Shown here one piece after another: positions 1-64,000 of a DNA stretch of 64,000 nucleotides. Within the stretch, counting starts at the first letter, position 1. Every line of letters starts with the position of its first letter. Where the stretch lies: positions 335,730,001-335,794,000 of the forward strand of contig NC_067398.1 in the NCBI RefSeq assembly GCF_016432865.1, written 5' to 3'. This DNA is from Antechinus flavipes (taxonomy: Eukaryota). The translations under genes and the position numbers were made by a program. The notes beneath the pieces were generated by a model. It was not told the origin of the DNA. It made no database searches and worked only from the letters and a program-made list of their open reading frames with translations.

Positions 1-781
1 TCCAAGAAGAACAATATGTACTATGATTGGAAAGATAGGCCAGACCAGGTTATGAAGGATTTTAAATGACAAACAAAAAACTTTGTTTTTGATCCTAAAG
101 GTAATAGGGAAATACTGGAGCGTATTGAATAGGATAGTGACATAATTAATCCTGAACTCTGGTAAAAAATTACTTTTCACTCTTTCTCAGCTTTCATACC
201 CAATCACTCTCTAAGTCCTGGTCAGTCAGCTTTTAATATATCTGTCAAATCCTTCTCCTCCTTTTTATGCACCAGGCCACCAAGCTAGAACAAACTCTTA
301 CTACTTCTCCCCTAGCATATTAAATTGCCTTTCAAATTATCTTCCTGCTTGTCCCCCCTCTAATTCATATTATAATTGTCATATTAAACCAAAATTCAAT
401 GTGTAAATGGGAATAGATGTGTTACTGTTCAAAAAGCTCAAATTTTAGGGTGTGATTCAATTTTTTCCAGAGTTTGTGAAAATATATGGGCCGAGTGGCT
501 TGGGTGGAGAGGATTGGAGAGATAAGGATTATTGAAGAGAGAGACTAGATAGGGAAGAAGCTCAATAGAAAAGTTTGATTAGTCCTTAAAAATCCCTAGA
601 CTTTTTGTTGTTGTTGTTTTTTCTTTCTCATGAAAGAAAAACCTCATAGTTTTTTCTTTTTGTTCTTATTCTTCTTTCATAACACAAGTAATGTGGAAAC
701 ATGATTAATATGATTGTACATGTATGACCTAGATCAGATTGTTTGGGGGAAGGGAAGGGTGGGGAGAAGATTTGGGACCCA

Positions 782-813
<32 letters not shown>

Positions 814-1280
814 GAATGTTTTTTTTAATTTAATTTTTACATGTAATTGAAAAAAAAATACTTTTAAGTGGGGAAGAATGCTCCAGTAAAATTTTAATAG
901 AAACTTTACAATTCTCTGAGGATCTCAAGAAAGGCTTTTGAGAAGAGGTACTACTTAACAGTGAACCTTGAAAAAAAAAAGAGAATTCCAAAGAGATGGG
1001 GCTGAGGCAAGAATATATTCTAGACATGGATATCTATTTGGGCAAATGTACAGTCTTGGGAAAGGGCAAAAGGAGATTGGGAGTCAGCTAGCAGTTCTAT
1101 TTAGCTAGAACATAGAAAGGGAATTAGTATAAAATAAAAACTGAAAAGGAAAATTGAAGCCACACTATGAGAAGTTTTAAATATCTTTTTCCTTCTCCCT
1201 TTGTCTCCCTTTTAGCTTCTTTTGTAGCCTTCTTCTCCTTTCTGTCCCTTTTAAAATCTTTTTCCATATTATTGTTTGAT

Positions 1281-1832
1281 AAGAAATGACCAACAGGATG
1301 ATTTCAGAAAGGTCTAGAAAGACTTACATGAACTAATGTTGAGTGAAATAGCAGGACCAGGAGATCATTATATACTTCAACAACGATACTATATGATGAT
1401 CAATTCTGATGGACTTGGCCATCCTCAACAATGAGATGAACCAAATCAGTTCCAATGGAGCAGTAATGAACTGAACCAGCTACACCCAGTGAAAGAACTC
1501 TGGGAGATGACTAAGAACCATTACATTGAATTTCCAATCCCTATATTTTTGCCCGCCTGCATTTTTGATTTCCTTCCCAGGCTAATTGTACAATATTTCA
1601 GAGTTTGATTCTTTTTCACAGCAAAATAACAGTTTGAACATGTATACTTATTTTGTATTTAACTTATACTTTAAAATATTTAACATGTATTGGTCATCCT
1701 GCCATCTAGGGGAGGGGATGGGGGGAAAGAGGGGAAAAATTGGAACAAAAGGTTTGGCAATTGTCAAACTGTAAAATTACCCATGCATGTAACTTGCAAA
1801 TAAAAAGCTATTAAAAATTTTTTTAATTAAAA
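1281..1832 (+). mobile_element. L1 LINE 3' end fragment (marsupial L1 3' UTR)
   Basis: Same sequence family (aagaaatgacc..caggatg...ggacttggc...ccatctaggggagg...A-rich tail) recurs at about 10.5k, 45.9k, 54.5k and 57.2k, where it directly follows L1 ORF2 C-terminal coding sequence. Confidence 0.85.
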
Positions 1833-1861
1833 ATAAAATCTTTTTCCATTTTGTTCCCCTA

Positions 1862-2062
1862 GTCCTCTCTCTGTGTATCTGCCTCTGTCTGTTTCTGTTT
1901 CCGTCTCTCTCCTCTTCTGTCTGTCTGTCTCTCTTTTTGTGTCTCTCTCTGTTCCTCTGTCTTTCTTTTTTCTCTCTCCCTTTCTCTTGCCCCTTTTTCT
2001 TTCTTCTTTCTTTTTTCTCCTCTTCTGATTTCCCTCTCTCCTGCTTTCTCCTTTTAATTCTC
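1862..2062. repeat. CT-rich polypyrimidine simple repeat
   Basis: About 200 bp almost entirely C/T (ctct/ctgt/cttt units). Confidence 0.9.
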
Positions 2063-2744
2063 AATCATTCCATTTGTAGATACTTCTTTATCAAATTTTT
2101 ATTATAACCTTATGCCTTGAGTGAGCTCCATTGAGAGACAAAAGAACAAAACCCAAAAATCTTGACAGAGATCTCCAAGACTGGTTGAGGAAGCACATGT
2201 TATATTGGAAACTACCACAAGATAGCATGAAATTAGACATAAATCATGCAAATGACATATAAAATGCAGGGGTTCAAATGAGATCAATGTATGCTGGGGT
2301 ACTGAGAAAGAGCTTTGTGAATTTGGAGAAGTGGATTTCGAGTGGAGAATTTGAATCAAGCCTGCTCCCTCTTTTTGACATCCCTTTCCCACCTATATCC
2401 AAAGCCTTCCAAGATCTATCCTTTGGCACTTCATATATTGTTAATGAGCATGTGCTCATTAACTAATTGCATGAACTAACAAAATGTTAATCCTAGAAGA
2501 TCTCTTAGAGATCCTCTATTATTTGGAACTGGAAAAATACTCAAAATCATCCAGTGATCAGGTCAATCCCTTTACTGAGGCCCAGGAAAGTTAAAGCATT
2601 GGGCCACAAGAAATAAAGAGTAGTTGTGCTCATATAGTTCCTGACTTGCCCTTGGCAGATAGATACCCAAATATTTTATACTATCAACAGTTATTCTAAA
2701 TGGAATTTCTCTTTGTATCTCTTGTTGCTGGACTTTGTTGGTAA

Positions 2745-2945
2745 TATATAAAAATGCTAATGATATATGTGGATTTTTTTGTATCCTGCAACTTTGCTAA
2801 AGTTGTGAATTATTTCTGGTAGTTTTGTACTTGATTCTCTAGGGTTCTTGAAATATACCATCTTATCATCTGCAAAAAGTGATAATTTGGTTTCATTATT
2901 ACCTACTCTAACTCCTTTAACCTCTTTAAGAAATAAATAGTAGAA
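2745..2945 (-). mobile_element. L1 ORF2 reverse-transcriptase fragment
   Basis: Minus-strand ORF 2757-2993 contains KLSLFADD..VYF.NP.ES..KL.E.I.NFSKVAGYK, the L1 RT FADD region. Confidence 0.9.
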
Positions 2946-3322
2946 CAAGCATTTAAACTGAGCTCTTCTCATTCCATGCTTTTTATATCCCAATGATATT
3001 TCCCAAGTCTACTCAACCTTATAGAGGAGTAAACAGACTCAAAGGAGGGAAGAGACATGCTTAGAATTAAAATTAAATTAGCCACAGAGCCAGAACTTTA
3101 GCTCTTGACTTGCAGTCCAGTAAAACTTACTGGACAAGTCAGCAGGGCCTGGGACCCTCCGGCCTCCCTATCTCCCCCTAGGACCTTGTATTCAGGGTTA
3201 TGGCCAACGCCTTCCTCTGTGAAGATGGAAGGACCTGATAGCCCCCTGTCTTACACACCCTAACTGACCCCCACCCCATCAAATCCTAGCCCTTCTGCCC
3301 ACCAAGTCATTGTCTCTAAGGG

Positions 3323-3418
3323 AGATAAGATGACTCCACCTTTTGGGGCGGCCTCCTTTCCACTAGCCAATGAGTATGGGCAGCTGTCCAGCTATGCTCT
3401 GCTCCTGGCCCTATATAA
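3323..3418 (+). promoter_or_regulatory. zeta-globin promoter
   Basis: AGATAA (GATA) 3323-3328, ctccacc at about 3334, CCAAT 3367-3371, TATATAA 3412-3418; ATG at 3507. Confidence 0.85.
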
Positions 3419-3506
3419 GGTGACCGTAAGGGAGAAGAAACCAACCAAGGTTTTTCCTGAGTTTCTACTGCAGGAATAACTCGAGCTCACCCTTCATACA
3501 GCCACC

Positions 3507-5311
3507 ATGTCTCTGACCAAGACCGACAAAGCTCTCATTGCTACCATTTGGGCCAAGGTCAACACCCAGGCAGATTCCATTGGTACCGAAGCCTTGGAGA
3601 GGTAAGAATAATCCCCACCTGTACTTTGTAATATGGAGGAGAGGCTATTTTGGGGAGTATTGAGGAGCCTAGAGACAGAGACTTTGATAGAGATACTCAG
3701 GTCCTTTTCAGGTCCTTTTCCCACTTGCCAAGCTAGCCCTGGCCTGGAACAAGGAGGGCACAGAGCTGTATTCTAACCTGGCCTTGTAAAGCCTTGAACC
3801 TTAGTTTGAGGTTCTGTTGGAATCACTTCTAGGGAATCAGACCTGAGCTAAATATAAGGATGGTGAAGAACCAGGATAATTTGTCTAACTTTGGACAAGT
3901 TTCCTCTTAACTTCTCTAGGTCTGGGTTTTTTTTTTCTATTTATAGAATGAGGTGTTTGAAGTCAATGATCTCTCAGGTCACCTCCATCTGCTTTTTCAC
4001 TCTGGTCTCATAAAGTATCTCTTTAGAAAGATATGGTTTAGAAAACCATAAGATGAGACCATAGGTGAAAAGGGACCTTTCACTACTGTGAAAATGAAAT
4101 GCACTCCCAATGATTGCTGCATTGCTATGAAATAATTTTAACAATTCCTATGACTCTTAATTATCAGACTATAGAAATACTTTAAAAGTTCTTATAAAAT
4201 ATCTTATACTTTCTGATTCTGCATTCTAAGCTCTATCTGTGAAGGTTTCTTCCAGTTCTTAACATTCTATATTCTTATCCTAAATCTCTACCAGTTCTGG
4301 CATTTTATGCTTTGAAGTTCTATACCAGATAGCCCATTACAGTCTTAGAAGTCTTTCTTTTATGAGGGAGATAGTGTCACTGTAGCTGTTTCCATTTTAA
4401 AGATGGAAATAGTGATTGTCAGAGAGATGAAGGTCACAGGAAAGAGCAGATCAAGGACTAGAATCCTCCTTTTTCACAATATTTGCACCTTTCCCTCAGA
4501 GCCAGTTATGACTTTACCCTCTCTTCTCCCCAGACTCTTTGCCAGCTATCCCCAGACCAAGACCTACTTTCCCCACTTTGACCTGCACCACGGCTCAGCC
4601 CAGCTCCGTGGCCATGGCTCCAAGGTGATTGGTGCTATTGGGGATGCTGTCAAGGACATTGACAACCTGGAGAGCGCCCTGTCCAAGCTCAGCGAACTCC
4701 ATGCCTACATCCTCCGAGTGGACCCCGTCAACTTCAAGGTGAGGAATCGGGCCCAAGATGGGCAGTAGAGGTGGCCATTGTCTGGGCCCTAGAGAGAGAG
4801 AGTTGATCTCTTCAAGAAGTAAGAACCCAGTTCATGAGGGGTTCATTCCATTCCCCTTTGCCCCGGAGCCTCATTCTCTTCAATGTTCTCTCCACTTTTC
4901 TTCTATACCTCAATATCTCACTTCCTTCTGTACTCCATCCTTCAGTATCTTACCTCTTTTCTCTTCTAACCACTCAATAATTCCTCTGCTTCTCTTCCCT
5001 GTCTCCTCTGTCTCATCCTTTACTCCTCTAATCTTTGATATCTCTTCAGTTCCTGCCTTCCCCCTCTCCCCAACAGTCTTGTCACCTTCTCACCCTTCTT
5101 ACCCTTACTTGACTAATTCCTTACCCCATTCATTCCCCTAGTCCATCAGTTTTTCATCCTGTTCTCTTTTTTGTCTTTGCAGCTCTTATCTCACACCATC
5201 CTGGTTACTATTGCTGCCCGCTTCCCTGCTGAATTCACTGCAGAGGCCCATGCTGCCTGGGACAAATTCTTGACCAAAGTGAGCGCCATCCTGACCGAGA
5301 AGTACAGATGA
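3507..5311 (+). CDS. HBZ: zeta-globin (embryonic alpha-like chain), intact, 142 aa
   Basis: Exons 3507-3601, 4534-4738, 5183-5311 (95/205/129 nt, GT-AG). [63 protein letters not shown]...[65 protein letters not shown] at 5461. Confidence 0.97.
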
Positions 5312-6159
5312 GCTTTCTGGACCCAGAGGCCTGGGAAGACAAAGGGGATTTCACTGTCATTGAGCTCTAGAGTTTCATCTCACTTTTTTGTTCCTTTGTA
5401 TTCTCGTCCTTCCCCAATACAGTTTTGTCCTTCGTGACAGAATGCATAATTAATCTGCCTAATAAATAGACAGACAAATGAAATCTCAGTCTCTGTGTTT
5501 ATTTTCATGACTTTTTTTTAATGGTTTCTATTCCAAAAAAATAATTAAAGGTAAAGAAAATCTCAGATTCTTTGAAAAAGGGAAAGAAAGGCAATAAGAT
5601 ATAAGTTTGAAGTCCTGAGTTGTGGTCCATTAGGATACCCAAAATCAAACTTTACCAATGTTTTTGTTTGGATTTTTTTTTCCTCAAGGCAAAATCAAAC
5701 TCACCTAATTTAGCAGTGGCTACAAAAGGAGTAATAATGGTTCTAAAGGGGAATTATTGCTGATAAGGGGAAAAACAATAATTGAAAACCCAATGGGGAA
5801 GAAGTCAGTTCACAGTGCTAGGAAATAAGTGAACATTTGGACAGAACCATCCCCACAGAAACTTAGAACTTGAACTTAAAATACAGAATATATACTATCA
5901 GTGCTGGAAGGGACCTTTGAAGAAAAAAATGTCAAAACTAGAAGGGGGCAATGAATTGAATGAGACAGGAATTATTATTCCTCTTTAGTTCCTAGTTGAT
6001 AGAAAGATGTTTTCTCACTTATAAAGAGTTGTGTAAATGTGAGGGATTAAATAGTCAGCTCAAAAGCCCCTTAATAGTGTGTGGCAGGAAGTGTTCTAGA
6101 TTTCAGTTCCAATTCTCTTCCCACTGGGAGGCTTAAAGGCAATCAATGTTTATCCCAAT

Positions 6160-6860
6160 GCAATCCTATGTGTTTAGCATTTACTTTGACTAAGGCACTG
6201 TGCTAGATGGGAGGGATATGAAGAAAAAACAAAAATAATTCCTGACCTTGGGAAACTTACATTCTTTTGAGGGAATACACGTTTAAATATTTAGCTAACT
6301 ATACATTGAATAAGTTGAGGAGGCAGAGCACACCAACATGATCTTTCAGAAGAGTCTTGAAGGAATCTAAGGATTCTAAGAAAAAGGGGAGTATTACAGG
6401 CATAGGAGAGCATTATGGAATATTGAATTCAGGGAACACTAAACCCACCTAGCGGGAACAGAGAATGTAGTATATAAAGAGGAAAAATGTGAAGTAAGCT
6501 TACGAAGACAAGCCACAGTCTGTTCGGAAAAGACTTTAAATGCCAAGCCTTATTCTAGAAATAATAAGAAGTTTCTCACTACTGTTCAACAGGCAAGTAC
6601 CATACAGTTTTAGGAAGATTACCTTGACAGCTTTGTGGAGGATAGAATCTGGGAATCCATTTAGGAGGCAGTGCCAGTAGCCCAGGTGAGAGAAATCTAA
6701 TGAGGGCTTGTCTTGAAGAATTGGTTGTGTGAGAGTAAAAAAGGGGACCACGGATAGATATGGAGAATGTTATAAAGACAAAATTGTTCAAAGCTTTATA
6801 ACTGTTGGGCTCTGGGGAAAGGAAAGATGGAGGGATGATTGTCAAATGTAATATCTGATT
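6160..6860 (-). mobile_element. L2 LINE relic
   Basis: Degenerate L2-type 3' end (agcatttact..aggcactgtgctag..acaaaataattcctgaccttgggaaacttacattct) followed by purine-rich L2-like body. Boundaries approximate. Confidence 0.55.
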
Positions 6861-8172
6861 ACCTATAAGAATAGGGATGCTCTCAAGAAAAGGGATGGGT
6901 TAGCAGAAAAGATACTGAGTTTAAATAAGCATGAATGTTCTCTTAATGACTTTAAAAATGTCCAGGCTCTTATCCCAATTCTGACTGATCCTTGTTCCAG
7001 AGTAAGGCAAATTTGGACAGAACAGCAGAATTAAAGATGGGATTAGGATGCTTTAAATTCCAGATTAAAGGGTTGAATCACAAGGTGGGGACTTCAGGCA
7101 AGGGCAAAGTTTCAAGTGGGTGAAGAAATGACCAAGAGACTCTCTCTAGAGAAGGCTGGATTTGCCATGTGGGTTGTAGAATTGACCCCAGATCTGGGAA
7201 GTAGGAATGCCACTCATGCCTTTCTTGGAAGTGGCCAGAGCCCAGAATCAACAGTACAAAGATTCCTTGGTTGAGGACTCATGGTACCATAGACCCTGTT
7301 GTGTCATTTTTCTGTCCACATGGCCCAGGTAAGTTACTTTCACTGTCTAGACTTGCATTTTCTCATCTCTAAAATGGAGATAAAAATCAGAAATAGAAAG
7401 AGGACAATACAAAATAGAGTGCTTAGACAGGAAAGCAGTTATACACACTTTGGGGACATATGGTCTGAACTTGAAAAGGGCATGTGGGCAACTGCTTTAT
7501 AACTCTTTATTCCAGTTATCCAGGGCACTGAGAAGTCAAATCACAGCACACTGACCCAGTTAGCATATATCAAAGGAAGCATCTTCCAAACACCTCTATT
7601 TACTAAAAAAGGATGCCTCACTATCCTGGATACATTTTATATGTGTATGTATACACATATAAAATGTATACACACACATACACATATATATATATACATA
7701 TGTATGCATATGTAATATTAGATACATGTTATTAGAATTGTTAATGAATTGTAGACCTGTAAGAGATTTGTAAACACAGAATGTTCGAAAGAGCCTTAGA
7801 GTCCATCTAGTCTAACCCTCTTATTTTATAAATGGGGAAACTGAGGCTCAGAACACTCAAAAGACTTAGGGACATCATTCTAATGAAAGAATAGCGATTA
7901 CCTCTCCTACTTTTTATTGGAGACTCCCAAAAGTAGGACCCATTTGTTCATTTTTATTTTCCAATTTATTCTCTAATTTTATTTAGTTTATTCTCTAATT
8001 CATTCATTCACTATTCTAATGATTAATCAGTTTTCTCATTCATTCATTTTCCTAGAGCACAGAATGTCCAAGTAACTGAGGATCATCGTTGCTTTCGTAT
8101 GAATCTAAACTGTTCCCCCGAAACCACAGCAGGAAGAAAGTGGGTTCTTTAGGGCTCAGAAATGCATTAGCT

Positions 8173-8220
8173 GGGCGGGAGATAAGAGGTAGGCAAGTTA
8201 GGCTTGGCGCGGTGATAAAT
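8173..8220 (+). promoter_or_regulatory. alphaD-globin promoter with GATA-type TATA box
   Basis: GGGCGGG 8173-8179, AGATAA 8180-8185, TGATAAAT 8213-8220 at the TATA position about 80 nt before the ATG; no CCAAT seen. Confidence 0.65.
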
Positions 8221-8293
8221 AGGGCTCTGACCGCGGTCGGCGCCCCTATATCTTAGACTTCAGAGGACTTAGAGCGGGCACGGGTTCGAAGCC

Positions 8294-9572
8294 ATGTTCA
8301 GCGCTGAAGAACGGAGCCACATCGTCCAGATTTGGAACTACCTGTCTGGTCATGAGGCCATTTTCGGGACTGAGTTGTTGCAGAGGTGATGCTCAGATAG
8401 GGTGGGGGAGGGAGTAGGGTGGGATACGGGGGCGGGGCAAGGGCAGACACTAAGTCCGCTCTCCCCCAACCCAGGAGATGAGAGAGAAGGGGTTCGGGGA
8501 CAAAGGGAGAGTGTCCCAGGTGATTTGGGGGGGAAGGTTGCCCAAGAGAAGTGAAGAGGAAGAGAGAAAGGCTGGAGGGAGCAGCCCAAGGTCTTCGGGC
8601 TGACGGGGAGGATGCTGCTAACCAGAGCTAAAAGGATGCGGATCCTGAGGATGAAGAAAGGAATCTGGTATCGCTTTGGGAGGCTTTTCCCTAGGAAGGT
8701 TTAAAGTGTGCCAAGTTAAAGCAGCTAAGATTAAGCGTTCCGAGAGGGGAGCAGTCTCACCTCTAGAGGGGAGCTGGTTGAGACCAAGCCAGAGAAAATA
8801 GAAAGGAGATCGTAGGGAGAATGGTGGGTGCTCCCACTCCTGCTCACGTTCCTTCCTTTCCTCCACTATCCACAGGTTGTTCACCGTATATCCCAGTACG
8901 AAAAGCTACTTCCCACCCTTGATCCCTGGCCTGGAGCTAACCCAGATGCAGAACCACGGGGAACAGATATTGATGGCCGTGGGTGTGGCCGTGGATAACA
9001 TGTATGATCTTCGGACTGCCCTGAGCGGTCTGGCTGATCTGCATGCCTACAGTTTAAGGGTGGAACCGACCAACTTCCATGTGAGCCTGGGAGCCCTTCT
9101 CTCCATCCATTCATTCTTCTTCCCAATCTTCAGTCTTCTCACTCAAACACTGTCAGTTCACCAGCCACCCTGACTCCCATTGTCCCTTCCCATCCATTCA
9201 TCCACAAGCCGATGCATGACTTAGACATTGGAATTGGAATCTCATTAGTTATAGGGAATTAGCAGTTCTATCTACTTTACTGTAAATGGGGAAAGATGGG
9301 GAATGCCCAGCCCAGATACCTCCACTGGCTTTTCCCATCAAGATGGATGTTGGGGCAGGAATTAGTATTCAGAGAGAAGGTCATGGGTTCTAAGTGGTCT
9401 CTGAGTCTTAATGATGCCTTCCATCCTCTCTGCCCTGCTGTAGTTCCTGATCCATTGTTTCCAAGTGATGCTGGCTTCCCACCTGCAGTCAGAATACACT
9501 GCAGAGATGCATGCAGCATGGGACAAGTTTCTGACCAATGTGGCGGTGGTCCTAACAGAGAAATATCACTGA
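8294..9572 (+). CDS. HBM: alphaD / mu-globin, intact, 141 aa
   Basis: Exons 8294-8385, 8876-9080, 9444-9572 (92/205/129 nt, GT-AG). [45 protein letters not shown]...[10 protein letters not shown]...[77 protein letters not shown] and CF.V.LASHLQ are HBM hallmarks. AATAAA at 9624. Confidence 0.95.
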
Positions 9573-10503
9573 GGAAGCCTGAGTTGCCTTAAAAGAAATT
9601 GTCTTCTTTTACCCTCCAAACAAAATAAAATTCTCAGTTTTCTCTAAAGTGTCATTGCTTTGTCTTTAATAGGATAAGCTATGTGGAACTGGTGAATAAT
9701 TGGCAAGGAAAACAATCTGGAAACAGGAGCAAATTTAGCAATGTCGGGTTGGACTGACCAGGAAAACTCCTTGCTCCCCCTTTTTTTTTAACCAAGAGGA
9801 TGGGACAGAGAATTTCCTGAAGACCCAGTGACTGGGAGGAGCCACAGAGAGTGGATTCTGTTATGCTTAGGGGACCTATTTGAAGGTTAAGACCTTTAAA
9901 CCAGGTACAGTTGCCTGACACATAGTAAGTGCTAAATAAATGTTTATTGACTGACTGACTGGTGAACACTTTAAAGAAGAAAGGCCCAAGAATACTTATT
10001 GGATTCTTTAGGGATTCTTGCATTCCAACTGCTCTTTTCCCACTCCCGATTCTCAAAATCAAAGGACCACGTGTTCTATCCAAGTCAGGAAATTAATCCT
10101 ACATAGAAAAGGCAGTCAGATTATAGGATCATAGATTTAAAGCTGGAAAAGACTTCTTCTAGTTTAAACTACCATTTTGCAGAATAGGAAATTGAGGCCC
10201 AGAGTGGCAAAGTGGCACAGAGCTGAATCTGAATCCAGGTTCCTTGCTTCCAAATTTATCTTCTTCTCCCCTCCCACCCCCGGAACTAAGAATTGTCACA
10301 GAATATCAAAACTAGATAGAGCTTAAGCCATAAAATGTAAGGACTAGAATGTATCTAAGATCATATCATTTTATAAAAGGAGAAATAGATACAGATAGAA
10401 AAATGGAAAGACCCTTGGCCCAGAACCTGTGTTCTAATCTCAGATATGTCACTAAATAGTACCATGATCTCAATTGTCTAATTTGTTGTTTCACATGGTT
10501 CTT

Positions 10504-11331
10504 TTATTATTATTATTATTATAGCTTTTTATTGACAAAACATATGCATAGGTAATTTTTTCATCATTGACTCTTGCAAAAACTTCTGTTCCAACTTTTC
10601 CCCTCCTTCCCTCCACCCCCTCCCCTAGATGGCAGGTAGTACCATACATGTTAAATATGTTAAAGTATATGTTAAATACAATATATGTATACATATTTAT
10701 ACAATTGTCTTGCTATACAAGAAAAATCGGATTTAGAAATAAGGTAAAAATAACCTGGGAAGAAAAACAAAAATGCAAGCAAACAATAACAGAAAGAGTG
10801 TAAATGTTATGTTGTGGTCTACATTCATTTTCCAGTATTCTTTCGCTGGGAGTAGCTGGTTCTGTTCATTACTGATCTGATTTGGATCCTCTCATTGCTG
10901 AACAGAGTCATGTCCATCAGAATTGATATAGTATTGTTGTTGAAGTGTATAATGATCTCCTGGTTCTGCTCATTTCACTCAGCATCAGTTCATCTAAGTC
11001 TCTCCAGGCCTCTCTGTATTCATCCTGTTGGTCATTTCTTACAGAACAATAATATTCCATAACGTTCATATACCACAATTTACCCAACCATTCTCCAATT
11101 GATGGGCATCCATTCAATTTCCAGTTTCTAGCCACTACTAAAAGGGCTGCCACAAACATTTTTTGCACATGTGAGTCCCTCTCCTTTCTTTAAGATCTCT
11201 TTGGGATATGAGCCCAGTAGTAACACCACTGGATCAAAGGATATACACAGGTTGATAACTTTCTGAGTATAATTCCAAATTGCTCGCCATAATGGTTGGA
11301 TCTGTTCACAACTCCACCAACAATGCATCAG
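10504..11331 (-). mobile_element. 5'-truncated L1 insertion with TSD
   Basis: Minus-strand ORFs encode the L1 ORF2 C-terminus (WWSCEQIQPLWRAIWNY; MFVAALLVVARNWKLNGCPSIGEWL). (TTA)n tail at about 10504. 13-bp TSD tcacatggttctt (10491-10503) / tcacacggttctt (11332-11344). Confidence 0.9.
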
Positions 11332-11429
11332 TCACACGGTTCTTATATACAATCAAAATATAATGTGTCATTAAAGTATTAGCTTTATTCTCCTTCCATA
11401 AATTATTAGAGATTATTAATATTGGAGTT

Positions 11430-11560
11430 TTAGGAGACAACTAGGGTTAAGTGACTTACTTGCTCAGTGTCACTCATCTAGTAAGTATCTGAGACCAGAT
11501 TTGAAATCAGGTCCTCTTCACCTTAGGACCAGTGCTCTATCCATATACCATCTAACTGAC
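11430..11560 (-). mobile_element. tRNA-derived marsupial SINE fragment
   Basis: gggttaagtgactt...agtatctgag.ccagatttgaa.tcaggtcctc...ccagtgctctatcca is the minus-strand head of a CORE/WSINE-type SINE. Confidence 0.65.
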
Positions 11561-12339
11561 CTCAAAAATATTATTAAAAGGTTCTCAGGATCCTTCTATA
11601 AGTTTTCTCCCAAATAGTATGAAGCCCTGCCCTGCCCTTCCCTCTATTTTACAAAATTTCACAAGTTTTGGAATTCTTTCTTTTAACTAGAAAACATGAC
11701 TCTAGAAGGGTTATGGGTTGACCACACTTACTGTGAATGTCTTTGATTAGATTATTTCCCTTTTAACACTTAGCTGAAGTTCACAAAAATTTAACTGGGA
11801 GATGTGAACTAGAGAGAGGGAAGGGGAGAAAAGGTAGGAGAGTCCAGAGCATTCTGAGGACCTTAACTATCAGGGAGATATGGTTTCTAATTAGAGGTAT
11901 CAAAGGCTCCAAACACAGTGCCTTGTATACAACATTGCTCCAAACACATTTTCTGAATTGAGTCATAGAGCCTGGTGTTGTCCTGGGATGGAAAGTCAGT
12001 GGAACATCTAGGGATTAGGCAGCAAAGCAAAAATAGAATTGGAGATAAGGTGGAAGAAACCTAAGTAGGGTGGGTGGGTCTGGGTCTGAACAATCAGTTT
12101 GGCCAAGGAAAATATGAGGCATGGGGAGAGGAATGAGAGCATGGAGTAGTGGAAAGGTTGGTGGATTTGGAGCCAGAGACTCTGGGTTTGAATCCCTTTA
12201 TCTACCACTTGGTAGCAGGATGACCTTGAGTATATGGCCCCCTGAGTTTCAGTTTCCCTATTTGTAAGATGACAGGGTTGAATTAGATAAACTTTAGGGT
12301 CTTTTGCAGTCCTAAATATATGAATGAAATAAAATTGAT

Positions 12340-12740
12340 TCTGATGGACATAGCCCTTTTCAATAATGAGATGATTCAGGGAAATCCCAATAGACTTGTG
12401 ATGGAGAGAGCCATCTGCATCCGAAAAGAGGACTGGGGACTGAATGTGGTTCACAACATAGTATTTTCACCTTTTTTGTTGTTTGCTTGCTTGCTTTTTG
12501 TTTTCTTTCTCAATTTTCCCTTTTTGATCTGATTTTTCTTGTGCAACATGATAAATGTGGAAATATGAATAGAAGAGTTATACAAGTTTAACCTATATTG
12601 GATTACCTGTTATCTAAGGGAGGAGGTAGGGGGGAAGAGAAAGAGAAAAATTTGGAACATAAGGTTTCACAAGGGCAAATGTTGAAAACTATCTTTGCAT
12701 ATAGTTTGGAAAATAAAAAGCTATTATTTAAAATAAAATA
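12340..12740 (+). mobile_element. older L1 3' UTR fragment
   Basis: gatggacatagcccttttcaataatgagatgattcagg...gagagagccatctgcatcc...A-rich tail; homologous to the other L1 3' ends. Confidence 0.75.
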
Positions 12741-14129
12741 AAATTGAGGAAGAGAGTCAAGAAAAGAGGTTGTCATGGAAACAAAGTCCATCTGTCTTCC
12801 AGTTTTATGCCATAAAACTTGACGGTTATAATATAGAATGGTTGTTGTTTGATTGTGTCTGATTCTGGGATTTTCTTAGAAGAGGTACTGGAGTGGTTCA
12901 CTGTTTTCTTCTTTGGCTTATTTTATAGACAAGGAAACAAAGGCAAAAAGGGTCAAGGTATCTTGTAAAGGGTCACACAGTTAGTAAGTATCTGAGGCCA
13001 CATATGAACTTAAATCTTCTTGACTCTGGGCCCAACACTCTGAGGGGAGGTGTTACAAAATTTCTTTCAAAGATGGGGTGATATTTGGGCATGCTTGTGA
13101 AAGCAGTAAAAGTCAGTGGATAAAAAAAGTTTGTTAGTCAAGGAAAAGGGAGACACGAAAAGGCAATCTGAAAAAAAAGGTGAAAGGAACAAGGGCTAGT
13201 GTTGGGTAGAAGAATAACAACTTCATCTTTTGAAATGGGAGCAAAGGGTATCATGTTAACATGATTTAAAGTGTGAAACTGGGAAGAAGGAACTGAATCT
13301 ATGGAGAGATTGAATTGGCTTAGAGACATTCCATTGGGAAATGTTCAGAGTTGTCATTCTGGTGTGACTGGACCAATTCACAGCTCCACCAACATTATAT
13401 TAACATGCCCACTTTCCTGTAGTCCCTCTAACTTTGCTCATTTTTCTCACTGATTATTTTTGCTGTCTGATGGGTTTTTCACGGTGTAAAGTTAAGTACT
13501 TCAGAGATGCTTTAATTTGCATTTCTCTAATTATTAGTAAATGGAAGAATTTTTTAAAATACAGTTGATAGTTTGAATTTCAGCTTTTGAAAACTTCCTG
13601 CCAAACACAGATTTTCTGTTTTTGAGTTTTTATTACCTTACCCAGATAATTGTAATGATCCTCCTGACTTTGGCTGCCCTTCTCCTATCAATCCTTCCTA
13701 CAGATATCAAAACAATTTTCCTAAGGCATAGAGCAGAACACTTTACTCCTCTGCTCAAGGACCCACAGTAGTTCCCTTTTGCCTTGGCAATAAAATATAA
13801 ATTTCTTAGCTAGGAATTTAAAACCTTTCACAGCCTTGTTCCTAACTAACTCTTCAGACATTTCATATTACTCTCGATCACATATTTTGTATTCCAGCCA
13901 ATCTTAAATTCTTCCAGTTTTCCAAACTAGACATTTCATCTTCTGACAAACTCTTCATCCTCATTTTTGCCTCTTAGAAACTTTTCTGCTTTCCAGGCTC
14001 AACTTAAACATCTCTTCCTCCATGAAAATTTTTTTTGATCCTTCTCAATTGACTGCCTTCCTCCTCAAGTTCTGTTAAAAACAAACAAACAAAAACTCTT
14101 TATCTGAACTTTCCTTGGATCTCTTCATG

Positions 14130-14577
14130 TCCTTTTTTTTAAAAAAAAATTTAATTGTAGTAGGTTTATTTATTTTAAATTAAAGTTTTATTTTCACAAT
14201 ATATACATGGACAATTTTCAACACTCACCCCTACAAAACCCTGTATTCTAATTTTCCCTCCTTTGTACTCACCTCCTCCCCCAGTCAGCAAATGATCCAC
14301 TATATGTAAAACATTTGCAATTCCTCTGTATATATTTCCACAAATATAATGCTGCACAAGAAAAATCAGAACAAAGAGGGAAAAAATGAGAAAGAAAACA
14401 AAATGCAAGCAAACAATAACAAAAAGAGTGAAAAATACTATGTTGTGGTCTACATTCAGTTCCCACTGTCCTCTCCTGGGTCCAAATGGCTTTCTTCATC
14501 ACAAGACCATTGGAATTGGTCTAAATCACCTCATTGTTAAAAAGAGCCACATCCATCAGAACTGATCATCATATAAT
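14130..14577 (-). mobile_element. L1 3' UTR fragment abutting alpha unit A
   Basis: T-rich tail at about 14130 followed by the reverse complement of the recurrent L1 3' UTR. Confidence 0.75.
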
Positions 14578-17030
14578 CCATCTATCCTGATCTTCCAAGG
14601 AGCTGCATATCATAGGAAGGGATGGCAGCCTGACTGAAACTGGAAGGACCTTAGATATCACCTACACTAAATACCTCTCCTCATTTAACATATGGGGAAA
14701 CTGAGATCAAGGGAAGTTAAGTAATTTGCTCAAGTCCCTGCTGGACCCCTGCTGCCCTAAAGTAGGCACTGTGCTAAAGAATGAGTGACACCCACTAGGA
14801 GAATTACTTAGGGAGTATTCTCCTGGTAACCCTATAAAAGGACCATAGGGACTGCTGGGCCTTCATATTTCTGGTACTGCAAAGACCGGAGATAGAAGTT
14901 GAGATGGCGCTCTCTGCAAATGACAAGAATAACGTGAAGAGGATCTGGAGTAAGTGGATGGGAGGCAATGCTAGTGCTGAAGCCCTGTTGAGGTAAGGGC
15001 TCCCCTTCTTTTCCCCCTCTTTGCACTTCCTACATTCCCTAAATCCAACTCCTGTCCGGTAGACACATGGATGCCCTTAGAATCCAGACTCCCAAACACT
15101 TGCCTTCTCCGACCTGAGCCTAACAAGTCCCCTGGATCTTCTGAGCTCAGAATCCCTCCTCTCCTTCTTAGCCTGGACTGTTTCCCCCGTTTTCAACCCC
15201 TGGTCTAGTTCCAGGTGCCCAGTGGACAATGCTCGAGATGATACCCAGAATGAGTCCCTCTTTCTTCTTTCCTTCCCGCAGGACCTTCCTCTCCTTCCCC
15301 ACTACCAAGACCTACTTCTTAATCAATACGGCCCGGCTCTGTCGACGGTCAGCACCATGGTCAGAAGGTGCCCTTTCCCAGGCTGTTGCCAACCTGGATG
15401 ATCTGCGCATGACCCTGTCCAAACAGAGCTTCAAGCTGAAAATGGATCCTGTTAACTTCAAGTTGAGTCAGAGATCAAGGGACCCACCAGAGCTGGCGAA
15501 TGGGGATTCCCAGTAATGCTATATGCTAGCCACGCAGCTCCATTGAGGTGTAATGAAGATTTGGTATGGACAGATTACTGGATTCCGAGTTAGAGTGGCA
15601 TTTGACCGCGGTCAGGACGGGCGCAATGGGCGGCTGGAATACAAGACAGGTAAGGGAATGAAGCAGGCAGGGGCAGCGGGGGCAGGGAAGTGTGGGTGCC
15701 CACCTGACTCGGGAGCTGTCCCTTCTCTCCCAGCTCCTCTCTCACTGCCTGATAGTGACTCTGGCCCGTCACCTGAGCAAGGATTTGACTCACAAAGTGC
15801 ACGCCTACATGGATAATAAGTTCTTTGCCTCTGTGGCTGCCTCTATGCGCTGATCTCAAAGTACCGTTAGGTCTTCAGAGGCAAGGAATTTCCCTCACCC
15901 TGCTGCCCCAACTGGGCTGCGGATCCCTCGGTGTCCCCATCTCCTCTTACTCCGCACAGTCTGATGGACGTCTCCGAATAAAGTCCGAGTCTGCCACAAT
16001 TTGTGTGCGTTTGTCTTTTGCGTCTGGGGCTGAGCTGCTTGTCTTTGGGGGGGTGATGGTGGTGGAAGAGGTGTTGAGAGAAAGGGAACTCTATCCTGAC
16101 TTAACCTTCATTCCACAGCCCTGAAGGGATGGAGTGGGCAGGGAAAGCCTTGCGATAGAAATTGGAGAGCACTTGCACCCAGATCAGCTTCTTTGTGTAC
16201 TCTTGCAGCCCACAAACATCCTCACCCATTTTATTTGTTCCATTCTGTTAAAATCTTGCTTGTCATCTGAGTGAACAAGATTGGGTTTTCTAAATGAGGA
16301 AATGAAAGATTTTAAAACTTGATCTGGCCGTAAGAGGAGCTCCTTCACTAGAACTCAGAAAATGCACTATTCTTCCCTTAGCCTAGTTAACACCATAATT
16401 GGCATGTTTGCACAGAGGCTTTGTTGCCTGAATATACTGTCTGATGAGATTGGAAGGAGATGATAAACTGAGAAGTGACATCACTCTTCAACTGATCTTT
16501 CAGACAGAGTGAGAGAGGTTAGCCCAATACAATCTTAGCTCATTCTGAGGACGAGCAGAGTATAACCTTGGTATGCCCTGGGCTCTCCTTAGCAACTTTG
16601 AGACATTCTATAAGGAAACCAGAGACAGGTCATTTTAGGGAGGGACATTTCAAGAGAATCTCAGATGCCTTGGGCTAGAGACAGACTATTGCCTAGATCC
16701 CTGCACTCCCCCCCTCACCCCTCCAAAGCAAAATTTTGACTTTCCCCTTTCCTTTTCTTATTCTTTTTCTTGTGTTTACTTTTGCTGGTGTTCTTTGGCT
16801 GCTTGCATTCCTCACTGAGTTTGCAATGGCATATAGAGAACTGGGGAATGGGTTGGAACCAAAAACTTGATATAAATTGAATAGTTATGTTTCTTTGCTG
16901 AAACTATGACTGGACTGAGAATGACTTTCCATCCCTACCCATAGCACTTTCCTATGGATAGAGTAGGGTGAGCTCTACCACCAAAATTGGGCTCACTCAT
17001 TTACATGCTTCATCACTTGCAATAAGCCTA
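14578..17030 (+). repeat. alpha-globin duplication unit A
   Basis: 5' flank (ctatcctgat..ctgca.atcatagga..gcagcctga) matches 19733 onward and about 27950 onward; 3' flank (ttgcctgaatata..ctgatgaga..gatgataaa..catcactcttcaactg; cactcatttac..cacttgcaataa) matches 22100-22700 and 30300-30590. Confidence 0.85.
14904..15870 (+). pseudogene. alpha-globin pseudogene A
   Basis: Exon remnants 14904-14992, 15282-15462, 15734-15870. Exon-2 donor GT>TT at 15463. Indels scramble the CD/E region, a deletion removes the proximal His (cagagcttc in place of ctgagcgacctgcacgcccat), and exon 3 is frameshifted with an early TGA. CCAAT decayed to AGAAT (14778); TATAAAA kept (14833); AATAAA at 15977. Confidence 0.95.
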
Positions 17031-17179
17031 TACTATTGTTATTTGTCATTTTAGGAGGGGGAAGGAGAAGAGGAAGAAGAAACAGAGCTCAAAATTTTTA
17101 AAAAAACAAATGTTAAAAATTATCTTTGCATATAACTGGTAAAAAAAAAAAAGATACTATTTAAGCAAAATAAAAAACG

Positions 17180-18560
17180 AACAGAATTTTTTTAAAAAAA
17201 CTAACCAGAAAAATAAAACAAGGAAAGAAAATTTAAGAATCATCAACTTTTAATTTGAATATAAATTGAAGAATAGAGGGGCTTAATAATTAAATTAAAT
17301 AACTGAACTCTCAAAAGGGAAAATCCCAGGATGAAACAGATTTACAAGGGTACTGATATAAAATGTGTCCTCTTGAATCTTTGGGAGAAAGATGATCTGG
17401 GACTCAAACTCTCCCAGCCTCTGGGAGGGGCACACCCTTTGGCTCATAAGGGAAACTCCCAGATAATAATCTTATTCACTTGAAATCTCAGCCTGGGGCA
17501 TGGTCTGTGCTCTATTGAGTTGAAAATTAGTCTCTCAAATTCATCCTGAGATTGGTCCCCAGGTCGGGGCCAAAGACCAAAGAAGCCCCAATATATCTAG
17601 AGCTGTATGCCTAGACATTTCACAAAAGTCCTAACAGGATTTTGTCCGCTGATGAAGATATTTTCTTCTCAGTGTAAACCCATCTTTGCAGTAGTCCTAG
17701 CAGGATTGTGCCTGCTAAGAAAGCTATTTTCTTAGAATAATAAATCCATTCTTGCCACAAACCTTGATGCTGTATTAATTGGGGTGTATTCTTTCGCAAA
17801 GCCTGCCACAGGCCAAGGGAGATCCCATTATGTCAAGGGATCTCTCAGCCCCCAATTTTCACACATCAACAGTACTTTATCAAACATTTAAAGATCAATT
17901 AATTCTAATATAATGTTCAAAGTTTGCCACAATGGAGGGGAATGGGATTTTCCCAAATTCCTATGAAATGTAAAGAGAATTCTGTGGCTCATTTGTTCCA
18001 ACTAGACTAGCTAGATCTCCCCTTTAGGAGATCTAGGGATATGCTCAAGGATTTGGAGTATCTATTTTCTAATGCCTTCTGCTCAAACCCCCTACTGCCT
18101 ATATAATTTCCACCCAGAAATTAGTATTCCAATTCTATTTAACCTTTTAAGTTCAATTAGTTCTCAATAAAGAATATTGAATTCAAAGATTTAGTAAGAA
18201 CAAAAGTATATACATTTTCTTGTAAATAAGCAAGTTAAAGGATCAGAGAAAGAGGTACTTTTTATAAGTTCTGATGAGAGAGGAATTCTTACCCAAAGAA
18301 GCTCTAGAGAGGAAATGAAATGGACAATTTTATTCCATAAAATTGAAAAACTTCAGAACAAACAAAATCAATACATTTAAATTTAGCAGGAAAATCATTG
18401 ACTGGGTTTTTTGTTTTTCAGATTTATCTGATAAAACTGTGATATCCAAAATATGGAGGGAATTAAAACAAACAGATAAGAGCAATAGTCATTTGCCAAT
18501 AGATAAATGGTAGTTCTCCAAGGAAGAAAGGCAAATTATAAATAACCATAAATGTGTAAA
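17180..18560 (+). mobile_element. L1 ORF2 fragments interrupted by a solo LTR
   Basis: gaaaatcccagga..agatttacaag|..|tttatcaaacatttaaagatcaattaatt resembles L1 ORF2 (KSPG.DGFT.EFYQTFKE.L). Later segments resemble the ORF2 3' half. Boundaries approximate. Confidence 0.7.
17354..17871 (+). mobile_element. solo LTR (probably class I/ERV1-type), 518 bp
   Basis: Starts TGATATAAAA, ends CATCAACA (TG...CA). 4-bp TSD GTAC at 17350-17353 and 17872-17875. AATAAA at 17739. Internal tandem duplication (gtccta.caggatt.tg..gct..gaa..tattttctt). Removing it restores continuous L1 sequence. Confidence 0.85.
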
Positions 18561-19043
18561 AATTGGGTAATTATCCAATATGGATGTCAATTTCTTCATC
18601 TGTATAGGAAGGGGTTGGATTCAATGATTTCTGAGCTATCTTTCAGCTCTAAATCTATGATGTTATGGACCCCAGGATAGCTCCTTGCAGTACAACTTTC
18701 ATCCTCAGCACTGCTATTTCAGGAAGGTGGGGCTGGAGAGGAGAGCGCTCCTCTGCCCAGGTGCCTCTCAGCTGGTCAGGATGCTTCTTAGGGAGGTCAG
18801 GGAAAGGAACCTCCAACTTGACTGCTGCAATAACTGTGACTTGTGAGTGAGCCAAAGTGTGTGACTGGGCTGTCCTTGGTCTTCTTCTAAACACGTTTGA
18901 GCCTCATAACATTCCAAAGGAATAGTTTGTTCAGATGACAAAGTGACTCAGTGGTAGAGAAGGAACTGTCCTATGTCTTCTGCACTTCAGGACAGAAATG
19001 CTGCCCAGGGTTTGTCTTCATTTGCCTCCCAGGTTACTAGTGT

Positions 19044-19588
19044 TGTTAAGGCACAGTTCTCTTTTATTGTCCTGACTCAGTCCCCCTAATTATCCTGACC
19101 CCAGTCCTGACTCAGTTTCTCTGCTTCAGTTTATAATAATCAGTTCAAAGCTCAGTTCCGCAAAATCTCCCCTTCCTCTTTATCAGAATACTTGATAAAG
19201 GATAAAAGATCTTATGTTTTAAAATATCAGAATGCCTCTCCCTATCCTAAGCTACAGGAATGTCAGATACTGTTTTATTAAGATGCCTCTCCCCATCTCT
19301 GGGGTTCCTTTCCCCATTAGGTCATCCCATCCCCCATGCCCTGTCAGAACTGGATTGTCAGTGTCCTGTTCCCACTCTCAGCACCTGACTCCGCCCCTGC
19401 CTCAGTATACCCCCTGAGTCTGAGCCATGTGTATATAGGTCATTGAGAACTCACATTGTTTGCTGGATTCTTGGAGATGATAGCCCTGGGACAGAACCAT
19501 GGATCCATTTGGTCCCAGCAAATCTCTCCCTTTTAATAAATTTATTTATCTCTAATTTCTATCTTGCCTCAGTTTCAACGGCATTACA
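19044..19588 (+). mobile_element. solo LTR (probably class I/ERV1-type), 545 bp
   Basis: TGTTAAG...GCATTACA. 4-bp TSD GTGT at 19040-19043 and 19589-19592. The empty site (ggttactagtgtgagca) is present in paralogous unit C at about 27793-27809. TATATA at about 19433, AATAAA at 19535. Confidence 0.92.
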
Positions 19589-20290
19589 GTGTGAGCAGAC
19601 AGAAAGAACCCTAAGTGTGAATGTGAGCCAGGGTCAGACACTCCTGTTCAAATGCAGCACTGACCTGAGTTCCCTTCCCCTTTCCCTCCTCAGTTTTTAA
19701 ATCTGTAGCATCTGAATATGAAACTGATTCTTCTATCCTGATTTGTCAGGGGTCTGCACATCATAGGATGAGGATGACAGCCTGAGTGAGAGCTGGAAAG
19801 GACTTTGGATGTCACCTACACCAACTACTTCTCAGTTTACAGATGGGAAAACTGAGATCCACGAATATTAAGTAATTTTTTCCCACAAAGTACTAATTGA
19901 GAGAGCCAGGTGATTTGTACCCAGGTTCCTTATTTCAATTGACATTCATTTGAAAGCCCTCATTCTGCTTTCCATGGAAAGCTGCAGGTGAAGGAGATAA
20001 TAACCATTTACAAACTTGCTATGTGCTACCCTGTTTTCAATTATCTCTTGTGATGTTTACAACAACCCTGTGAAGTAGACGCTATTTTACCCCTATTTTA
20101 TGGAGGAGGAAACTGAGAAAAACAGAGATTAAATGACTAGTCCAAATTCACACAACTAGGAAGTTCCTAAGGCCATATTTTTAATTGAGGTCACTCTGAT
20201 TCCAGGGCTCGTGTTTGGAATTGCCCCAACCTGAGAAACGTCCCAGATGCAGAGCCTGAGCAGAGTCTCTTCAGAAGTTGGGGAGCCCGA

Positions 20291-20457
20291 GATAGACGGC
20301 AGCACAGCGCCGTCTACAGGGGGTGAATAGCTTTAACGCCATCAGGAGCAGTGACTCAGCTGGGCTTCTGGCACCCCAAACGGGCACGGTGCCAACCAAT
20401 GAGCGACGCCCACTGAGAGAACTTCTCAGGGCGTGCCTTCCAGGGAACCCCATAAAA
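20291..20457 (+). promoter_or_regulatory. adult alpha-globin promoter
   Basis: AGATAG at about 20291, TGACTCAGC (NF-E2/AP-1-like) 20352-20360, CCAAT 20396-20400, CATAAAA 20451-20457; CpG-rich. Confidence 0.85.
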
Positions 20458-20518
20458 GCACTGTGGGGCTCCAGGCTGCACATTTCTGGTCCTGCAAAGA
20501 ACTCAGAAAGAAGTAAAA

Positions 20519-21516
20519 ATGGTGCTCTCTGGTGCTGACAAGGCTAACGTGAAGTCCGTGTGGAGTAAGGTGGGAGGCAACGCCGGTGCCTACGCAGGTG
20601 AAGCCCTTGCCAGGTAAAGGACTCCCCTCTCCTCCCCGGCCTTCGCGCTTCCTACCTATCCCCAGTCCCATAGATCCACGAATGCAGAATCCAAAAACCC
20701 AATCCAGGTCGGCAGACCTCCGACAGAAATCCGTCGAGTGTCCCGGGATCTTCTGAGCTCAGAACCCTTCCTCTCCTTCTTAGCCTGGACCGTTTCCCCC
20801 ATCCTCAACCCTGGCTCCAGCTCCAGGTGCCCAGTGGACAGCGTTCGGGATGATGCTCCAAATGAGTCCTCTTTCTTCTTTCCTTTCCGCAGAACCTTCC
20901 TCTCCTTCCCCACTACCAAGACTTACTTTCCCCACTTCGACTTGTCCCCCGGCTCCGCCGACGTCAAGGGTCATGGTCAGAAGGTAGCTGATGCCCTTTC
21001 CCAGGCTGTTGCCAACCTGGATGATCTGCCCGGAACCCTGTCCAAACTGAGCGACCTGCACGCCCATAAGCTGAGAGTGGATCCAGTTAACTTCAAGGTG
21101 AGTCAGGGATTGAGCGACCCACCGGGGGGAAGCGAAGGGACCGGGGCTGGTGACTGGATGCCCAGTGCAGCCAGTAAGGTCGCTTTTGAGTGTAATGGTT
21201 CCTACAATGAACCCTTGGCATGCGGGGCAGATTACTGGATTTCAGGGTAGAGCAGGGTTTGAGCGCGGTCAGGACGGGGGCAGCGGGCGGGTGGAGTACG
21301 AGACAGGTAAGGGAAGGAAGCAGGCAGGGGCAGTGGGGGGAGGGAAGTGTGGGCGCTCACCTGACTCGGGAGCTGTCCCTTTTTCAGCTCCTCTCTCACT
21401 GCCTGATCGTGACTCTGGCCTGTCATCTGAGCAAGGATTTGACTCCCGAAGCCCACGCCTCCATGGACAAGTTCTTTGCCTCTGTGGCTACCGTGCTGAC
21501 CTCCAAGTACCGTTAA
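20519..21516 (+). CDS. HBA: adult alpha-globin, intact, 142 aa
   Basis: Exons 20519-20613, 20893-21097, 21388-21516 (95/205/129 nt, GT-AG). [142 protein letters not shown]. His58 and His87 present; AATAAA at 21626. Confidence 0.98.
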
Positions 21517-23184
21517 GTTGTGTCGGAAGCCAGGGATTTCCACTGCCCTGCCGCCATCATCCGGGCTGCGGGTCCCTCGTTGTCCCCAATCCCTTCCACT
21601 CCGCATGGGCAGATGGACGTCTCCGAATAAAGTCTAAGTCTGCCACAAGTTGACTCAGTGCGTTTGTCTTCTGCGTCTGGGGCTGGGATATGTGTGGGAA
21701 AGCTGGAGCTGGAAGGGTTGGGGAATGGAGGAAGTGTGAAGAGGACTGGGGAATCATATCCTGATTTCCTGCTTCTTGTACAGTCTAAAGGGGTGGAAGT
21801 GGGTAGGGAAAGGCTTACAGTAAAAATGGGAGATCACTTGCACCCAGAGCAGCCTCCTTATTCCCCCTAGTACTCTTAGGGGCCCCACAAAGATCCTTAC
21901 CTATACTCCAGTCCCCTTTTGTTCCTTCAATTCTGTTGTAAACATTGGCTGCAATCCAAATGAACAAGATTGAATTCTTTAAATGGGAAGACAACGTATA
22001 ATAAAACTTGATGTGGACCTGGGAAGAGCTCTTTCACTAGAACTGAGAAAGGGGACCATTTCCCCCTAAACCTAGTTGGCACTTAATTGGCATATATTTG
22101 CACAAAGGCCTTTTTGCCTGAATATACAGTCTGATGAGAATGGAAGGAGATGATAAACTAAGAAGTAACATCACTCTTCAACTGCTCTTTCAGACAGGGA
22201 GTGAGAAAGGCCAGCACAGCACAGCCCTAGTTTCTACTCTTTGTGTGGAGGAAGAAGAGGGTACCAGTCTTGCCCTAGGCTCTCCTTCAAAACTCTGAGA
22301 TATCTTCTAGAAAACCTGAAACAATCATTTTAGGGAGGGATGTTTCAAGTGAGGTCTCTGTCCTAGAAATAATCTTTTACCTAGATCCCTGTCTCTACCA
22401 TTACCCCCCAAAAGCAAAATTTTGACTGTCCTCTTTCCTCCTCCCCTTCTCTTCTCCTCCCCTTCTCTTTCTTGTGTTTAAGTTTGCTAGTGTTTTTTGG
22501 CAGCTTGCATTCCTCACTAAGTCTGCAAGGGCATGTAGGGAGCTGGGGAATGAGTTGGAGCCAAAAGCTTGATATAAATTGAATAGTCATGTTTCTTTGT
22601 TAATATTAGGACTGAGTCTTCATTTCTACCCATAGCACTTTCCATCCTCTACCACCAAGAGTTCTAGATTGGACTCACTCATTTACATCACTTGCAATAA
22701 ACCACTTCCCTGTTCTAGGTTTCATTGGTCTCTCTATCATGAAAGGTTTCGAGAAGCTCCAACACTGCTAGGCTAAGCTCTCCAGATACATTTCTCTTCT
22801 AACATTCTATTGACAATTTCCCACACTCTAGATTATAAGGTCCCTGCCAACTCTAATAGTTAGCATGCTAAGTTGGATCTAGAAAAACAACTGAGTAACA
22901 CTTGAATAATAGTTAAATAACATGTCATCTATATGAACATCCCTGTCTTGTATGATAGAAGCAGTACAAGCGTACCACATGGATGTAGAATCAAAAGATC
23001 TACCTACCAGGCTCAGGTCCTTCACTTAATCTTGATATTTCATCCTCTTTGAGCCTCAGATCACTCATCCTGAAAATGAGGATAATGATCTTTGCCCCAA
23101 ATCCCTCACAAAGTGTTCAACTAGTTCAAATGGGATCCTTCCAAATGAGTGCATTGTAAGCTTCAAGCTCATATTCATTTGTCA

Positions 23185-23440
23185 ACCATATTGTTGTTTT
23201 TGTTGTTTAGTTGTTTCAGCCATGTTGGACACATTATGACCCTATTGGAGGTTTATTTAGAAGAGATAATGGAGTGGTTGGCCATTTCCTTCTCCAGTTC
23301 ATTTCACAGAAGAGGAAAATGAGGCAGAATAAAGTGACTTATCCAGGATCACACAGCTAGTAGATGTTTGGGCCCAGATTTGAACTTAGAAATATTAGTC
23401 TTTCTGAATCTGGACTCTATCCACTAACTCACCTAGTAGA
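23185..23440 (+). mobile_element. Mar1-like marsupial SINE
   Basis: gttgtt..gtttcagccatgt..atgacccta..ggagtggttggccatttccttctccag.tcattt.acaga.gaggaaa.tgaggca; similar copies at about 12850 and 46800. Confidence 0.6.
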
Positions 23441-23999
23441 AAGACTTTACAGAGAAGATGATGCTTGAGTTTTGTCTTGAAAGAAGAGAGGGATCTGTGA
23501 GTCAGAGGTGAAAGAAAGAACATTTGAGGCATGGGGGACAGTGAGTGAAAAGGACACAGGCAGGAGATTGGAGCACCATGTGTAATGTGATGTGACTCTT
23601 ATGACTGGAGGGCAGGCAGGAACTGCAAAACCAGGCCAGTCATCTCTACATTTCCCACTTGACTCTGAAATCTTTTGGATTGTTTTGAACTTCTTTATGA
23701 ATCATGTCCCTATGCTGGATCCCCGTCCTCCATTCCTGTTCCATTTTCAGCTTTTTCTCATTAAACTGAAAGTTTCCTGAGGGTAGAAACTGTCCTTTTC
23801 ATATTTCTATCCCCAACTTTTAGCACAGTGCTTAGCACAGAGAAGGAATGTTTGTTGACTGACTGTGAGCAACACAGAAAAGGCCAGTTTGTCTAAATAA
23901 GAGAACTCAGCTGAGGAAGTAATTTCCATTTTATAACCTTTAATGTTTACATAGCACTTTAAATAGAATTATCTATTGGATCAAGTCTCCAAAAAACAT

Positions 24000-25340
24000 C
24001 TCAAAGTATGTGAATACAATTACAAAACAATTTTCAAATATAAAGTCATCTAAACAATTGGAAAAAATATCAATTGCTCACGGGTAGCCTAAGCCAATAT
24101 AATTAAAAATTTTGCCTAAACTATAATTTATTCAGTGCCAAACCAAACTATGAAAAACCTATCCAAAAATAAAATATAACAAATAAAAAAATATAACAAA
24201 TTCAAGAAAGAATAGAAAGAATAGCAAGAAAAAATAGACAAGAAAAAATAACAAAATTCATCTGAAAGAACAGAAGATCAAGAATATCAAGGGAATTAAT
24301 TTTAAAAATACAAAGGAAGATAGCCTAGGAATACCAATTCTTACATCATATCATAAAGCAGTAATTCTGAAAACTATCAGGTACTAGCTAAGAAGCTAGT
24401 GGTGGAATAAACTTGATATGAAAAACACAGTAGTCAATGACAAAAGTAACCTAGTGTTTGATAAACCCAAAGACCTCAGTTTGGGAGATAAGACAAAACT
24501 GCTGGGGAAACTGGAAAGCAGTAAGACACAAACCAGGTAGAAACTTAACATCCCACACTGTATACCAAGATAAGGTCAGAATGGGTATATTATTTAGATA
24601 GAAAGATGACACCATAAGGAAATTGGAAGAGTAAGGAATAATCCACCCCTCAGATCTATGGAAGGAGAAAAATTCATGATCAAATAAGAGAGAGCATTAC
24701 AGAATGCAAAAGAGATCATTTTGATTATAATAAATTTAAAAGCTTTTGTACAAACAAAATCAATGCGACCAAGATTAGAAAGAAAGCTGGGAAACAGTCT
24801 TTATAGCAAGTGTCTCTGGTAAAGGCCTTATTTCTCAAATATATAGAGAGAACTGAGTCAAATTTGTCAGAACAAAAGTCATTCCCCATTTGATAAATGG
24901 TAAATGGTATGTTTTCAGATGAAGAAGTTAAAACTATCTATCAAACAAAGAAGTGCTCTAAATAACTTTTGTTTAGAGAAATGCAAATTTAAAAAACTCT
25001 AAAATACTACCTCACACCTAAGAGGTTGGCCAATATGACAAAAAAGGAAAGTGATAAATATTGAAGAAAATGTGGGGAAATTGAAACATTAATTCATTGT
25101 TGGTGGAATTGTAAACCGATCCAACCATTCTGGAAGGCAATTTGCCCAAAGGGCAAGCAAACTATACATATCCTTTGATCAGCAATACCATTACTGGGTT
25201 TATATTCCAAAGAGATCATTAAAAAGGCAGAAGAACCAACACATAAAAAATATTTATAGCAGCTCTCTTTGTGTTGGCAAAGACCTGGACATTGAGGAGA
25301 TTCCCATAAATTGGGAAATGTCTGTATAACTTTTTGGCTG

Positions 25341-25382
<42 letters not shown>

Positions 25383-26760
25383 ATGCACGCGCGCTGAGGC
25401 AATTGTGGTTAAGTGACTTGTCCACACACCTAGAAAGTATTAAGTGTCTGAGGTCAGGTTTGAACTCAGGTCATCCTGACATTAGGGCTGGTGCTCTATC
25501 CACTCCATAACCTAGCTGCCCCAGACTGAATAAGTTTTGATATATGAATGTAGTGAAATACTATCATGCTATAAGAAATATGGAGGATGTTCTCAGAAAC
25601 ACCTGAAAAGGGTTAAACTGATAAAAGTGAAACATACTTTATACACAAAATAAAATGAGCAGTGCCAGAAGAACTAATGTATAAAGTAAGAGCAATATTG
25701 TGTGATGATCAACTATGAATGACTTGGCTCTTCTTGGCATTGCAATAGTTCAAGACAATACTGGGTTCATGGTAGAAAATGCTATCCTCATGCAGAGAGA
25801 ATAGATGGAGTCTGAATCCAGATCAAAGCATGCTCTTTTCACTTTAATTTTTTCCTTTTGGTCTGTTTCTTCCTTCATAACATAACTGATATGGACATAT
25901 GTTTTGCATGATCACACATGCATATCCTATATCAGGTTGCTTGTCATTTTAAGGAGTAGAGAAGAGTAGGATGTAGGAAGAAAAATTTGGAGCTCAAAAA
26001 AATTTTAAAGTAAATGTTACATATATTTTAACATATTTAACATGTATTGGATTACCTGCTATCTAGGGGAGAGGGTGGGAGGAAGGAAGGGAAAATTTGA
26101 AACACAAGATTTCGCAAGGGTCAATGTTGAAAAATTGCCCATGTATATGTTTTATAAATATAAAGCTTTAATAAATAAATAAAGATTTTAAAAACTAAAT
26201 GTTTAAAATTGTCTTTACATGTGATTGGGAAAAAATTAAATGACATTTAAACAGAAAAAAAAAGGAGAACAGAGGTACCAAAAAAAACTGACCTAGAAAT
26301 TAGACAAGGAGAGAAAATTTAAGAATCAACAAATTCTCACTATTGATTTAAAAATGCTAATTAAAATGACTCTGAGGTACCACTTCACATCTATCAGATT
26401 CAATAAGATGACAGGAAAAGATCATAATAAATACTGGAGGGGATATAGGAAAACTAGGATACTGAGGCATTGTTGGTGACGTTCTGGACTGATATGGTCA
26501 TTTTGGAGAATAATTTGGAACTGGGCCCAAAGGACTATAAAATTGCATACCCTTTCATCCAGCTGTGTCACCACTGGGTTTGTAGTCCCAAAAAATCATA
26601 AAAGAGGGAAAAGGACTCATATGTGTAGAAATGTTTGTAATTAGCTCTTTTTGTGGGAGCTAGGAATTGGAAATTAAATAGATGCTCATCAACTGGGGAA
26701 TAACTAAGTTATGGTATATGAAAGTAATGAAATGTTATTGTTCTATAAGAAATGAGGAAT
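24000..26760 (+). mobile_element. compound L1 ORF2/3' UTR fragments with nested elements
   Basis: L1 ORF2 3'-half-like sequence (ctgggaaaactggaaagcag; gtagaaatgcaaatt; cattgttggtggaattgtaaac) running into L1 3' UTR copies; interrupted by a SINE at 25337-25522. Confidence 0.75.
25337..25522 (-). mobile_element. tRNA-derived SINE with (CA)n tail nested in L1
   Basis: Reverse complement begins ggggcagctagg..ggatagagcaccagcccta..tcaggatgacctgagttcaaa; (TG)n microsatellite at 25344-25381. Confidence 0.8.
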
Positions 26761-27330
26761 AGAAGGCAAGCAATGTGCGAGTTGTACTTGCCAAGTATAT
26801 ATAATAAAAAGACAAGAAAAATAAAATGAAAAAAGTATTCCTCCATCTGCATTCAGACTTCATCATTTCTCTGTCTGCAAAGAACTTTCATCATGGGTCC
26901 TCTGAAATTGACTTGAATCACTATATTGATCAAAGTAGCTAAGCCTTTCATAGTTGATCATCATCACAATATTACTGTTACTATGTACAGTGTTCTCCTG
27001 ATTCTCTTCAATTTACTTTGTATTAATTCATAGAAGTTTTCCCAGATTTTTCCAAAAACATCCTGCTCATCATTTCTTAGACCACAGTAGTATTCCCTCA
27101 AAATCATATAACAAAACTTGTTCAACTATTCCCCAGGTGATGGGCACCTCCTCTGTTTCCAATTCTTTAACTGGACTTAAGTTTTGACCCAATGATTTCA
27201 CAATTAGGTTGATGTCTCCTATATCAGAGGGGTAATAAGAGTCTCTACATCGCAAAGCTGTGTGGATGGAAAGGGAATAGCTTGAGTTCCATTCCTGTCT
27301 CTGACACAATAGAATTGTGAGCCTGGGAAA

Positions 27331-30300
27331 GGTAATTATCCAATAGGGATGTCAATTTCTTCATCTGTATAGGAAGGGGTTGGATTCAATGATTTCTGAG
27401 CTGCCTTTCAGCTCTAAGTCTATGATGTTATGGACCCCAGGATAGCTCCTTGCAGTACAACTTTCATCCTCAGCACAGCTATTTCAGGAATGGTGGGGCT
27501 GGAGAGGAGAGCGCTTCCCTGCCCAGGTGCCTCTCAGCTGGTCAGGATGCTTCTTAGGGAGGTCAGGGAAAGGAACCTCCAACTTGACTGCTGCAATGAC
27601 TGTGACTTGTGAGTGAGTCAGAATGTGTGACTGGGCTGTCCTTGATCTTCTTCTATATGTGTTTGAGCCTCATGGCATTCCTAAAGGATAGTTTGTTCAG
27701 ATGACAAAGTGACTCAGTGGTAGAGAAGGAACTGTCCTGTCTCCTGCACTTCGGGACAGAAAACCCCAGGGTTTGTCCTCATTTGCCTCCCAGGTTACTA
27801 GTGTGAGCATAAAGAAAGACCCCTCAGTGTGAATGTGGGCCAGGACCAGACATTCCTATACAAATGTTGCACTGATCTGGGTTCCCTTCCCCTTTCCCTC
27901 CTCTGTCTTTAAATCTGTAGCATCTGAGTATGGAACCGTCTGATTCTTCTGTCCTGATTTGTTAGGGAGCTGCACATCATAGGATGAGGGTGGCAGCCTG
28001 AGTGAGAGCTGGAAAGGACTTTGGATGTCACCTACACCAATTGCTTCTCCTCAGTTTTCAGATGGGGAAACTGAGATCCAGAATGTTAAGTAATTTTTTT
28101 CCCATAAAGTATTAATTGAGAGATCCAGGTGATTTGTACCCAGGTCCCTTATTTCAATCGACATCATTTCAAAGCCCCCATTCTGCTTCCCAAAAGGTAG
28201 GAGAGGAATGTAATGGAAAACTGCAGGTGAATGGGATTGATTATTTACTTTTGATTTTACTCATTTATTATTATTATATTTAATAATTTGATTTTAATAA
28301 TATATTATATTTATGATCATTATTTACTTATTGATTATTTAATTTATTATTTGATTATTTACAAACCTAATATGTGCCATACTGCGCTCAACTTTTTTTC
28401 AATTATTATCTCTTTTGATGTTCACAGCCCTGAATAGTAGGTGCTATTTTACCCCTATTTTACAGACGAGGAAACTGAGAAAAACAGAGGTGAGGTGACT
28501 TGTCCAAGTTCACACAGCTAGGAAGATTCTGGGGCCATATTTGAACTCAGGTCACCCTGTCTCCGGTTCTCGTACTTGGGATTGCCCCAACCTGAGTGCA
28601 AAGGAGAAAAGTCCCAGACGTAGAGCCTGCGCAGAGCCTCTTCTGCAGTCGGGGAGCCCGAGATAGACGGGAGCACAGCGCCCCCCGGAGGGGGTGCACA
28701 AACGCGACACCGTCTGGGTCTGTCACTCAGCTGGGCCCCTGGCACCCTAAAACAGGTACTGTGCCAACCAATGAGCGACGCCCACCGCGGAGCCACCCCG
28801 AAGCGTGGCTGTGAGGCTTGGGACGGTGTATTTCTGGTCCCGAGAGAGCCCAGAAGGAAGCCAAGAGGGCGCCCTCTGCGAATGACAAGACCAAGGTGAA
28901 GGCCGTGTGGAGCAAGGTGGGGGGTCAACGCCGGTGCCTAGGCAGGTGAAGCCCTCACGAGATAAGGGGCCGCCTCCTCGCCTCGCTTCCTCACCTCCTA
29001 CCCTGCCTGTACCCGGTCCCCAGGCCTAGAGACTCACGGGGGCCCTGCGGCATCTAGTGACCTACTCCAGGTCCAGAAGCTTCAATACCTGCCTTCCCCA
29101 GCCTGGGCCCATCGAGTGTCCCGGGACCTTCTGTGCTCAGAATCCCTCCTCTCCTTCTTAGCCTTTCTTCTTTCCTTCCCGCAGGACCTTCCTTCTCCTT
29201 CCCCACTACCAGGACCTTCTTCTTAATGAATACGGCCCCGGCTCTGACGACATTCAGCACCATGGTCAGAAGGTGCCCTTTCCCAGGCTGTTGCCAACCT
29301 GGATGATCTGCCCGGGACCCTGTCCAAACTGAGCGACCCGCACGCCATAAGCTCAGAGTGGATCCAGTTAACTTCAAGGTGAGTCAGGGATCGAGCGACC
29401 CACCGGGGGGGGGGGGGGGGGAGGAAGCTGAGGGACCGGGGCTGGTGACTGGATGCCCAGTGCAGCCAGTAAGGCCGCTTCTTTGAGTGTAATGGTTCTT
29501 ACAAGGAACCCTTGGCATGCGGGGCAGATTACTGGATTTCAGGATAGAGCAGGGTTTGAGCGCGGTCAGGACGGGCGCAGTGGGCGGGTGGAGTACGAGA
29601 CAGGTAAGGGAAGGAAGCAGGCAGGGGCAGTGGGGGGAGGGAAGTGTGGGCGCCCACCTGACTCGGGAGCTGTCCCTTTTTCAGCTCCTCTCTCACTGCC
29701 TGATCGTGACTCTGGCCTGTCACCAAGGACTTGACTCCCGACCTCGAAGTACCGTTAAGTTGAGAAGCCAGAGATTTCCACTGCCTGCCGCCATCATCCG
29801 GGCTGCGGGCCCCTCGGTGTCCCCAATCCCTTCCATCCTGCTGGCGCAGATGGGACGTCTCCGAATAAAGTCTAAGCCTGCCACCGCTTGACTGTGTGCG
29901 TTTTTCTCCTGAATCTGGGGCTGGGATGCAGAGGTGGAGGAGGTGTGAAGAGCTACAGGGAACCCGTCCTGAAACATGGTTCCTTCCACACCCCTGAAGA
30001 GATGGAGGTGGGTAGAGAAGGCCTTGCAGCAGAATTGCGAAATCACCTGCACCAAAACAGCCTCCTGAGGTTTCCTGCCCTACCCCCTGCCCCTTTTGCA
30101 GACCCTCTCAAGCATCCTCACTTCTACTCCATTTTGTTTTTTATATGTGTTATAGGCAACGACTGTGATCTCTGTGTAGTAAGTTTGGGTTCTCTAAGGT
30201 CTTGCTCTGGAAGGAACTCCCTCAGGAGAACTGAGAAAGTTCAGTGTACCCACTTTATTCTACTTGTTTCCTTAATTTAAGTGTTTGCACAGAGACCTTG

Positions 30301-30590
30301 TTGCCTGAATATATTCTGATGAGACTGGAAGATGATAAAGTGAGAAGTGACATCACTCTTCAACTGCTTTTTCAGACAGGGAATGAGAGAGGCCAGTCCA
30401 GCACAACCCTTAGGTTCAACTCACTGTGGCAGTTGCAGCAGGGAAAGAATAAGATCATTGATACACCCTATGGTCTTGCCAAAAACCTTGAGATATTCCA
30501 TAGGAAAACCTCTGGGATGGGATGTGGCAGGGGAAAAGGCATTTCGGAGAAGAGGGGCACTCAGGTTAGAGTCAGATGCATTGGATCTAG
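27331..30590 (+). repeat. alpha-globin duplication unit C
   Basis: Collinear with unit B from 18566, but lacks the 545-bp LTR and has an AT-rich expansion at about 28236-28360. Confidence 0.9.
28866..29758 (+). pseudogene. alpha-globin pseudogene C
   Basis: Start ATG>AGG (28866). +1 frameshift in exon 1. Exon-1 donor GT>AT (28962). Exon 2 (29185-29378) has multiple indels. Exon 3 (29685-29758) has a large internal deletion. A deletion of about 24 bp removes the TATA box, while CCAAT (28768) and AATAAA (29864) remain. Confidence 0.95.
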
Positions 30591-32289
30591 AGTCAACTTC
30601 TTGCTTATTTCACTATCTGTACCTCTCTTTCCTCTCGTCCCCACCCAAGGAAGGGAATTACAACTGCTAAGTCAATGGTCTTTTCTCCTTTCTTCACCTC
30701 AACATCTGTGCAGCATTTGAAACTTTCAACCATTCTCTCTTCCAGATGTTCTGTCTGGTTCTCCTCCTATCTGAATGGTCTTCCTCAGGTTCCTTGGCTA
30801 GTTTTTCAGTCAAAAACCTGCCTTCTAAATCTTCTGTCCAGAGTCCAAAACTCTGTCTCATGATCTCTTCTCTTCTCTAGCCACACTCTAACTGGGTGCC
30901 TTCTGGAGTTCAATGAGTTTAATTATAATCTCTATTCAGGTGACTCACACCCCTATAGAGCCAACTCTAGTCTCTCTCCTGAGCTCTATTCTCAAATCTA
31001 ATAAAACTTTTCAACATTTTAAACGGAATGTAAATAAATGATATATGATAAATAAGCAAATGAATATATTCTCATGGATTTCTCAAATTTGACATATACA
31101 AAACAAAACTCATTATCTTCCCCTCCTGCTAAATCACCCCTTTTTGAAAATTCTATATTTTAGTCATATAACAACACCATCTTTCCAGTCTTCCAAATTC
31201 ACAGTGTTATCTTCAGCTCCTCACTCAGGTTCCAAATGTCAGCATTTCTATCTCCACAGCATCTCTTGTGTCCATGTCCTTATCAGTCCTCACCAGAAGG
31301 AACAATGATAAAGAATATCAAAGAAAGATTGACCAATTTTTAAAAAAAGAATTAGAAACAAAGTTGAAGAATTACTAAACAAATTGTAGTATGTGACTAT
31401 AATGGAAACAAAAATAATATTTTGGTTGAAGCATTTCAAGAACATTCAAGAAATATTTGTTTGAAAAGTTAATTTATTAAAGTCTATTTAGGGTAGGGGT
31501 TGGCATGGCCCCAAGAATATAGCTGTGTGTTTTCAGTTCCACCAATTTTCTACCCTTTTCACTTCTATGTTACTAGGGACAGGGATATACCTCTTGCAAT
31601 AGTTTTCTGAACCCCACACTAGCAACTTAAGATTCTTGGGGCCCACCCTCATTTATTCTATTTTTTTGATGAACAAGAAAGATAAAAATAAGAGATACAA
31701 TATCAATACCTTCATAAAGGTAGAGGTCCAAAGGTGTTAAATTTTGCACATATTTTTGGTTTTATTCAATGTATTGTTAGTTGTACTAATTTTTTCATCT
31801 TTTTTTCTGTCTTAAAAATACTATTACATAGGATGGCTCTTTGAGAAGGAGAGGGAGAAGGATACTGGGGAAAACTATGGTGATATAAAAAACACTAAAA
31901 AAATATTTATTTTAGGGGAAAAGAGCCAGGCCAGCTACAACTTCCTCCTCAGGATTCTTGGGTTACCCTAAGGTAACTCTTCTCCATTTGCTCAATTCTC
32001 CATTGTTTATAGTTCTTCTACTTAAAAAAAACACACATCCATCTGTATTAGTTACTACAATTAGTTACAAGTGCTCTCACTGCCCCAGCCAGGCCTGCGC
32101 CCCACTCAGGGGCAGCAATCCCCAGTCTCAGACTCTTAGGAAGGATCTTGGCCCAGGAGGAAGGATAGACAATGGGATGAAGGTCCCAGCAGGTACGGCA
32201 CTCTCCTCTGCCCAAGATGCTTGGGCCAGGGAGGCTGAGACAAATTTGAAACTGGGGGATACTGAAAAAGCTAGGGCCCAAGAATAAGC

Positions 32290-33180
32290 AATCATGGCTA
32301 AGAAGACAGGGAAAGATAACGATAAATGTTGGAGGGTTGTACAAAAACTGGGACACTAATACATTGTTGGTGGAGTTGTAGACTGATCCAAATATTCTAG
32401 AGTTTGGAACTATGCCTAAAGGGCTATCAAACTATGTATATCCTTTGATCTGGCAATGTCAGGTCTGTTTCCCAAAGAGATTATTAAAAAGAAAAAAGGA
32501 CCTACATGTGCAAAAATATCCATAGCAGCTCTTTTTTGTAGTGGCAAGAAACTGGAAACTGAATGGATGCCCATGAGTTGGGGAATGATGAATAAGTTAT
32601 GAATGCAATTGAATATCATTGTTCTATAAAAAATTATCAGATAAATAAATTAGAGGAACATAGGATAGTTTATAAAAAATTATCAGCAGACTGATTTCAG
32701 AAAGTCTGGAGGGACTTACATGAACTGATGCTAAAGAGATCATTGTACACAGCAACAAGAAGATTATACGATGATCAACTGTGATGGATCTGGCTCTTCA
32801 ACAATGAGGTGATGCAGGGCAATTCCAATAGACTTGTGATGGAGAGAGCCATCTGCATCCAGAAAGAGAGGTCTATGGGGACTAAATGTGGATCACATCA
32901 TTAGTTTTTTCACCTTTTATGTTGTTGTTTGCTTTTTTTTTTCTTTCTCATTTTTCCCCTTTTGATCTGATTTTTTTGTATAGCATGATGAATATGGAAA
33001 TATGTTTGGAAGAAATGCACATCTTTAACCTATATCAGATTACTTGATGTCTAGAGAAGAAAGGAAGGAAGAAGGGAGGGAGAAAAATTTGGAACACAAG
33101 GTTTTGTGAGAGTGAATGTTGAAAACTATCTTTACCTATATTTGGAAAAATAAAAAGCTATTATTATTTTTTAAAAGAGA
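32290..33180 (+). mobile_element. L1 3' fragment
   Basis: ORF2 C-terminal-like (acattgttggtggagttgta..gcagctctttt..gtggcaagaaactggaaact) followed by 3' UTR and A-rich tail. Confidence 0.8.
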
Positions 33181-34479
33181 ATAGCCAATCATTCAGATTT
33201 GAATGCAGAGGTTGGGAGGTGAACACAGTAGTGAGGATTGAACCAGTTACTAACTTTTACTTTTGTTTGGCCCAGGAATCAATAATAAAAGCCCTAGGGT
33301 TTTGAGGTCCAGAATGAAGAGCTAGAAGATTGGTACCTATCACAAGGGTGTCGTAGGCTGGGGGGGTTTGAAGATAAGACATTGCCACAGCAGAAATGGA
33401 GAGCATGAAGCTGCTGGTATCTTCAGAGTTTTGACAGGTCACAAAACTGATAAAGGAACAATAGGCAGCAATCCAGACACAGCACTTCAACATGAGGTCT
33501 TAAGGGCTGAGGATCATTCCCAGAAGGTTTAACTAGTCCAAGTGGGATATTCCAGAGTCGGGATGTTCTCTGTGGCTGGTGACTTGTACCTGGGATCACA
33601 AAGGTGACATCTCAAAGCCCAGGGAGCAGAATCAACAAATAGACATTTTTGGAATCACTTTCCTTTCCTAAATCTCTAAGCACAGGGAACAAGTTGTGAA
33701 GGAGGCTTTCCCAACCTGGGATGTATAAAAGCCAGAATCAGTAAGCTCAGAAAATCAAGCCAAGAAAAACAGCTTTTCAACACAGGATCTTCAAGTGCAG
33801 GGAAGACACATAATCAACTTGTCTAACTCCGATCTTTCAATGCAGGCTGAGGAGTCTAGGGAAATAATTTTCCCTCATAGGATCTCTAAGTGCAGGTTGC
33901 AGTTATGGAGTATCTGGAAATCTCTGAGTCTGAGGGGCAGAGGCAGGGCTGGTTTTTCACCTGAGCATCTTGTTAGGACAAAGATAGACATACTATTTGA
34001 GGACATTGCCTGGCGGAGTCTATCTACTTTTCCATTCCAGGATCTAGTACTCTAGATATAATTTACCACTTAACATCAATGAACTTTTACCAAGTGATAC
34101 TGGCTTGAAAGATTTTAGTAAAAAACAAAAGGACAAACATTTCATTTAACAAGCAAATGAGAGGAGCAGGGAAGTGAATATCTTTTATAACAACAGAGAA
34201 GGGAGAAATACTTTTACCAAAGAAGCTTCTAGAGAGGTTCATAGGAAATAAAATGAACAGTTTTGATCTGATAAAAATTGAAAAAAAATTTGCAAGTAAA
34301 ATTATAAGGAAAATAGTCAACTGGGTATTTCCCAGTTTCCCAATTTTTCCCAAATTTCCCCAAAATGTATCTGATTATGGCCTGCTATCCAAGATATACA
34401 GGGAATTAATACAAGTGTATAAGAACAAGAGTCATTCCTCAATGGTAATTGAACAAAGGATCTAAACAGACCATTTTAT

Positions 34480-35280
34480 TTTTCTTTTCTTCTCAACAGT
34501 ATTTTATTTTTCCAAATACATGTAAAGATAGTTATTAATATTCATTTTTGTAAGGTTTTGGGTTCCAAATTTTTTCCTCTCTCCTTTACATCTCCTTCCC
34601 CAAGGCAAAAAGTAATCTGATATATAAGTTGTGTATTTACAATCATTTTAAATGTATTTCCATATTAGTTGTGCTATGAAAGAAAAATCAGAACAAAAGT
34701 GAAAAACCTTGAAAAAGAAAAAGAAAACAACAACAACAAAAGGTGAAAATGGTATGCTTTGATCGACATTCAGTCTCCATAGTTCTCCCTCTGGATGTGG
34801 ATGGCATTTTCCATCCCAAGTCTATTGGAATTGTCTTGAATCACTATGCTGCTAAGAAGAGCTAAGTCTATCCTAGTTGATTTATCACATAATCTTGCTG
34901 TTGTGTTCAGTGTTTTCCTGGTTCTCCTCATTTCACTCAGTATCAGATCATGGAAGTCTTTCCAGGCTTTTCTGGTCAACCTGCTCATCATATCTTATAG
35001 AATAATAATATTCCATTACATTCATATGTCATAACTTATCCAGTCATTCCCCAATTGATGGGCATGCACTCAATTTCCAATTCCTTGCCATTACAAAAAA
35101 AACCACTACAAACATTTTTTGTACATGTGAGTCTTTTTGCCTCTATTATGATCTTTTTGAGATACAGACTCAGTAGTGACACTGCTAGATTAAAAGGCAT
35201 GCACAATTTGTTAGCCCTTTGGGCATAGTTCCAGATTGCTCTCCAGAATAATTGGATAAGTTCACAATGGTCTAAAATAG
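34480..35280 (-). mobile_element. L1 3' fragment
   Basis: Minus-strand ORF 34770-34991 (RKAWKDFHDLILSEMRRTRKTL) matches the other L1 3' copies. Confidence 0.8.
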
Positions 35281-35589
35281 ACCATTTTCAAAAGAAGAAA
35301 GACAAGATAAACAATCATCAATATATGAAAATATTCCAAAGCATTAATAATAAGGAAAATAAAATATGACTTTCTACCTCCCAGCTTTCCAATTGGGAAA
35401 GATTGACTAAAAAAGGATAGGGTAATGACAATTGTAGGAGGAATTGTGGAAGAACTAACAAACTAAAGTACTCTTGATGGGGTTGTGAAGTACTCCAACC
35501 ATTCTGGAAAGTAATTTGGAATTATATCCCAAAAGTCACATTCTTTGAATCCCATTTTTTCTATTATCTTTCCCAATTAGAAGACTGGG

Positions 35590-36480
35590 AGGTTCACCTT
35601 CATTAAAAAAAAAAAAAAAAAAACAACCTAATTTGATCTTTCCATATCCAATAGATACATTTCAAATCTCTCCTATCTTTTGTGACTAAACTCCCTGAGA
35701 AATCCATTTACAGTGATACATATCTCCACCTCCTTTTCTTCACTCTTGTCTCAATTCTTTACAATCTGTTTCTGACTTTCTTTTGCAACATTTAATAGAT
35801 ACTTCTCTATCCAAAACTAGTGATCTCTTATTGCCAAATCTAATAGCTTTTTTCAATATTTATCTTTCTTGAACTTGGATATGTTCAATTTAAGAGGTTT
35901 ATAAGACATCCAGTTTGACAGTCTGCATTACTAAGATTGATCCTGTCAATCACCCTCTTCTCCTTGGTATTCTCTTCTCTTTAGGTTTTCCTAGACAGAA
36001 TATTATTTTATCTTCACAATTCTCCTACCTACCTGATAATTCCTCCTTTGTCTCTTTTGCTAGGTATAAAAAAAGGGTATTCCTTTGGTAGGCATTTATT
36101 CAGATAATTTTGTTAATACTCCATATCCCACATATCTATTCTGGGTTCTCCTTTCTTTTCTCTCTTTATTATTTCATTTGATGTTTTCATCAGCCCCAAT
36201 TAATTTAATTGTTATCACTATGCTGATGATTCGCAGATCAACTTATTCAGCCGTCATCTCTCTCCTAATTCAAAATTCCCTTTTTCGACTGCCTATTGAA
36301 CATCTCAGATTGGATGTCCTGAAAATATCTTAAAGTCAAGATATATAAACCCTAATTCTTTATCTTTTTTCTCAATCTCTCCCATGTGCTAAAATTCCTT
36401 AGTGCTGTCAAGAGCACCACCACCTCAGTAAACCAGCTTTCAAGATAGATGTCTCACGGACCTTTTAAACTCACATCCAA
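35590..36480 (+). mobile_element. L2 relic
   Basis: Degenerate L2 RT-like sequence (gatcctgtcaatcaccctcttctcctt..; tatgctgatgattcgcagatc = YADDSQI). Confidence 0.65.
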
Positions 36481-36828
36481 AATGAAATCTATAATTGAAT
36501 GGATGCCCATCAGTTGCAGAACGGCTGAATAAGTTATGACATATTAATGCAACAAAATGTTACTATTTTACAAGAAATGATCAGCAAACTGATTTCAGAA
36601 AAGCCTGATGCTGAGTCAAATGAGCAGAACCAGGAGAACATTGAAACAGTTACAGCAAGATTATGTGATTATCAACTGTGATGGACTTGGCTCTGCTCCA
36701 CAATGCAATGCGATTCAAGAGAAGTCCAATAAACTTGTGATGGAAAGAACCATCCATATCCAGAGAACTATGAAAATTGAATGTGATTCAAAGCATAGTA
36801 TTTTCACCATTTTTGTTTGTTTATTTTT

Positions 36829-37380
36829 CTGGGCCCAATCAAAACCTATAAATCACAAACTAAGAGTAGAACCCATCATAAACTTGGACTATTGAGGCAA
36901 GTAAAAGAGGGTAAAAGGGAAAAATAAGGGACCTGAGAGTGAGGGTGGATTCTCCAGGGCAGCAGTAATATATGAATTATATGAAGTGCTCATTGCAGAA
37001 TGAGAAGTTTGAATATAGGAAATGATAGAGTTCTTGCTCAATGGAAGCATTTCATGAAAAAATTCTAAAGCAGAAGAATCAGATGAAATGGGCTAACATA
37101 TGTACCTATCATGGTCCAACCTCAGTTTCCTTTCTTTTCCCAATATCTGGCATAATCTGTGACTGTAGTATTGACCAATCAGCTCCTTGAGGAGTTCTTT
37201 GTGGTGTACCCCTTCATGGACCCATTCCTGTGCAATTTGATCTCTGTGTTCATCTCTAAATACTGTCCAACTAGTATCCCCTTCAGTAATTACACCCCAT
37301 CCCTTGGGCCTCTAAACCCCTCCTCCCTTCCTACCTGCTGCATAATCAGAGGCAATTATCTTAGAATAAAGTCTGAGTGC
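36829..37380 (+). pseudogene. highly decayed alpha-like globin relic (3' end of exon 2, intron 2, exon 3, 3' UTR)
   Basis: 36854-36886 translates HKLRVEPIINL (cf. [10 protein letters not shown]). 37144-37266 translates YLA*SVTVVLTNQLLEEFFVVYPFMDPFLCNLISVFISKYC (cf. [42 protein letters not shown], one-codon gap), preceded by a pyrimidine tract and CAA (mutated CAG acceptor). aataaagtctgagtg at 37365-37379 matches the alpha-globin polyA signature (aataaagtctaagtc at 21626). Confidence 0.75.
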
Positions 37381-38789
37381 ATGGCAACCTGGCTATGCAA
37401 ACCCCTGCTCTGTGATGGGGGAGTGGGGCATTAGGGCCATAGAGGAAGCACCATAAGGTCACTGTGTTCCATTTTCCTAAGTCATTGACAGGCTCATGTC
37501 CAGAGGACAGATTGACAGAAATGGGAGAGGCCGGAAGCCCAGCCCAGTCCTTTGCCGCCTGTAATATCTCCCAAGTAACCCCACCCACACATGACTTAGG
37601 AGATACTTCCAGATACTAGATATTTCTACACTATCACTCCCTGGGGGGTGGGCCTAGCTAGGTGGGGAAGTTAGGGTGACAAAGTCAAAACTCCCAAGGA
37701 GCTCCAAGTGTAGGGCCCTCACATCCTCTTGGCTCTTTTGCATGTTTATGTTCTATATTCTCTTCCAAAACAACCTTTTTGCCAGAGTGCATTTTGGGAG
37801 TGGGAAAAAGGATTCTCTCAGATGTCTGTGTGCATGCAGCCCAACTTGGTAAACCCCCCACATCGGGTTCATGATAGTTGGCCATCCCTAGAACAAAGGA
37901 GGAAGATATCTAATATGTTGGTTAGAGACAGAACTCTCAGATTGGTGAAAGTTGGGAGGGTTTGTAATGAAACTTTATAAAACTGGCTGGTCCACCAAAG
38001 GCCTACCTGTTGGAAGATTGTTGATCCATCCTCCACACTTCCCCAGATATTTCTAAACTGGGAGTCAGAAGATGTCCCTCTATCATTATATCACTACATG
38101 ACCTTGAATTAGTTACTTCTGTTGGGGGAACCTCTGTTTCTCCTTCTTATAAAATGAGAAGGTTCAATATGATAAGGTCCCTTCCATCTCTGACATTACA
38201 GATTGCATGTTCCTTTCCAGATCTACTACTCTCTATTCTAAGGCCCCTTCTATATATTATAGCAGCATGGTAAAATGGCAAGAGAAGTTGGAATAAGAAG
38301 GTGTTAGTCCCTGCTCAAGTACTTATTAATCATGTGACCATGGGCATATCTTTTAATGTCTCTGAAATACAATTTCTGCATCAACATAAAGAAAATAATA
38401 ATGCCTGTCCTAAACAAAGCTTATATCCATTGACTGCAGATTAGCTAAATAAATTATAGTGTATGAATGTAATAAAATGTTGCTGTTCTGTAAAAAACAA
38501 CAAATAGGGATATGATGAATAAAGAAAAGCATGAGAGGACTCAAGTAAATTGATACAAAATAAAGTTAAGCGGACCCAGAAAAACAATATAAACAATGAC
38601 CACAGCAATATAAATGGAAAACAACAACAAAACAATCAAAATGGAATGTTATAAAATTACATTGACCAGGCCTGATCCCAAAGAATGCATCTCATTTTTT
38701 TTGTTGCAGAAATATGAAATTATGGAACACTGCATATAACAACATATATTGATTAGTTTTGCTGGTCCAGCAGGAGTTGAGAGCAAAGA

Positions 38790-39200
38790 CCAAAGCACTG
38801 TCTCTGTCTTTGTCTCGCGTTCTGTCTACCTGTCTGTCTATAACTCTGCTCTCTTTGTGTCTCTCTCCCTTCTCACCTTTGTTTCTCTGTCTCTCTCTCT
38901 CTCCCCCACTCCCCATCTCTTTATCCCTCTCTCTCTCTGTTTCTCTGTCCCTACCTCTCTGTCTCTGTCTCTCTTGTTCTCTCTCTTCTGTCTCTCCACT
39001 ACTATCTGAGGAATGGTATAGAAAAGGGAATGGGATGGAACAGGTTATATGGAATGAAGTAGAATAATAGGAGATAATAATGGTGTTGGGGAAGAGAAAT
39101 GAATTTTATGGAGATGGGATTGGAAAAGATGGGGACAAGGATAGAATGGTTTGTAACAGGCATAGAATAGGATGGGATTGAAATACAATGGGGATACAAA
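38790..39200. repeat. CT-rich tract followed by a degenerate (GGAAT/GGGAT)-like purine-rich tract
   Basis: Direct reading: pyrimidine-rich about 38790-39000, then purine-rich about 39010-39200. Confidence 0.75.
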
Positions 39201-39997
39201 TTGATACAAATTGAGAAGGAACAATCAATCAGTCAGTTAACAAGCATTTATTAAGTGCCTACAATGTGACAGATATTGTGCTAAACCTTGGGGATAAAAA
39301 GGCAAAAACAAGCCCTGATCTCAAGAAGCTCACAATATATTAGGAAAGACAGCATGCAAACAACTATGGACAAACAAGATACATACAGTATAGGTAGAAG
39401 GTAATATCAGAGGGAAAATACTAGCATTAAGGGGGACTGGAAAATGAGCAGAAAAGATTTTCACTGATGAAGAAAGAAAGCATTTCAGGCCTGGGGTACA
39501 AAGTTGGGAGCTGGACTGTCCTCTGTGAGAGACAGTAAGGAAACCAATGTCAGGAGCAGGAGGGAGGAAAGTCAAGATGGGTCATTTCTAGAACAGAAAG
39601 AAGCAAACTTCTGTCCACATTTAGTAGAGTATTGGAGTTGGAGTCAAAGATTTTAACTTATCATACTCTTACTAGCTGTGTGACTCTTGGTAGGCACTTA
39701 AATGGTCTACCCCGGTTTTCTCCTCTGTAAAAATGAGAATAATAATAAAAACATCGTGTTATTATTATAAAGAGAAAAAAAATAATAATAACAGCATTCA
39801 CCTCCCAGGGTTATTATGAGGATCAACTGGTTTTTGCAGAACTTTAAGCGCTATATAAATACTAATTATCATCACTATTACTATTGTTGGTGTTACTACA
39901 GTTCCACAAGCTGAGGTAAGGGATGTGAGACAATCCACAGGTTAGGTATTCGGGCGGATGCTGCGTTTGCACAGGTGATCTGGCCCAGGTGCGGATG

Positions 39998-40069
39998 CAG
40001 CGCCCCCTGTGGGGGAGACCCGGCCTCGCCCCACCTGGGCTAGTGACTGCATGATCCGTGCCAGCCAAT
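39998..40069 (+). promoter_or_regulatory. theta-globin promoter (CTCF-like motif, CCAAT, no TATA)
   Basis: cagcgccccctgtgggg 39998-40014 (minus strand CCCACAGGGGGCGCTG), CCAAT 40065-40069, GC/CpG-rich; no AT-rich box before the ATG at 40148. Confidence 0.65.
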
Positions 40070-40147
40070 GAGCTCCACCTCCCCAGTGCCAAGTCTAGGA
40101 CATGCCATCCTTGGCGAACCCCGAACAGACAGACCTGGGAAAGAAGG

Positions 40148-40994
40148 ATGGCCCTGTCCCCGGCAGACAAGTGCAACGTGAGAGAATTCTGGGAAAAACT
40201 GGGTGAGAACACCAAGGTGTACGGCACTGAAGCCCTGGTGAGGTGAGGCAACACCCAGCACGTGAATGCGCCACTTCCCCGAGCCCAGAACCCGGCGTGG
40301 CCCCGCTCTCGGCCGGTTCCCGGGACCCCTCCTCTCTCCCGCTCCCCAGCCTTGGGACCCCAGGCCGCGTTCTCGCGTCCCGCCGCCGCCTCTCGGCAGC
40401 CGCTGGCGATCCCTCGCTCCCTGGCCGGCTCTCCCTTCTTTGCCCCACTCCCGGGTCCGGGCCTCCCTCAGCCTGCCCTCCTTTTGGTTGGCAGGACCTT
40501 TCTTTGTTTCCCCGAAACCAAGACCTACTTCCCCCACTTTGATCTCTCCGGGGGCTCCCGCCAGGTTCAGGCTCATGGCAAGAAGGTGGCAGACGCCCTG
40601 ACTTTGGCCGTCAGCCACCTGGATGACTTGCCAGCCTCCCTGTCGTCCCTGAGCGATCTCCACGCCCACAGACTCAAGGTGGATCCCATCAACTTCAAAG
40701 TGAGTGGAAACCCGGGGGGGTGGGAGGCAAGAGGGGGTCTAGGGAGTTGGGCCAGCGAAGAGAGAGAGAGGTTCGGTCCAGAATTCGGGGCTAGTGACGT
40801 CTGAGAACTGGGCCCCCCCAAGATCCGACCCGGTCTGATCCCGCACCCGCCTCTTCTCTCCCCAGCTCCTGTCTCACTGTTTGCTCGTGACCCTGGCGAG
40901 GCACCATCCAGGCAACTTGAACCCCGAGGTGCACGCTTCTCTGGACAAGTTCCTGAGCTCCGTGTCCTCCGTGCTAACGTCCAAGTACCGTTAA
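40148..40994 (+). CDS. HBQ1: theta-globin, intact ORF, 142 aa
   Basis: Exons 40148-40242, 40495-40699, 40866-40994 (95/205/129 nt, GT-AG). [142 protein letters not shown]. Called theta from divergent exon 1 and its position 3' of the alpha genes. AATAAA at 41047. Confidence 0.88.
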
Positions 40995-43264
40995 GCTGGG
41001 AGGGTCAGCCGCTCCCTCCGCCAGTTGTAATACACGGGAAACTTTAAATAAAGGCGAAATCTATGGCAATCTAGCTGTGTGCACTGGGGCTTGAGTCGGG
41101 GAGCTGGGGAGCCTCGGTGTTCAAAACTGCAGCCCCTTCCCCGGCTCTAGAGAAAGCTGAGCTGTCTGCAGTGACTACCCCGTGATCCTGACATAGGGGA
41201 GAAGTCTCTGAGAGGGCTGAAGGGCTGCCGTATGTCCCACCCTATTGCTTCCCCTCCTTCCCAACCTGAGAGAGTACAAAACCCCCTCCCAGCAACTTTC
41301 CTATCTTGGTTTATCATTGTTTCAATTTTTATTCATATATTTTGCTTTTCCATTATAATCATTTCTGAATATAATTCCACCCACCCACCCCAGTCACTCC
41401 TTGTAAACAAACAAACGAAAAGAAAAAACAATTCAATGAACATCAACAACCATAGTTCGTTCCCCCACACTCACTCATCCCCACAAAGAGAGGGAGATGT
41501 ATTTTCTCATCATTTTCCCAAATGTAGCATTCAGTTCAAATTTGCATTTTTCACCATTTGCATTGCTAGAACCATTATGTACATATAGTTTTTTTGCAGC
41601 CTCAGAACCCAAAATCTCCACTCAACACCCCCTCTCAATCTCCCTCTCTATCTTCACTCTTATTAGGACAATGTACTTTTGAACCCAAACCTGAGAAGAC
41701 AGTCTTGTCTACAGACTCCAGTAACCTTTCCTATCCCTCCAGAAATTGGGGTTTCTGGGTGGCCAGTAAGTTTTATGGCCACCATTGAAACCCTAGCCAG
41801 GCCCAAGAGGGCCTGGGTTTGAGAATAAGACCTTGGAAGATTAATCAACCTACTGCATCTGGATGAGTTCAAGAGTTTGGGCCCTGGTTGAGCAGAGTTT
41901 ATGGGCCCAGCCCCAGGAAAGAGTTATCCCCAACAACCAGCCTGAGTCTGGCTCAAGATTAGGAGGCATGTGGTCACACCTCTGCCTTTGTCTCACTAAC
42001 TCAACTCTACCTTATCCTTCAACACTTCCCTCCCCTCTCTTATCACACTATCACAGACCCCTAATCAACTTCTAAACCCATTTTGGGTCCAGAGCTCAAG
42101 GTCACTATTCTCCCTAGACCTAGTGCCCCCTGACTCCCACAGATCCTAAAATCCTGCCCTCATTTCCCTCCTGAAACGACCCTGATTCCTCCTTAATGCC
42201 CAATGTCCTGAGGACCACTCCTGAATTTCTATCCTCACATCCCACCCAGAATGCCATGACCTGAGTTCAGATCCTGCCTCTGACATAATACCTTTGTGAC
42301 CTTGAGCAAATCTATGGACCTCAGTTTTCTCATTTGTAAAGCATAAGAGTTGAACTAGATAATCTCTAAGTTTCGTTCCAATTCTGAGTTTAAGACCCCA
42401 AGGTCTTTGTGGCCCAGTACCTCTATGTTACCTGACTGTGACAGCAGGGGTAAATGTCTGAGATCTGACAAAGGTATCACCTTCTGATAACTTTTATGTG
42501 CTAAAGATCCCAGAAGGGAAAGACAGCTTTTGTCTTCTCTTTCCATCAGCGCAGTCCAGGGACTGCCTCTCACCTACTTCAGAATGATCTGAAAGAATCT
42601 GACAGGTCTGAGGAATGACAGGGTTTGTTTTTTTTTTGGGGGGGGGAGAAGTTAATTAACACCTGCAAATATATCTAAACCCAAAAATATTTATAGTAGT
42701 ACTTTTTGTATGTGACAGCAAAGAAATGGTAACAAAGTAGATACCCATTGTTTGGGGAGTAGTTAAATAAATTGTAGTGTATTAATATAATGAAATAATA
42801 TTGTACTGCAAGAAATAAGGTGTGTAATGAATACAGAGACATATGGGAAGATCTACACATGAACATAATGCAGGATGAAGAAAACAGAACCAAGAAATAA
42901 TATGTACCCTAAATACAAGAATAAAAATGTGAAGAACCACAAGAGAATAATTTATGCACTACTTCTATCACAGGGGCATTATGAGAAAAGCACATTGTGT
43001 AGTCTAGAGCATTCTAGAAATATACGCTGTTCTTATTTCTAGTTCATTGGTATTCATTTTCTGTTCTCTGGTATTTCCTCAGTTCAAGTGTTCGTTTTTT
43101 TCTTATTGCAATACTTCAAGGATTGATCATTTCAATTGAGTGAGGTCAATATGGGTATCCATTCATTTGTTTAGTAGATTCATATGCACTGCTTTAAGCT
43201 GGGGTATGGAAATCTAAAATGTCCTATTTCTTTAATCCAGAGGCATAACTGGGGATATTTTCAC

Positions 43265-43441
43265 CTGGGACAAAAATAGCCTTTCTCCCTCTCTGTCTCT
43301 GTCTCTATCTTTGTCTCTCTGTCTGTCTCTCCTCTTCTCTCTCTTTCTCTCCTCCTCTCCTTTTCTCTCCCTGTCTCTCCCTCCTCTCTTTCTGTCTTTG
43401 TCTCTCCTTCTCCCTCCCTCCATCTCTCTCTCCTCTCCCCT
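43265..43441. repeat. CT-rich microsatellite abutting assembly gap
   Basis: (CT)n/(CTGT)n run ending at the N block. Confidence 0.9.
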
Positions 43442-43987
43442 NNNNNNNNNNNNNNNNNNNNNNNNNNNNNNNNNNNNNNNNNNNNNNNNNNNNNNNNNNN
43501 NNNNNNNNNNNNNNNNNNNNNNNNNNNNNNNNNNNNNNNNNNNNNNNNNNNNNNNNNNNNNNNNNNNNNNNNNNNNNNNNNNNNNNNNNNNNNNNNNNNN
43601 NNNNNNNNNNNNNNNNNNNNNNNNNNNNNNNNNNNNNNNNNNNNNNNNNNNNNNNNNNNNNNNNNNNNNNNNNNNNNNNNNNNNNNNNNNNNNNNNNNNN
43701 NNNNNNNNNNNNNNNNNNNNNNNNNNNNNNNNNNNNNNNNNNNNNNNNNNNNNNNNNNNNNNNNNNNNNNNNNNNNNNNNNNNNNNNNNNNNNNNNNNNN
43801 NNNNNNNNNNNNNNNNNNNNNNNNNNNNNNNNNNNNNNNNNNNNNNNNNNNNNNNNNNNNNNNNNNNNNNNNNNNNNNNNNNNNNNNNNNNNNNNNNNNN
43901 NNNNNNNNNNNNNNNNNNNNNNNNNNNNNNNNNNNNNNNNNNNNNNNNNNNNNNNNNNNNNNNNNNNNNNNNNNNNNNNNNNNNNNN
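43442..43987. other. assembly gap (546 N)
   Basis: Run of N. Confidence 1.
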
Positions 43988-44420
43988 TGGCTGGGGAAGA
44001 GTAGAGAGAGGTCAGGGGAATCCAAATCCTCAGTTCATAGAGGGATAAGCTCCTGTCTGGGAGAGGGAAGCATTTACACAGACTAGGAGCTGCTTGCTCT
44101 GGATCATGGTGGCTGGAAGGGTCCTCGATGAGTATATTTTTCAGGGGCCCTGGGAACTCTGGAGCCACAATCCAGATTTTTCCAAAGGAATTGCTTCTTT
44201 TAACCAGGGTTGGGACCTGACAAATCAAGGTTCTTTAGTTCTCTCCTGCCCCCCACACCCCAATAAAAATCATGTCCAGGGATTAGACACTTTATTACTG
44301 TGAAGGGACCTTCAACTGACCAGGTATTACTTCTGTCACAAGAGTTGCCTTCCCCACAAAGCTCTTTTAGGGGTCAGGTCAGCAAAGAATAATATGGACC
44401 TGACTCTAGTCTCAATCAAT

Positions 44421-44472
44421 GTGTGTGTGTATTTGTGTGTGTGTGTATGTGTGTGTGTATGTGTGTGTGTGA
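44421..44472. repeat. (TG)n microsatellite
   Basis: Interrupted TG repeat. Confidence 0.9.
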
Positions 44473-45854
44473 CACATTCTATAATCCCCAACATAGAAAG
44501 GGAGCTCCCACCATATCTGCATGTGTGAGAAAACCCTGGCTGCCCTGTTCTAATTATAACTTTGCCCACTTCTCTACCTGAGAGAGGTGAGAACAAACTC
44601 TTACGTCCCTTAAAAAGTGGAGATAGAAAGAAACCTGGGTTGGGAATGAGAAGATATAAGTTTCAATTCAAAGAATAAGTAACAATTATAAGTACTATTT
44701 TTTGGATAGATCTTTAAATTATTTACATTTTGAGCAGGGATAAGGACAGGAATAGGACATGTGAGTTCACTTATGTAGGGTCAATTCTCCACCAATGCAC
44801 TTGGCAACTTCTCAAACAAGTTATGGCTTTAGGAAATTGTCCGGATCATGGAGGGTTGAGTGATTTGCCTGCAGATACACAACCAGCTTGTGAAGGGTAA
44901 GAACTGTACCTCCCTTCCTCTGAAGTTGTAGCTAACTCTATTCATTATACCATTCCACCTCTCATCCATAAAGTAAAAGCAAGAATAGTTACAAAATGTT
45001 TTAAACTTTATAAAGCATTTTCTCTACAATGGTCATATGAAGCAAGTCATATAATTTTATTATACCCATTTATGAATAAAGAAACTCAAATTGAATGATT
45101 TGTCTATGGTTATAAACTAGGATTTGAACATCTAGAGTGGCTACTAATGAAATATTGCTGCCACTAGCCAGACAAATTTCAAGGTTAAAAAATGATAGAT
45201 TTTGATAATGTTAAACTTTTGCTAGTTTGTCATGCTGCTCTGGTTCCTTAAGGGTAGATGCTTCTGAAGGCTCTTTAACATTGCTTCTTCTATCTGTGTC
45301 CTTTTTCTGGGTTATCTCACAAACTCACATAACTTCAATTGACAATTTTTAAAAATTTGACTCCCAAACCTCTCCATTACATCAACCTCTCCTGACAGTT
45401 TCTATAAGTACTATTATTAATAATAAGTATCGATAAGTGCAGAACACTGATATGTTTGGGGAAAGATAGAGATTTGTAATTTATTTTATATAGGGAATGC
45501 TCCAATGAGGAAAATCCCTTCAGAAATGCAAGTTAGCACCTTCTCTGAAACTTACAGCCTTTCAAGAGCTGTCTCTCAATGAGTGACTTGCTCAGTGTCA
45601 CACAGTTTGTGGCCAGTCTCTGGCCTTTATGCTGGGATATGAGGCCTCCTCTCATGGAGGAAGATGCTAATTTTAAATGACTGCTCCTGTCTTTGAGGAG
45701 CAGAGAAAGAAGACAAAACACGGGCAGAGGTCATACTCATCATATGATAAGTGCATCAAAGTGTGCAAAACACAGGGTTCTCCCATGCCAGGGAGGGAAG
45801 GGCTTTGTAGCAGACAAGGCACCCAATGGGGCTTTTAAAAAATAGTTGATGTTA

Positions 45855-46420
45855 TGGAATATTATTGTTCTATAAAAAATGACCAGCAGGATGATTTCAG
45901 AAAGGTCTGGAGAGACTTACATGAACTGATGCTGAGTGAAATGAGCAGAACCAGGAGATCATTATACATGGCAACAATAAGACTATATGATGATCAGTTC
46001 TGATGGATGTTGCTCTTTTCAATAATGAGATAATTCAGGCCAGTTCCAATGATCTTGTGATGGAGAGAGCCATCTACACCCAGAGAGAGGCCTGTGGGAA
46101 CTGAGTGTGGATCGCAACACAGTATTTTCACCCTTTTTGTTGTGGTTTGCTGCATTTTATTTTCTTTTTCATTTTTTGATCTGATTTTTTGTGTACAGCA
46201 TAATAATTGCAGAAATATGCATAGAAGAACTGCACCACATATATTGTATCCAGGATATACTGTAACCTATTTAACATGTAAAGGACTGCTTGCCATCTGG
46301 GGGAGGGGGTGAAGGGAAGGGAAAAATCGGAACAGAAGCAAGTGCAAGGGATAATGCTGTAAAAAATAACCCTGGCATGGGTTCTGTCAATAAAAAGTTC
46401 AACCTTTAAAAAAAAAAGAA
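45855..46420 (+). mobile_element. L1 3' end fragment
   Basis: Recurrent L1 3' UTR sequence ending ...taaccctggcatgggttctgtcaataaaaag plus poly-A. Confidence 0.85.
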
Positions 46421-46779
46421 GAAGAAGAAGAATTGCGCATGTTTAACAGAGAAAGAATAGGTTGGTATTCAACAAAGAGGGGAGGGAAGACTGAATAAAG
46501 CAACAGAAGCTCTAGTTCCAGTTTGCCATTTACTTCATACGTGAGCAACTGGGGTATTTTGTTTCTTTGCTCCCTGTTCTGAGTGTCAGTTTTGTTCATC
46601 TATGTAAAATGTAAATGTAAAAGATAAACTTTTCCAGGGCTTTCTCCAGGGCTGCCGTGAGGAAGGCTATGACAGATCCTAGATAGGAAAATGCTCTGCA
46701 AGAAGAATGCCCTATGTACAACTGTGCAAGACTTTAATTCAGCTTTCTACTTTCTCATAAGGACTTTTTTCTTCAATTG

Positions 46780-47010
46780 TCATTGTTATTATTCGATTGT
46801 TTTTCAGTCATGTTTGATTCTTTGTGAGCCCATTTAGCGTTTTCTTGGCAAAAACACTGGAGTGGTTTGCCATTTCCTTCTTCAGCCCATTTTATTGATG
46901 AAGAAACTGAGGCAAATAGGATTAAGTGACTTGCTCAAAGTCATACAGTTATATTTGAGGCCAGAAGAGACTTCCTGACTCCAGTTCACTTTGCAACCTA
47001 GCTGCTAAGA
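46780..47010 (+). mobile_element. Mar1-like marsupial SINE
   Basis: gttttcttggcaaaaacactggagtggtttgccatttccttcttcagc.cattttattgatgaagaaactgaggcaaa. Confidence 0.65.
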
Positions 47011-49032
47011 CACAAAATAAATGGCAGGGTGGGGGGTGGGGGATTACTATTGACAGAACCAGAAGTCCAGAGCCCTTGGAGAGGGGAGAAGTTAGGGGAG
47101 AACAGATTCTGGTCAGCTGCCCTGGACTAAGCAGGCTCCTAAATCAAGTAATAACTCCTTAGATGCCTACTGTGAGCCAGGAACTGTGCTGAATTCTGAA
47201 GACATAAAAAAGCAAAGGATCGGCCTTCAAGGAACTGACAATCTATTTCTTGTCTGATCAGGGAGACAAATATTTAAAAACAAGCTATACACAGGATAAA
47301 TAGGAGATAGTTAACAGAGGGAAATCACTAGAACTGAGGGATGGGGAAAAACCCCCTATAGAAGGTAGAATTTTAGTTGGGACATGAGAGAGAGAGAGAG
47401 CATTTCAGGCATGGAGCACAATCAGAAAAAAACCCTAGGAGTGAAGAGGAGTGTTAGGGTCACTAGTCTAGTGTTTCAGCCCCTGCCTTTGCCACTGAGC
47501 ACTGGCTATTGGCTTATGCTGAGTCCTGTGAACAAAGTTCAAAGGAAATATGACTTCCATCTGAGGCTTAGGAGCTAAAAGGATGAGACAGAGAGGAAGG
47601 CTTCAGTTTCCATACAGACTCCTGACAGGAATCCCCGATTTTCTCAGTACAAGATTCTGGCTGCATTTATAGCTGGATGAATCAGGAAGTGGAATTAGGC
47701 AGAGGGTTTCCACATCTGGATCAGAATATGGGCGGGACACAGATCAATACACAGGTGGTTGAAGGGGACTGGACGCTGAAGAAGGCATCAGAACCATTTC
47801 CTCATAAATGATCTTAGGAGTTCCTATCCAGTGGGGAGAACCATGTCTATACTGAGCTTTGTCCATGTGACCTCAAGCGAAGCTTTTTTGTAGGCTTTCT
47901 TACCACAGAATCATGATCCATACATGGATTATACTTTGAACTTGATAATAGTCAAATCATTTAACTTAATCAAAAATATAGTATTGTTTAGCTCATTTAA
48001 GAGTATATCTGAAAATTTTAGTTTTCTACTTGGTTTTGGTTTGCAGTCCATTAAAAAGGCCAAAGTCTCCCATTTCATCCAGGGTCATTTCCAATTGTCC
48101 TGATCTATATCTGTCCACTGGACCCAGGTGGCTCTGGAGGGGAAAGTGAAGCAGGTGATGTTGAATAGCCTTCCCTCACTTCAGTCCAATTCACTTACAT
48201 GTCATAGCATCACCCTCCTAATGTCACGATCCCCTTCAAGAACAAAGGACAAATACAGAACCTTCTAAAATACTTCAGTTCTGGAGGCCAATTCTCGACT
48301 CTCCCAGACCACTCTCCTTCCCTACAGAGGAAGTCACTTAAAGCCCTAGCCATCTTGCTTTGGACAAACCCCCTCCCTCTGTCCCCCAGCCCCCACAACT
48401 TCCTCTATGTCCCGGAGATGTTGGAAGAAGGTCCTGGCATCTGCATAGGCAGCTCCCTCATGAGGAGGGAAAAGAGAAAAACTGAATTCCAAGGATTCTT
48501 GGAGTAGAATCCAATGGGGCTATGAATTGGGCGGATCTGGCCCAGAGCTCTAGGGAAAGGGGGTGATGAGACAAGAGTTGATGGTGCTTGTGGGGGAATA
48601 TTGTGAGGTTGCTGAATTCACTGAATGGGAGTGAACTGGAAGACATTGAAGATTAATGTAATACTAGGAATAAATAGGTTGAAATTGAATGAGATAAGGG
48701 AGCTCTGTGGAAAATGGGGAGGCTGCGACTGAATAGGGTGAAGAAGACAAAGGGAAGATCACTCTGGTGATCAGGGTGAGCTGAATTTGGGTACCGAGGC
48801 TGAGGGCAAGTTTGTGGGTTGAATCTACAAATCCACCTTTTCCCTGGCACTACCTAGGGACAGACCCACTGAAATCAAAAAGGGCTTTAAAAGAGCAATC
48901 TTTGATCAAGAAGAAGCAGGTGGTGAATTAGCTAAACGCATTGCTCCCCCCTTCATGTTAGCCCTTTGGTATTCCTCTCCCAACCCCCAAACCAGGAGCC
49001 TTTGGCCACATCCTCAGTGCCCTCAGAGCTGA

Positions 49033-49082
49033 CCAATAGGAAAGGAGTTGGGTGGGGCGAGCACTGCGGCCGGAGGATAAAA
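49033..49082 (+). promoter_or_regulatory. omega-globin promoter
   Basis: CCAAT 49033-49037, gggtgggg (reverse CCCCACCC, KLF1-type) about 49050-49057, GATAAAA 49076-49082 at the TATA position. Confidence 0.8.
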
Positions 49083-49177
49083 GGAGAGCCCTTGAGCCAC
49101 TGACCACAGCACTCAGCTTCCACCTCTCTCTCCTGCAGTCTCTACTCAGGCGTGTCTCCACCCTCTCACAACCAACC

Positions 49178-50199
49178 ATGGTGAACTGGACAGCAGAAGA
49201 GAAACAGGCCATTTCTAGCATCTGGGCCAAAATTGACATCGAGGAAGTGGGGGCCGGTGCTCTTAGCAGGTGGGAGAAGAGACTCGGGCTGTTGCCCGGC
49301 TTGGGGCTAAACTGGGTTAGGCTGGGGTCATGAATGCTTTCTCTGCTAACCAAAAAGGTCGGGAGGTAGGGAACTGAGGGGATATTGGCTAAAGGCCTTG
49401 TATGAACTGGCCTGGAAAAACCCTTGGCTGACCATCCTCTCTCTCTCTCTGGTTTCCAGGCTGTTAGTTGTCTATCCCTGGACCCAGAGGTACTTCAGCA
49501 ACTTTGGGAACCTGTCCAGCCCACGAGCCATTGAGGGGAATCCCCGGGTCAGGAATCATGGCAAGAAGGTGCTGACCTCATTTGGGGAGGCTGTGAAGAA
49601 CCTGGACAATGTGAAGCCACCTTTGACAAGCTGAGCGAGCTGCACTCAGACAAGCTGCACGTGGACCCCCAGAACTTCAGGGTGAGTGCCCTTGTACTTC
49701 CCCCAAGTTTGGGGGACAAGCCCTACAGATTCTAAAAATGTGGAAGGTCCTTGGCTGGGCATTTTTGAATTTCTCCAAAGACAGGGAGCTCCCTCCTTCT
49801 CCATAATGGCTTCAAGTATTTAAAAAGAGATCCTCTCTCCTTCCCTTTTCCAACCTCACCTTGTCTCTGAGCTAACAATCCCCCCTCCCTCAGGGACCTC
49901 GAAACAGAGACCCCCTTCTACTCCCTGGGAATGTTGCTTTTCCTAAAATGTTACTACTGACCCAGCTTCAGGTTCCCCTAGGGGCCCAATGCACTTCCCC
50001 AGACTTGCAGCCATTCTCCCACTGTACAGAGACTGCCCAGACCTGATCCTCTGTCCTCTCTTCCTTCCAGCTCCTTGGAGACAACCTGATCATTGTCCTG
50101 GCAGCCACCATGGGCAAGGACTTCACTCCCGAGGCCCAAGCTGCCTGGCAGAAGCTGGTGGGAGTGGTGGCCTCCGCCCTGAGCAGAAAATACCACTGA
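49178..50199 (+). CDS. HBW: omega-globin (beta-like chain in the alpha cluster); 1-bp deletion frameshift in exon 2 as assembled
   Basis: Exons 49178-49269, 49460-49681 (222 nt, expected 223), 50071-50199. [51 protein letters not shown]...[20 protein letters not shown]/[A][63 protein letters not shown]. As written, the frame hits TGA at 49632-49634. AATAAA at 50275. Confidence 0.92.
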
Positions 50200-52689
50200 A
50201 TACCTCCAGGACGTCACTCCTAGAGTTGGGGGTGGGTGGGATATGTGCTACCTCCATACATAGTGATTATGGTTAATAAAATAAAGTTGAATTACTTGAC
50301 AAATTTTTGTCTAGTTGTCTCTTTGGGGGAAGGTAAAAAGATGTTTTTGAGGGTCTAGGATAAAAGGGAACATAGCTGCTTTTTCAAAAGGTTGAATAGG
50401 CTTTTAAACCTCCCCACAAACTTCCCTCTTCCTAATTCTGACCACGGAGTCTGTGTCAATAATTGGACTAGAAGGTCCAGGGGCTAGGTGAGGGACAAGT
50501 AACTTCCAGAATTACAATGCTGGGCAGGGAGACTATGGGAAAATAGTGCAGAACTAATGAGGCCTGGAAGAAAAAAAACTCAAAAAACCAAAAAACCCAA
50601 CTCTGAGGCGGAGCCAGATCCAGATGCTTTCTGCAGCCTATTTATCCCCAAAATCCTATTTCCTAGCTCTACACAGCAGTTAAACAGGAAATCTCCTGAT
50701 ATTCCCCATAATGAAAAAAGGATCAGGTGACAGAAAGGGAGAAAAGTGGCTTTGGATTCTTGAAGTCTTGCAAATTGAGTCACTCAAGTTTGAATTGAGC
50801 AGATCTGTATTTAATCCAGTCCAGCAGAATTAGAAAACGACCATGTTACTAAATTCATTGTTTCCACAAATTGGAGTGATCATTTAGAATAGCTGTTCTC
50901 ATATTGCTGTGAATTAGGACCATTTTATATTTCTAAGCTTTATGAAGATGTTTCTTCTTTTACAAGGTGATTTCTAACCCATAACTATAACAAACGTTAT
51001 TGAATAACTTTTAAATGGTTCTGCCTCAGTTTTCGTGATGTAATAAAAAAAAAAAATACCTGGGGGAAAAAACTCTGATATCCTAATTGGATGCTCTGGA
51101 AAGAAATATGTAATGAGGATGTTTATGGTGCTTATTAAGCACATCCTTAATCTTTCACTTGGAAGCAAGTCCAAAGAATGTTATCCTAATGTTACTTTCT
51201 AAGAGAGGAAGAAAAAAGATTTATTATGGGAAATTCCCAATTAAGACTATGTTGTTGGGGTAGAATGCGAAGAATTTAAGACTTTCATTTTAACTTTGAA
51301 ATTATAAGTTAATGTGACAACTTTAATTTGTTGTTTTTACAAGAATCGTAAGAAATCTTAAGAAAATGGGAGATTTAGAATAACATCTGAAAATCAAGGA
51401 AAATAAAACATTTTTTATATGAAATATCAAATAAACTTTATTTAGTAGTATGAAAATGTCAGTTTCATGGTGCAGTAGGATATAAATGATACAATCCTTG
51501 TTTATCACTGGTGGATTTCTCTTATGAAAAGTTGAGTTGTGAATCTGAAATCTTAATTCTACTACCCTAGTTAGGATATTTTGTACAACTTAAAATTTCA
51601 AGGGATGGAAAGACATTTTAAATACTGTCTTGAATGCTGACAGTTTTAAGTATTTTTCCTGAAAAATCTATTTGAGCATGTATATAGGTCAGGAGAAGTT
51701 TGATTGCCTTAACTCACTCCAGAAAATAAGAAAGTGGATTGAAATTCAGTACAGATGATTTCTTAAAAACCTAGGTGATTAACAGATTGTCAATTTAAAA
51801 AAAAATTTTTATCAATGTGGGAAAATCAAGGACTAAAGCTGATGAACAGTATCTCTTTTGCAGTAGTAGTCTGTAGCACAGAACAACTGGGAATGAAGCT
51901 CTTTAAACTTTTCTTTTGAATGTTTAATAAAAATTAGTTGAATTTAAAAAGAAAACAGAATTAAGGTAACTTTTGGTAAGTTGGGTCATAGGGAGCTTCT
52001 GCCTGATTCCTGGGTTTCCTTACATGGCAAAAAAGAGGAACCTTCCTTTTCTCAAAATTTTTTCATCCTTCAAGGTTGACTTCAAATCTGACCTCCTTCA
52101 GGAAATTTACACTGATTCCTAAAACTTAATTTCTAAAACACTTTAGCATATGCATCCCTCATTTGGCCTTTAGCTAATGCTCCCTCACACTATAGTTTGC
52201 TTCCCTAACAAGACTGAGTTCTAGGGAGGGATGTCTGCTTCATACGAACTGCCCAGTACTATTCACTGCTAGGGATAAAACATATACATGTTGAATAACA
52301 GTACTCTATTCACAGCTCTGGGGACTCCTTTTTAGGCTATATCAGTTCTGTAGAGCATCTTTTGTTCATGGAACAGAGTATCAAAGCTAAGAGTAAACAA
52401 AATATAAAATACCAATGATTATCAAGATATTTGAAGATGAAATACTAGGAGAATGCAGCTAGATTTAACTAGATAAAAAGCTGATCTCTTGAGTCGAATA
52501 AGTTGGATTCAGTTCTAGCATCTGACATACTGTGTAACCCTCAACAAAAGTCATTTAACCTTTCAACGCCTCTAGAAAAATTCTATTAAAAGATTTCATT
52601 GAAGGTGACAGCCAATCTGCCTTGTGAGTAAAAATTTCCTCATTAGGAGGTCCCTTGGATCAATAAAATCACAAGTCATGGTTCTTTTT

Positions 52690-53015
52690 AACAATGAAGT
52701 GATTCAGACCAATTTCAATAGACTTGTGATGAGAGAGCTATCTACACCCAGAGAAATCTCAGTCTATGGGAACTAAGTGTGGATCACAACATAGTATTTT
52801 CACTTTTGTTGTTTGCTTTTTTCTTTCTCATTTCCCCCCTTTTTGATCTGATCTTGTGCAGAATGATAAATAGGAAATATGTTTAGAACAACTGTACATT
52901 TAACCTATATTGGATTACTTGCTGTCTAGAGGAGAGTGAAGGGAAGTAAGAAAAATTTGAAATACAAGGTTTTACAAAGGTGAATGTTGAAAACTATCTT
53001 TTTGCATGTATTTTG
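52690..53015 (+). mobile_element. older L1 3' UTR fragment
   Basis: Recurrent L1 3' UTR motifs (caacaatgaagtgattcagaccaatttcaatagacttgtgatg...). Confidence 0.7.
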
Positions 53016-54179
53016 AAATATTAGAACATAGAATAATATCCAGATGGAAATCTGTAAATTATCTTGTTCAGCCACTCCATTTTACAAAGGAAATAAGCAC
53101 AAGGAGAAATTATTTTAGAGGTCATGTCTAAGACTGGGGTGAAGGAGAAAGTTCTTAGTAACCCTTTTCTTAATAACCCTCCTCCCCAAATTCCCTTTTA
53201 TTTCCCTGCAGGAACTGGAGTGTAAGTTGGGTATAAAAGAGAAAGTATAGGTCAGTGATAGGGGGGAAGAAAGCAGGTCAGGGCCCTTCTTGCTGCTTCT
53301 AAGGGTTGAGATATTTTAGCACTTCACTTGGGATCCCCTCCACCCCCCTACCTTTATAGCCCAACATGAGATGCTGTGCACATATGCAGAGCAGATGACC
53401 CATGAATGAGATGAAAAGTGCACTTCTCACAATAGGAACAAAAAGTTCCTCTCCCTGTTAGGGTCTCTAATACTTTTGAGGCCAAATTATAAAAATGATT
53501 TAAAATGGAATATTTGTGTGTGTGTGTACTGACTTCTGTGTAATATGCTACCGTGTCAAGTGTCAATTTTCATTTAGCAAAGACAACAAGATTGACGTCA
53601 TCAAGGCATTATCTCAGTTATGGATCTAGACTGAACCAGCTATATAATCCATCCCCACTTACCAGCAACAAAGAATAAGTCTTCATAACGTGTAAGCTCC
53701 ATTATCAGTCTGCCAAGAAGAAATGAGTTATTTTATGTACTTTTTGGTATTTATTTATCTCTGTATTCCCCTCTCCTCATTAGAATAAAAGCTCCTTAAA
53801 GGACTATTTCAGTTTTTGATTTTATATCCCTAGTACCTAGCACAATGGCCAGCACATAGAAGGTTCTTAATAAATCCTTGTTGAATTGGAGGGGGAAAAA
53901 AAGCTAAGACATCCCTCATCTTGTTTTCTTATCTCTAAGGACTGGATTACAGCAGTAACAAAATCTAATTAGATGAGTCACATGATTCAGGCAATTTTAT
54001 TTTTTACCATTTGGTGGTAAACAGCAAATTTAATAAGATCTTAAAATTTGTCCTGTGGCAGATTTTATCATTTGAACTTTTGTCTATTGCATGGAAGGCC
54101 ATTCTGATGACAGACATGTCCTTAATACACTTAAGAAACTTAGCATAATAATTCTGAATTTGAAACAATTCTAGAATCA

Positions 54180-55460
54180 GAGGACATTGTTGTGGAATTG
54201 TGAACAGATCCAGCCATTCTTGAGCGCAGTTTGGAACTCTGTCCAAAGAGCTATCAAACTGTACGTACCCTTTGATCCAGCAGTGGCTCTACCTCCGTAT
54301 CTCAAGGAAATCATAAAAATGGGAAAAGGACCCACATGTGCACAAATGTTTGTAGCAGCCCTTTTTGTGGTGGCACGAAACTGGAAACTGAAAGGGTGCT
54401 CATTAGTTGGGGAATGGCTGAATAAATTGCAGTATATGAATGTTATGGAATATTATTGTTCTGTAAGAAATGACCAGCAGGATGAATACAGAGAGGACTG
54501 GCGAGACTTACATGAACTGATGCTAAGTGAAATGAGCAGAACCAGGAGATCATTATACACTTCGACAACGATATTGTATGAGGACATATTTTGATGGAAG
54601 TGGATTTCTTTGACAAAGAGACCTGAGTTTCAATTGATAAATGACGGACAAAAGCAGCTACACCCAAAGAAAGAACACTGGGAAACGAATGTGAACTATC
54701 TGCATTTTTGTTTTTCTTCCCGGGTTATTTTTACCTTCTGAATCCAATTCTCCCTATGCAACAAGAGAACTGTTCGGTTCTGCAAACATATATTGTATCT
54801 AGGATATACTGCAACATAGCCAACATATATAGGACTGCTTGCCATCTAGGGGAGGGGTTGGAGGGAGGGAGGGAAAAAAAAAATCGGAACAGAAACGAGT
54901 GTCAATATAAAGTAATTATTAAATAAAAATTAAAAAAAAAAAAGAAATGACCAACAGATCATTTGAACATAAATACAATATGAATACAGAGAAGGCCTAG
55001 AGAGACTTAGATGAACTGATGCTAAGCAGAAGCAAGAGATCATTGTACACAGCAACAATAAGATTATATGAGGATCAATTCTGGTGGACTTGGCTCTCTT
55101 CAACAATGAGATGATTCAGGCCAGTTCCAATGATCTTGTGATGATGAGAGCCATCTACACCCAGAGAGGACTGTGGGAACTGAATGTGAAGCACCACATA
55201 GTATTTTCACTTTTTTGTTCTTCGCTTATGTTTTTTTTTTCAATTTTTTTTCTTTTTGATCTGATTTCCATTGTGCAGCTTGCTGCATATAATTGTATAA
55301 ATAAGTATGCATATATTGGATTTAATACATATTTTAACATGTTAAACATCTAGGGGATGGAATGGGGGGAAAACTGGAACACAAGGTTTTGCAGGGTCAA
55401 TGTTGAAAAATTATCCATGTATGTTTTGAAAATAAAAAGCTTTAATAAAAAAAGTTAAGT
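54180..55460 (+). mobile_element. older L1 3' fragment with a younger L1 3' end (54481-54941) inserted in register
   Basis: ORF 54187-54594 encodes the L1 ORF2 C-terminus. Poly-A at about 54932-54943. The 16-mer aagaaatgacca(g/a)cag is duplicated at 54465-54480 and 54942-54957. Confidence 0.8.
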
Positions 55461-56605
55461 AAAAAAAAGCTGTCCTAATGGATCATAAGCATCAATAGCT
55501 TCCCAGTTGTCCTTTTCAATGTGCCATGGGTGACCCAATGTAATTCTTCCTTCCCTGCCTCTCAACTGTGTCCTAAAGCCATATTATTACTTTGCTAGCT
55601 CCCTTCTGTATTAAGGTTTATAAAGTACTTGACATACATAATTTCCTTTGCTCTTCAAAATACTATGTTACGTCACCCCATTTTATAGATAATCTGATGA
55701 TTTGGTCAGTTAGTAATGGCTCGATGGAAGTACTTGAATCCAATCAGTGCTTTATCTAGTCTGCTCCCTTGCCTTTACAAAGATGGGTGCAAAGGGAAGA
55801 GGTGCAGAACACAGCTGGGACCACACATGGGAGATGGCACAAAGAGCTTCTAGGGACTCTCCCCAGTCTTGGCTTAACCATTGTTAGCATATCCTGGAGT
55901 CACAGGGCAATGTGTTAAGAGCCGCAGTGATCATCCAGATGTCTTAAAAGAGGCTTGTTTGGTTAATGCAGTCTTATTTCTTTAGACCGTATGTGGTCAC
56001 AGCTGCTATCTCTGGAGGTGGTTAGAGACTCAAACACAGCCACCTGGGTGTTACCACGTGAACAATGATACATGTGCTGATTCAACATGATTATGTACCT
56101 GGCAGATATGATGGAAATATTACAAATTTAACCGTTTACAACTAAACCTCTATCTCCCATGACAATGAAACAACATCTGTCCAGTGTATCCTCATGGCAG
56201 TCTTATCAACTGTGCCGGACTTAGCTCTTTTCAATAATGAAATGATTTAGGTCAATTCCAATAGAGTTGGGATGGAGAGTCATTTGCCTCCAGAGAGCAC
56301 TATGAGGACTGAATGTGGATCACAACATATTTTCACCTTTGTTGTTTTTTGTTTGCTGGGTGTTTTTTGCCCTTTTGATCTGATTTTTCCTGTGCACCAC
56401 GATTAACTGTATTAGAGTAATTTCTTGGGGGAAAGGGAGAGGAAGGGGAGATTGGAGAAAGAAAATTTGGAACACAAGATTTTTCAAGGGTGAATGTTGA
56501 AAACTCTTTGCTTGCATTTTGAAAAATGAAGAGCTATTATTAAAAAAAAAAAAAACTATTTAGAATGAGCAATGACCCTCTGAGCCTCTTAGAATTCTCC
56601 TGTTA

Positions 56606-57711
56606 ATAAACTGGGAAAACATTTTTACAATCAAAGGTTCTGATAAAGGCCTCATTTCCAAAATATATCAAGAATTGACTCTAATTGATAAGAAATCAAA
56701 CCATTCTCCAATTGATAAATGATCGAAGGATATGAACAGACAATTCTCAGATGAAGAAATTGAAACTATTTATAGACATATGAAAATATGCTCCAAATCA
56801 TTATTAATCAGAGAAATGCAAATTAAGACAACTCTGAGATACCACTACACACCTGTCAGATTGACTAGAATGACAGCGAAAGACAGTGCAGAATGTTGGA
56901 GGGGATGTGGGAAAACAGGGACACTGATACATTGTTGGTGGAGTTGTGAACACATCCAGCCATTCTGGAGAGCAATTTGGAACTATGCTCAAAAAGTTAT
57001 CAAACTGTGCATACCCTTTGATCCAGCAGTGTTTCTATTGGGCTTATATTCTAAAGAGATACTAAAGAAGGGAAAGGACGTGTATGTGCCAAAATGTTTG
57101 TGGCAGCCCTCTTTGTAGTGGCTAGAAACTGGAAAATGAAAGGATGTCCATCAATTGGAGAATGGCCGAGTAAGTTACAGTATATGAATGTATGGAATAT
57201 TATTGTTCTGTAAGAAATGACCAGCAGGATGAATACAGAGAGGACTGGCGAGACTTATATGAACTGATGCTGAGTGAAATGAGCAGAACCAGGAGATCAT
57301 TATATACCTCAACAACGATACTGTTTGAGGATGTATTCTGATGGAAGTGGATCTCTTCGATAAAGAGAGCTAATTCAGTTCCAATTGATCAAAGATGGGC
57401 AGAAGCAGCTACACCCAAAGAAAGAAAACTGGGAGATGAATATAAACTGCTTGCATTTTTGTTTTCTTCCCGGATTATTTACCCTTCTGAATTCAATTCT
57501 CCCTGTGCAACAAGAAAACTGTTCGGCTCTGCAAATGTATATTGTATCCAGGATATACTGTAACCTATTCAACATGTAAAGGACTGCTTGCCATCTGGGG
57601 GAGGCGTGGAGGTAGGGAGGGGAAAAATCGGAACAGAAGTGAATGCAAGGGATAATGTTGTAAAAAATTACCCTGGCATGAGTTCTATCAATAAAAAGTT
57701 ATTAAAAAAAA
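56606..57711 (+). mobile_element. young 5'-truncated L1 with perfect TSD
   Basis: ORF 56732-57118 encodes the L1 ORF2 cysteine-rich C-terminus (CWRGCGKTGTLIHCWWSC). Poly-A tail. 15-bp TSD agaattctcctgtta at 56591-56605 and 57712-57726; TT/AGAA endonuclease-type site. Confidence 0.93.
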
Positions 57712-60299
57712 AGAATTCTCCTGTTACTGGAATATTATAGGTATGTAAATGATGCTCACAAACTTTTATTCAAGTCTGACCAAAAAAAAATTAGAACCCA
57801 AACATTTTTGGAACTGGCTGACCAGAAGGTCTAGAATCAACCTCTGTATTTAGATATGTATCAGAAATTTTGAGGGTAGACCACTTCATAATGAGAAATC
57901 TTTTATCATGGTTGCTTGAAAGGGACAGAAACCTTTAGAACTTGTTCCTGGACTTGGGAAGATTCTTCTGATCCATTGTCCTCATTTAACTCAAACATGT
58001 ATTGGATGAAGTATAGTATTCAGCTGTGAAAATAATCCTTTTTTTCCACTATCTTAATTTGGTGGAAGGAATGGCTTAATCAAGATGTATGTGTTTAGTG
58101 GAGAGTTGAGCTTACAGTCTAGTAGTAGGAATATATAACATACAAATAAATACACAAAACTGAATGTGATCAGCAATTACACCAAGTTCTACAGTGGTTC
58201 AGAAATGAGCAAGATGATACTCATTAACAGTGTCAGCAAAAAAAAAAAAGCAAAAATATGGTTTAAAGGTAAAGAGTGCTTTTAAATTCATGGGAAAATC
58301 AAGACAAGTTAGCTTTGTACAAGTGTTAAGAGAAAATTGCTTTTCTGGACCTCATTCTGACCAGCAAAGGACTAATTGCTTCAGTAAAATGATTATTGGA
58401 AGACTATACATTGTAGACTCTGTGCTACATAAGACAACCGGGCTTACTCTTACTTCTTTGGGGAGTTTCACTTTCCTTTTCTATAAAATAAGGGGTGTAA
58501 AAGGAGGAGTTGGAAGGGATAGGAAGGAGCTACACACAAAAATGTTTAGTAGATTAGGTTAAAAAAGTAACCATGATCTCAGATAAAATTAGAGCTAAAA
58601 TAGATTTAATCGAGAGAAAAATAGGAGAATTACACTTCAGCTACATTAATCAATGTTTTAGACTATTTAAAACAATTAGTACAAGAGTGGAATATTATTG
58701 TAGTGTGAGCAAAGATGAGTTGGTGGATTTAGAAAAATATGGAAAGCCTTGGACTTATGAAGGTATCATCTACCTTTGGAGAAACAAGCATAGCAGTCTT
58801 ACCCAAAAGCATAAGAATGAATGTATACAGAATACATGTCATAATTAGACATTTTGTGAATATATATACACATATATATGTATATACATACACAAATATA
58901 ATCTATTCAAACAATTGTAGCCTTCTTGGGAGAAAGCAAAGGGAAGAGGAAGGAGGGTGTAGAGAAAAGAGAGAATAAAGAAGTGCTCAGTATAAAACAA
59001 AAGAAAACCTACAAAGCAGCAAAGATGAACAATTCTGAACAATGTGCATTTTTTATTATATAGGCTTTCTTGAAATGAAATTTATTGCTTTATATAATTT
59101 ATATTTTAATTCATGTTCTGCTATGCACATAACAATGTTTTTTTTTCTATTTCATATTTTTTAGTTAAATAAATTTTTTAAAAAGTGAACTGCCAACTTC
59201 AATATCAATAGTGTGTGATATAACAGAAGTGAGTGTGAGCTTAGGGTCTACTGAGGCAGTATCCAGAACAAAGGCAGTAGTTACATGATTTTGTTGTGGT
59301 CACCCCAAACTGGAGGACTGTGATCAATTCTAGGGACTGATATTTCAGAAAAGACATTAGTAAGCCCTAGTAGTCCTACAGGATAATCAGGATGGATGTC
59401 AAATTTTCTATACACACTGGCAAGAACCTTCATCATCAGAAAATAGGATAGAAACATGACCAAACTTTCCTATTTCCTTGGGAAGGAAAGAAAATAAATA
59501 TATATATAGCACCTACTATGTGATAGTAGGCACTGTGCTAAGTACTTTACACATATCTCGTTTGATACAACAATCTGGAGAGATAGGTGCCATTATCATC
59601 CCAATTTTGCAGTTGAGAAAACTGAAGCAAAGACTTACTTATCCAGGGTCACACAGCAGTAAAGCATCTGAGGTTTGATTTTCCTGACTCCAGGAATGAT
59701 GCCCTACTGTTCCACTTTTATTTCCTGGGCATCAGCATCATATTTAAAATGAGCTTGCACAACTCCCCACCAAACCCAACCTGATTCCTCTAACATTATA
59801 AACTGGACATCAAAGTACCTATTTAAGGCTGTAAAAGACTGTTAAATAACATCTAATCTAAGCCTTTCTTTTATAGAGAAGAAAACTGAACTGCTGACAG
59901 AAAAACATGTCCAGGGTCATATAAGATCCAAACCAAGGTATAAACCTATGCCTTTCCACTTTGTTCTTGTATCTGGAATTGGAAAAGCTAGGCCTGATTC
60001 TCTATTTTATCACTTACAAGGTTTTAGGGCCTTAAGCAAAAAGCTTCATTTCTCTCTAAATGTTATTTTTTTCATTATGTGAATAAAGAGAATACTAAAT
60101 ACTCATGAAAATAATGAATACTCATTATGTGGATGTAAGGAAAAGACGCTTTAAATGATAAAAATAAGTTACAACATATCTTACTTGTGGAATTATTTTT
60201 CATTTTGCATAGATTATTTGAGTGTGCTCCTAAAAGAGGGTAAATTTATTGAGGGAAGAGACTGTACCTGATCATTCTTTATATACTCCCACCTAGTCC

Positions 60300-63200
60300 T
60301 GGAAGCACAATAAAGTCTTAATACTTGCTGATATCAAGTGAGAAGGCAATTAATTTTGTAAAATGAAATATTCACTCAAGTTCAACACTTGAAGACTTCA
60401 TTGTAACATGGAAATAAGTGGGTTCTTTAAAGGTTTTGACAACACAGCACGAAGTCTAGAAAATTCCACCAAGCTAAAAAGGGTTGGATGAGAGGCAAAT
60501 AAGGAGAGCAATCTACTAAACCTCTGAAATGACCACATTTTTAGCTACCATAATTTGAAACATAAAGGGAATGTAATCTATAACACTTCTCACATGCTTG
60601 ACAGTACTCTTTATCATGATGTACTCCATCCTTATGGCCACTTTTCTGGTTTTCTTCAAAGTCAATTTCTATGGAGCCTTTCTTGAAATCCAACTAAAAT
60701 TACATTCATTGCATTTATATTTGTACATGGTATAAGCTCCTTGAGGGCAGTGCCTGCAACTTTTTCTCCATATCCTTGCTGGCAAGCACACAGTTGGCAC
60801 TCAATTCACTGAAAAAATAGCTATGTAATAAAATCACTGATCACATATGCAAAATTTAAAAGGACTACATAAATCATCTAGTTCTCAATTTACAGATGAG
60901 GAAACCAGAGCCCCAGCAATCCCAAGTTAAAGAGCAAATATTTCGTGACTATTTCCCCAATTCCCATTAAGATTCTAGATATTAACAAATGGGACTAACT
61001 TTCTACAATATTCTTTCACAAAAGGCTCTGCACTCCAAAGAGAAAGCTATCAGACTGAAGAATGCTCAAGATTCTTTTTCCTTCCTTCCTCACTTTTTCA
61101 GAATCCTTGATTTAGCCTTTTAGTATCAGCTATCAATTTCTGCATGGTTTCCCTGTTGTGAATGCCCTTCCACCTCTAACCCCAAGGAAGGCTTTATATA
61201 TATGTTTAGATCCAGACACCTGCAAACTGCTTTACCATGAGAATATAAAGTCCTTGAGGTAAAGAACTTAATTCTTTTGTGCTGTCACTACCTGGCACAG
61301 TATAGGACCTTAGGGAGTGTCCAAGGATTTATATGCTTTGGCATTTCCCATTTATTGCCCCAACAAAAAAAGCTGACAGTTCCAAAAGACGAGGGGGAAC
61401 ACCTGTAGTGTAGCATCCAGGAATATTTTCACATCCAAATGCAGTCATGGGATAAGCAAAACCTTTGCTGGAGTGCACAGGTCTCAGGATCCAAGCTGAA
61501 GGCTGCTCCTAAAGAAACGGCTCCAAGCTTGACGGAGCACGTGGGACCTTGGCACATATTTTACAGGAGTCTTGGGATAGCCATTCAAAACCTTATTAAA
61601 TTCTTCTAGATCATTTTAGAACCAGCCAACATTTAAGTCTCCTCTACCTAACATTCATTGAAAAGTTACAACTTTAATCACTTGTTTATTCCTTTGACAA
61701 TCTTCATAGTCAAGAAATCACTTGATTTGCTTTCCTCTCCTTAACTTTAATCCTTCCTAACAAGTATTTCTGAAATTCTTTCCTATTCTTCTAAACAATT
61801 CAATTCTTAAGTACCTCTCTTGAAAAATGGACCAAAAAGCTGACAAAGAAAGCATACTAATTTAAAATCAGAATATGCAAATTAAAATTCTAGCTCTTTT
61901 TAATGTGACCATAGACAAGTTAATATTCCTTCTCTGGATATTAGTGTTTTGTCTTGGAAATGAAGGTCTTGGAATTTAAAGATCTCTTAGGGAAATAATC
62001 CTGTGAGGAATGAGTAGTCTTGCTATTAGGAAAGTGTGGAAAAAGTGGAAAAGGACCAACCTTTGAATATAATATATGAGGATTTAACTAATCTGCTATC
62101 TTTCTTGTTCTATTATAACTTTCTAAACCACATAATTCCCCACTGAATCACTGAGCACTGAGAAAAGAAGACCTAAAGAAGCAATCTTATTGGTAGTTGA
62201 CGATGGTGTGCTCTTCTGAGTATGCAGTAAATGTCACCTAAATTACAGTTCCCTTGGAATGCAAGGCTTAACAAGATTCAGCTATACATTTGCAAAAATA
62301 AAAACAAAGGTCTCCTGGTTAAAATAAAAAGCTAAACAAGAAATTACCCAAGTTCTACACCAAGCGACATAAACATAAATCTTTAATGTGAGTTAAGACT
62401 GGCAAGAGAACAGCATATTTTACTTACATTTGTATACTTAGACCAAAACTCCTCATAAGCAAAGGTGCCACAAAAGAAACAACTCCCAGTTGTCATGATA
62501 TTTGCAAAATGTTGCACAGACAACAAATCGATGTAATGTGGGTTCCATTCTACCACTGCCTTTTTAATGTGGAATCAATTATCAGATGCTTTGGGACATT
62601 AGGTCCATTTTGTTCAAGAAAGAGAAACTCACCATGGCCATAGGCCTGTCCTCTCCTTGGGGATTGGGAGTAGGAGGGAAAGGTCCATGGAGGAAGTATT
62701 GGGAGTACATGGAAAAGGAGAACCCTGAACATAGTAAAGACTACAAATAACCCATAATTAAAATGTAATAGTTGTTGGAAAAAACAGAATTAGATTCCCG
62801 CAATAGCTAAACATGCATCAATAAGACCAAACAGACCAAGAACAGCTTCTGTATCTCCACAGAAACTTAAGGTGGGAAAGCCTATGTTAAAAGGGAAAAA
62901 AAAAATTTATTAGAAGCTCAGCTCCTCAAAATTCTCAACACTTAAAACTCAAAAAAAAAAAAAAAAAAAAAAGAGATTTCTTCAGTATCTACAAATAACA
63001 TGTTCACCAATTTGAAAATATTCATTTGGTTCTAATATAAAATACTTGCTGTATGGGATTAAAACAAATTAACCTGTGGGATAAAATTTAAGAGACTGCA
63101 ATCTCTTGGCCGCCTCAAGAAATGGAAGAAATCAATTCAGATGAAGAGGTTACTTATGTGGAATCACCCAGTATTTTAAAGAGAAAAAGAAAAAAAAAAT

Positions 63201-64000
63201 TATGCTAACTCTATAAGTCAAGGTGTTCACAGCACCAACTTTTTTTTTTTAGAGTGCCCCTACTGATGAGAATTTCTGAATATATGATTTGATTACATAT
63301 TGATTTGTCAGTCTCAAATACAAATGGTAAACAAAGAGACTACATTGTAGAGTTCAGGTAATGACACAATCCCACAAAATCTGTGCTCCAGTTGTAGGAT
63401 TTTTTTAAAAAGGTGTCAACCTGTACTATACAAAAATCAATTCAGCATATGTAGAACTTTTCTAGGTTGAATTCAGGTTTTAACCAAGAAGGATCCAAAG
63501 AATAGAGAATGAAGAAAAGAACCAAATTAAAGTCAATCTAATTCTAGTTTTTAAGATGAAATAATTTAAAGTAATTTAGGGCACCCCACCTGTAAAGTAC
63601 TCAAGGTGCTCCGATTATCTTTCTGAAGCAAAGGTGTACAATAAGGGGCACAGATAATAATATTCTGGATTTGAAGCATCAAATAATAGAAATTCAAAAT
63701 GAAGAGACCAAATAGTTTAAATTCTTGATTCTTCTGTGTATAAACCTAACAGAAATAGCAAATTCAGCACCAGTGGTAGTAATGTAACTAATAAGTTAGT
63801 AAGGTAGCTAATCTTATATAATTCAAGCCTCTGAAAGGTCAAGGTGAATGTTTTCTAAATGTTATAAATTGGGGGACAAAAGGGGAGGAGAGAAAGGGAA
63901 GTGGGGAGGGAAGGGGGAGAGAAGAAAATGATTACATTTCTGACCATGGGGCTAACTGCTGCATTAATTAGGGTGAGGCAACCAACAAGTTACATGGGTG
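60300..64000 (-). other. repeat-poor AT-rich unique sequence, possibly the 3' region of the flanking gene (LUC7L by synteny)
   Basis: Repeat density falls markedly here. LUC7L is the established 3' neighbour of amniote alpha clusters, on the opposite strand. No LUC7L coding exon was recognised in the window, so this is inference only. Confidence 0.25.

What the first reader, a model, noticed from the sequence alone, without database searches (positions are those of the whole stretch)
19044..19588. Solo LTR with erythroid-type motifs sits only upstream of the single intact adult alpha gene
The element is a 545-bp TG...CA insertion with a GTGT TSD, and the empty site is preserved in unit C, so it inserted after the B/C duplication or was excluded from conversion. 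It ends about 930 bp before the ATG. It carries two AP-1/NF-E2 cores (TGACTCA at 19073 and 19108), an inverted GATA pair (TTATCA 19180, TGATAA 19193), a GC box (ctccgccc, about 19389), and its own TATA and polyA in the gene's orientation. It is a candidate exapted proximal enhancer or alternative promoter that may have favoured retention of this copy. Function is inferred, not shown.
Basis: partly seen in the sequence, partly recalled or inferred. Interest (0 to 1): 0.7.

Follow-up and report, generated by a model that had tools for sequence, protein, structure and literature searches.

The report
Old solo LTR upstream of alpha-globin
A 545-base leftover of an ancient retrovirus really does sit 930 bases upstream of the only working adult alpha-globin gene of the yellow-footed antechinus, but it drifts like neutral DNA, so it looks like an ordinary genomic fossil rather than a recruited globin switch.

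Summary
Window 19044-19588 is a 545-bp TG..CA element flanked by a 4-bp GTGT duplication. The unoccupied site, with a single GTGT, is kept in paralogous unit C at 27801-27804.

The window is Antechinus flavipes chromosome CM028217.1. I fetched the orthologous alpha loci of two other dasyurids:
- **Tasmanian devil:** it carries the same LTR at the same site.
- **Fat-tailed dunnart:** its unit B has a clean empty site.

Between antechinus and devil the LTR is 92.7% identical. The flanks are 93.7% and 94.5%, introns 92-94%, and the true promoter and exons 96-98%. The named motifs are no better kept than random LTR positions (P = 0.15). CpG content is as depleted as the bulk DNA around it.

The two TGACTCA cores are one 13-bp block duplicated 35 bp apart, and they lack the GC flank that NF-E2 needs.

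The LTR-free dunnart also has unit B as its only intact adult alpha gene. Units A and C share old lesions in all three species. So the LTR does not explain why this copy was kept.

Verdict: an ordinary, old, neutrally evolving solo LTR.

The parts
19040..19043 (+). Left copy of the 4-bp target-site duplication (GTGT)
   Evidence: It reads GTAT in the devil.
19044..19588 (+). Solo LTR, 545 bp, TG..CA ends, same orientation as the alpha gene
   Evidence: Present at the orthologous site in Sarcophilus (L003 about 8523-9067). Absent from Sminthopsis unit B (L002 about 9048).
19044..19459 (+). Inferred U3 (enhancer/promoter part), up to about 25 nt past the TATA box
   Evidence: Inference from the TATA box at 19432. 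It contains internal direct repeats.
19069..19116 (+). Two exact copies of GTCCTGACTCAGT (19069-19081 and 19104-19116), each holding a TGACTCA core. This is an AP-1/TRE type site without the GC flank of a MARE.
   Evidence: Both copies are kept in the devil.
19180..19198 (+). Inverted GATA-type pair, TTATCA ... TGATAA
   Evidence: The devil has CTATCA ... TGATAA after a 2-bp deletion.
19389..19396 (+). GC-box-like CTCCGCCC
   Evidence: Kept in the devil.
19432..19437 (+). TATA box of the LTR
   Evidence: Kept in the devil.
19535..19540 (+). LTR poly(A) signal AATAAA, 103 nt after the TATA box and 48 nt before the LTR end
19589..19592 (+). Right copy of the target-site duplication (GTGT)
27801..27804 (+). 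Empty (pre-integration type) site in paralogous unit C, with a single GTGT
20345..20481 (+). The alpha gene's own promoter: TGACTCAGC (MARE-like, 20352), CACCC, CCAAT (about 20396) and ATAAAA (about 20452). It is conserved in antechinus, devil and dunnart.
20519..21516 (+). Intact adult alpha-globin gene of unit B (exons 20519-20613, 20893-21097, 21388-21516)
   Evidence: Matches NCBI 'hemoglobin subunit alpha [Antechinus flavipes]'.

Best explanation
This is a solitary long terminal repeat of an endogenous retrovirus. The 4-bp target duplication suggests a class I (gamma-like) virus. A provirus integrated about 0.9 kb upstream of alpha-globin unit B in the common ancestor of Antechinus and Sarcophilus. 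That happened after the last homogenisation of the B and C flanks. The provirus then collapsed to a solo LTR by recombination between its two LTRs. Since then the LTR has drifted like the surrounding non-coding DNA. The AP-1, GATA, GC-box, TATA and poly(A) motifs are the retrovirus's own compact U3-R control region, with the AP-1 block duplicated as retroviral enhancers often are. They are not an erythroid module acquired or maintained for the globin gene. The gene is driven by its own conserved promoter and, by analogy with other mammals, by distant upstream elements outside this stretch.

Shown here: identity as an insertion, its age bracket, its neutral-like divergence, and its independence from the B-only gene pattern. 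Inferred: the retroviral class, the U3/R/U5 borders, and the lack of regulatory activity.
For: Structure: TG..CA ends, 4-bp duplication, and TATA then AATAAA in one orientation. Empty sites are seen in antechinus C, devil C and dunnart B.

Age: the LTR is at the same site in Sarcophilus L003, colinear at 91.65% over 3964 columns.

Divergence, antechinus versus devil: LTR 92.7%, flanks 93.7% and 94.5%; Fisher P = 0.32. Promoter 96.3%, exons 96-98%, introns 92-94%. No 50-bp bin of the LTR stands out from the flank bins. The devil copy has lost the first 6 bp and has a 9-bp indel in the R region.

Motifs: 1 of 44 motif positions changed; random placements do as well in 15% of trials.

CpG: observed/expected 0.13 in the LTR, 0.08-0.09 in the flanks, 0.45-0.54 in the promoter and gene. 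Two of the three LTR CpGs differ in the devil.

Background: solo LTRs are very common in dasyurids, about 64,500 in the devil (PMC11334065).
Against: All seven motifs are still recognisable in both species after more than 11 million years. With the TTATCA-to-CTATCA change counted as a conserved GATA site, the chance of that is only about 0.04. Only two species carry the LTR in my data, so the power to detect weak constraint is low. No other copy of the LTR family could be found for comparison, so the claim that the motifs are family features is an inference. They were at least present in the antechinus-devil ancestor.
Confidence: 0.8

Rival explanations
1. Exapted proximal enhancer: the LTR's U3, with its AP-1 pair, GATA pair and GC box, is bound in erythroblasts and boosts the alpha promoter about 0.9 kb downstream in Dasyurinae.
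For: Motif density is above the window background. All motifs are still recognisable in antechinus and devil. The LTR has the same orientation as, and lies close to, the only intact adult alpha gene.
Against: Overall and binned divergence equals the neutral flanks. Motif conservation is not significant (P = 0.15). The TGACTCA cores lack the GC flank required by NF-E2/Maf, while a properly flanked site exists in the promoter itself. The LTR is CpG-depleted like methylated bulk DNA. The dunnart runs the same single-gene arrangement without the LTR.
Confidence: 0.07
2. Alternative promoter: transcripts start at the LTR TATA box (start near 19460) and read into the alpha gene.
For: TATA box and gene share one orientation. 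The 50-bp bin holding the TATA box is the best conserved in the LTR (0.98), though this is not significant among 11 bins.
Against: The LTR's own AATAAA lies 103 nt after the TATA box, with no viral splice donor left to suppress it. Fifteen ATG triplets lie between the presumed start and the alpha ATG. Alpha exon 1 has no acceptor to splice into. The NCBI models seen begin at the normal ATG. Several runs of one organism label hold only 0.07-0.14 of the words of 18700-21700. That is roughly what the mature mRNA alone would give, but this could not be checked.
Confidence: 0.03
3. Passive architectural role: the LTR's poly(A) signal terminates read-through from the upstream pseudogene unit A, or its heterology limits B/C gene conversion, and so it indirectly protects unit B.
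For: The poly(A) signal is in the sense orientation. The flanks show concerted evolution of B and C. Within antechinus, B and C are 93% identical left of the LTR and 88% right of it.
Against: There is no direct evidence. The dunnart keeps B intact without the LTR. The A/C lesions are shared across species and so are independent of the LTR.
Confidence: 0.04
4. Not a retroviral LTR at all, but another kind of inserted repeat that happens to have TG..CA ends.
For: No second copy and no internal proviral sequence could be found with the tools at hand. Its length of 545 bp lies outside the 281-486 nt range reported for representative dasyurid ERV clades.
Against: TG..CA ends, a 4-bp duplication, U3 direct repeats and a TATA-103 nt-AATAAA-48 nt-end layout together are the classic LTR signature.
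Confidence: 0.04

Closest known systems
Solo LTRs of class I (gammaretrovirus-like) endogenous retroviruses in dasyurid marsupials (MEGrv clades; about 64,500 solo LTRs in the devil genome, Harding et al. 2024, PMC11334065)
   Same: TG..CA ends, a short target duplication, U3-R-U5 layout with TATA and AATAAA, a solitary state, and an age of millions of years.
   Different: At 545 bp it is longer than the representative LTRs listed (281-486 nt). Its family and class were not determined here. The class I guess rests only on the 4-bp duplication, which is established knowledge of integrase families and not a test.
Human ERV-9 (LTR12) solo LTR at the 5' end of the beta-globin locus control region (PMC5416847)
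   Same: A solo LTR in a globin cluster, in the sense orientation, with U3 repeats carrying GATA-type motifs. That LTR is reported to be active in erythroblasts.
   Different: ERV-9 activity was shown experimentally, and its U3 has many tandem repeats with GATA, CCAAT and CCACC motifs. Here there is one duplicated AP-1 block and scattered GATA motifs, neutral-like divergence, and no expression or chromatin evidence. It lies in the alpha cluster, not the beta cluster.
Dasyurid alpha-globin cluster as described for Sminthopsis macroura (alpha-D, psi-alpha3, alpha2, alpha1, theta, omega; Patel et al. 2008, PMC2529266)
   Same: The same gene order, with three adult-type units, the first of which is a pseudogene.
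   Different: In the three genomes compared here the third unit (C, presumably alpha1) is also broken. The LTR is found only in the antechinus and devil unit B.

Membership tests
Solo LTR of an endogenous retrovirus | Terminal TG...CA dinucleotides | tested here: met
   Starts TGTTAAGG and ends GCATTACA.
Solo LTR of an endogenous retrovirus | Short (4-6 bp) target-site duplication and a matching unoccupied site | tested here: met
   GTGT on both sides. A single GTGT at the empty sites of antechinus C, devil C and dunnart B.
Solo LTR of an endogenous retrovirus | U3-R-U5 layout: enhancer repeats, TATA box, then a poly(A) signal near the 3' end, all on one strand | tested here: met
   Direct repeats at 19069-19116 and 19225-19297, TATA at 19432, AATAAA at 19535. 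The borders are inferred.
Solo LTR of an endogenous retrovirus | Other copies in the genome, some flanking gag-pol-env | not testable with these tools
   No copy in the 64-kb window or the 42 kb of fetched loci. No hit in viral contigs. No whole-genome search is available.
Exapted LTR enhancer or promoter (ERV-9/LTR12-at-globin type) | Purifying selection: slower divergence than the neutral flanks, with motifs better kept than the rest | tested here: not met
   LTR 92.7% against flanks 93.7% and 94.5%, Fisher P = 0.32. Motif test P = 0.15. Only two species, so power is low.
Exapted LTR enhancer or promoter (ERV-9/LTR12-at-globin type) | Erythroid-specific sites (NF-E2/MARE with GC flank, GATA1) | tested here: inconclusive
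   GATA-type hexamers are present. Both TGACTCA cores lack the GC flank in either orientation.
Exapted LTR enhancer or promoter (ERV-9/LTR12-at-globin type) | LTR-initiated or LTR-dependent transcripts; open chromatin in erythroblasts | not testable with these tools
No chromatin data are available.
Exapted LTR enhancer or promoter (ERV-9/LTR12-at-globin type) | The target gene's state depends on the LTR | tested here: not met
   The LTR-free Sminthopsis crassicaudata has the same intact unit B, the same conserved promoter, and broken units A and C.

The most novel reading that the evidence does not exclude
A retroviral LTR fixed in the stem of Dasyurinae was recruited as a lineage-specific proximal enhancer, or a weak upstream promoter, of the only functional adult alpha-globin gene, and has kept its AP-1, GATA, GC-box and TATA motifs for more than 11 million years. 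It would be an alpha-globin counterpart of the primate ERV-9 LTR at the beta-globin locus.
Probability: 0.06. Interest if true: 0.45.

Novelty: new member of a known kind. Interest (0 to 1): 0.15.

Why it matters
As it stands it matters little. It is one of tens of thousands of solo LTRs in a dasyurid genome.

It does give a clean presence/absence marker: present in Antechinus and Sarcophilus, absent from Sminthopsis unit B. It also gives a time stamp for the last B/C homogenisation in the dasyurid alpha-globin cluster.

The comparison further shows that the pattern of one working adult alpha gene between two pseudogenes is shared by three dasyurids and does not depend on the LTR. If the LTR were shown to be active in erythroblasts, it would be a second, independent case of a retroviral LTR wired into a globin locus.

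Tried and rejected
- **Read laying.** I masked them or left them out in scripts.
- **The look-up of sequencing runs.** It gave only coded organisms and whole-stretch word shares (0.73, 0.53, 0.25, 0.14). I could not split these between the LTR and the gene, so I draw no conclusion from them.
- **Other copies of the LTR.** None found with sensitive blastn or nhmmer in the window, in the devil and dunnart loci, with a 20-mer in viral contigs, or in the scan's notes by sequence. Only pairwise comparison of natural copies was done.
- **More dasyurid loci.** Cluster members added only a Dasyurus protein with no contig on record.
- **Joined exon model.** In some searches the three alpha exons were joined inside a local script to check the reading frame, and compared only with the window itself. 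Database and cross-species steps used an unspliced reference, stored protein ids or single exons.
- **Rejected: that the dunnart's empty site proves insertion after the Sminthopsinae split.** The dunnart's B and C flanks cluster together, so conversion from an empty C could have erased an older insertion there.

Full report
**What is there**

The stretch 19044-19588 is 545 bp long, begins TGTTAAGG and ends GCATTACA. It is flanked by GTGT at 19040-19043 and at 19589-19592.

A self-comparison of the window shows that the flanks of this element are repeated about 8.7 kb downstream. Window 18566-19043 matches 27331-27804 at 93.3%, and 19584-19974 matches 27795-28192 at 88%. There the two flanks abut with a single GTGT at 27801-27804. 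So this is a clean insertion with a 4-bp target duplication.

The element ends 930 nt before the ATG at 20519.

**Surroundings**

The window holds the following:
- two embryonic-type alpha-like genes, at about 4.5-5.3 kb and 8.8-9.6 kb;
- three adult-type units: A (about 14.9-15.8 kb), B (20519-21516) and C (about 28.9-29.8 kb);
- theta, at about 40.1-41.0 kb;
- omega, at about 49.5 kb.

Only unit B has an open three-exon gene (exons 20519-20613, 20893-21097, 21388-21516). Units A and C have stops and frameshifts.

In some searches the three exons were joined only inside a local script, to check the frame against the window itself. No joined model went to a database tool.

**Whose genome, and the orthologues**

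I searched with the unspliced 170-codon frame that contains exon 2. It found annotated alpha-globins of Antechinus flavipes, Sarcophilus harrisii and Sminthopsis crassicaudata. Their encoding contigs gave three loci:
- L001, which is identical to window 10519-39891. The window is therefore A. flavipes GCA_016432865.2, CM028217.1.
- L003, from the devil.
- L002, from the fat-tailed dunnart.

Window 18566-22500 aligns colinearly to devil L003 8042-11955 at 91.65%, straight through the LTR. The devil thus has the same LTR at the same site. Its left duplication now reads GTAT and it has lost the first 6 bp of the LTR.

The devil's unit C and the dunnart's units B and C have empty sites. The dunnart's unit B reads ...GGTCACTAGTGTGAGCAGACAG... 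there.

**Age**

The insertion predates the antechinus-devil split. Antechinus and Murexia diverged about 11 Ma, and the devil-Murexia calibration used is 4-22 Ma (PMC9290055).

A tree of the flanks gave this picture:
- antechinus B groups with devil B, and antechinus C with devil C;
- these two pairs are joined by a very short internal branch (0.007, support 0.82-0.89);
- the dunnart's B and C group with each other.

The B and C flanks have therefore been homogenised separately in the two lineages. The LTR most simply entered B in the stem of Dasyurinae, after the last homogenisation and shortly before the antechinus-devil split.

There is one caveat. Because the dunnart's B and C have been converted, its empty B site could in principle result from conversion by an empty C.

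**Is it under constraint?**

| Segment | Identity, antechinus vs devil (substitutions only) |
|---|---|
| LTR | 92.7% (497/536) |
| Left flank | 93.7% |
| Right flank | 94.5% |
| Introns | 92-94% |
| Alpha promoter | 96.3% |
| Exons | 96-98% |

- The LTR does not differ from the flanks (Fisher P = 0.32).
- In 50-bp bins the LTR ranges from 0.80 to 0.98 and the flanks from 0.86 to 0.96.
- Of the 44 positions inside the seven named motifs, one differs. TTATCA becomes CTATCA, which is still GATA-type. Random placements of the same motif lengths inside the LTR do as well in 15% of trials. If that change is ignored, the chance is about 0.04, which is suggestive at most.
- CpG observed/expected is 0.13 in the LTR, 0.08-0.09 in the flanks, and 0.45-0.54 in the promoter and gene. 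Two of the three LTR CpGs differ in the devil.

So the LTR lies outside the gene's CpG-rich domain and behaves like germline-methylated neutral DNA.

**Are the motifs 'erythroid'?**

The motif cluster is denser than the window background. Two AP-1 cores occur in 1.2% of 545-bp tiles, and five or more GATA-type sites in 4.5%. No other tile has both.

That density is what a retroviral U3 is expected to show. The two TGACTCA cores are one exact 13-bp block, GTCCTGACTCAGT, duplicated 35 bp apart, and a second imperfect 22-nt repeat is spaced 51 bp. Neither core has the GC flank that NF-E2/small-Maf needs, in either orientation (the requirement is established knowledge of the NF-E2 consensus). They are generic AP-1 sites.

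By contrast, the gene's own promoter carries TGACTCAGC at 20352, followed by CACCC, CCAAT and ATAAAA. All of these are invariant in antechinus, devil and the LTR-free dunnart.

**Alternative promoter?**

The LTR's AATAAA lies 103 nt after its TATA box and 48 nt before its end. Fifteen ATG triplets separate the presumed start from the alpha ATG. Alpha exon 1 offers no splice acceptor. A productive LTR-driven alpha mRNA is therefore unlikely on sequence grounds.

I could not test it with reads. 

**Did the LTR favour retention of unit B?**

No. The dunnart lacks the LTR, yet it has the same pattern: B intact, A and C broken. In exon 2, units A and C of all three species share a diverged, frame-breaking block that B lacks. 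Unit A also shares an 11-12-bp deletion in all three species. B's status as the only working adult alpha gene is thus common to all three dasyurids and independent of the LTR.

**Family**

I could not name the LTR family. No other copy turned up in the window, in the two fetched loci, in viral contigs or in the scan's notes. Representative dasyurid ERV clades have LTRs of 281-486 nt, and the devil genome holds about 64,500 solo LTRs (PMC11334065). The 4-bp duplication suggests a class I, gamma-like integrase. That is an inference from established knowledge, not a test. No consensus of the element was built; only natural copies were compared.

**Verdict**

The functional idea is not supported by any test I could run, and its 'retention' part is contradicted. 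It is an ordinary solo LTR, useful as a phylogenetic marker and as a time stamp for conversion. Residual odds of a regulatory role are about one in ten, to be settled by erythroid RNA and chromatin data.

Noticed in passing
window 20519-29891 (L001 10001-19373): The NCBI model 'hemoglobin subunit alpha isoform X1' of A. flavipes (168 aa, P0007) joins exons 1-2 of the intact unit B to the frameshifted exon 3 of pseudogene unit C, about 8 kb downstream. This is either read-through splicing or an annotation artefact.
   Followed up: partly
window 20345-20481: The alpha promoter carries an NF-E2/MARE-like TGACTCAGC, followed by CACCC, CCAAT and ATAAAA. It is almost invariant in antechinus, devil and dunnart: 96.3% and 92.5% identity, against 86-94% in the introns.
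   Followed up: partly
window 18833-19974 versus 27590-28190; L002 and L003 counterparts: The flanks of units B and C evolve in concert. The dunnart's B and C cluster together. In antechinus and devil the B and C lineages separate only just before the species split.
   Followed up: partly
window 15280-15465 and 29183-29381; L002 1809-1979 and 17390-17588; L003 2694-2873 and 20677-20868: Exon 2 of pseudogene units A and C shares one diverged, frame-breaking block in all three dasyurids. A 7-bp deletion is shared by antechinus A and C and devil A and C, but not by dunnart C. An 11-12-bp deletion is shared by unit A of all three species. Together these point to old pseudogenes that also exchange sequence.
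   Followed up: partly
window 8850-9566: The second embryonic-type gene is only about 41-54% identical to adult alpha. By position it may be the alpha-D gene listed for Sminthopsis macroura in PMC2529266, rather than a second zeta.
   Followed up: no
   Followed up: no

What the first reader, a model, noticed from the sequence alone, without database searches (positions are those of the whole stretch)
36829..37380. Hidden fourth alpha-like globin relic buried among LINE fragments
Three independent, collinear signals lie in the right order and spacing between pseudo-alpha C and theta. (1) An exon-2 tail translating HKLRVEPIINL (36854-36886). (2) About 260 bp later, a pyrimidine tract, a dead acceptor (CAA), and a 41-codon exon-3 equivalent ending SKYC with MD.FL in register (37144-37266). 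(3) The alpha-type polyA signature aataaagtctgagtg (37365-37379). It is far more decayed than pseudogenes A and C, and I see none of their triplicated flanks. It may record an older alpha/theta-lineage duplication whose 5' half was displaced by L1/L2 insertions. Gene predictors would probably miss it.
Basis: partly seen in the sequence, partly recalled or inferred. Interest (0 to 1): 0.8.

Follow-up and report, generated by a model that had tools for sequence, protein, structure and literature searches.

The report
Decayed alpha-globin gene fragment before theta
Between the last adult alpha-globin copy and theta-globin of this marsupial cluster lies the dead, very decayed 3' end of one more alpha/theta-type globin gene, which is real but an ordinary kind of genomic fossil.

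Summary
The window is a dasyurid-type marsupial alpha-globin cluster: zeta, alphaD, psi-alpha A, intact alpha B, psi-alpha C, theta, omega. A DNA profile of exon 3 plus 3'UTR, built only from the live and pseudo alpha/theta genes, hits window 37137-37421 at E about 1e-7 (23-25 bits). The next noise hit has E about 10, and 4.9 Mb of shuffled controls never exceed 5.7 bits. The match runs in codon register from the acceptor tract through exon 3, an alpha-length 3'UTR and AATAAA, and about 50 nt beyond. Protein-level tests fail (no Pfam hit, tblastn E 1.7). The exon-2 tail (36854-36886) is noise-level alone but credible in context (z 3.8 against theta exon 2; chance of such a hit there 0.003-0.015). 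No exon 1, exon-2 body, promoter or triplicated flank is detectable. The relic abuts an L1 piece that has itself lost its 3' end, which points to a deletion rather than displacement by insertions. The Tasmanian devil has the same relic at the same junction, diverging at the same rate as its flanks, so it evolves neutrally. It is a truncated, intron-containing pseudogene of the adult alpha/theta clade, older than the A/B/C triplication. It is real and apparently unannotated, but of a known kind.

The parts
36493..36830 (+). L1 fragment (end of ORF2 plus start of 3'UTR), truncated at both ends; context, forms the 5' boundary of the relic
   Evidence: Matches at least 12 other L1 copies in the window, and all matches stop at 36817-36830. 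Other copies continue about 250 nt further and align with each other there. 36831-37130 does not match that tail (z about 0-2.5).
36854..36886 (+). Probable exon-2 tail relic (equivalent to codons 89-99, [11 protein letters not shown]), with a 3-nt insertion
   Evidence: Translation. tblastn E 2.2 and nhmmer exon-2 profile positions 193-221 at E 8.9. 19/25 nt identity to theta exon 2, z 3.8, 1/500 shuffles. Conditional chance 0.003-0.015. Identical in the devil (33/33).
36887..37136 (+). Spacer in the position of intron 2 (about 257 nt to the exon-3 start, against 290 in alpha B and 166 in theta); no detectable homology
   Evidence: Profile alignments do not extend into it. There are no repeat matches in 106 kb of window, devil and Dromiciops sequence.
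37137..37143 (+). Remnant of the intron-2 acceptor: end of the pyrimidine tract plus CAA in place of CAG
   Evidence: The whole-gene nhmmer alignment starts here, with profile 'ttcccag' aligned to window TTCCCAA.
37144..37269 (+). Exon-3 relic: 41 codons in register, in-frame TAA at 37153-37155, one 3-nt deletion after 37200, terminal Arg codon now TGT, stop codon position now CCA (37267-37269)
   Evidence: 55-58% nt identity to alpha/theta, against 46-50% to alphaD, zeta and omega. The devil copy is slightly closer to alpha (tblastn E 0.041).
37270..37364 (+). 3'UTR relic of alpha-type length (95 nt before AATAAA; about 110 in alpha B, 53 in theta)
   Evidence: Aligned along the alpha 3'UTR with several indels.
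37365..37370 (+). AATAAA polyadenylation signal in the alpha-type context GAATAAAGTCT(G/A)AGT
37371..37421 (+). Homology continuing past the poly(A) signal; the TGGCAACCTGGCTATG stretch resembles the theta downstream sequence
   Evidence: alignment to profile position 1307.

Best explanation
This is the 3' remnant of an unprocessed (intron-containing) globin pseudogene of the adult alpha/theta clade. It lies in the cluster's own orientation, 2.8 kb upstream of theta. It keeps the last ~11 codons of exon 2, an intron-2-sized spacer with a dead acceptor, exon 3, the 3'UTR, the poly(A) signal and about 50 nt beyond. It arose by tandem DNA duplication within the cluster (inferred) and was inactivated long ago. 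It lost its CpG-island character and drifted to about 55-60% identity with its living relatives (shown). A deletion removed its promoter, exon 1 and most of exon 2 together with the 3' end of a neighbouring L1 (inferred from the junction). This happened before the split from the Tasmanian devil lineage, which carries the same junction (shown). It now evolves neutrally and does nothing (shown only as far as equal divergence in relic and flanks can show it).
For: Cluster map by tblastn with the window's own alpha protein. nhmmer with profiles built without the candidate gives E 2.3e-7 and 9.3e-8 in the window and 4.5e-8 and 1.5e-7 in the devil ortholog, against a next noise hit of E 9.5. Shuffled controls reach at most 5.7 bits, against 25.1 and 23.0 observed. 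The alignment is in codon register from the acceptor to past AATAAA. The exon-2 tail is supported in context. The relic is closer to alpha/theta than to zeta, alphaD or omega. An ML tree places it inside the alpha/theta clade on a 0.40-0.54 subs/site branch. It has 1-2 CpG, against 12-14 in live genes, and GC 0.47 against 0.56. Identity does not favour any codon position strongly. The devil ortholog is collinear across 35266-39589. Substitution identity is 94.5% in the relic, the same as in the flanks. The L1 piece is truncated at 36830. No 5' gene parts or triplicated flanks were found.
Against: Protein-level searches do not recognise it as a globin (tblastn E 1.7). The exon-2 tail is only 25-33 nt and not significant on its own. 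Nothing shows that a complete gene ever existed here; a partial duplication would look the same. Only one other species (5.5% substitution divergence) could be compared, so neutrality and age are weakly constrained. RepeatMasker/Dfam could not be run.
Confidence: 0.88

Rival explanations
1. Partial duplication: only the 3' part of an alpha/theta gene was ever copied here (for example by unequal crossing-over with a breakpoint in exon 2), so no complete fourth gene ever existed.
For: Homology starts abruptly near codon 89, and nothing of the 5' half or the flanks is detectable.
Against: The boundary coincides with an L1 piece that has lost about 250 nt of its own 3' end. That is what a later deletion would leave and is not expected from a duplication breakpoint.
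Confidence: 0.08
2. Chance resemblance picked out by eye in AT-rich, repeat-laden DNA.
For: Each protein-level signal is at noise level (tblastn E 1.7 and 2.2; no Pfam hit; amino-acid HMM noise).
Against: The DNA profile E-values are about 1e-7, and 4.9 Mb of shuffled controls top out at 5.7 bits against 23-25 bits observed. The hit also has the correct strand, order and spacing.
Confidence: 0.01
3. Processed (retrotransposed) globin pseudogene, or a globin 3' end carried by a transposon.
For: It lies next to L1 sequence and ends with a poly(A) signal.
Against: A 257-nt spacer and an aligned acceptor remnant separate the exon-2 tail from exon 3. Homology continues about 50 nt past AATAAA with no A-tail. 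The stretch is single-copy in 106 kb, whereas the L1 pieces are multi-copy.
Confidence: 0.01
4. A still-functional element: for example an alternative 3' exon or terminator, or a regulatory element upstream of theta.
For: Exon 3 keeps its reading frame apart from one 3-nt deletion. The exon-2 tail and exon 3 show 158/162 identity with the devil, against 94.5% overall.
Against: The excess identity is not significant (4 mismatches against about 9 expected). There is an in-frame TAA, a CAA acceptor, a lost stop codon and CpG depletion. No protein homologue was found for the 91-aa ORF.
Confidence: 0.02

Closest known systems
Pseudo-alpha genes A (14904-15838) and C (28875-29750) of the same cluster, i.e. 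the psi-alpha3 and alpha1 positions of the therian model zeta-zeta'-alphaD-alpha3-alpha2-alpha1-theta (PMC2529266)
   Same: Unprocessed adult-alpha-type pseudogenes in the cluster's orientation, with the alpha-type 3'UTR and the GAATAAAGTCT context.
   Different: A and C keep all three exons and share about 2.4 kb duplicated units at 67-81% identity with the intact alpha B unit and each other. The relic keeps only the 3' third, has 55-60% identity and no shared flanks, and occupies a position not in the published seven-gene model.
Marsupial theta-globin (window 40148-40991; devil protein P0002)
   Same: Same clade in the tree. It gives the best match for the exon-2 tail and for the sequence just past the poly(A) signal.
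   Different: Theta is intact, has the HHPGNLN segment and a short 3'UTR. The relic is alpha-like in that segment and has an alpha-length 3'UTR. The sister grouping has only 44-64% support.
Highly diverged, late-recognised pseudogenes of eutherian alpha clusters, such as human psi-alpha1, and the 'previously undetected pseudogene' of Hardison et al. 1986 (cited in PMC2529266; my own knowledge beyond the citation)
   Same: Decayed tandem duplicates that escaped early annotation and record birth-and-death turnover in the cluster.
   Different: Those retain the full three-exon layout. This one is 5'-truncated and lies between alpha1 and theta.

Membership tests
Adult alpha/theta-clade globin gene (as an unprocessed pseudogene) | Significant sequence homology to alpha/theta exon 3 and 3'UTR | tested here: met
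   nhmmer E 2.3e-7 and 9.3e-8. Shuffled controls reach at most 5.7 bits, against 23-25 bits observed.
Adult alpha/theta-clade globin gene (as an unprocessed pseudogene) | Closer to alpha/theta than to zeta, alphaD or beta-like omega | tested here: met
   Exon-3 identity is 0.55-0.58, against 0.46-0.50 for the others. The ML tree places it inside the alpha/theta clade, but with weak support of 51-67%.
Adult alpha/theta-clade globin gene (as an unprocessed pseudogene) | Globin exon-intron layout: intron 2 between codons 99 and 100 | tested here: met
   The acceptor remnant aligns with the profile at 37137-37143. The exon-2 tail ends 257 nt upstream. This rests partly on the weak exon-2 tail.
Adult alpha/theta-clade globin gene (as an unprocessed pseudogene) | Position and orientation inside the alpha cluster | tested here: met
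   It lies on the + strand between psi-alpha C and theta.
Functional globin gene | Recognisable globin domain, open frame, intact splice sites, exons 1-2 and promoter | tested here: not met
   There is no Pfam PF00042 hit, whereas control exon-3 peptides score 24 bits. There is a TAA at 37153, a CAA acceptor and a lost stop codon. No 5' parts were found.
Theta-globin lineage specifically | Theta-diagnostic HHPGNLN segment and short 3'UTR | tested here: not met
   The relic reads alpha-like (CTC..GAGGAGTTC) there and has a 95-nt UTR. The tree is unresolved.
Processed pseudogene / retrocopy | No introns, and an A-tail directly after the poly(A) site | tested here: not met
   An intron-sized spacer and an acceptor remnant are present. 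Homology continues past AATAAA and there is no A-run.
Interspersed repeat (L1 or other) | Multiple copies, or a match to the L1 3' tail | tested here: not met
   36831-38410 has no second copy in 106 kb. It does not match the L1 tail. A Dfam search was not possible.

The most novel reading that the evidence does not exclude
The relic is not a dasyurid oddity but the remains of a fourth adult-type alpha copy that stood next to theta in the ancestral marsupial, or even therian, cluster. It could be the parent copy of the duplication that produced theta. Its 3' end sits about 2.8 kb before the theta start codon (my measurement in this window). From memory, alpha1 lies about 3 kb before theta in human; that figure was not checked here. 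If so, the published seven-gene ancestral model would need an eighth member.
Probability: 0.15. Interest if true: 0.5.

Novelty: new member of a known kind. Interest (0 to 1): 0.3.

Why it matters
Globin clusters are the textbook case of gene birth and death. The accepted marsupial layout (zeta-zeta'-alphaD-alpha3-alpha2-alpha1-theta-omega; PMC2529266) has nothing between alpha1 and theta. A verified relic there adds one duplication and one deletion to that history. It also gives a neutral, very old marker for dating the alpha/theta split if it is found in other marsupial orders. Finally, it shows that DNA-profile searches recover fossils that protein searches and gene predictors miss. It has no functional consequence that I can see.

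Tried and rejected
1. L1 3'UTR origin of HKLRVEPIINL. MAFFT forced a plausible-looking alignment, but local alignment against six L1 tails and their consensus was at shuffle level. Rejected.
2. A true exon-2 relic upstream of the L1 piece at 35762-35962. tblastn gave E 4.7 in the window and 0.49 in the devil ('IDPVNHPLL'). The DNA-level test gave z about 0 and no nhmmer hit. Rejected as chance.
3. Protein-level detection by Pfam, an exon-3 amino-acid HMM from 136 alpha/theta globins, and a search with the 91-aa ORF. All were negative.
4. Homology of the relic's flanks to the triplicated alpha flanks or to theta's flank. None was found. A weak match between 36028-36271 and 30766-30985 (E 1e-4) is unexplained and was not recovered by the flank profile.
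5. Orthologous intervals from other marsupials. The genes are on record for tammar, wombat, sugar glider, Gracilinanus, Trichosurus, Monodelphis and bilby, but no DNA could be served. The Dromiciops locus fetched (L002) turned out to be the alpha1-type gene, and its flank stops at the equivalent of about 34.6 kb. The Dromiciops theta isoform was not on record.
6. nhmmer on a 300-nt target returned nothing for technical reasons; it was replaced by Smith-Waterman with shuffles.
7. Literature. I found no mention of a relic between alpha1 and theta in the open papers searched. The key subscription papers (Cooper et al. 2005, 2006) were not read.

Full report
**Setting.** tblastn with the window's own intact alpha protein maps a marsupial alpha-globin cluster, all on the + strand.

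| Gene | Window coordinates |
|---|---|
| zeta-like | 3507-5308 |
| alphaD-like | 8850-9566 |
| pseudo-alpha A | 14904-15838 |
| intact alpha B | 20519-21516 |
| pseudo-alpha C | 28875-29750 |
| theta | 40148-40991 |
| beta-like omega | 49181-50193 |

The closest public theta protein is that of the Tasmanian devil, at 97% over exon 2. The devil locus L001 is collinear with window 31950-41998. Substitution identity is 94.5% across 35266-39589. The window therefore comes from a dasyurid-like marsupial close to, but not identical with, that devil assembly.

**Is the observation there?** Yes.
- 36854-36886 translates to HKLRVEPIINL.
- 37144-37266 translates to 41 codons with one TAA and ends SKYC.
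- AATAAAGTCTGAGTG lies at 37365-37379.

**Is it more than chance? Protein level: no.**
- tblastn finds both pieces without guidance, but only at E 2.2 and 1.7, among about twenty equally weak hits in the window.
- Pfam Globin does not see the exon-3 peptide, whereas the alpha B and theta exon-3 peptides score 24 bits.
- An exon-3 amino-acid HMM built from 136 alpha/theta globins scores it in the noise.

**Is it more than chance? DNA level: clearly yes.**
- I built a DNA profile of exon 3 through the poly(A) signal plus 45-50 nt, from alpha A, B and C, theta, devil theta and a Dromiciops alpha. The candidate was not included.
- nhmmer with this profile hits 37172-37397 at E 2.3e-7 (25.1 bits) and the devil ortholog at E 4.5e-8. 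The next non-globin hit has E 9.5.
- A whole-gene profile hits 37137-37421 at E 9.3e-8.
- In 2.3 Mb of dinucleotide-shuffled copies of the neighbourhood and 2.6 Mb of block-shuffled window, including the reversed window, the best scores were 4.4-5.7 bits for the first profile and 1.7-3.5 bits for the second.
- The alignment is in codon register. It begins at the acceptor (profile ttcccag, window TTCCCAA) and runs through exon 3 with a single 3-nt gap. It passes the old Arg-stop (CGT TAA in the live genes, TGT CCA here).
- It then continues through a 3'UTR of alpha-type length with several indels and reaches GAATAAAGTCTGAGT. It goes on about 50 nt further, where it resembles theta's downstream sequence.

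**The exon-2 tail.**
- On its own it is noise: nhmmer exon-2 profile positions 193-221, E 8.9.
- In context it is credible. It lies on the right strand, 257 nt before the exon-3 start (intron 2 is 290 nt in alpha B and 166 nt in theta), and it matches the very end of exon 2.
- In shuffled sequence, hits of at least this score occur at about 3e-5 per strand-nucleotide, or 5-8e-6 if restricted to the end of the profile. That gives 0.003-0.015 expected in a 500-nt interval.
- Against theta exon 2 it shows 19/25 identities, including third codon positions (z 3.8, 1 of 500 shuffles).
- I treat it as probable, not proven.

**What bounds it.**
- 36493-36830 is an L1 fragment (end of ORF2 and start of the 3'UTR) that matches many other copies in the window. 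Every match stops at 36817-36830.
- Other copies continue about 250 nt further and align with each other there. The sequence after 36830 does not match that tail.
- So an L1 piece that has lost its own 3' end is joined, within about 24 nt, to a globin gene that has lost everything upstream of about codon 89.
- No exon 1, exon-2 body or promoter, and none of the roughly 2.4-kb triplicated alpha units, is detectable between 30 and 36.8 kb or around the relic.
- The simplest reading is one deletion that removed the L1 tail together with the gene's 5' half. This is inferred, not shown. A partial duplication cannot be excluded.
- The devil has the same junction, so the event predates that split.

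**Nature of the gene.**
- The intron-sized spacer, the acceptor remnant and the continuation of homology past AATAAA without an A-tail argue against a retrocopy.
- 36831-38410 is single-copy in 106 kb of window, devil and Dromiciops sequence, while the neighbouring L1 pieces are multi-copy.
- Exon-3 identity is 0.55-0.58 to the alphas and theta, 0.50 to zeta and 0.46-0.48 to alphaD and omega.
- ML trees (K2P+G4) place the relic inside the alpha/theta clade on a long branch of 0.40-0.54 substitutions per site. It is nominally sister to theta, but with only 44-64% support.
- In the segment where marsupial thetas read HHPGNLN, the relic is alpha-like. It also keeps the long alpha-type 3'UTR that theta lacks.
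- Alpha-side or theta-side origin is therefore unresolved.

**State and age.**
- The relic has 1-2 CpG against 12-14 in the live genes, and GC 0.47 against 0.56. Its identity to alpha is not concentrated at any codon position. This is the pattern of long neutral decay.
- Relic and flanks differ from the devil by the same 5.5%, so there is no sign of constraint.
- With at least 0.6 substitutions per site to alpha, it is roughly an order of magnitude older than the devil split. For comparison, the distance is about 0.3 among the A/B/C units (73-75% identity) and 0.057 to the devil. The relic is also older than the triplication.
- Faster decay of a former CpG island and alignment bias make any date soft.

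**Comparison with what is known.** The published therian and marsupial model has zeta, zeta', alphaD, alpha3, alpha2, alpha1, theta and, in marsupials, omega. It has nothing between alpha1 and theta (PMC2529266). I found no report of such a relic in the open literature searched, but I could not read the subscription papers on the tammar and dunnart clusters. In kind it is an ordinary truncated unprocessed pseudogene, so I class it as a new member of a known kind.

**Limits.** Only one other species could be compared. Seven other marsupial theta loci are on record, but their DNA could not be served. The Dromiciops locus fetched ends before the relevant interval. RepeatMasker/Dfam was not available.

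Noticed in passing
window 49611-49620: Omega-globin exon 2 lacks one G relative to the Tasmanian devil (GTGAAGGCC in the devil, GTGAA-GCC here), in an otherwise nearly identical exon. This shifts the frame; it is either a real 1-bp deletion or an assembly error.
   Followed up: partly
window 15280-15465 and 29183-29378: Pseudo-alpha A and pseudo-alpha C share the same lesions in exon 2: a 7-nt deletion after GAAGGT and a scrambled TAAT stretch replacing the FPHFDL codons (alignment). They therefore descend from one already-dead copy, or were homogenised by gene conversion, on either side of the single intact alpha B.
   Followed up: no
window 35762-35962 (devil L001 4293-4352): Two collinear tblastn hits look like the second half of exon 2 at the protein level (for example ITKIDPVNHPLL). 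They have no DNA-level support (z about 0), so they are probably chance.
   Followed up: yes
window 36028-36271 vs 30766-30985: There is a weak same-strand similarity (nhmmer E 1e-4) between unique sequence upstream of the L1 piece and the distal 3' flank of pseudo-alpha C. A flank profile did not recover it, and it remains unexplained.
   Followed up: partly
L002 (Dromiciops) 10001-11247 and flank: This gene is annotated 'alpha-like' and was fetched while looking for theta. It is positionally the last adult alpha: its 3' flank aligns with window 30101-34215, interrupted by about 5.7 kb of extra sequence in Dromiciops.
   Followed up: partly
window 43442-43987: An N run is embedded in a CT/GA-rich simple repeat (translating as SLSLS / RERER) that also occurs at 38798-39000.
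   Followed up: no

What the first reader, a model, noticed from the sequence alone, without database searches (positions are those of the whole stretch)
49611..49634. Omega-globin has a single-base frameshift in an otherwise pristine gene
Exon 2 is 222 nt rather than 223. The sequence reads GTG AAG CCA CCT TTG ACA AGC TGA, whereas inserting one G gives AAG GCC ACC TTT GAC AAG CTG AGC GAG CTG CAC ([11 protein letters not shown]). The stop comes before the proximal His, so the product could not bind haem and the transcript would be an NMD target. Promoter, all splice sites, exon 3 and the polyA signal are intact. This is either a very recent loss or segregating null of the marsupial neonatal omega chain, or a GG>G homopolymer assembly error. 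The gap elsewhere in the window shows this is a draft assembly.
Basis: partly seen in the sequence, partly recalled or inferred. Interest (0 to 1): 0.75.

Follow-up and report, generated by a model that had tools for sequence, protein, structure and literature searches.

The report
Omega-globin frameshift is an assembly error
The one-base gap that seems to break this marsupial's newborn-stage omega-globin gene is missing only from the assembled sequence; independent sequencing of two animals of the same species and of two close relatives all shows the extra G, so the gene is intact and ordinary.

Summary
In the window, omega-globin exon 2 (49460-49681) is 222 nt, not 223. The frame slips at AAGCC (49614-49618) and a TGA follows at 49632-49634. 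Everything else in the gene is canonical.

The frameshift is not in the species' reads. I laid contigs of four public runs on 48900-50400: two samples of the window's own species and two sister species. All four carry one extra G behind 49615 (AAGGCC), at word depths of 17-54. In the two same-species samples that G is the only difference in 1501 nt.

With the G, the reading frame is a 147-codon beta-like globin with both haem histidines. The sister species add only one coding change, and it is synonymous.

The gene is a normal omega-globin:
- It is the last gene of the alpha-globin cluster, downstream of the theta-position gene.
- It is 79-92% identical to the UniProt omega-chain fragment P81041.
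- It resembles bird beta chains most closely.

Verdict: a consensus (GG>G) error of a draft assembly, about 0.9. A private or heterozygous null allele in the reference animal is not excluded, about 0.07. The scan's unverified notes list similar lone one-base frameshifts in other genes of this genome. This finding was not made before on other DNA.

The parts
49033..49082 (+). Promoter elements: CCAAT at 49033, inverted CACCC (GGGTG) at 49050, ATAAAA box at 49077
   Evidence: Motif positions; sequence. Function is inferred from the usual beta-globin promoter layout and was not tested.
49178..49269 (+). Exon 1 coding part, 92 nt ([30 protein letters not shown] plus 2 nt of the Arg codon)
   Evidence: It is 79% identical to residues 1-29 of the UniProt omega-chain fragment P81041.
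49460..49681 (+). Exon 2: 222 nt in the window, 223 nt in all four read-derived contigs
   Evidence: Pfam Globin E=8.3e-13 before the break and 0.0047 after it.
49614..49618 (+). Site of the missing base: the window has AAGCC, the contigs of four runs have AAGGCC (G put in behind 49615)
   Evidence: table 4. Depth with the G / total depth is 27.4/27.4, 30.2/30.2, 17.2/17.2 and 54.4/54.4.
49632..49634 (+). TGA that appears in frame only because of the missing base
50071..50199 (+). Exon 3 coding part, 129 nt including TGA ([42 protein letters not shown])
   Evidence: Pfam Globin E=6.1e-6. The best solved-structure matches are beta chains, residues 105-146.
50275..50285 (+). Two adjoining AATAAA polyadenylation signals
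40508..40994 (+). Upstream neighbour: the last alpha-type globin gene of the cluster (theta position), exon 2 to the stop codon
   Evidence: motifs, SKYR* at 40977-40994. In one search exon 2 matches PDB alpha chains 36-99 at E about 1e-31.

Best explanation
The gene is an ordinary, intact marsupial omega-globin: the beta-like globin at the 3' end of the alpha-globin cluster, which pairs with alpha-like chains around birth. The single-base frameshift in exon 2 is a consensus error of this draft assembly, where one G of a GG pair was dropped (AAGGCC written as AAGCC). It is not a lesion in the animal's genome. In the real sequence exon 2 has 223 nt. The reading frame then runs ...[16 protein letters not shown]... 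through the proximal histidine into exon 3, giving the standard 147 codons. Shown here: the G is present in four independent runs, and the gene's identity and genomic context. Inferred: that the dropped base arose during assembly rather than being a private allele, and that the gene is expressed.
For: One search is the main evidence.
- Contigs of X1 and X2 (two samples of organism A) have 0 other letters against the window over 1501 nt. X3 (organism B) and X4 (organism C) are close relatives. Each run spans the whole stretch in one piece, and each has 'G put in behind 49615', at depths 27.4, 30.2, 17.2 and 54.4.
- In X1 and X2 that G is the only difference.
- B and C differ from the window at 11 substituted sites. 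Ten are non-coding, eight of them in intron 2. One is in exon 3 (50130 C>T, CCC>CCT, Pro, synonymous). None changes an amino acid.

the two frames on either side of the site are both open, and both match the Globin profile in continuous register. The distal His (HGKKV) and the proximal His (LSELH) are both present.

splice sites, promoter boxes and poly(A) signals are canonical.

the genuine dead alpha-like copies in the same window look different. They share 4-nt and 7-nt deletions, so the lone 1-nt gap in omega is not what real decay looks like here.

Searches are leads only and were not tested. Other first-stage notes on this genome report lone one-base frameshifts in PIAS3, TTC31, ICAM1, AAK1 and a BTN2A-like gene.
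Against: All four runs were available only as Logan contigs, which drop minority variants. A heterozygous deletion allele in X1, X2 or the reference animal would therefore not show. One of X1 or X2 may itself be the assembly's source sample, so the two are not certainly independent of it. GG is a very short homopolymer, not a classic error hotspot. The raw reads and the method behind the assembly were not seen. No RNA run was laid, so expression is not shown.
Confidence: 0.9

Rival explanations
1. The reference animal really carries a one-base deletion allele, private or rare, heterozygous or homozygous. The assembly reports that haplotype faithfully, and it is a segregating null of omega-globin.
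For: The window does read AAGCC. Contigs cannot show minority alleles (caveat stated). The reference animal's raw reads were not examined.
Against: Two samples of the same species carry the G and are otherwise identical to the window over 1501 nt. The only difference would then have to be a loss-of-function indel in a coding exon, with no accompanying SNP. By general reasoning, not a tool result, a residual consensus indel in a draft assembly is far more likely per gene than a private frameshift. The scan's unverified notes list similar lone frameshifts in other conserved genes of this genome.
Confidence: 0.07
2. Omega-globin has been lost recently in this species, that is, the frameshift is fixed or common and the gene is a young pseudogene.
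For: Only the window sequence itself.
Against: Both same-species samples and both sister species have the intact 223-nt exon. There is no second lesion and no amino-acid change among the three species.
Confidence: 0.01
3. The gene is read through the break by a programmed mechanism such as ribosomal frameshifting or RNA editing that inserts a base.
For: None found.
Against: The DNA of four runs already holds the extra G, so no such mechanism is needed. None is known for vertebrate globins (my own knowledge).
Confidence: 0.005

Closest known systems
Marsupial omega-globin (tammar wallaby omega chain, UniProt P81041; gene described by Wheeler et al. 2001, cited in PMC2529266 and PMC11691648)
   Same: It is a beta-like globin with three coding exons, and the last gene of the alpha-globin cluster after the theta-position gene. 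It is 23/29 and 22/24 identical to the 54-residue omega fragment. Its protein resembles bird beta chains most closely, as the literature describes for omega (PMC2529266).
   Different: It is about 85% rather than 100% identical to P81041 over 53 aligned residues, so it comes from another marsupial lineage. It has Ser where beta chains usually have Cys93. The window copy lacks one G, which the reads restore.
Bird beta-like globins (for example pheasant rho-like partial protein P0001, and solved bird beta chains such as 1faw, 1a4f, 1hbr, 2r80; species assigned from my memory)
   Same: These give the highest similarity outside marsupials: 83% over exon 2, and the top-ranked solved structures for both exon 2 and exon 3.
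   Different: The genomic context differs: bird beta genes lie in the separate beta cluster among olfactory receptor genes (PMC2529266). Exon 1 is less similar to the pheasant protein, about 19/30 by eye from the sequences.
Unprocessed globin pseudogenes (such as the two alpha-like copies in this window at about 15.3 kb and 29.3 kb)
   Same: As written in the window, omega has a frame-breaking lesion inside an otherwise globin-like gene.
   Different: The real pseudogenes carry several shared multi-base deletions. Omega's single lesion is absent from all read-derived contigs.

Membership tests
omega-globin (beta-like globin of the marsupial/monotreme alpha cluster) | Beta-type gene structure: three coding exons of 92, 223 and 129 nt with GT-AG introns | tested here: met
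   The window has 92 / 222 / 129 nt. Exon 2 is 223 nt in the contigs of four runs.
omega-globin (beta-like globin of the marsupial/monotreme alpha cluster) | Lies at the 3' end of the alpha-globin cluster, downstream of theta, in the same orientation | tested here: met
   Alpha-type genes on the + strand lie at about 4.5-5.3 kb, 8.9-9.6 kb, 15.3 kb, 20.9-21.5 kb, 29.3-29.8 kb and 40.5-41.0 kb. Omega at 49.2-50.2 kb is the last of them. No further globin motif follows. Layout as in PMC2529266.
omega-globin (beta-like globin of the marsupial/monotreme alpha cluster) | Sequence match to a protein already named omega chain | tested here: met
   P81041 'Hemoglobin subunit omega' is 79% identical over exon 1 and 92% over the start of exon 2. 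Only 54 residues of the known chain were available.
omega-globin (beta-like globin of the marsupial/monotreme alpha cluster) | At protein level, closer to bird beta-like globins than to therian beta, gamma or epsilon | tested here: met
   For exon 2 the ten best solved chains score 88.6-85.5 bits, against human epsilon 85.3, gamma 76 and beta 67. For exon 3 the same set of chains and no mammalian chain reach E<=1e-12. The best word-search hit is pheasant rho-like. Caveats: the species of the PDB entries come from my memory, no marsupial beta or epsilon was compared, and no tree was built.
omega-globin (beta-like globin of the marsupial/monotreme alpha cluster) | Haem-binding residues present (distal His E7, proximal His F8) | tested here: met
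   HGKKV is in the first frame. LSELH is in the frame that the reads' extra G joins to it.
omega-globin (beta-like globin of the marsupial/monotreme alpha cluster) | [quoted passage not shown] | not tested
   This is stated for the tammar wallaby in PMC2529266 and PMC11691648.
young unprocessed pseudogene / null allele | The disabling lesion is present in the organism's DNA, not only in the assembly | tested here: not met
   All four runs have the G. A minority allele in the reference animal cannot be excluded from contigs.
young unprocessed pseudogene / null allele | Signs of relaxed constraint: further lesions or amino-acid changes | tested here: not met
   There is no other lesion. Among three species there are 0 amino-acid changes and 1 synonymous change. 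The numbers are small: by my binomial estimate, 1 coding site out of 11 variable sites is not significantly fewer than expected (p about 0.12).

The most novel reading that the evidence does not exclude
The reference animal carries a genuine, probably heterozygous, one-base deletion in omega-globin. That would be a naturally segregating null allele of the marsupial perinatal beta-like chain, and would allow a test of whether omega is dispensable for pouch young.
Probability: 0.07. Interest if true: 0.35.

Novelty: not a real feature. Interest (0 to 1): 0.07.

Why it matters
A real loss would have been the first reported natural knockout of the marsupial omega-globin. That gene is retained since before the split of monotremes and therians, and is thought to serve oxygen transport around birth. 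The reads show that no such loss exists in this species. The practical value is a warning: this assembly holds at least one single-base consensus deletion inside a conserved coding exon. Other lone frameshifts in it, including those listed in the scan's notes for PIAS3, TTC31, ICAM1, AAK1 and a BTN2A-like gene, should be checked against reads before being read as gene loss. An annotation pipeline would wrongly call this omega-globin a pseudogene or a low-quality protein.

Tried and rejected
- Fixed or recent pseudogenisation: rejected.
- Search for full-length omega orthologues: the exon-2 word search can only see proteins of 29-91 residues. It returned 8 fragments, one of them the named omega fragment. 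No full-length marsupial omega, beta or epsilon sequences were obtained, so no tree was built. The large representative search was not used, because identity was settled by the family scan, the named fragment and the genomic context.
- Wheeler et al. 2001 (PMC14715) is not held. Its content is cited only through PMC2529266 and PMC11691648.
- A LUC7L exon or a GBY relic in the 14 kb after omega: none seen, only L1 ORF2 fragments. This was a crude scan and does not show absence.
- Testing constraint from the three-species differences: the numbers are too small to be significant.
- Comparing the two zeta-like genes to look for another pristine gene with a lone frameshift. The second copy is only 71% like the first over the one segment that aligned, the 117 nt at the end of exon 3, and it is not pristine. 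It says nothing about the assembly error rate.
- No part of the N run at 43442-43987 was filled or looked up.

Full report
**What the window says**

The gene on the + strand at 49178-50199 has the classic beta-globin layout:
- Exon 1 is 49178-49269, 92 nt.
- Intron 1 is 190 nt (GT...AG).
- Exon 2 is 49460-49681.
- Intron 2 is 389 nt (GTGAGT...CAG).
- Exon 3 is 50071-50199, 129 nt with TGA.

Exon 2 is 222 nt, one short of the universal 223. In the frame inherited from exon 1 it reads [57 protein letters not shown], with TGA at 49632-49634. Starting one base further on, at 49616, it reads [22 protein letters not shown] up to the donor. Exon 3 then reads [42 protein letters not shown].

Pfam Globin matches the three pieces in continuous register: profile 8-56, 61-81 and 83-117. 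So exactly one base is missing within AAGCC at 49614-49618. CCAAT, an inverted CACCC, ATAAAA and two AATAAA signals sit where expected.

**The decisive test**

The look-up of sequencing runs found 20 runs that hold the stretch or part of it. Two of them, X1 and X2, hold 99% of its sampled words. They are two samples of coded organism A from one study. Close relatives hold 81% (X3, organism B) and 79% (X4, organism C).

I laid X1-X4 on 48900-50400. Each run covers the whole 1501 nt in a single contig, at word depths 27.4, 30.2, 17.2 and 54.4. Table 4 lists 'put in behind 49615: G' in all four runs at full depth. That gives AAGGCC and a 223-nt exon.

For X1 and X2 this is the only difference from the window: 0 other letters and 1 gap.

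With the G, the two open frames join as ...[16 protein letters not shown].... The codon count is 30 + 1 (split Arg) + 52 + 22 + 42 = 147, the standard beta-like length (arithmetic). I did not build or search the joined protein; see the referred step.

**What the relatives add**

Organisms B and C differ from the window at 11 substituted sites and by small intron deletions (2 nt at 49437, 3 nt at 49796).
- One site is upstream (48936).
- Eight are in intron 2.
- One is in the 3' UTR (50212).
- One is in exon 3 (50130 C>T). It is the third base of a CCC Pro codon, so it is synonymous.

No amino-acid change and no other lesion is seen in three species. That fits a gene under constraint, but the counts are too small to be significant on their own.

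**Caveats on the reads**

All four runs were served as Logan contigs, not raw reads. Contigs show that the G allele exists in each sample. They cannot show that an AAGCC allele is absent, for example in a heterozygote. The tool also warns that X1 or X2, being near-identical, may be the DNA's own source.
- If one of them is the source, the assembly disagrees with short reads of its own animal. That points to a consensus error or to the other haplotype.
- If neither is, the reference animal could still carry a private allele.

I put that residual possibility at about 7%. Three things argue against it. The window is otherwise identical to both samples over 1.5 kb. A private difference that happens to be a coding frameshift, with no neighbouring SNP, is unlikely a priori. 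And a draft assembly with an N gap 5.6 kb upstream (43442-43987) is expected to hold residual single-base errors.

The scan's own unverified notes list similar lone one-base frameshifts in other conserved genes of this genome: PIAS3, TTC31, ICAM1, AAK1 and a BTN2A-like gene. One note reports frameshifts clustered at homopolymers in a gap-bounded segment. I did not test these and use them only as a lead.

**What the gene is**

Motif scans of the six frames show alpha-type globin genes, all on the + strand:
- about 4.5-5.3 kb, zeta-like;
- 8.9-9.6 kb, a second embryonic-type copy with a broken frame;
- 15.3 kb and 29.3 kb, alpha-like copies with broken frames;
- 20.9-21.5 kb, an intact alpha;
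- 40.5-41.0 kb, the theta position.

Exon 2 of the 40.5-kb gene matches solved alpha chains, residues 36-99, at E about 1e-31. The beta-like gene at 49.2-50.2 kb is thus the last globin of an alpha cluster. This is the position that defines omega-globin in marsupials and monotremes (PMC2529266).

A word search with exon 2 returned the UniProt entry P81041, 'Hemoglobin subunit omega', a 54-residue fragment. It is 23/29 identical to exon 1 and 22/24 identical to the start of exon 2. The best-scoring hit was a pheasant rho-like beta globin at 83%.

Against solved structures, exon 2 and exon 3 both rank the same set of beta chains first: 1faw, 1a4f, 1hbr, 2r80, 3a59, 3mjp, 2zfb, 3wtg and others. 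From my memory these are bird haemoglobins. They rank ahead of human epsilon, gamma and beta. This protein-level likeness to bird beta chains is the published hallmark of omega (PMC2529266). [quoted passage not shown] Expression was not tested here.

**Contrast with real pseudogenes in the same window**

The alpha-like copies at about 15.3 kb and 29.3 kb share a 4-nt and a 7-nt deletion in exon 2 relative to the intact alpha, and have further private lesions. Real decay here looks like that. A lone missing base in a gene that is otherwise perfect, and that reads restore, does not.

**Verdict**

The frameshift is in the file but not in the species. The most likely cause is a GG>G consensus error (0.9). 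A private or heterozygous null allele in the reference animal remains possible (0.07). A fixed loss is excluded. The gene is a normal member of a known family. Interest is low, apart from the warning it gives about single-base frameshifts elsewhere in this assembly.

**Limits and rules observed**

- The spliced protein was examined exon by exon, by reference only.
- The N run was left untouched.

Noticed in passing
window 15279-15475 and 29170-29392 (compared with 20890-21110): Two alpha-like globin copies share the same 4-nt and 7-nt deletions in exon 2 relative to the intact alpha gene. The 15-kb copy has a further 12-nt deletion and a mutated donor (GT>TT). They are real pseudogenes that were duplicated or gene-converted after the lesions arose, not assembly errors.
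   Followed up: partly
window 8889-9572: A second embryonic-type alpha-like gene (YPSTKSYF..., ...VLTEKYH*) has a broken exon-2 frame. It aligns with the zeta-like gene at 4.4-5.3 kb only over the 117 nt at the end of exon 3, at 71% identity. It may be the psi-zeta' or an alpha-D/mu-type gene. This was not resolved, and it was not checked against reads.
   Followed up: partly
window 49646-49648 (codon after the proximal His): Omega here has Ser (LHSDKLH) where beta chains usually carry the reactive Cys93. This could matter for S-nitrosylation or redox chemistry of the perinatal haemoglobin. It was not compared across marsupial omega genes.
   Followed up: no
window 49682-50070 (intron 2): Eight of the 11 substituted sites among organisms A, B and C, plus a 3-nt deletion, fall in intron 2. 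Intron 1 has no substitution, only a 2-nt deletion in organism C. Omega-globin is used as a nuclear marker in dasyurid phylogeography (PMC7563968, PMC11349609).
   Followed up: no
window 54175-54591 and 56723-57115: These are open pieces resembling LINE-1 ORF2 C-terminal parts, downstream of omega. No LUC7L exon or GBY relic was recognised in the 14 kb after the gene, though the scan was crude.
   Followed up: no
window 43442-43987: A run of 546 N lies between the theta-position gene and omega. Its odd, estimated-looking size suggests scaffolding by paired data.
   Followed up: no
other pieces of the same genome (scan notes s1-189055, s1-184946, s1-184872, s1-208923, s1-189927, s1-204759): Several first-stage notes report lone single-base frameshifts in otherwise intact conserved genes of this assembly. 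After the omega result, these deserve the same read check before being taken as gene loss.
   Followed up: no
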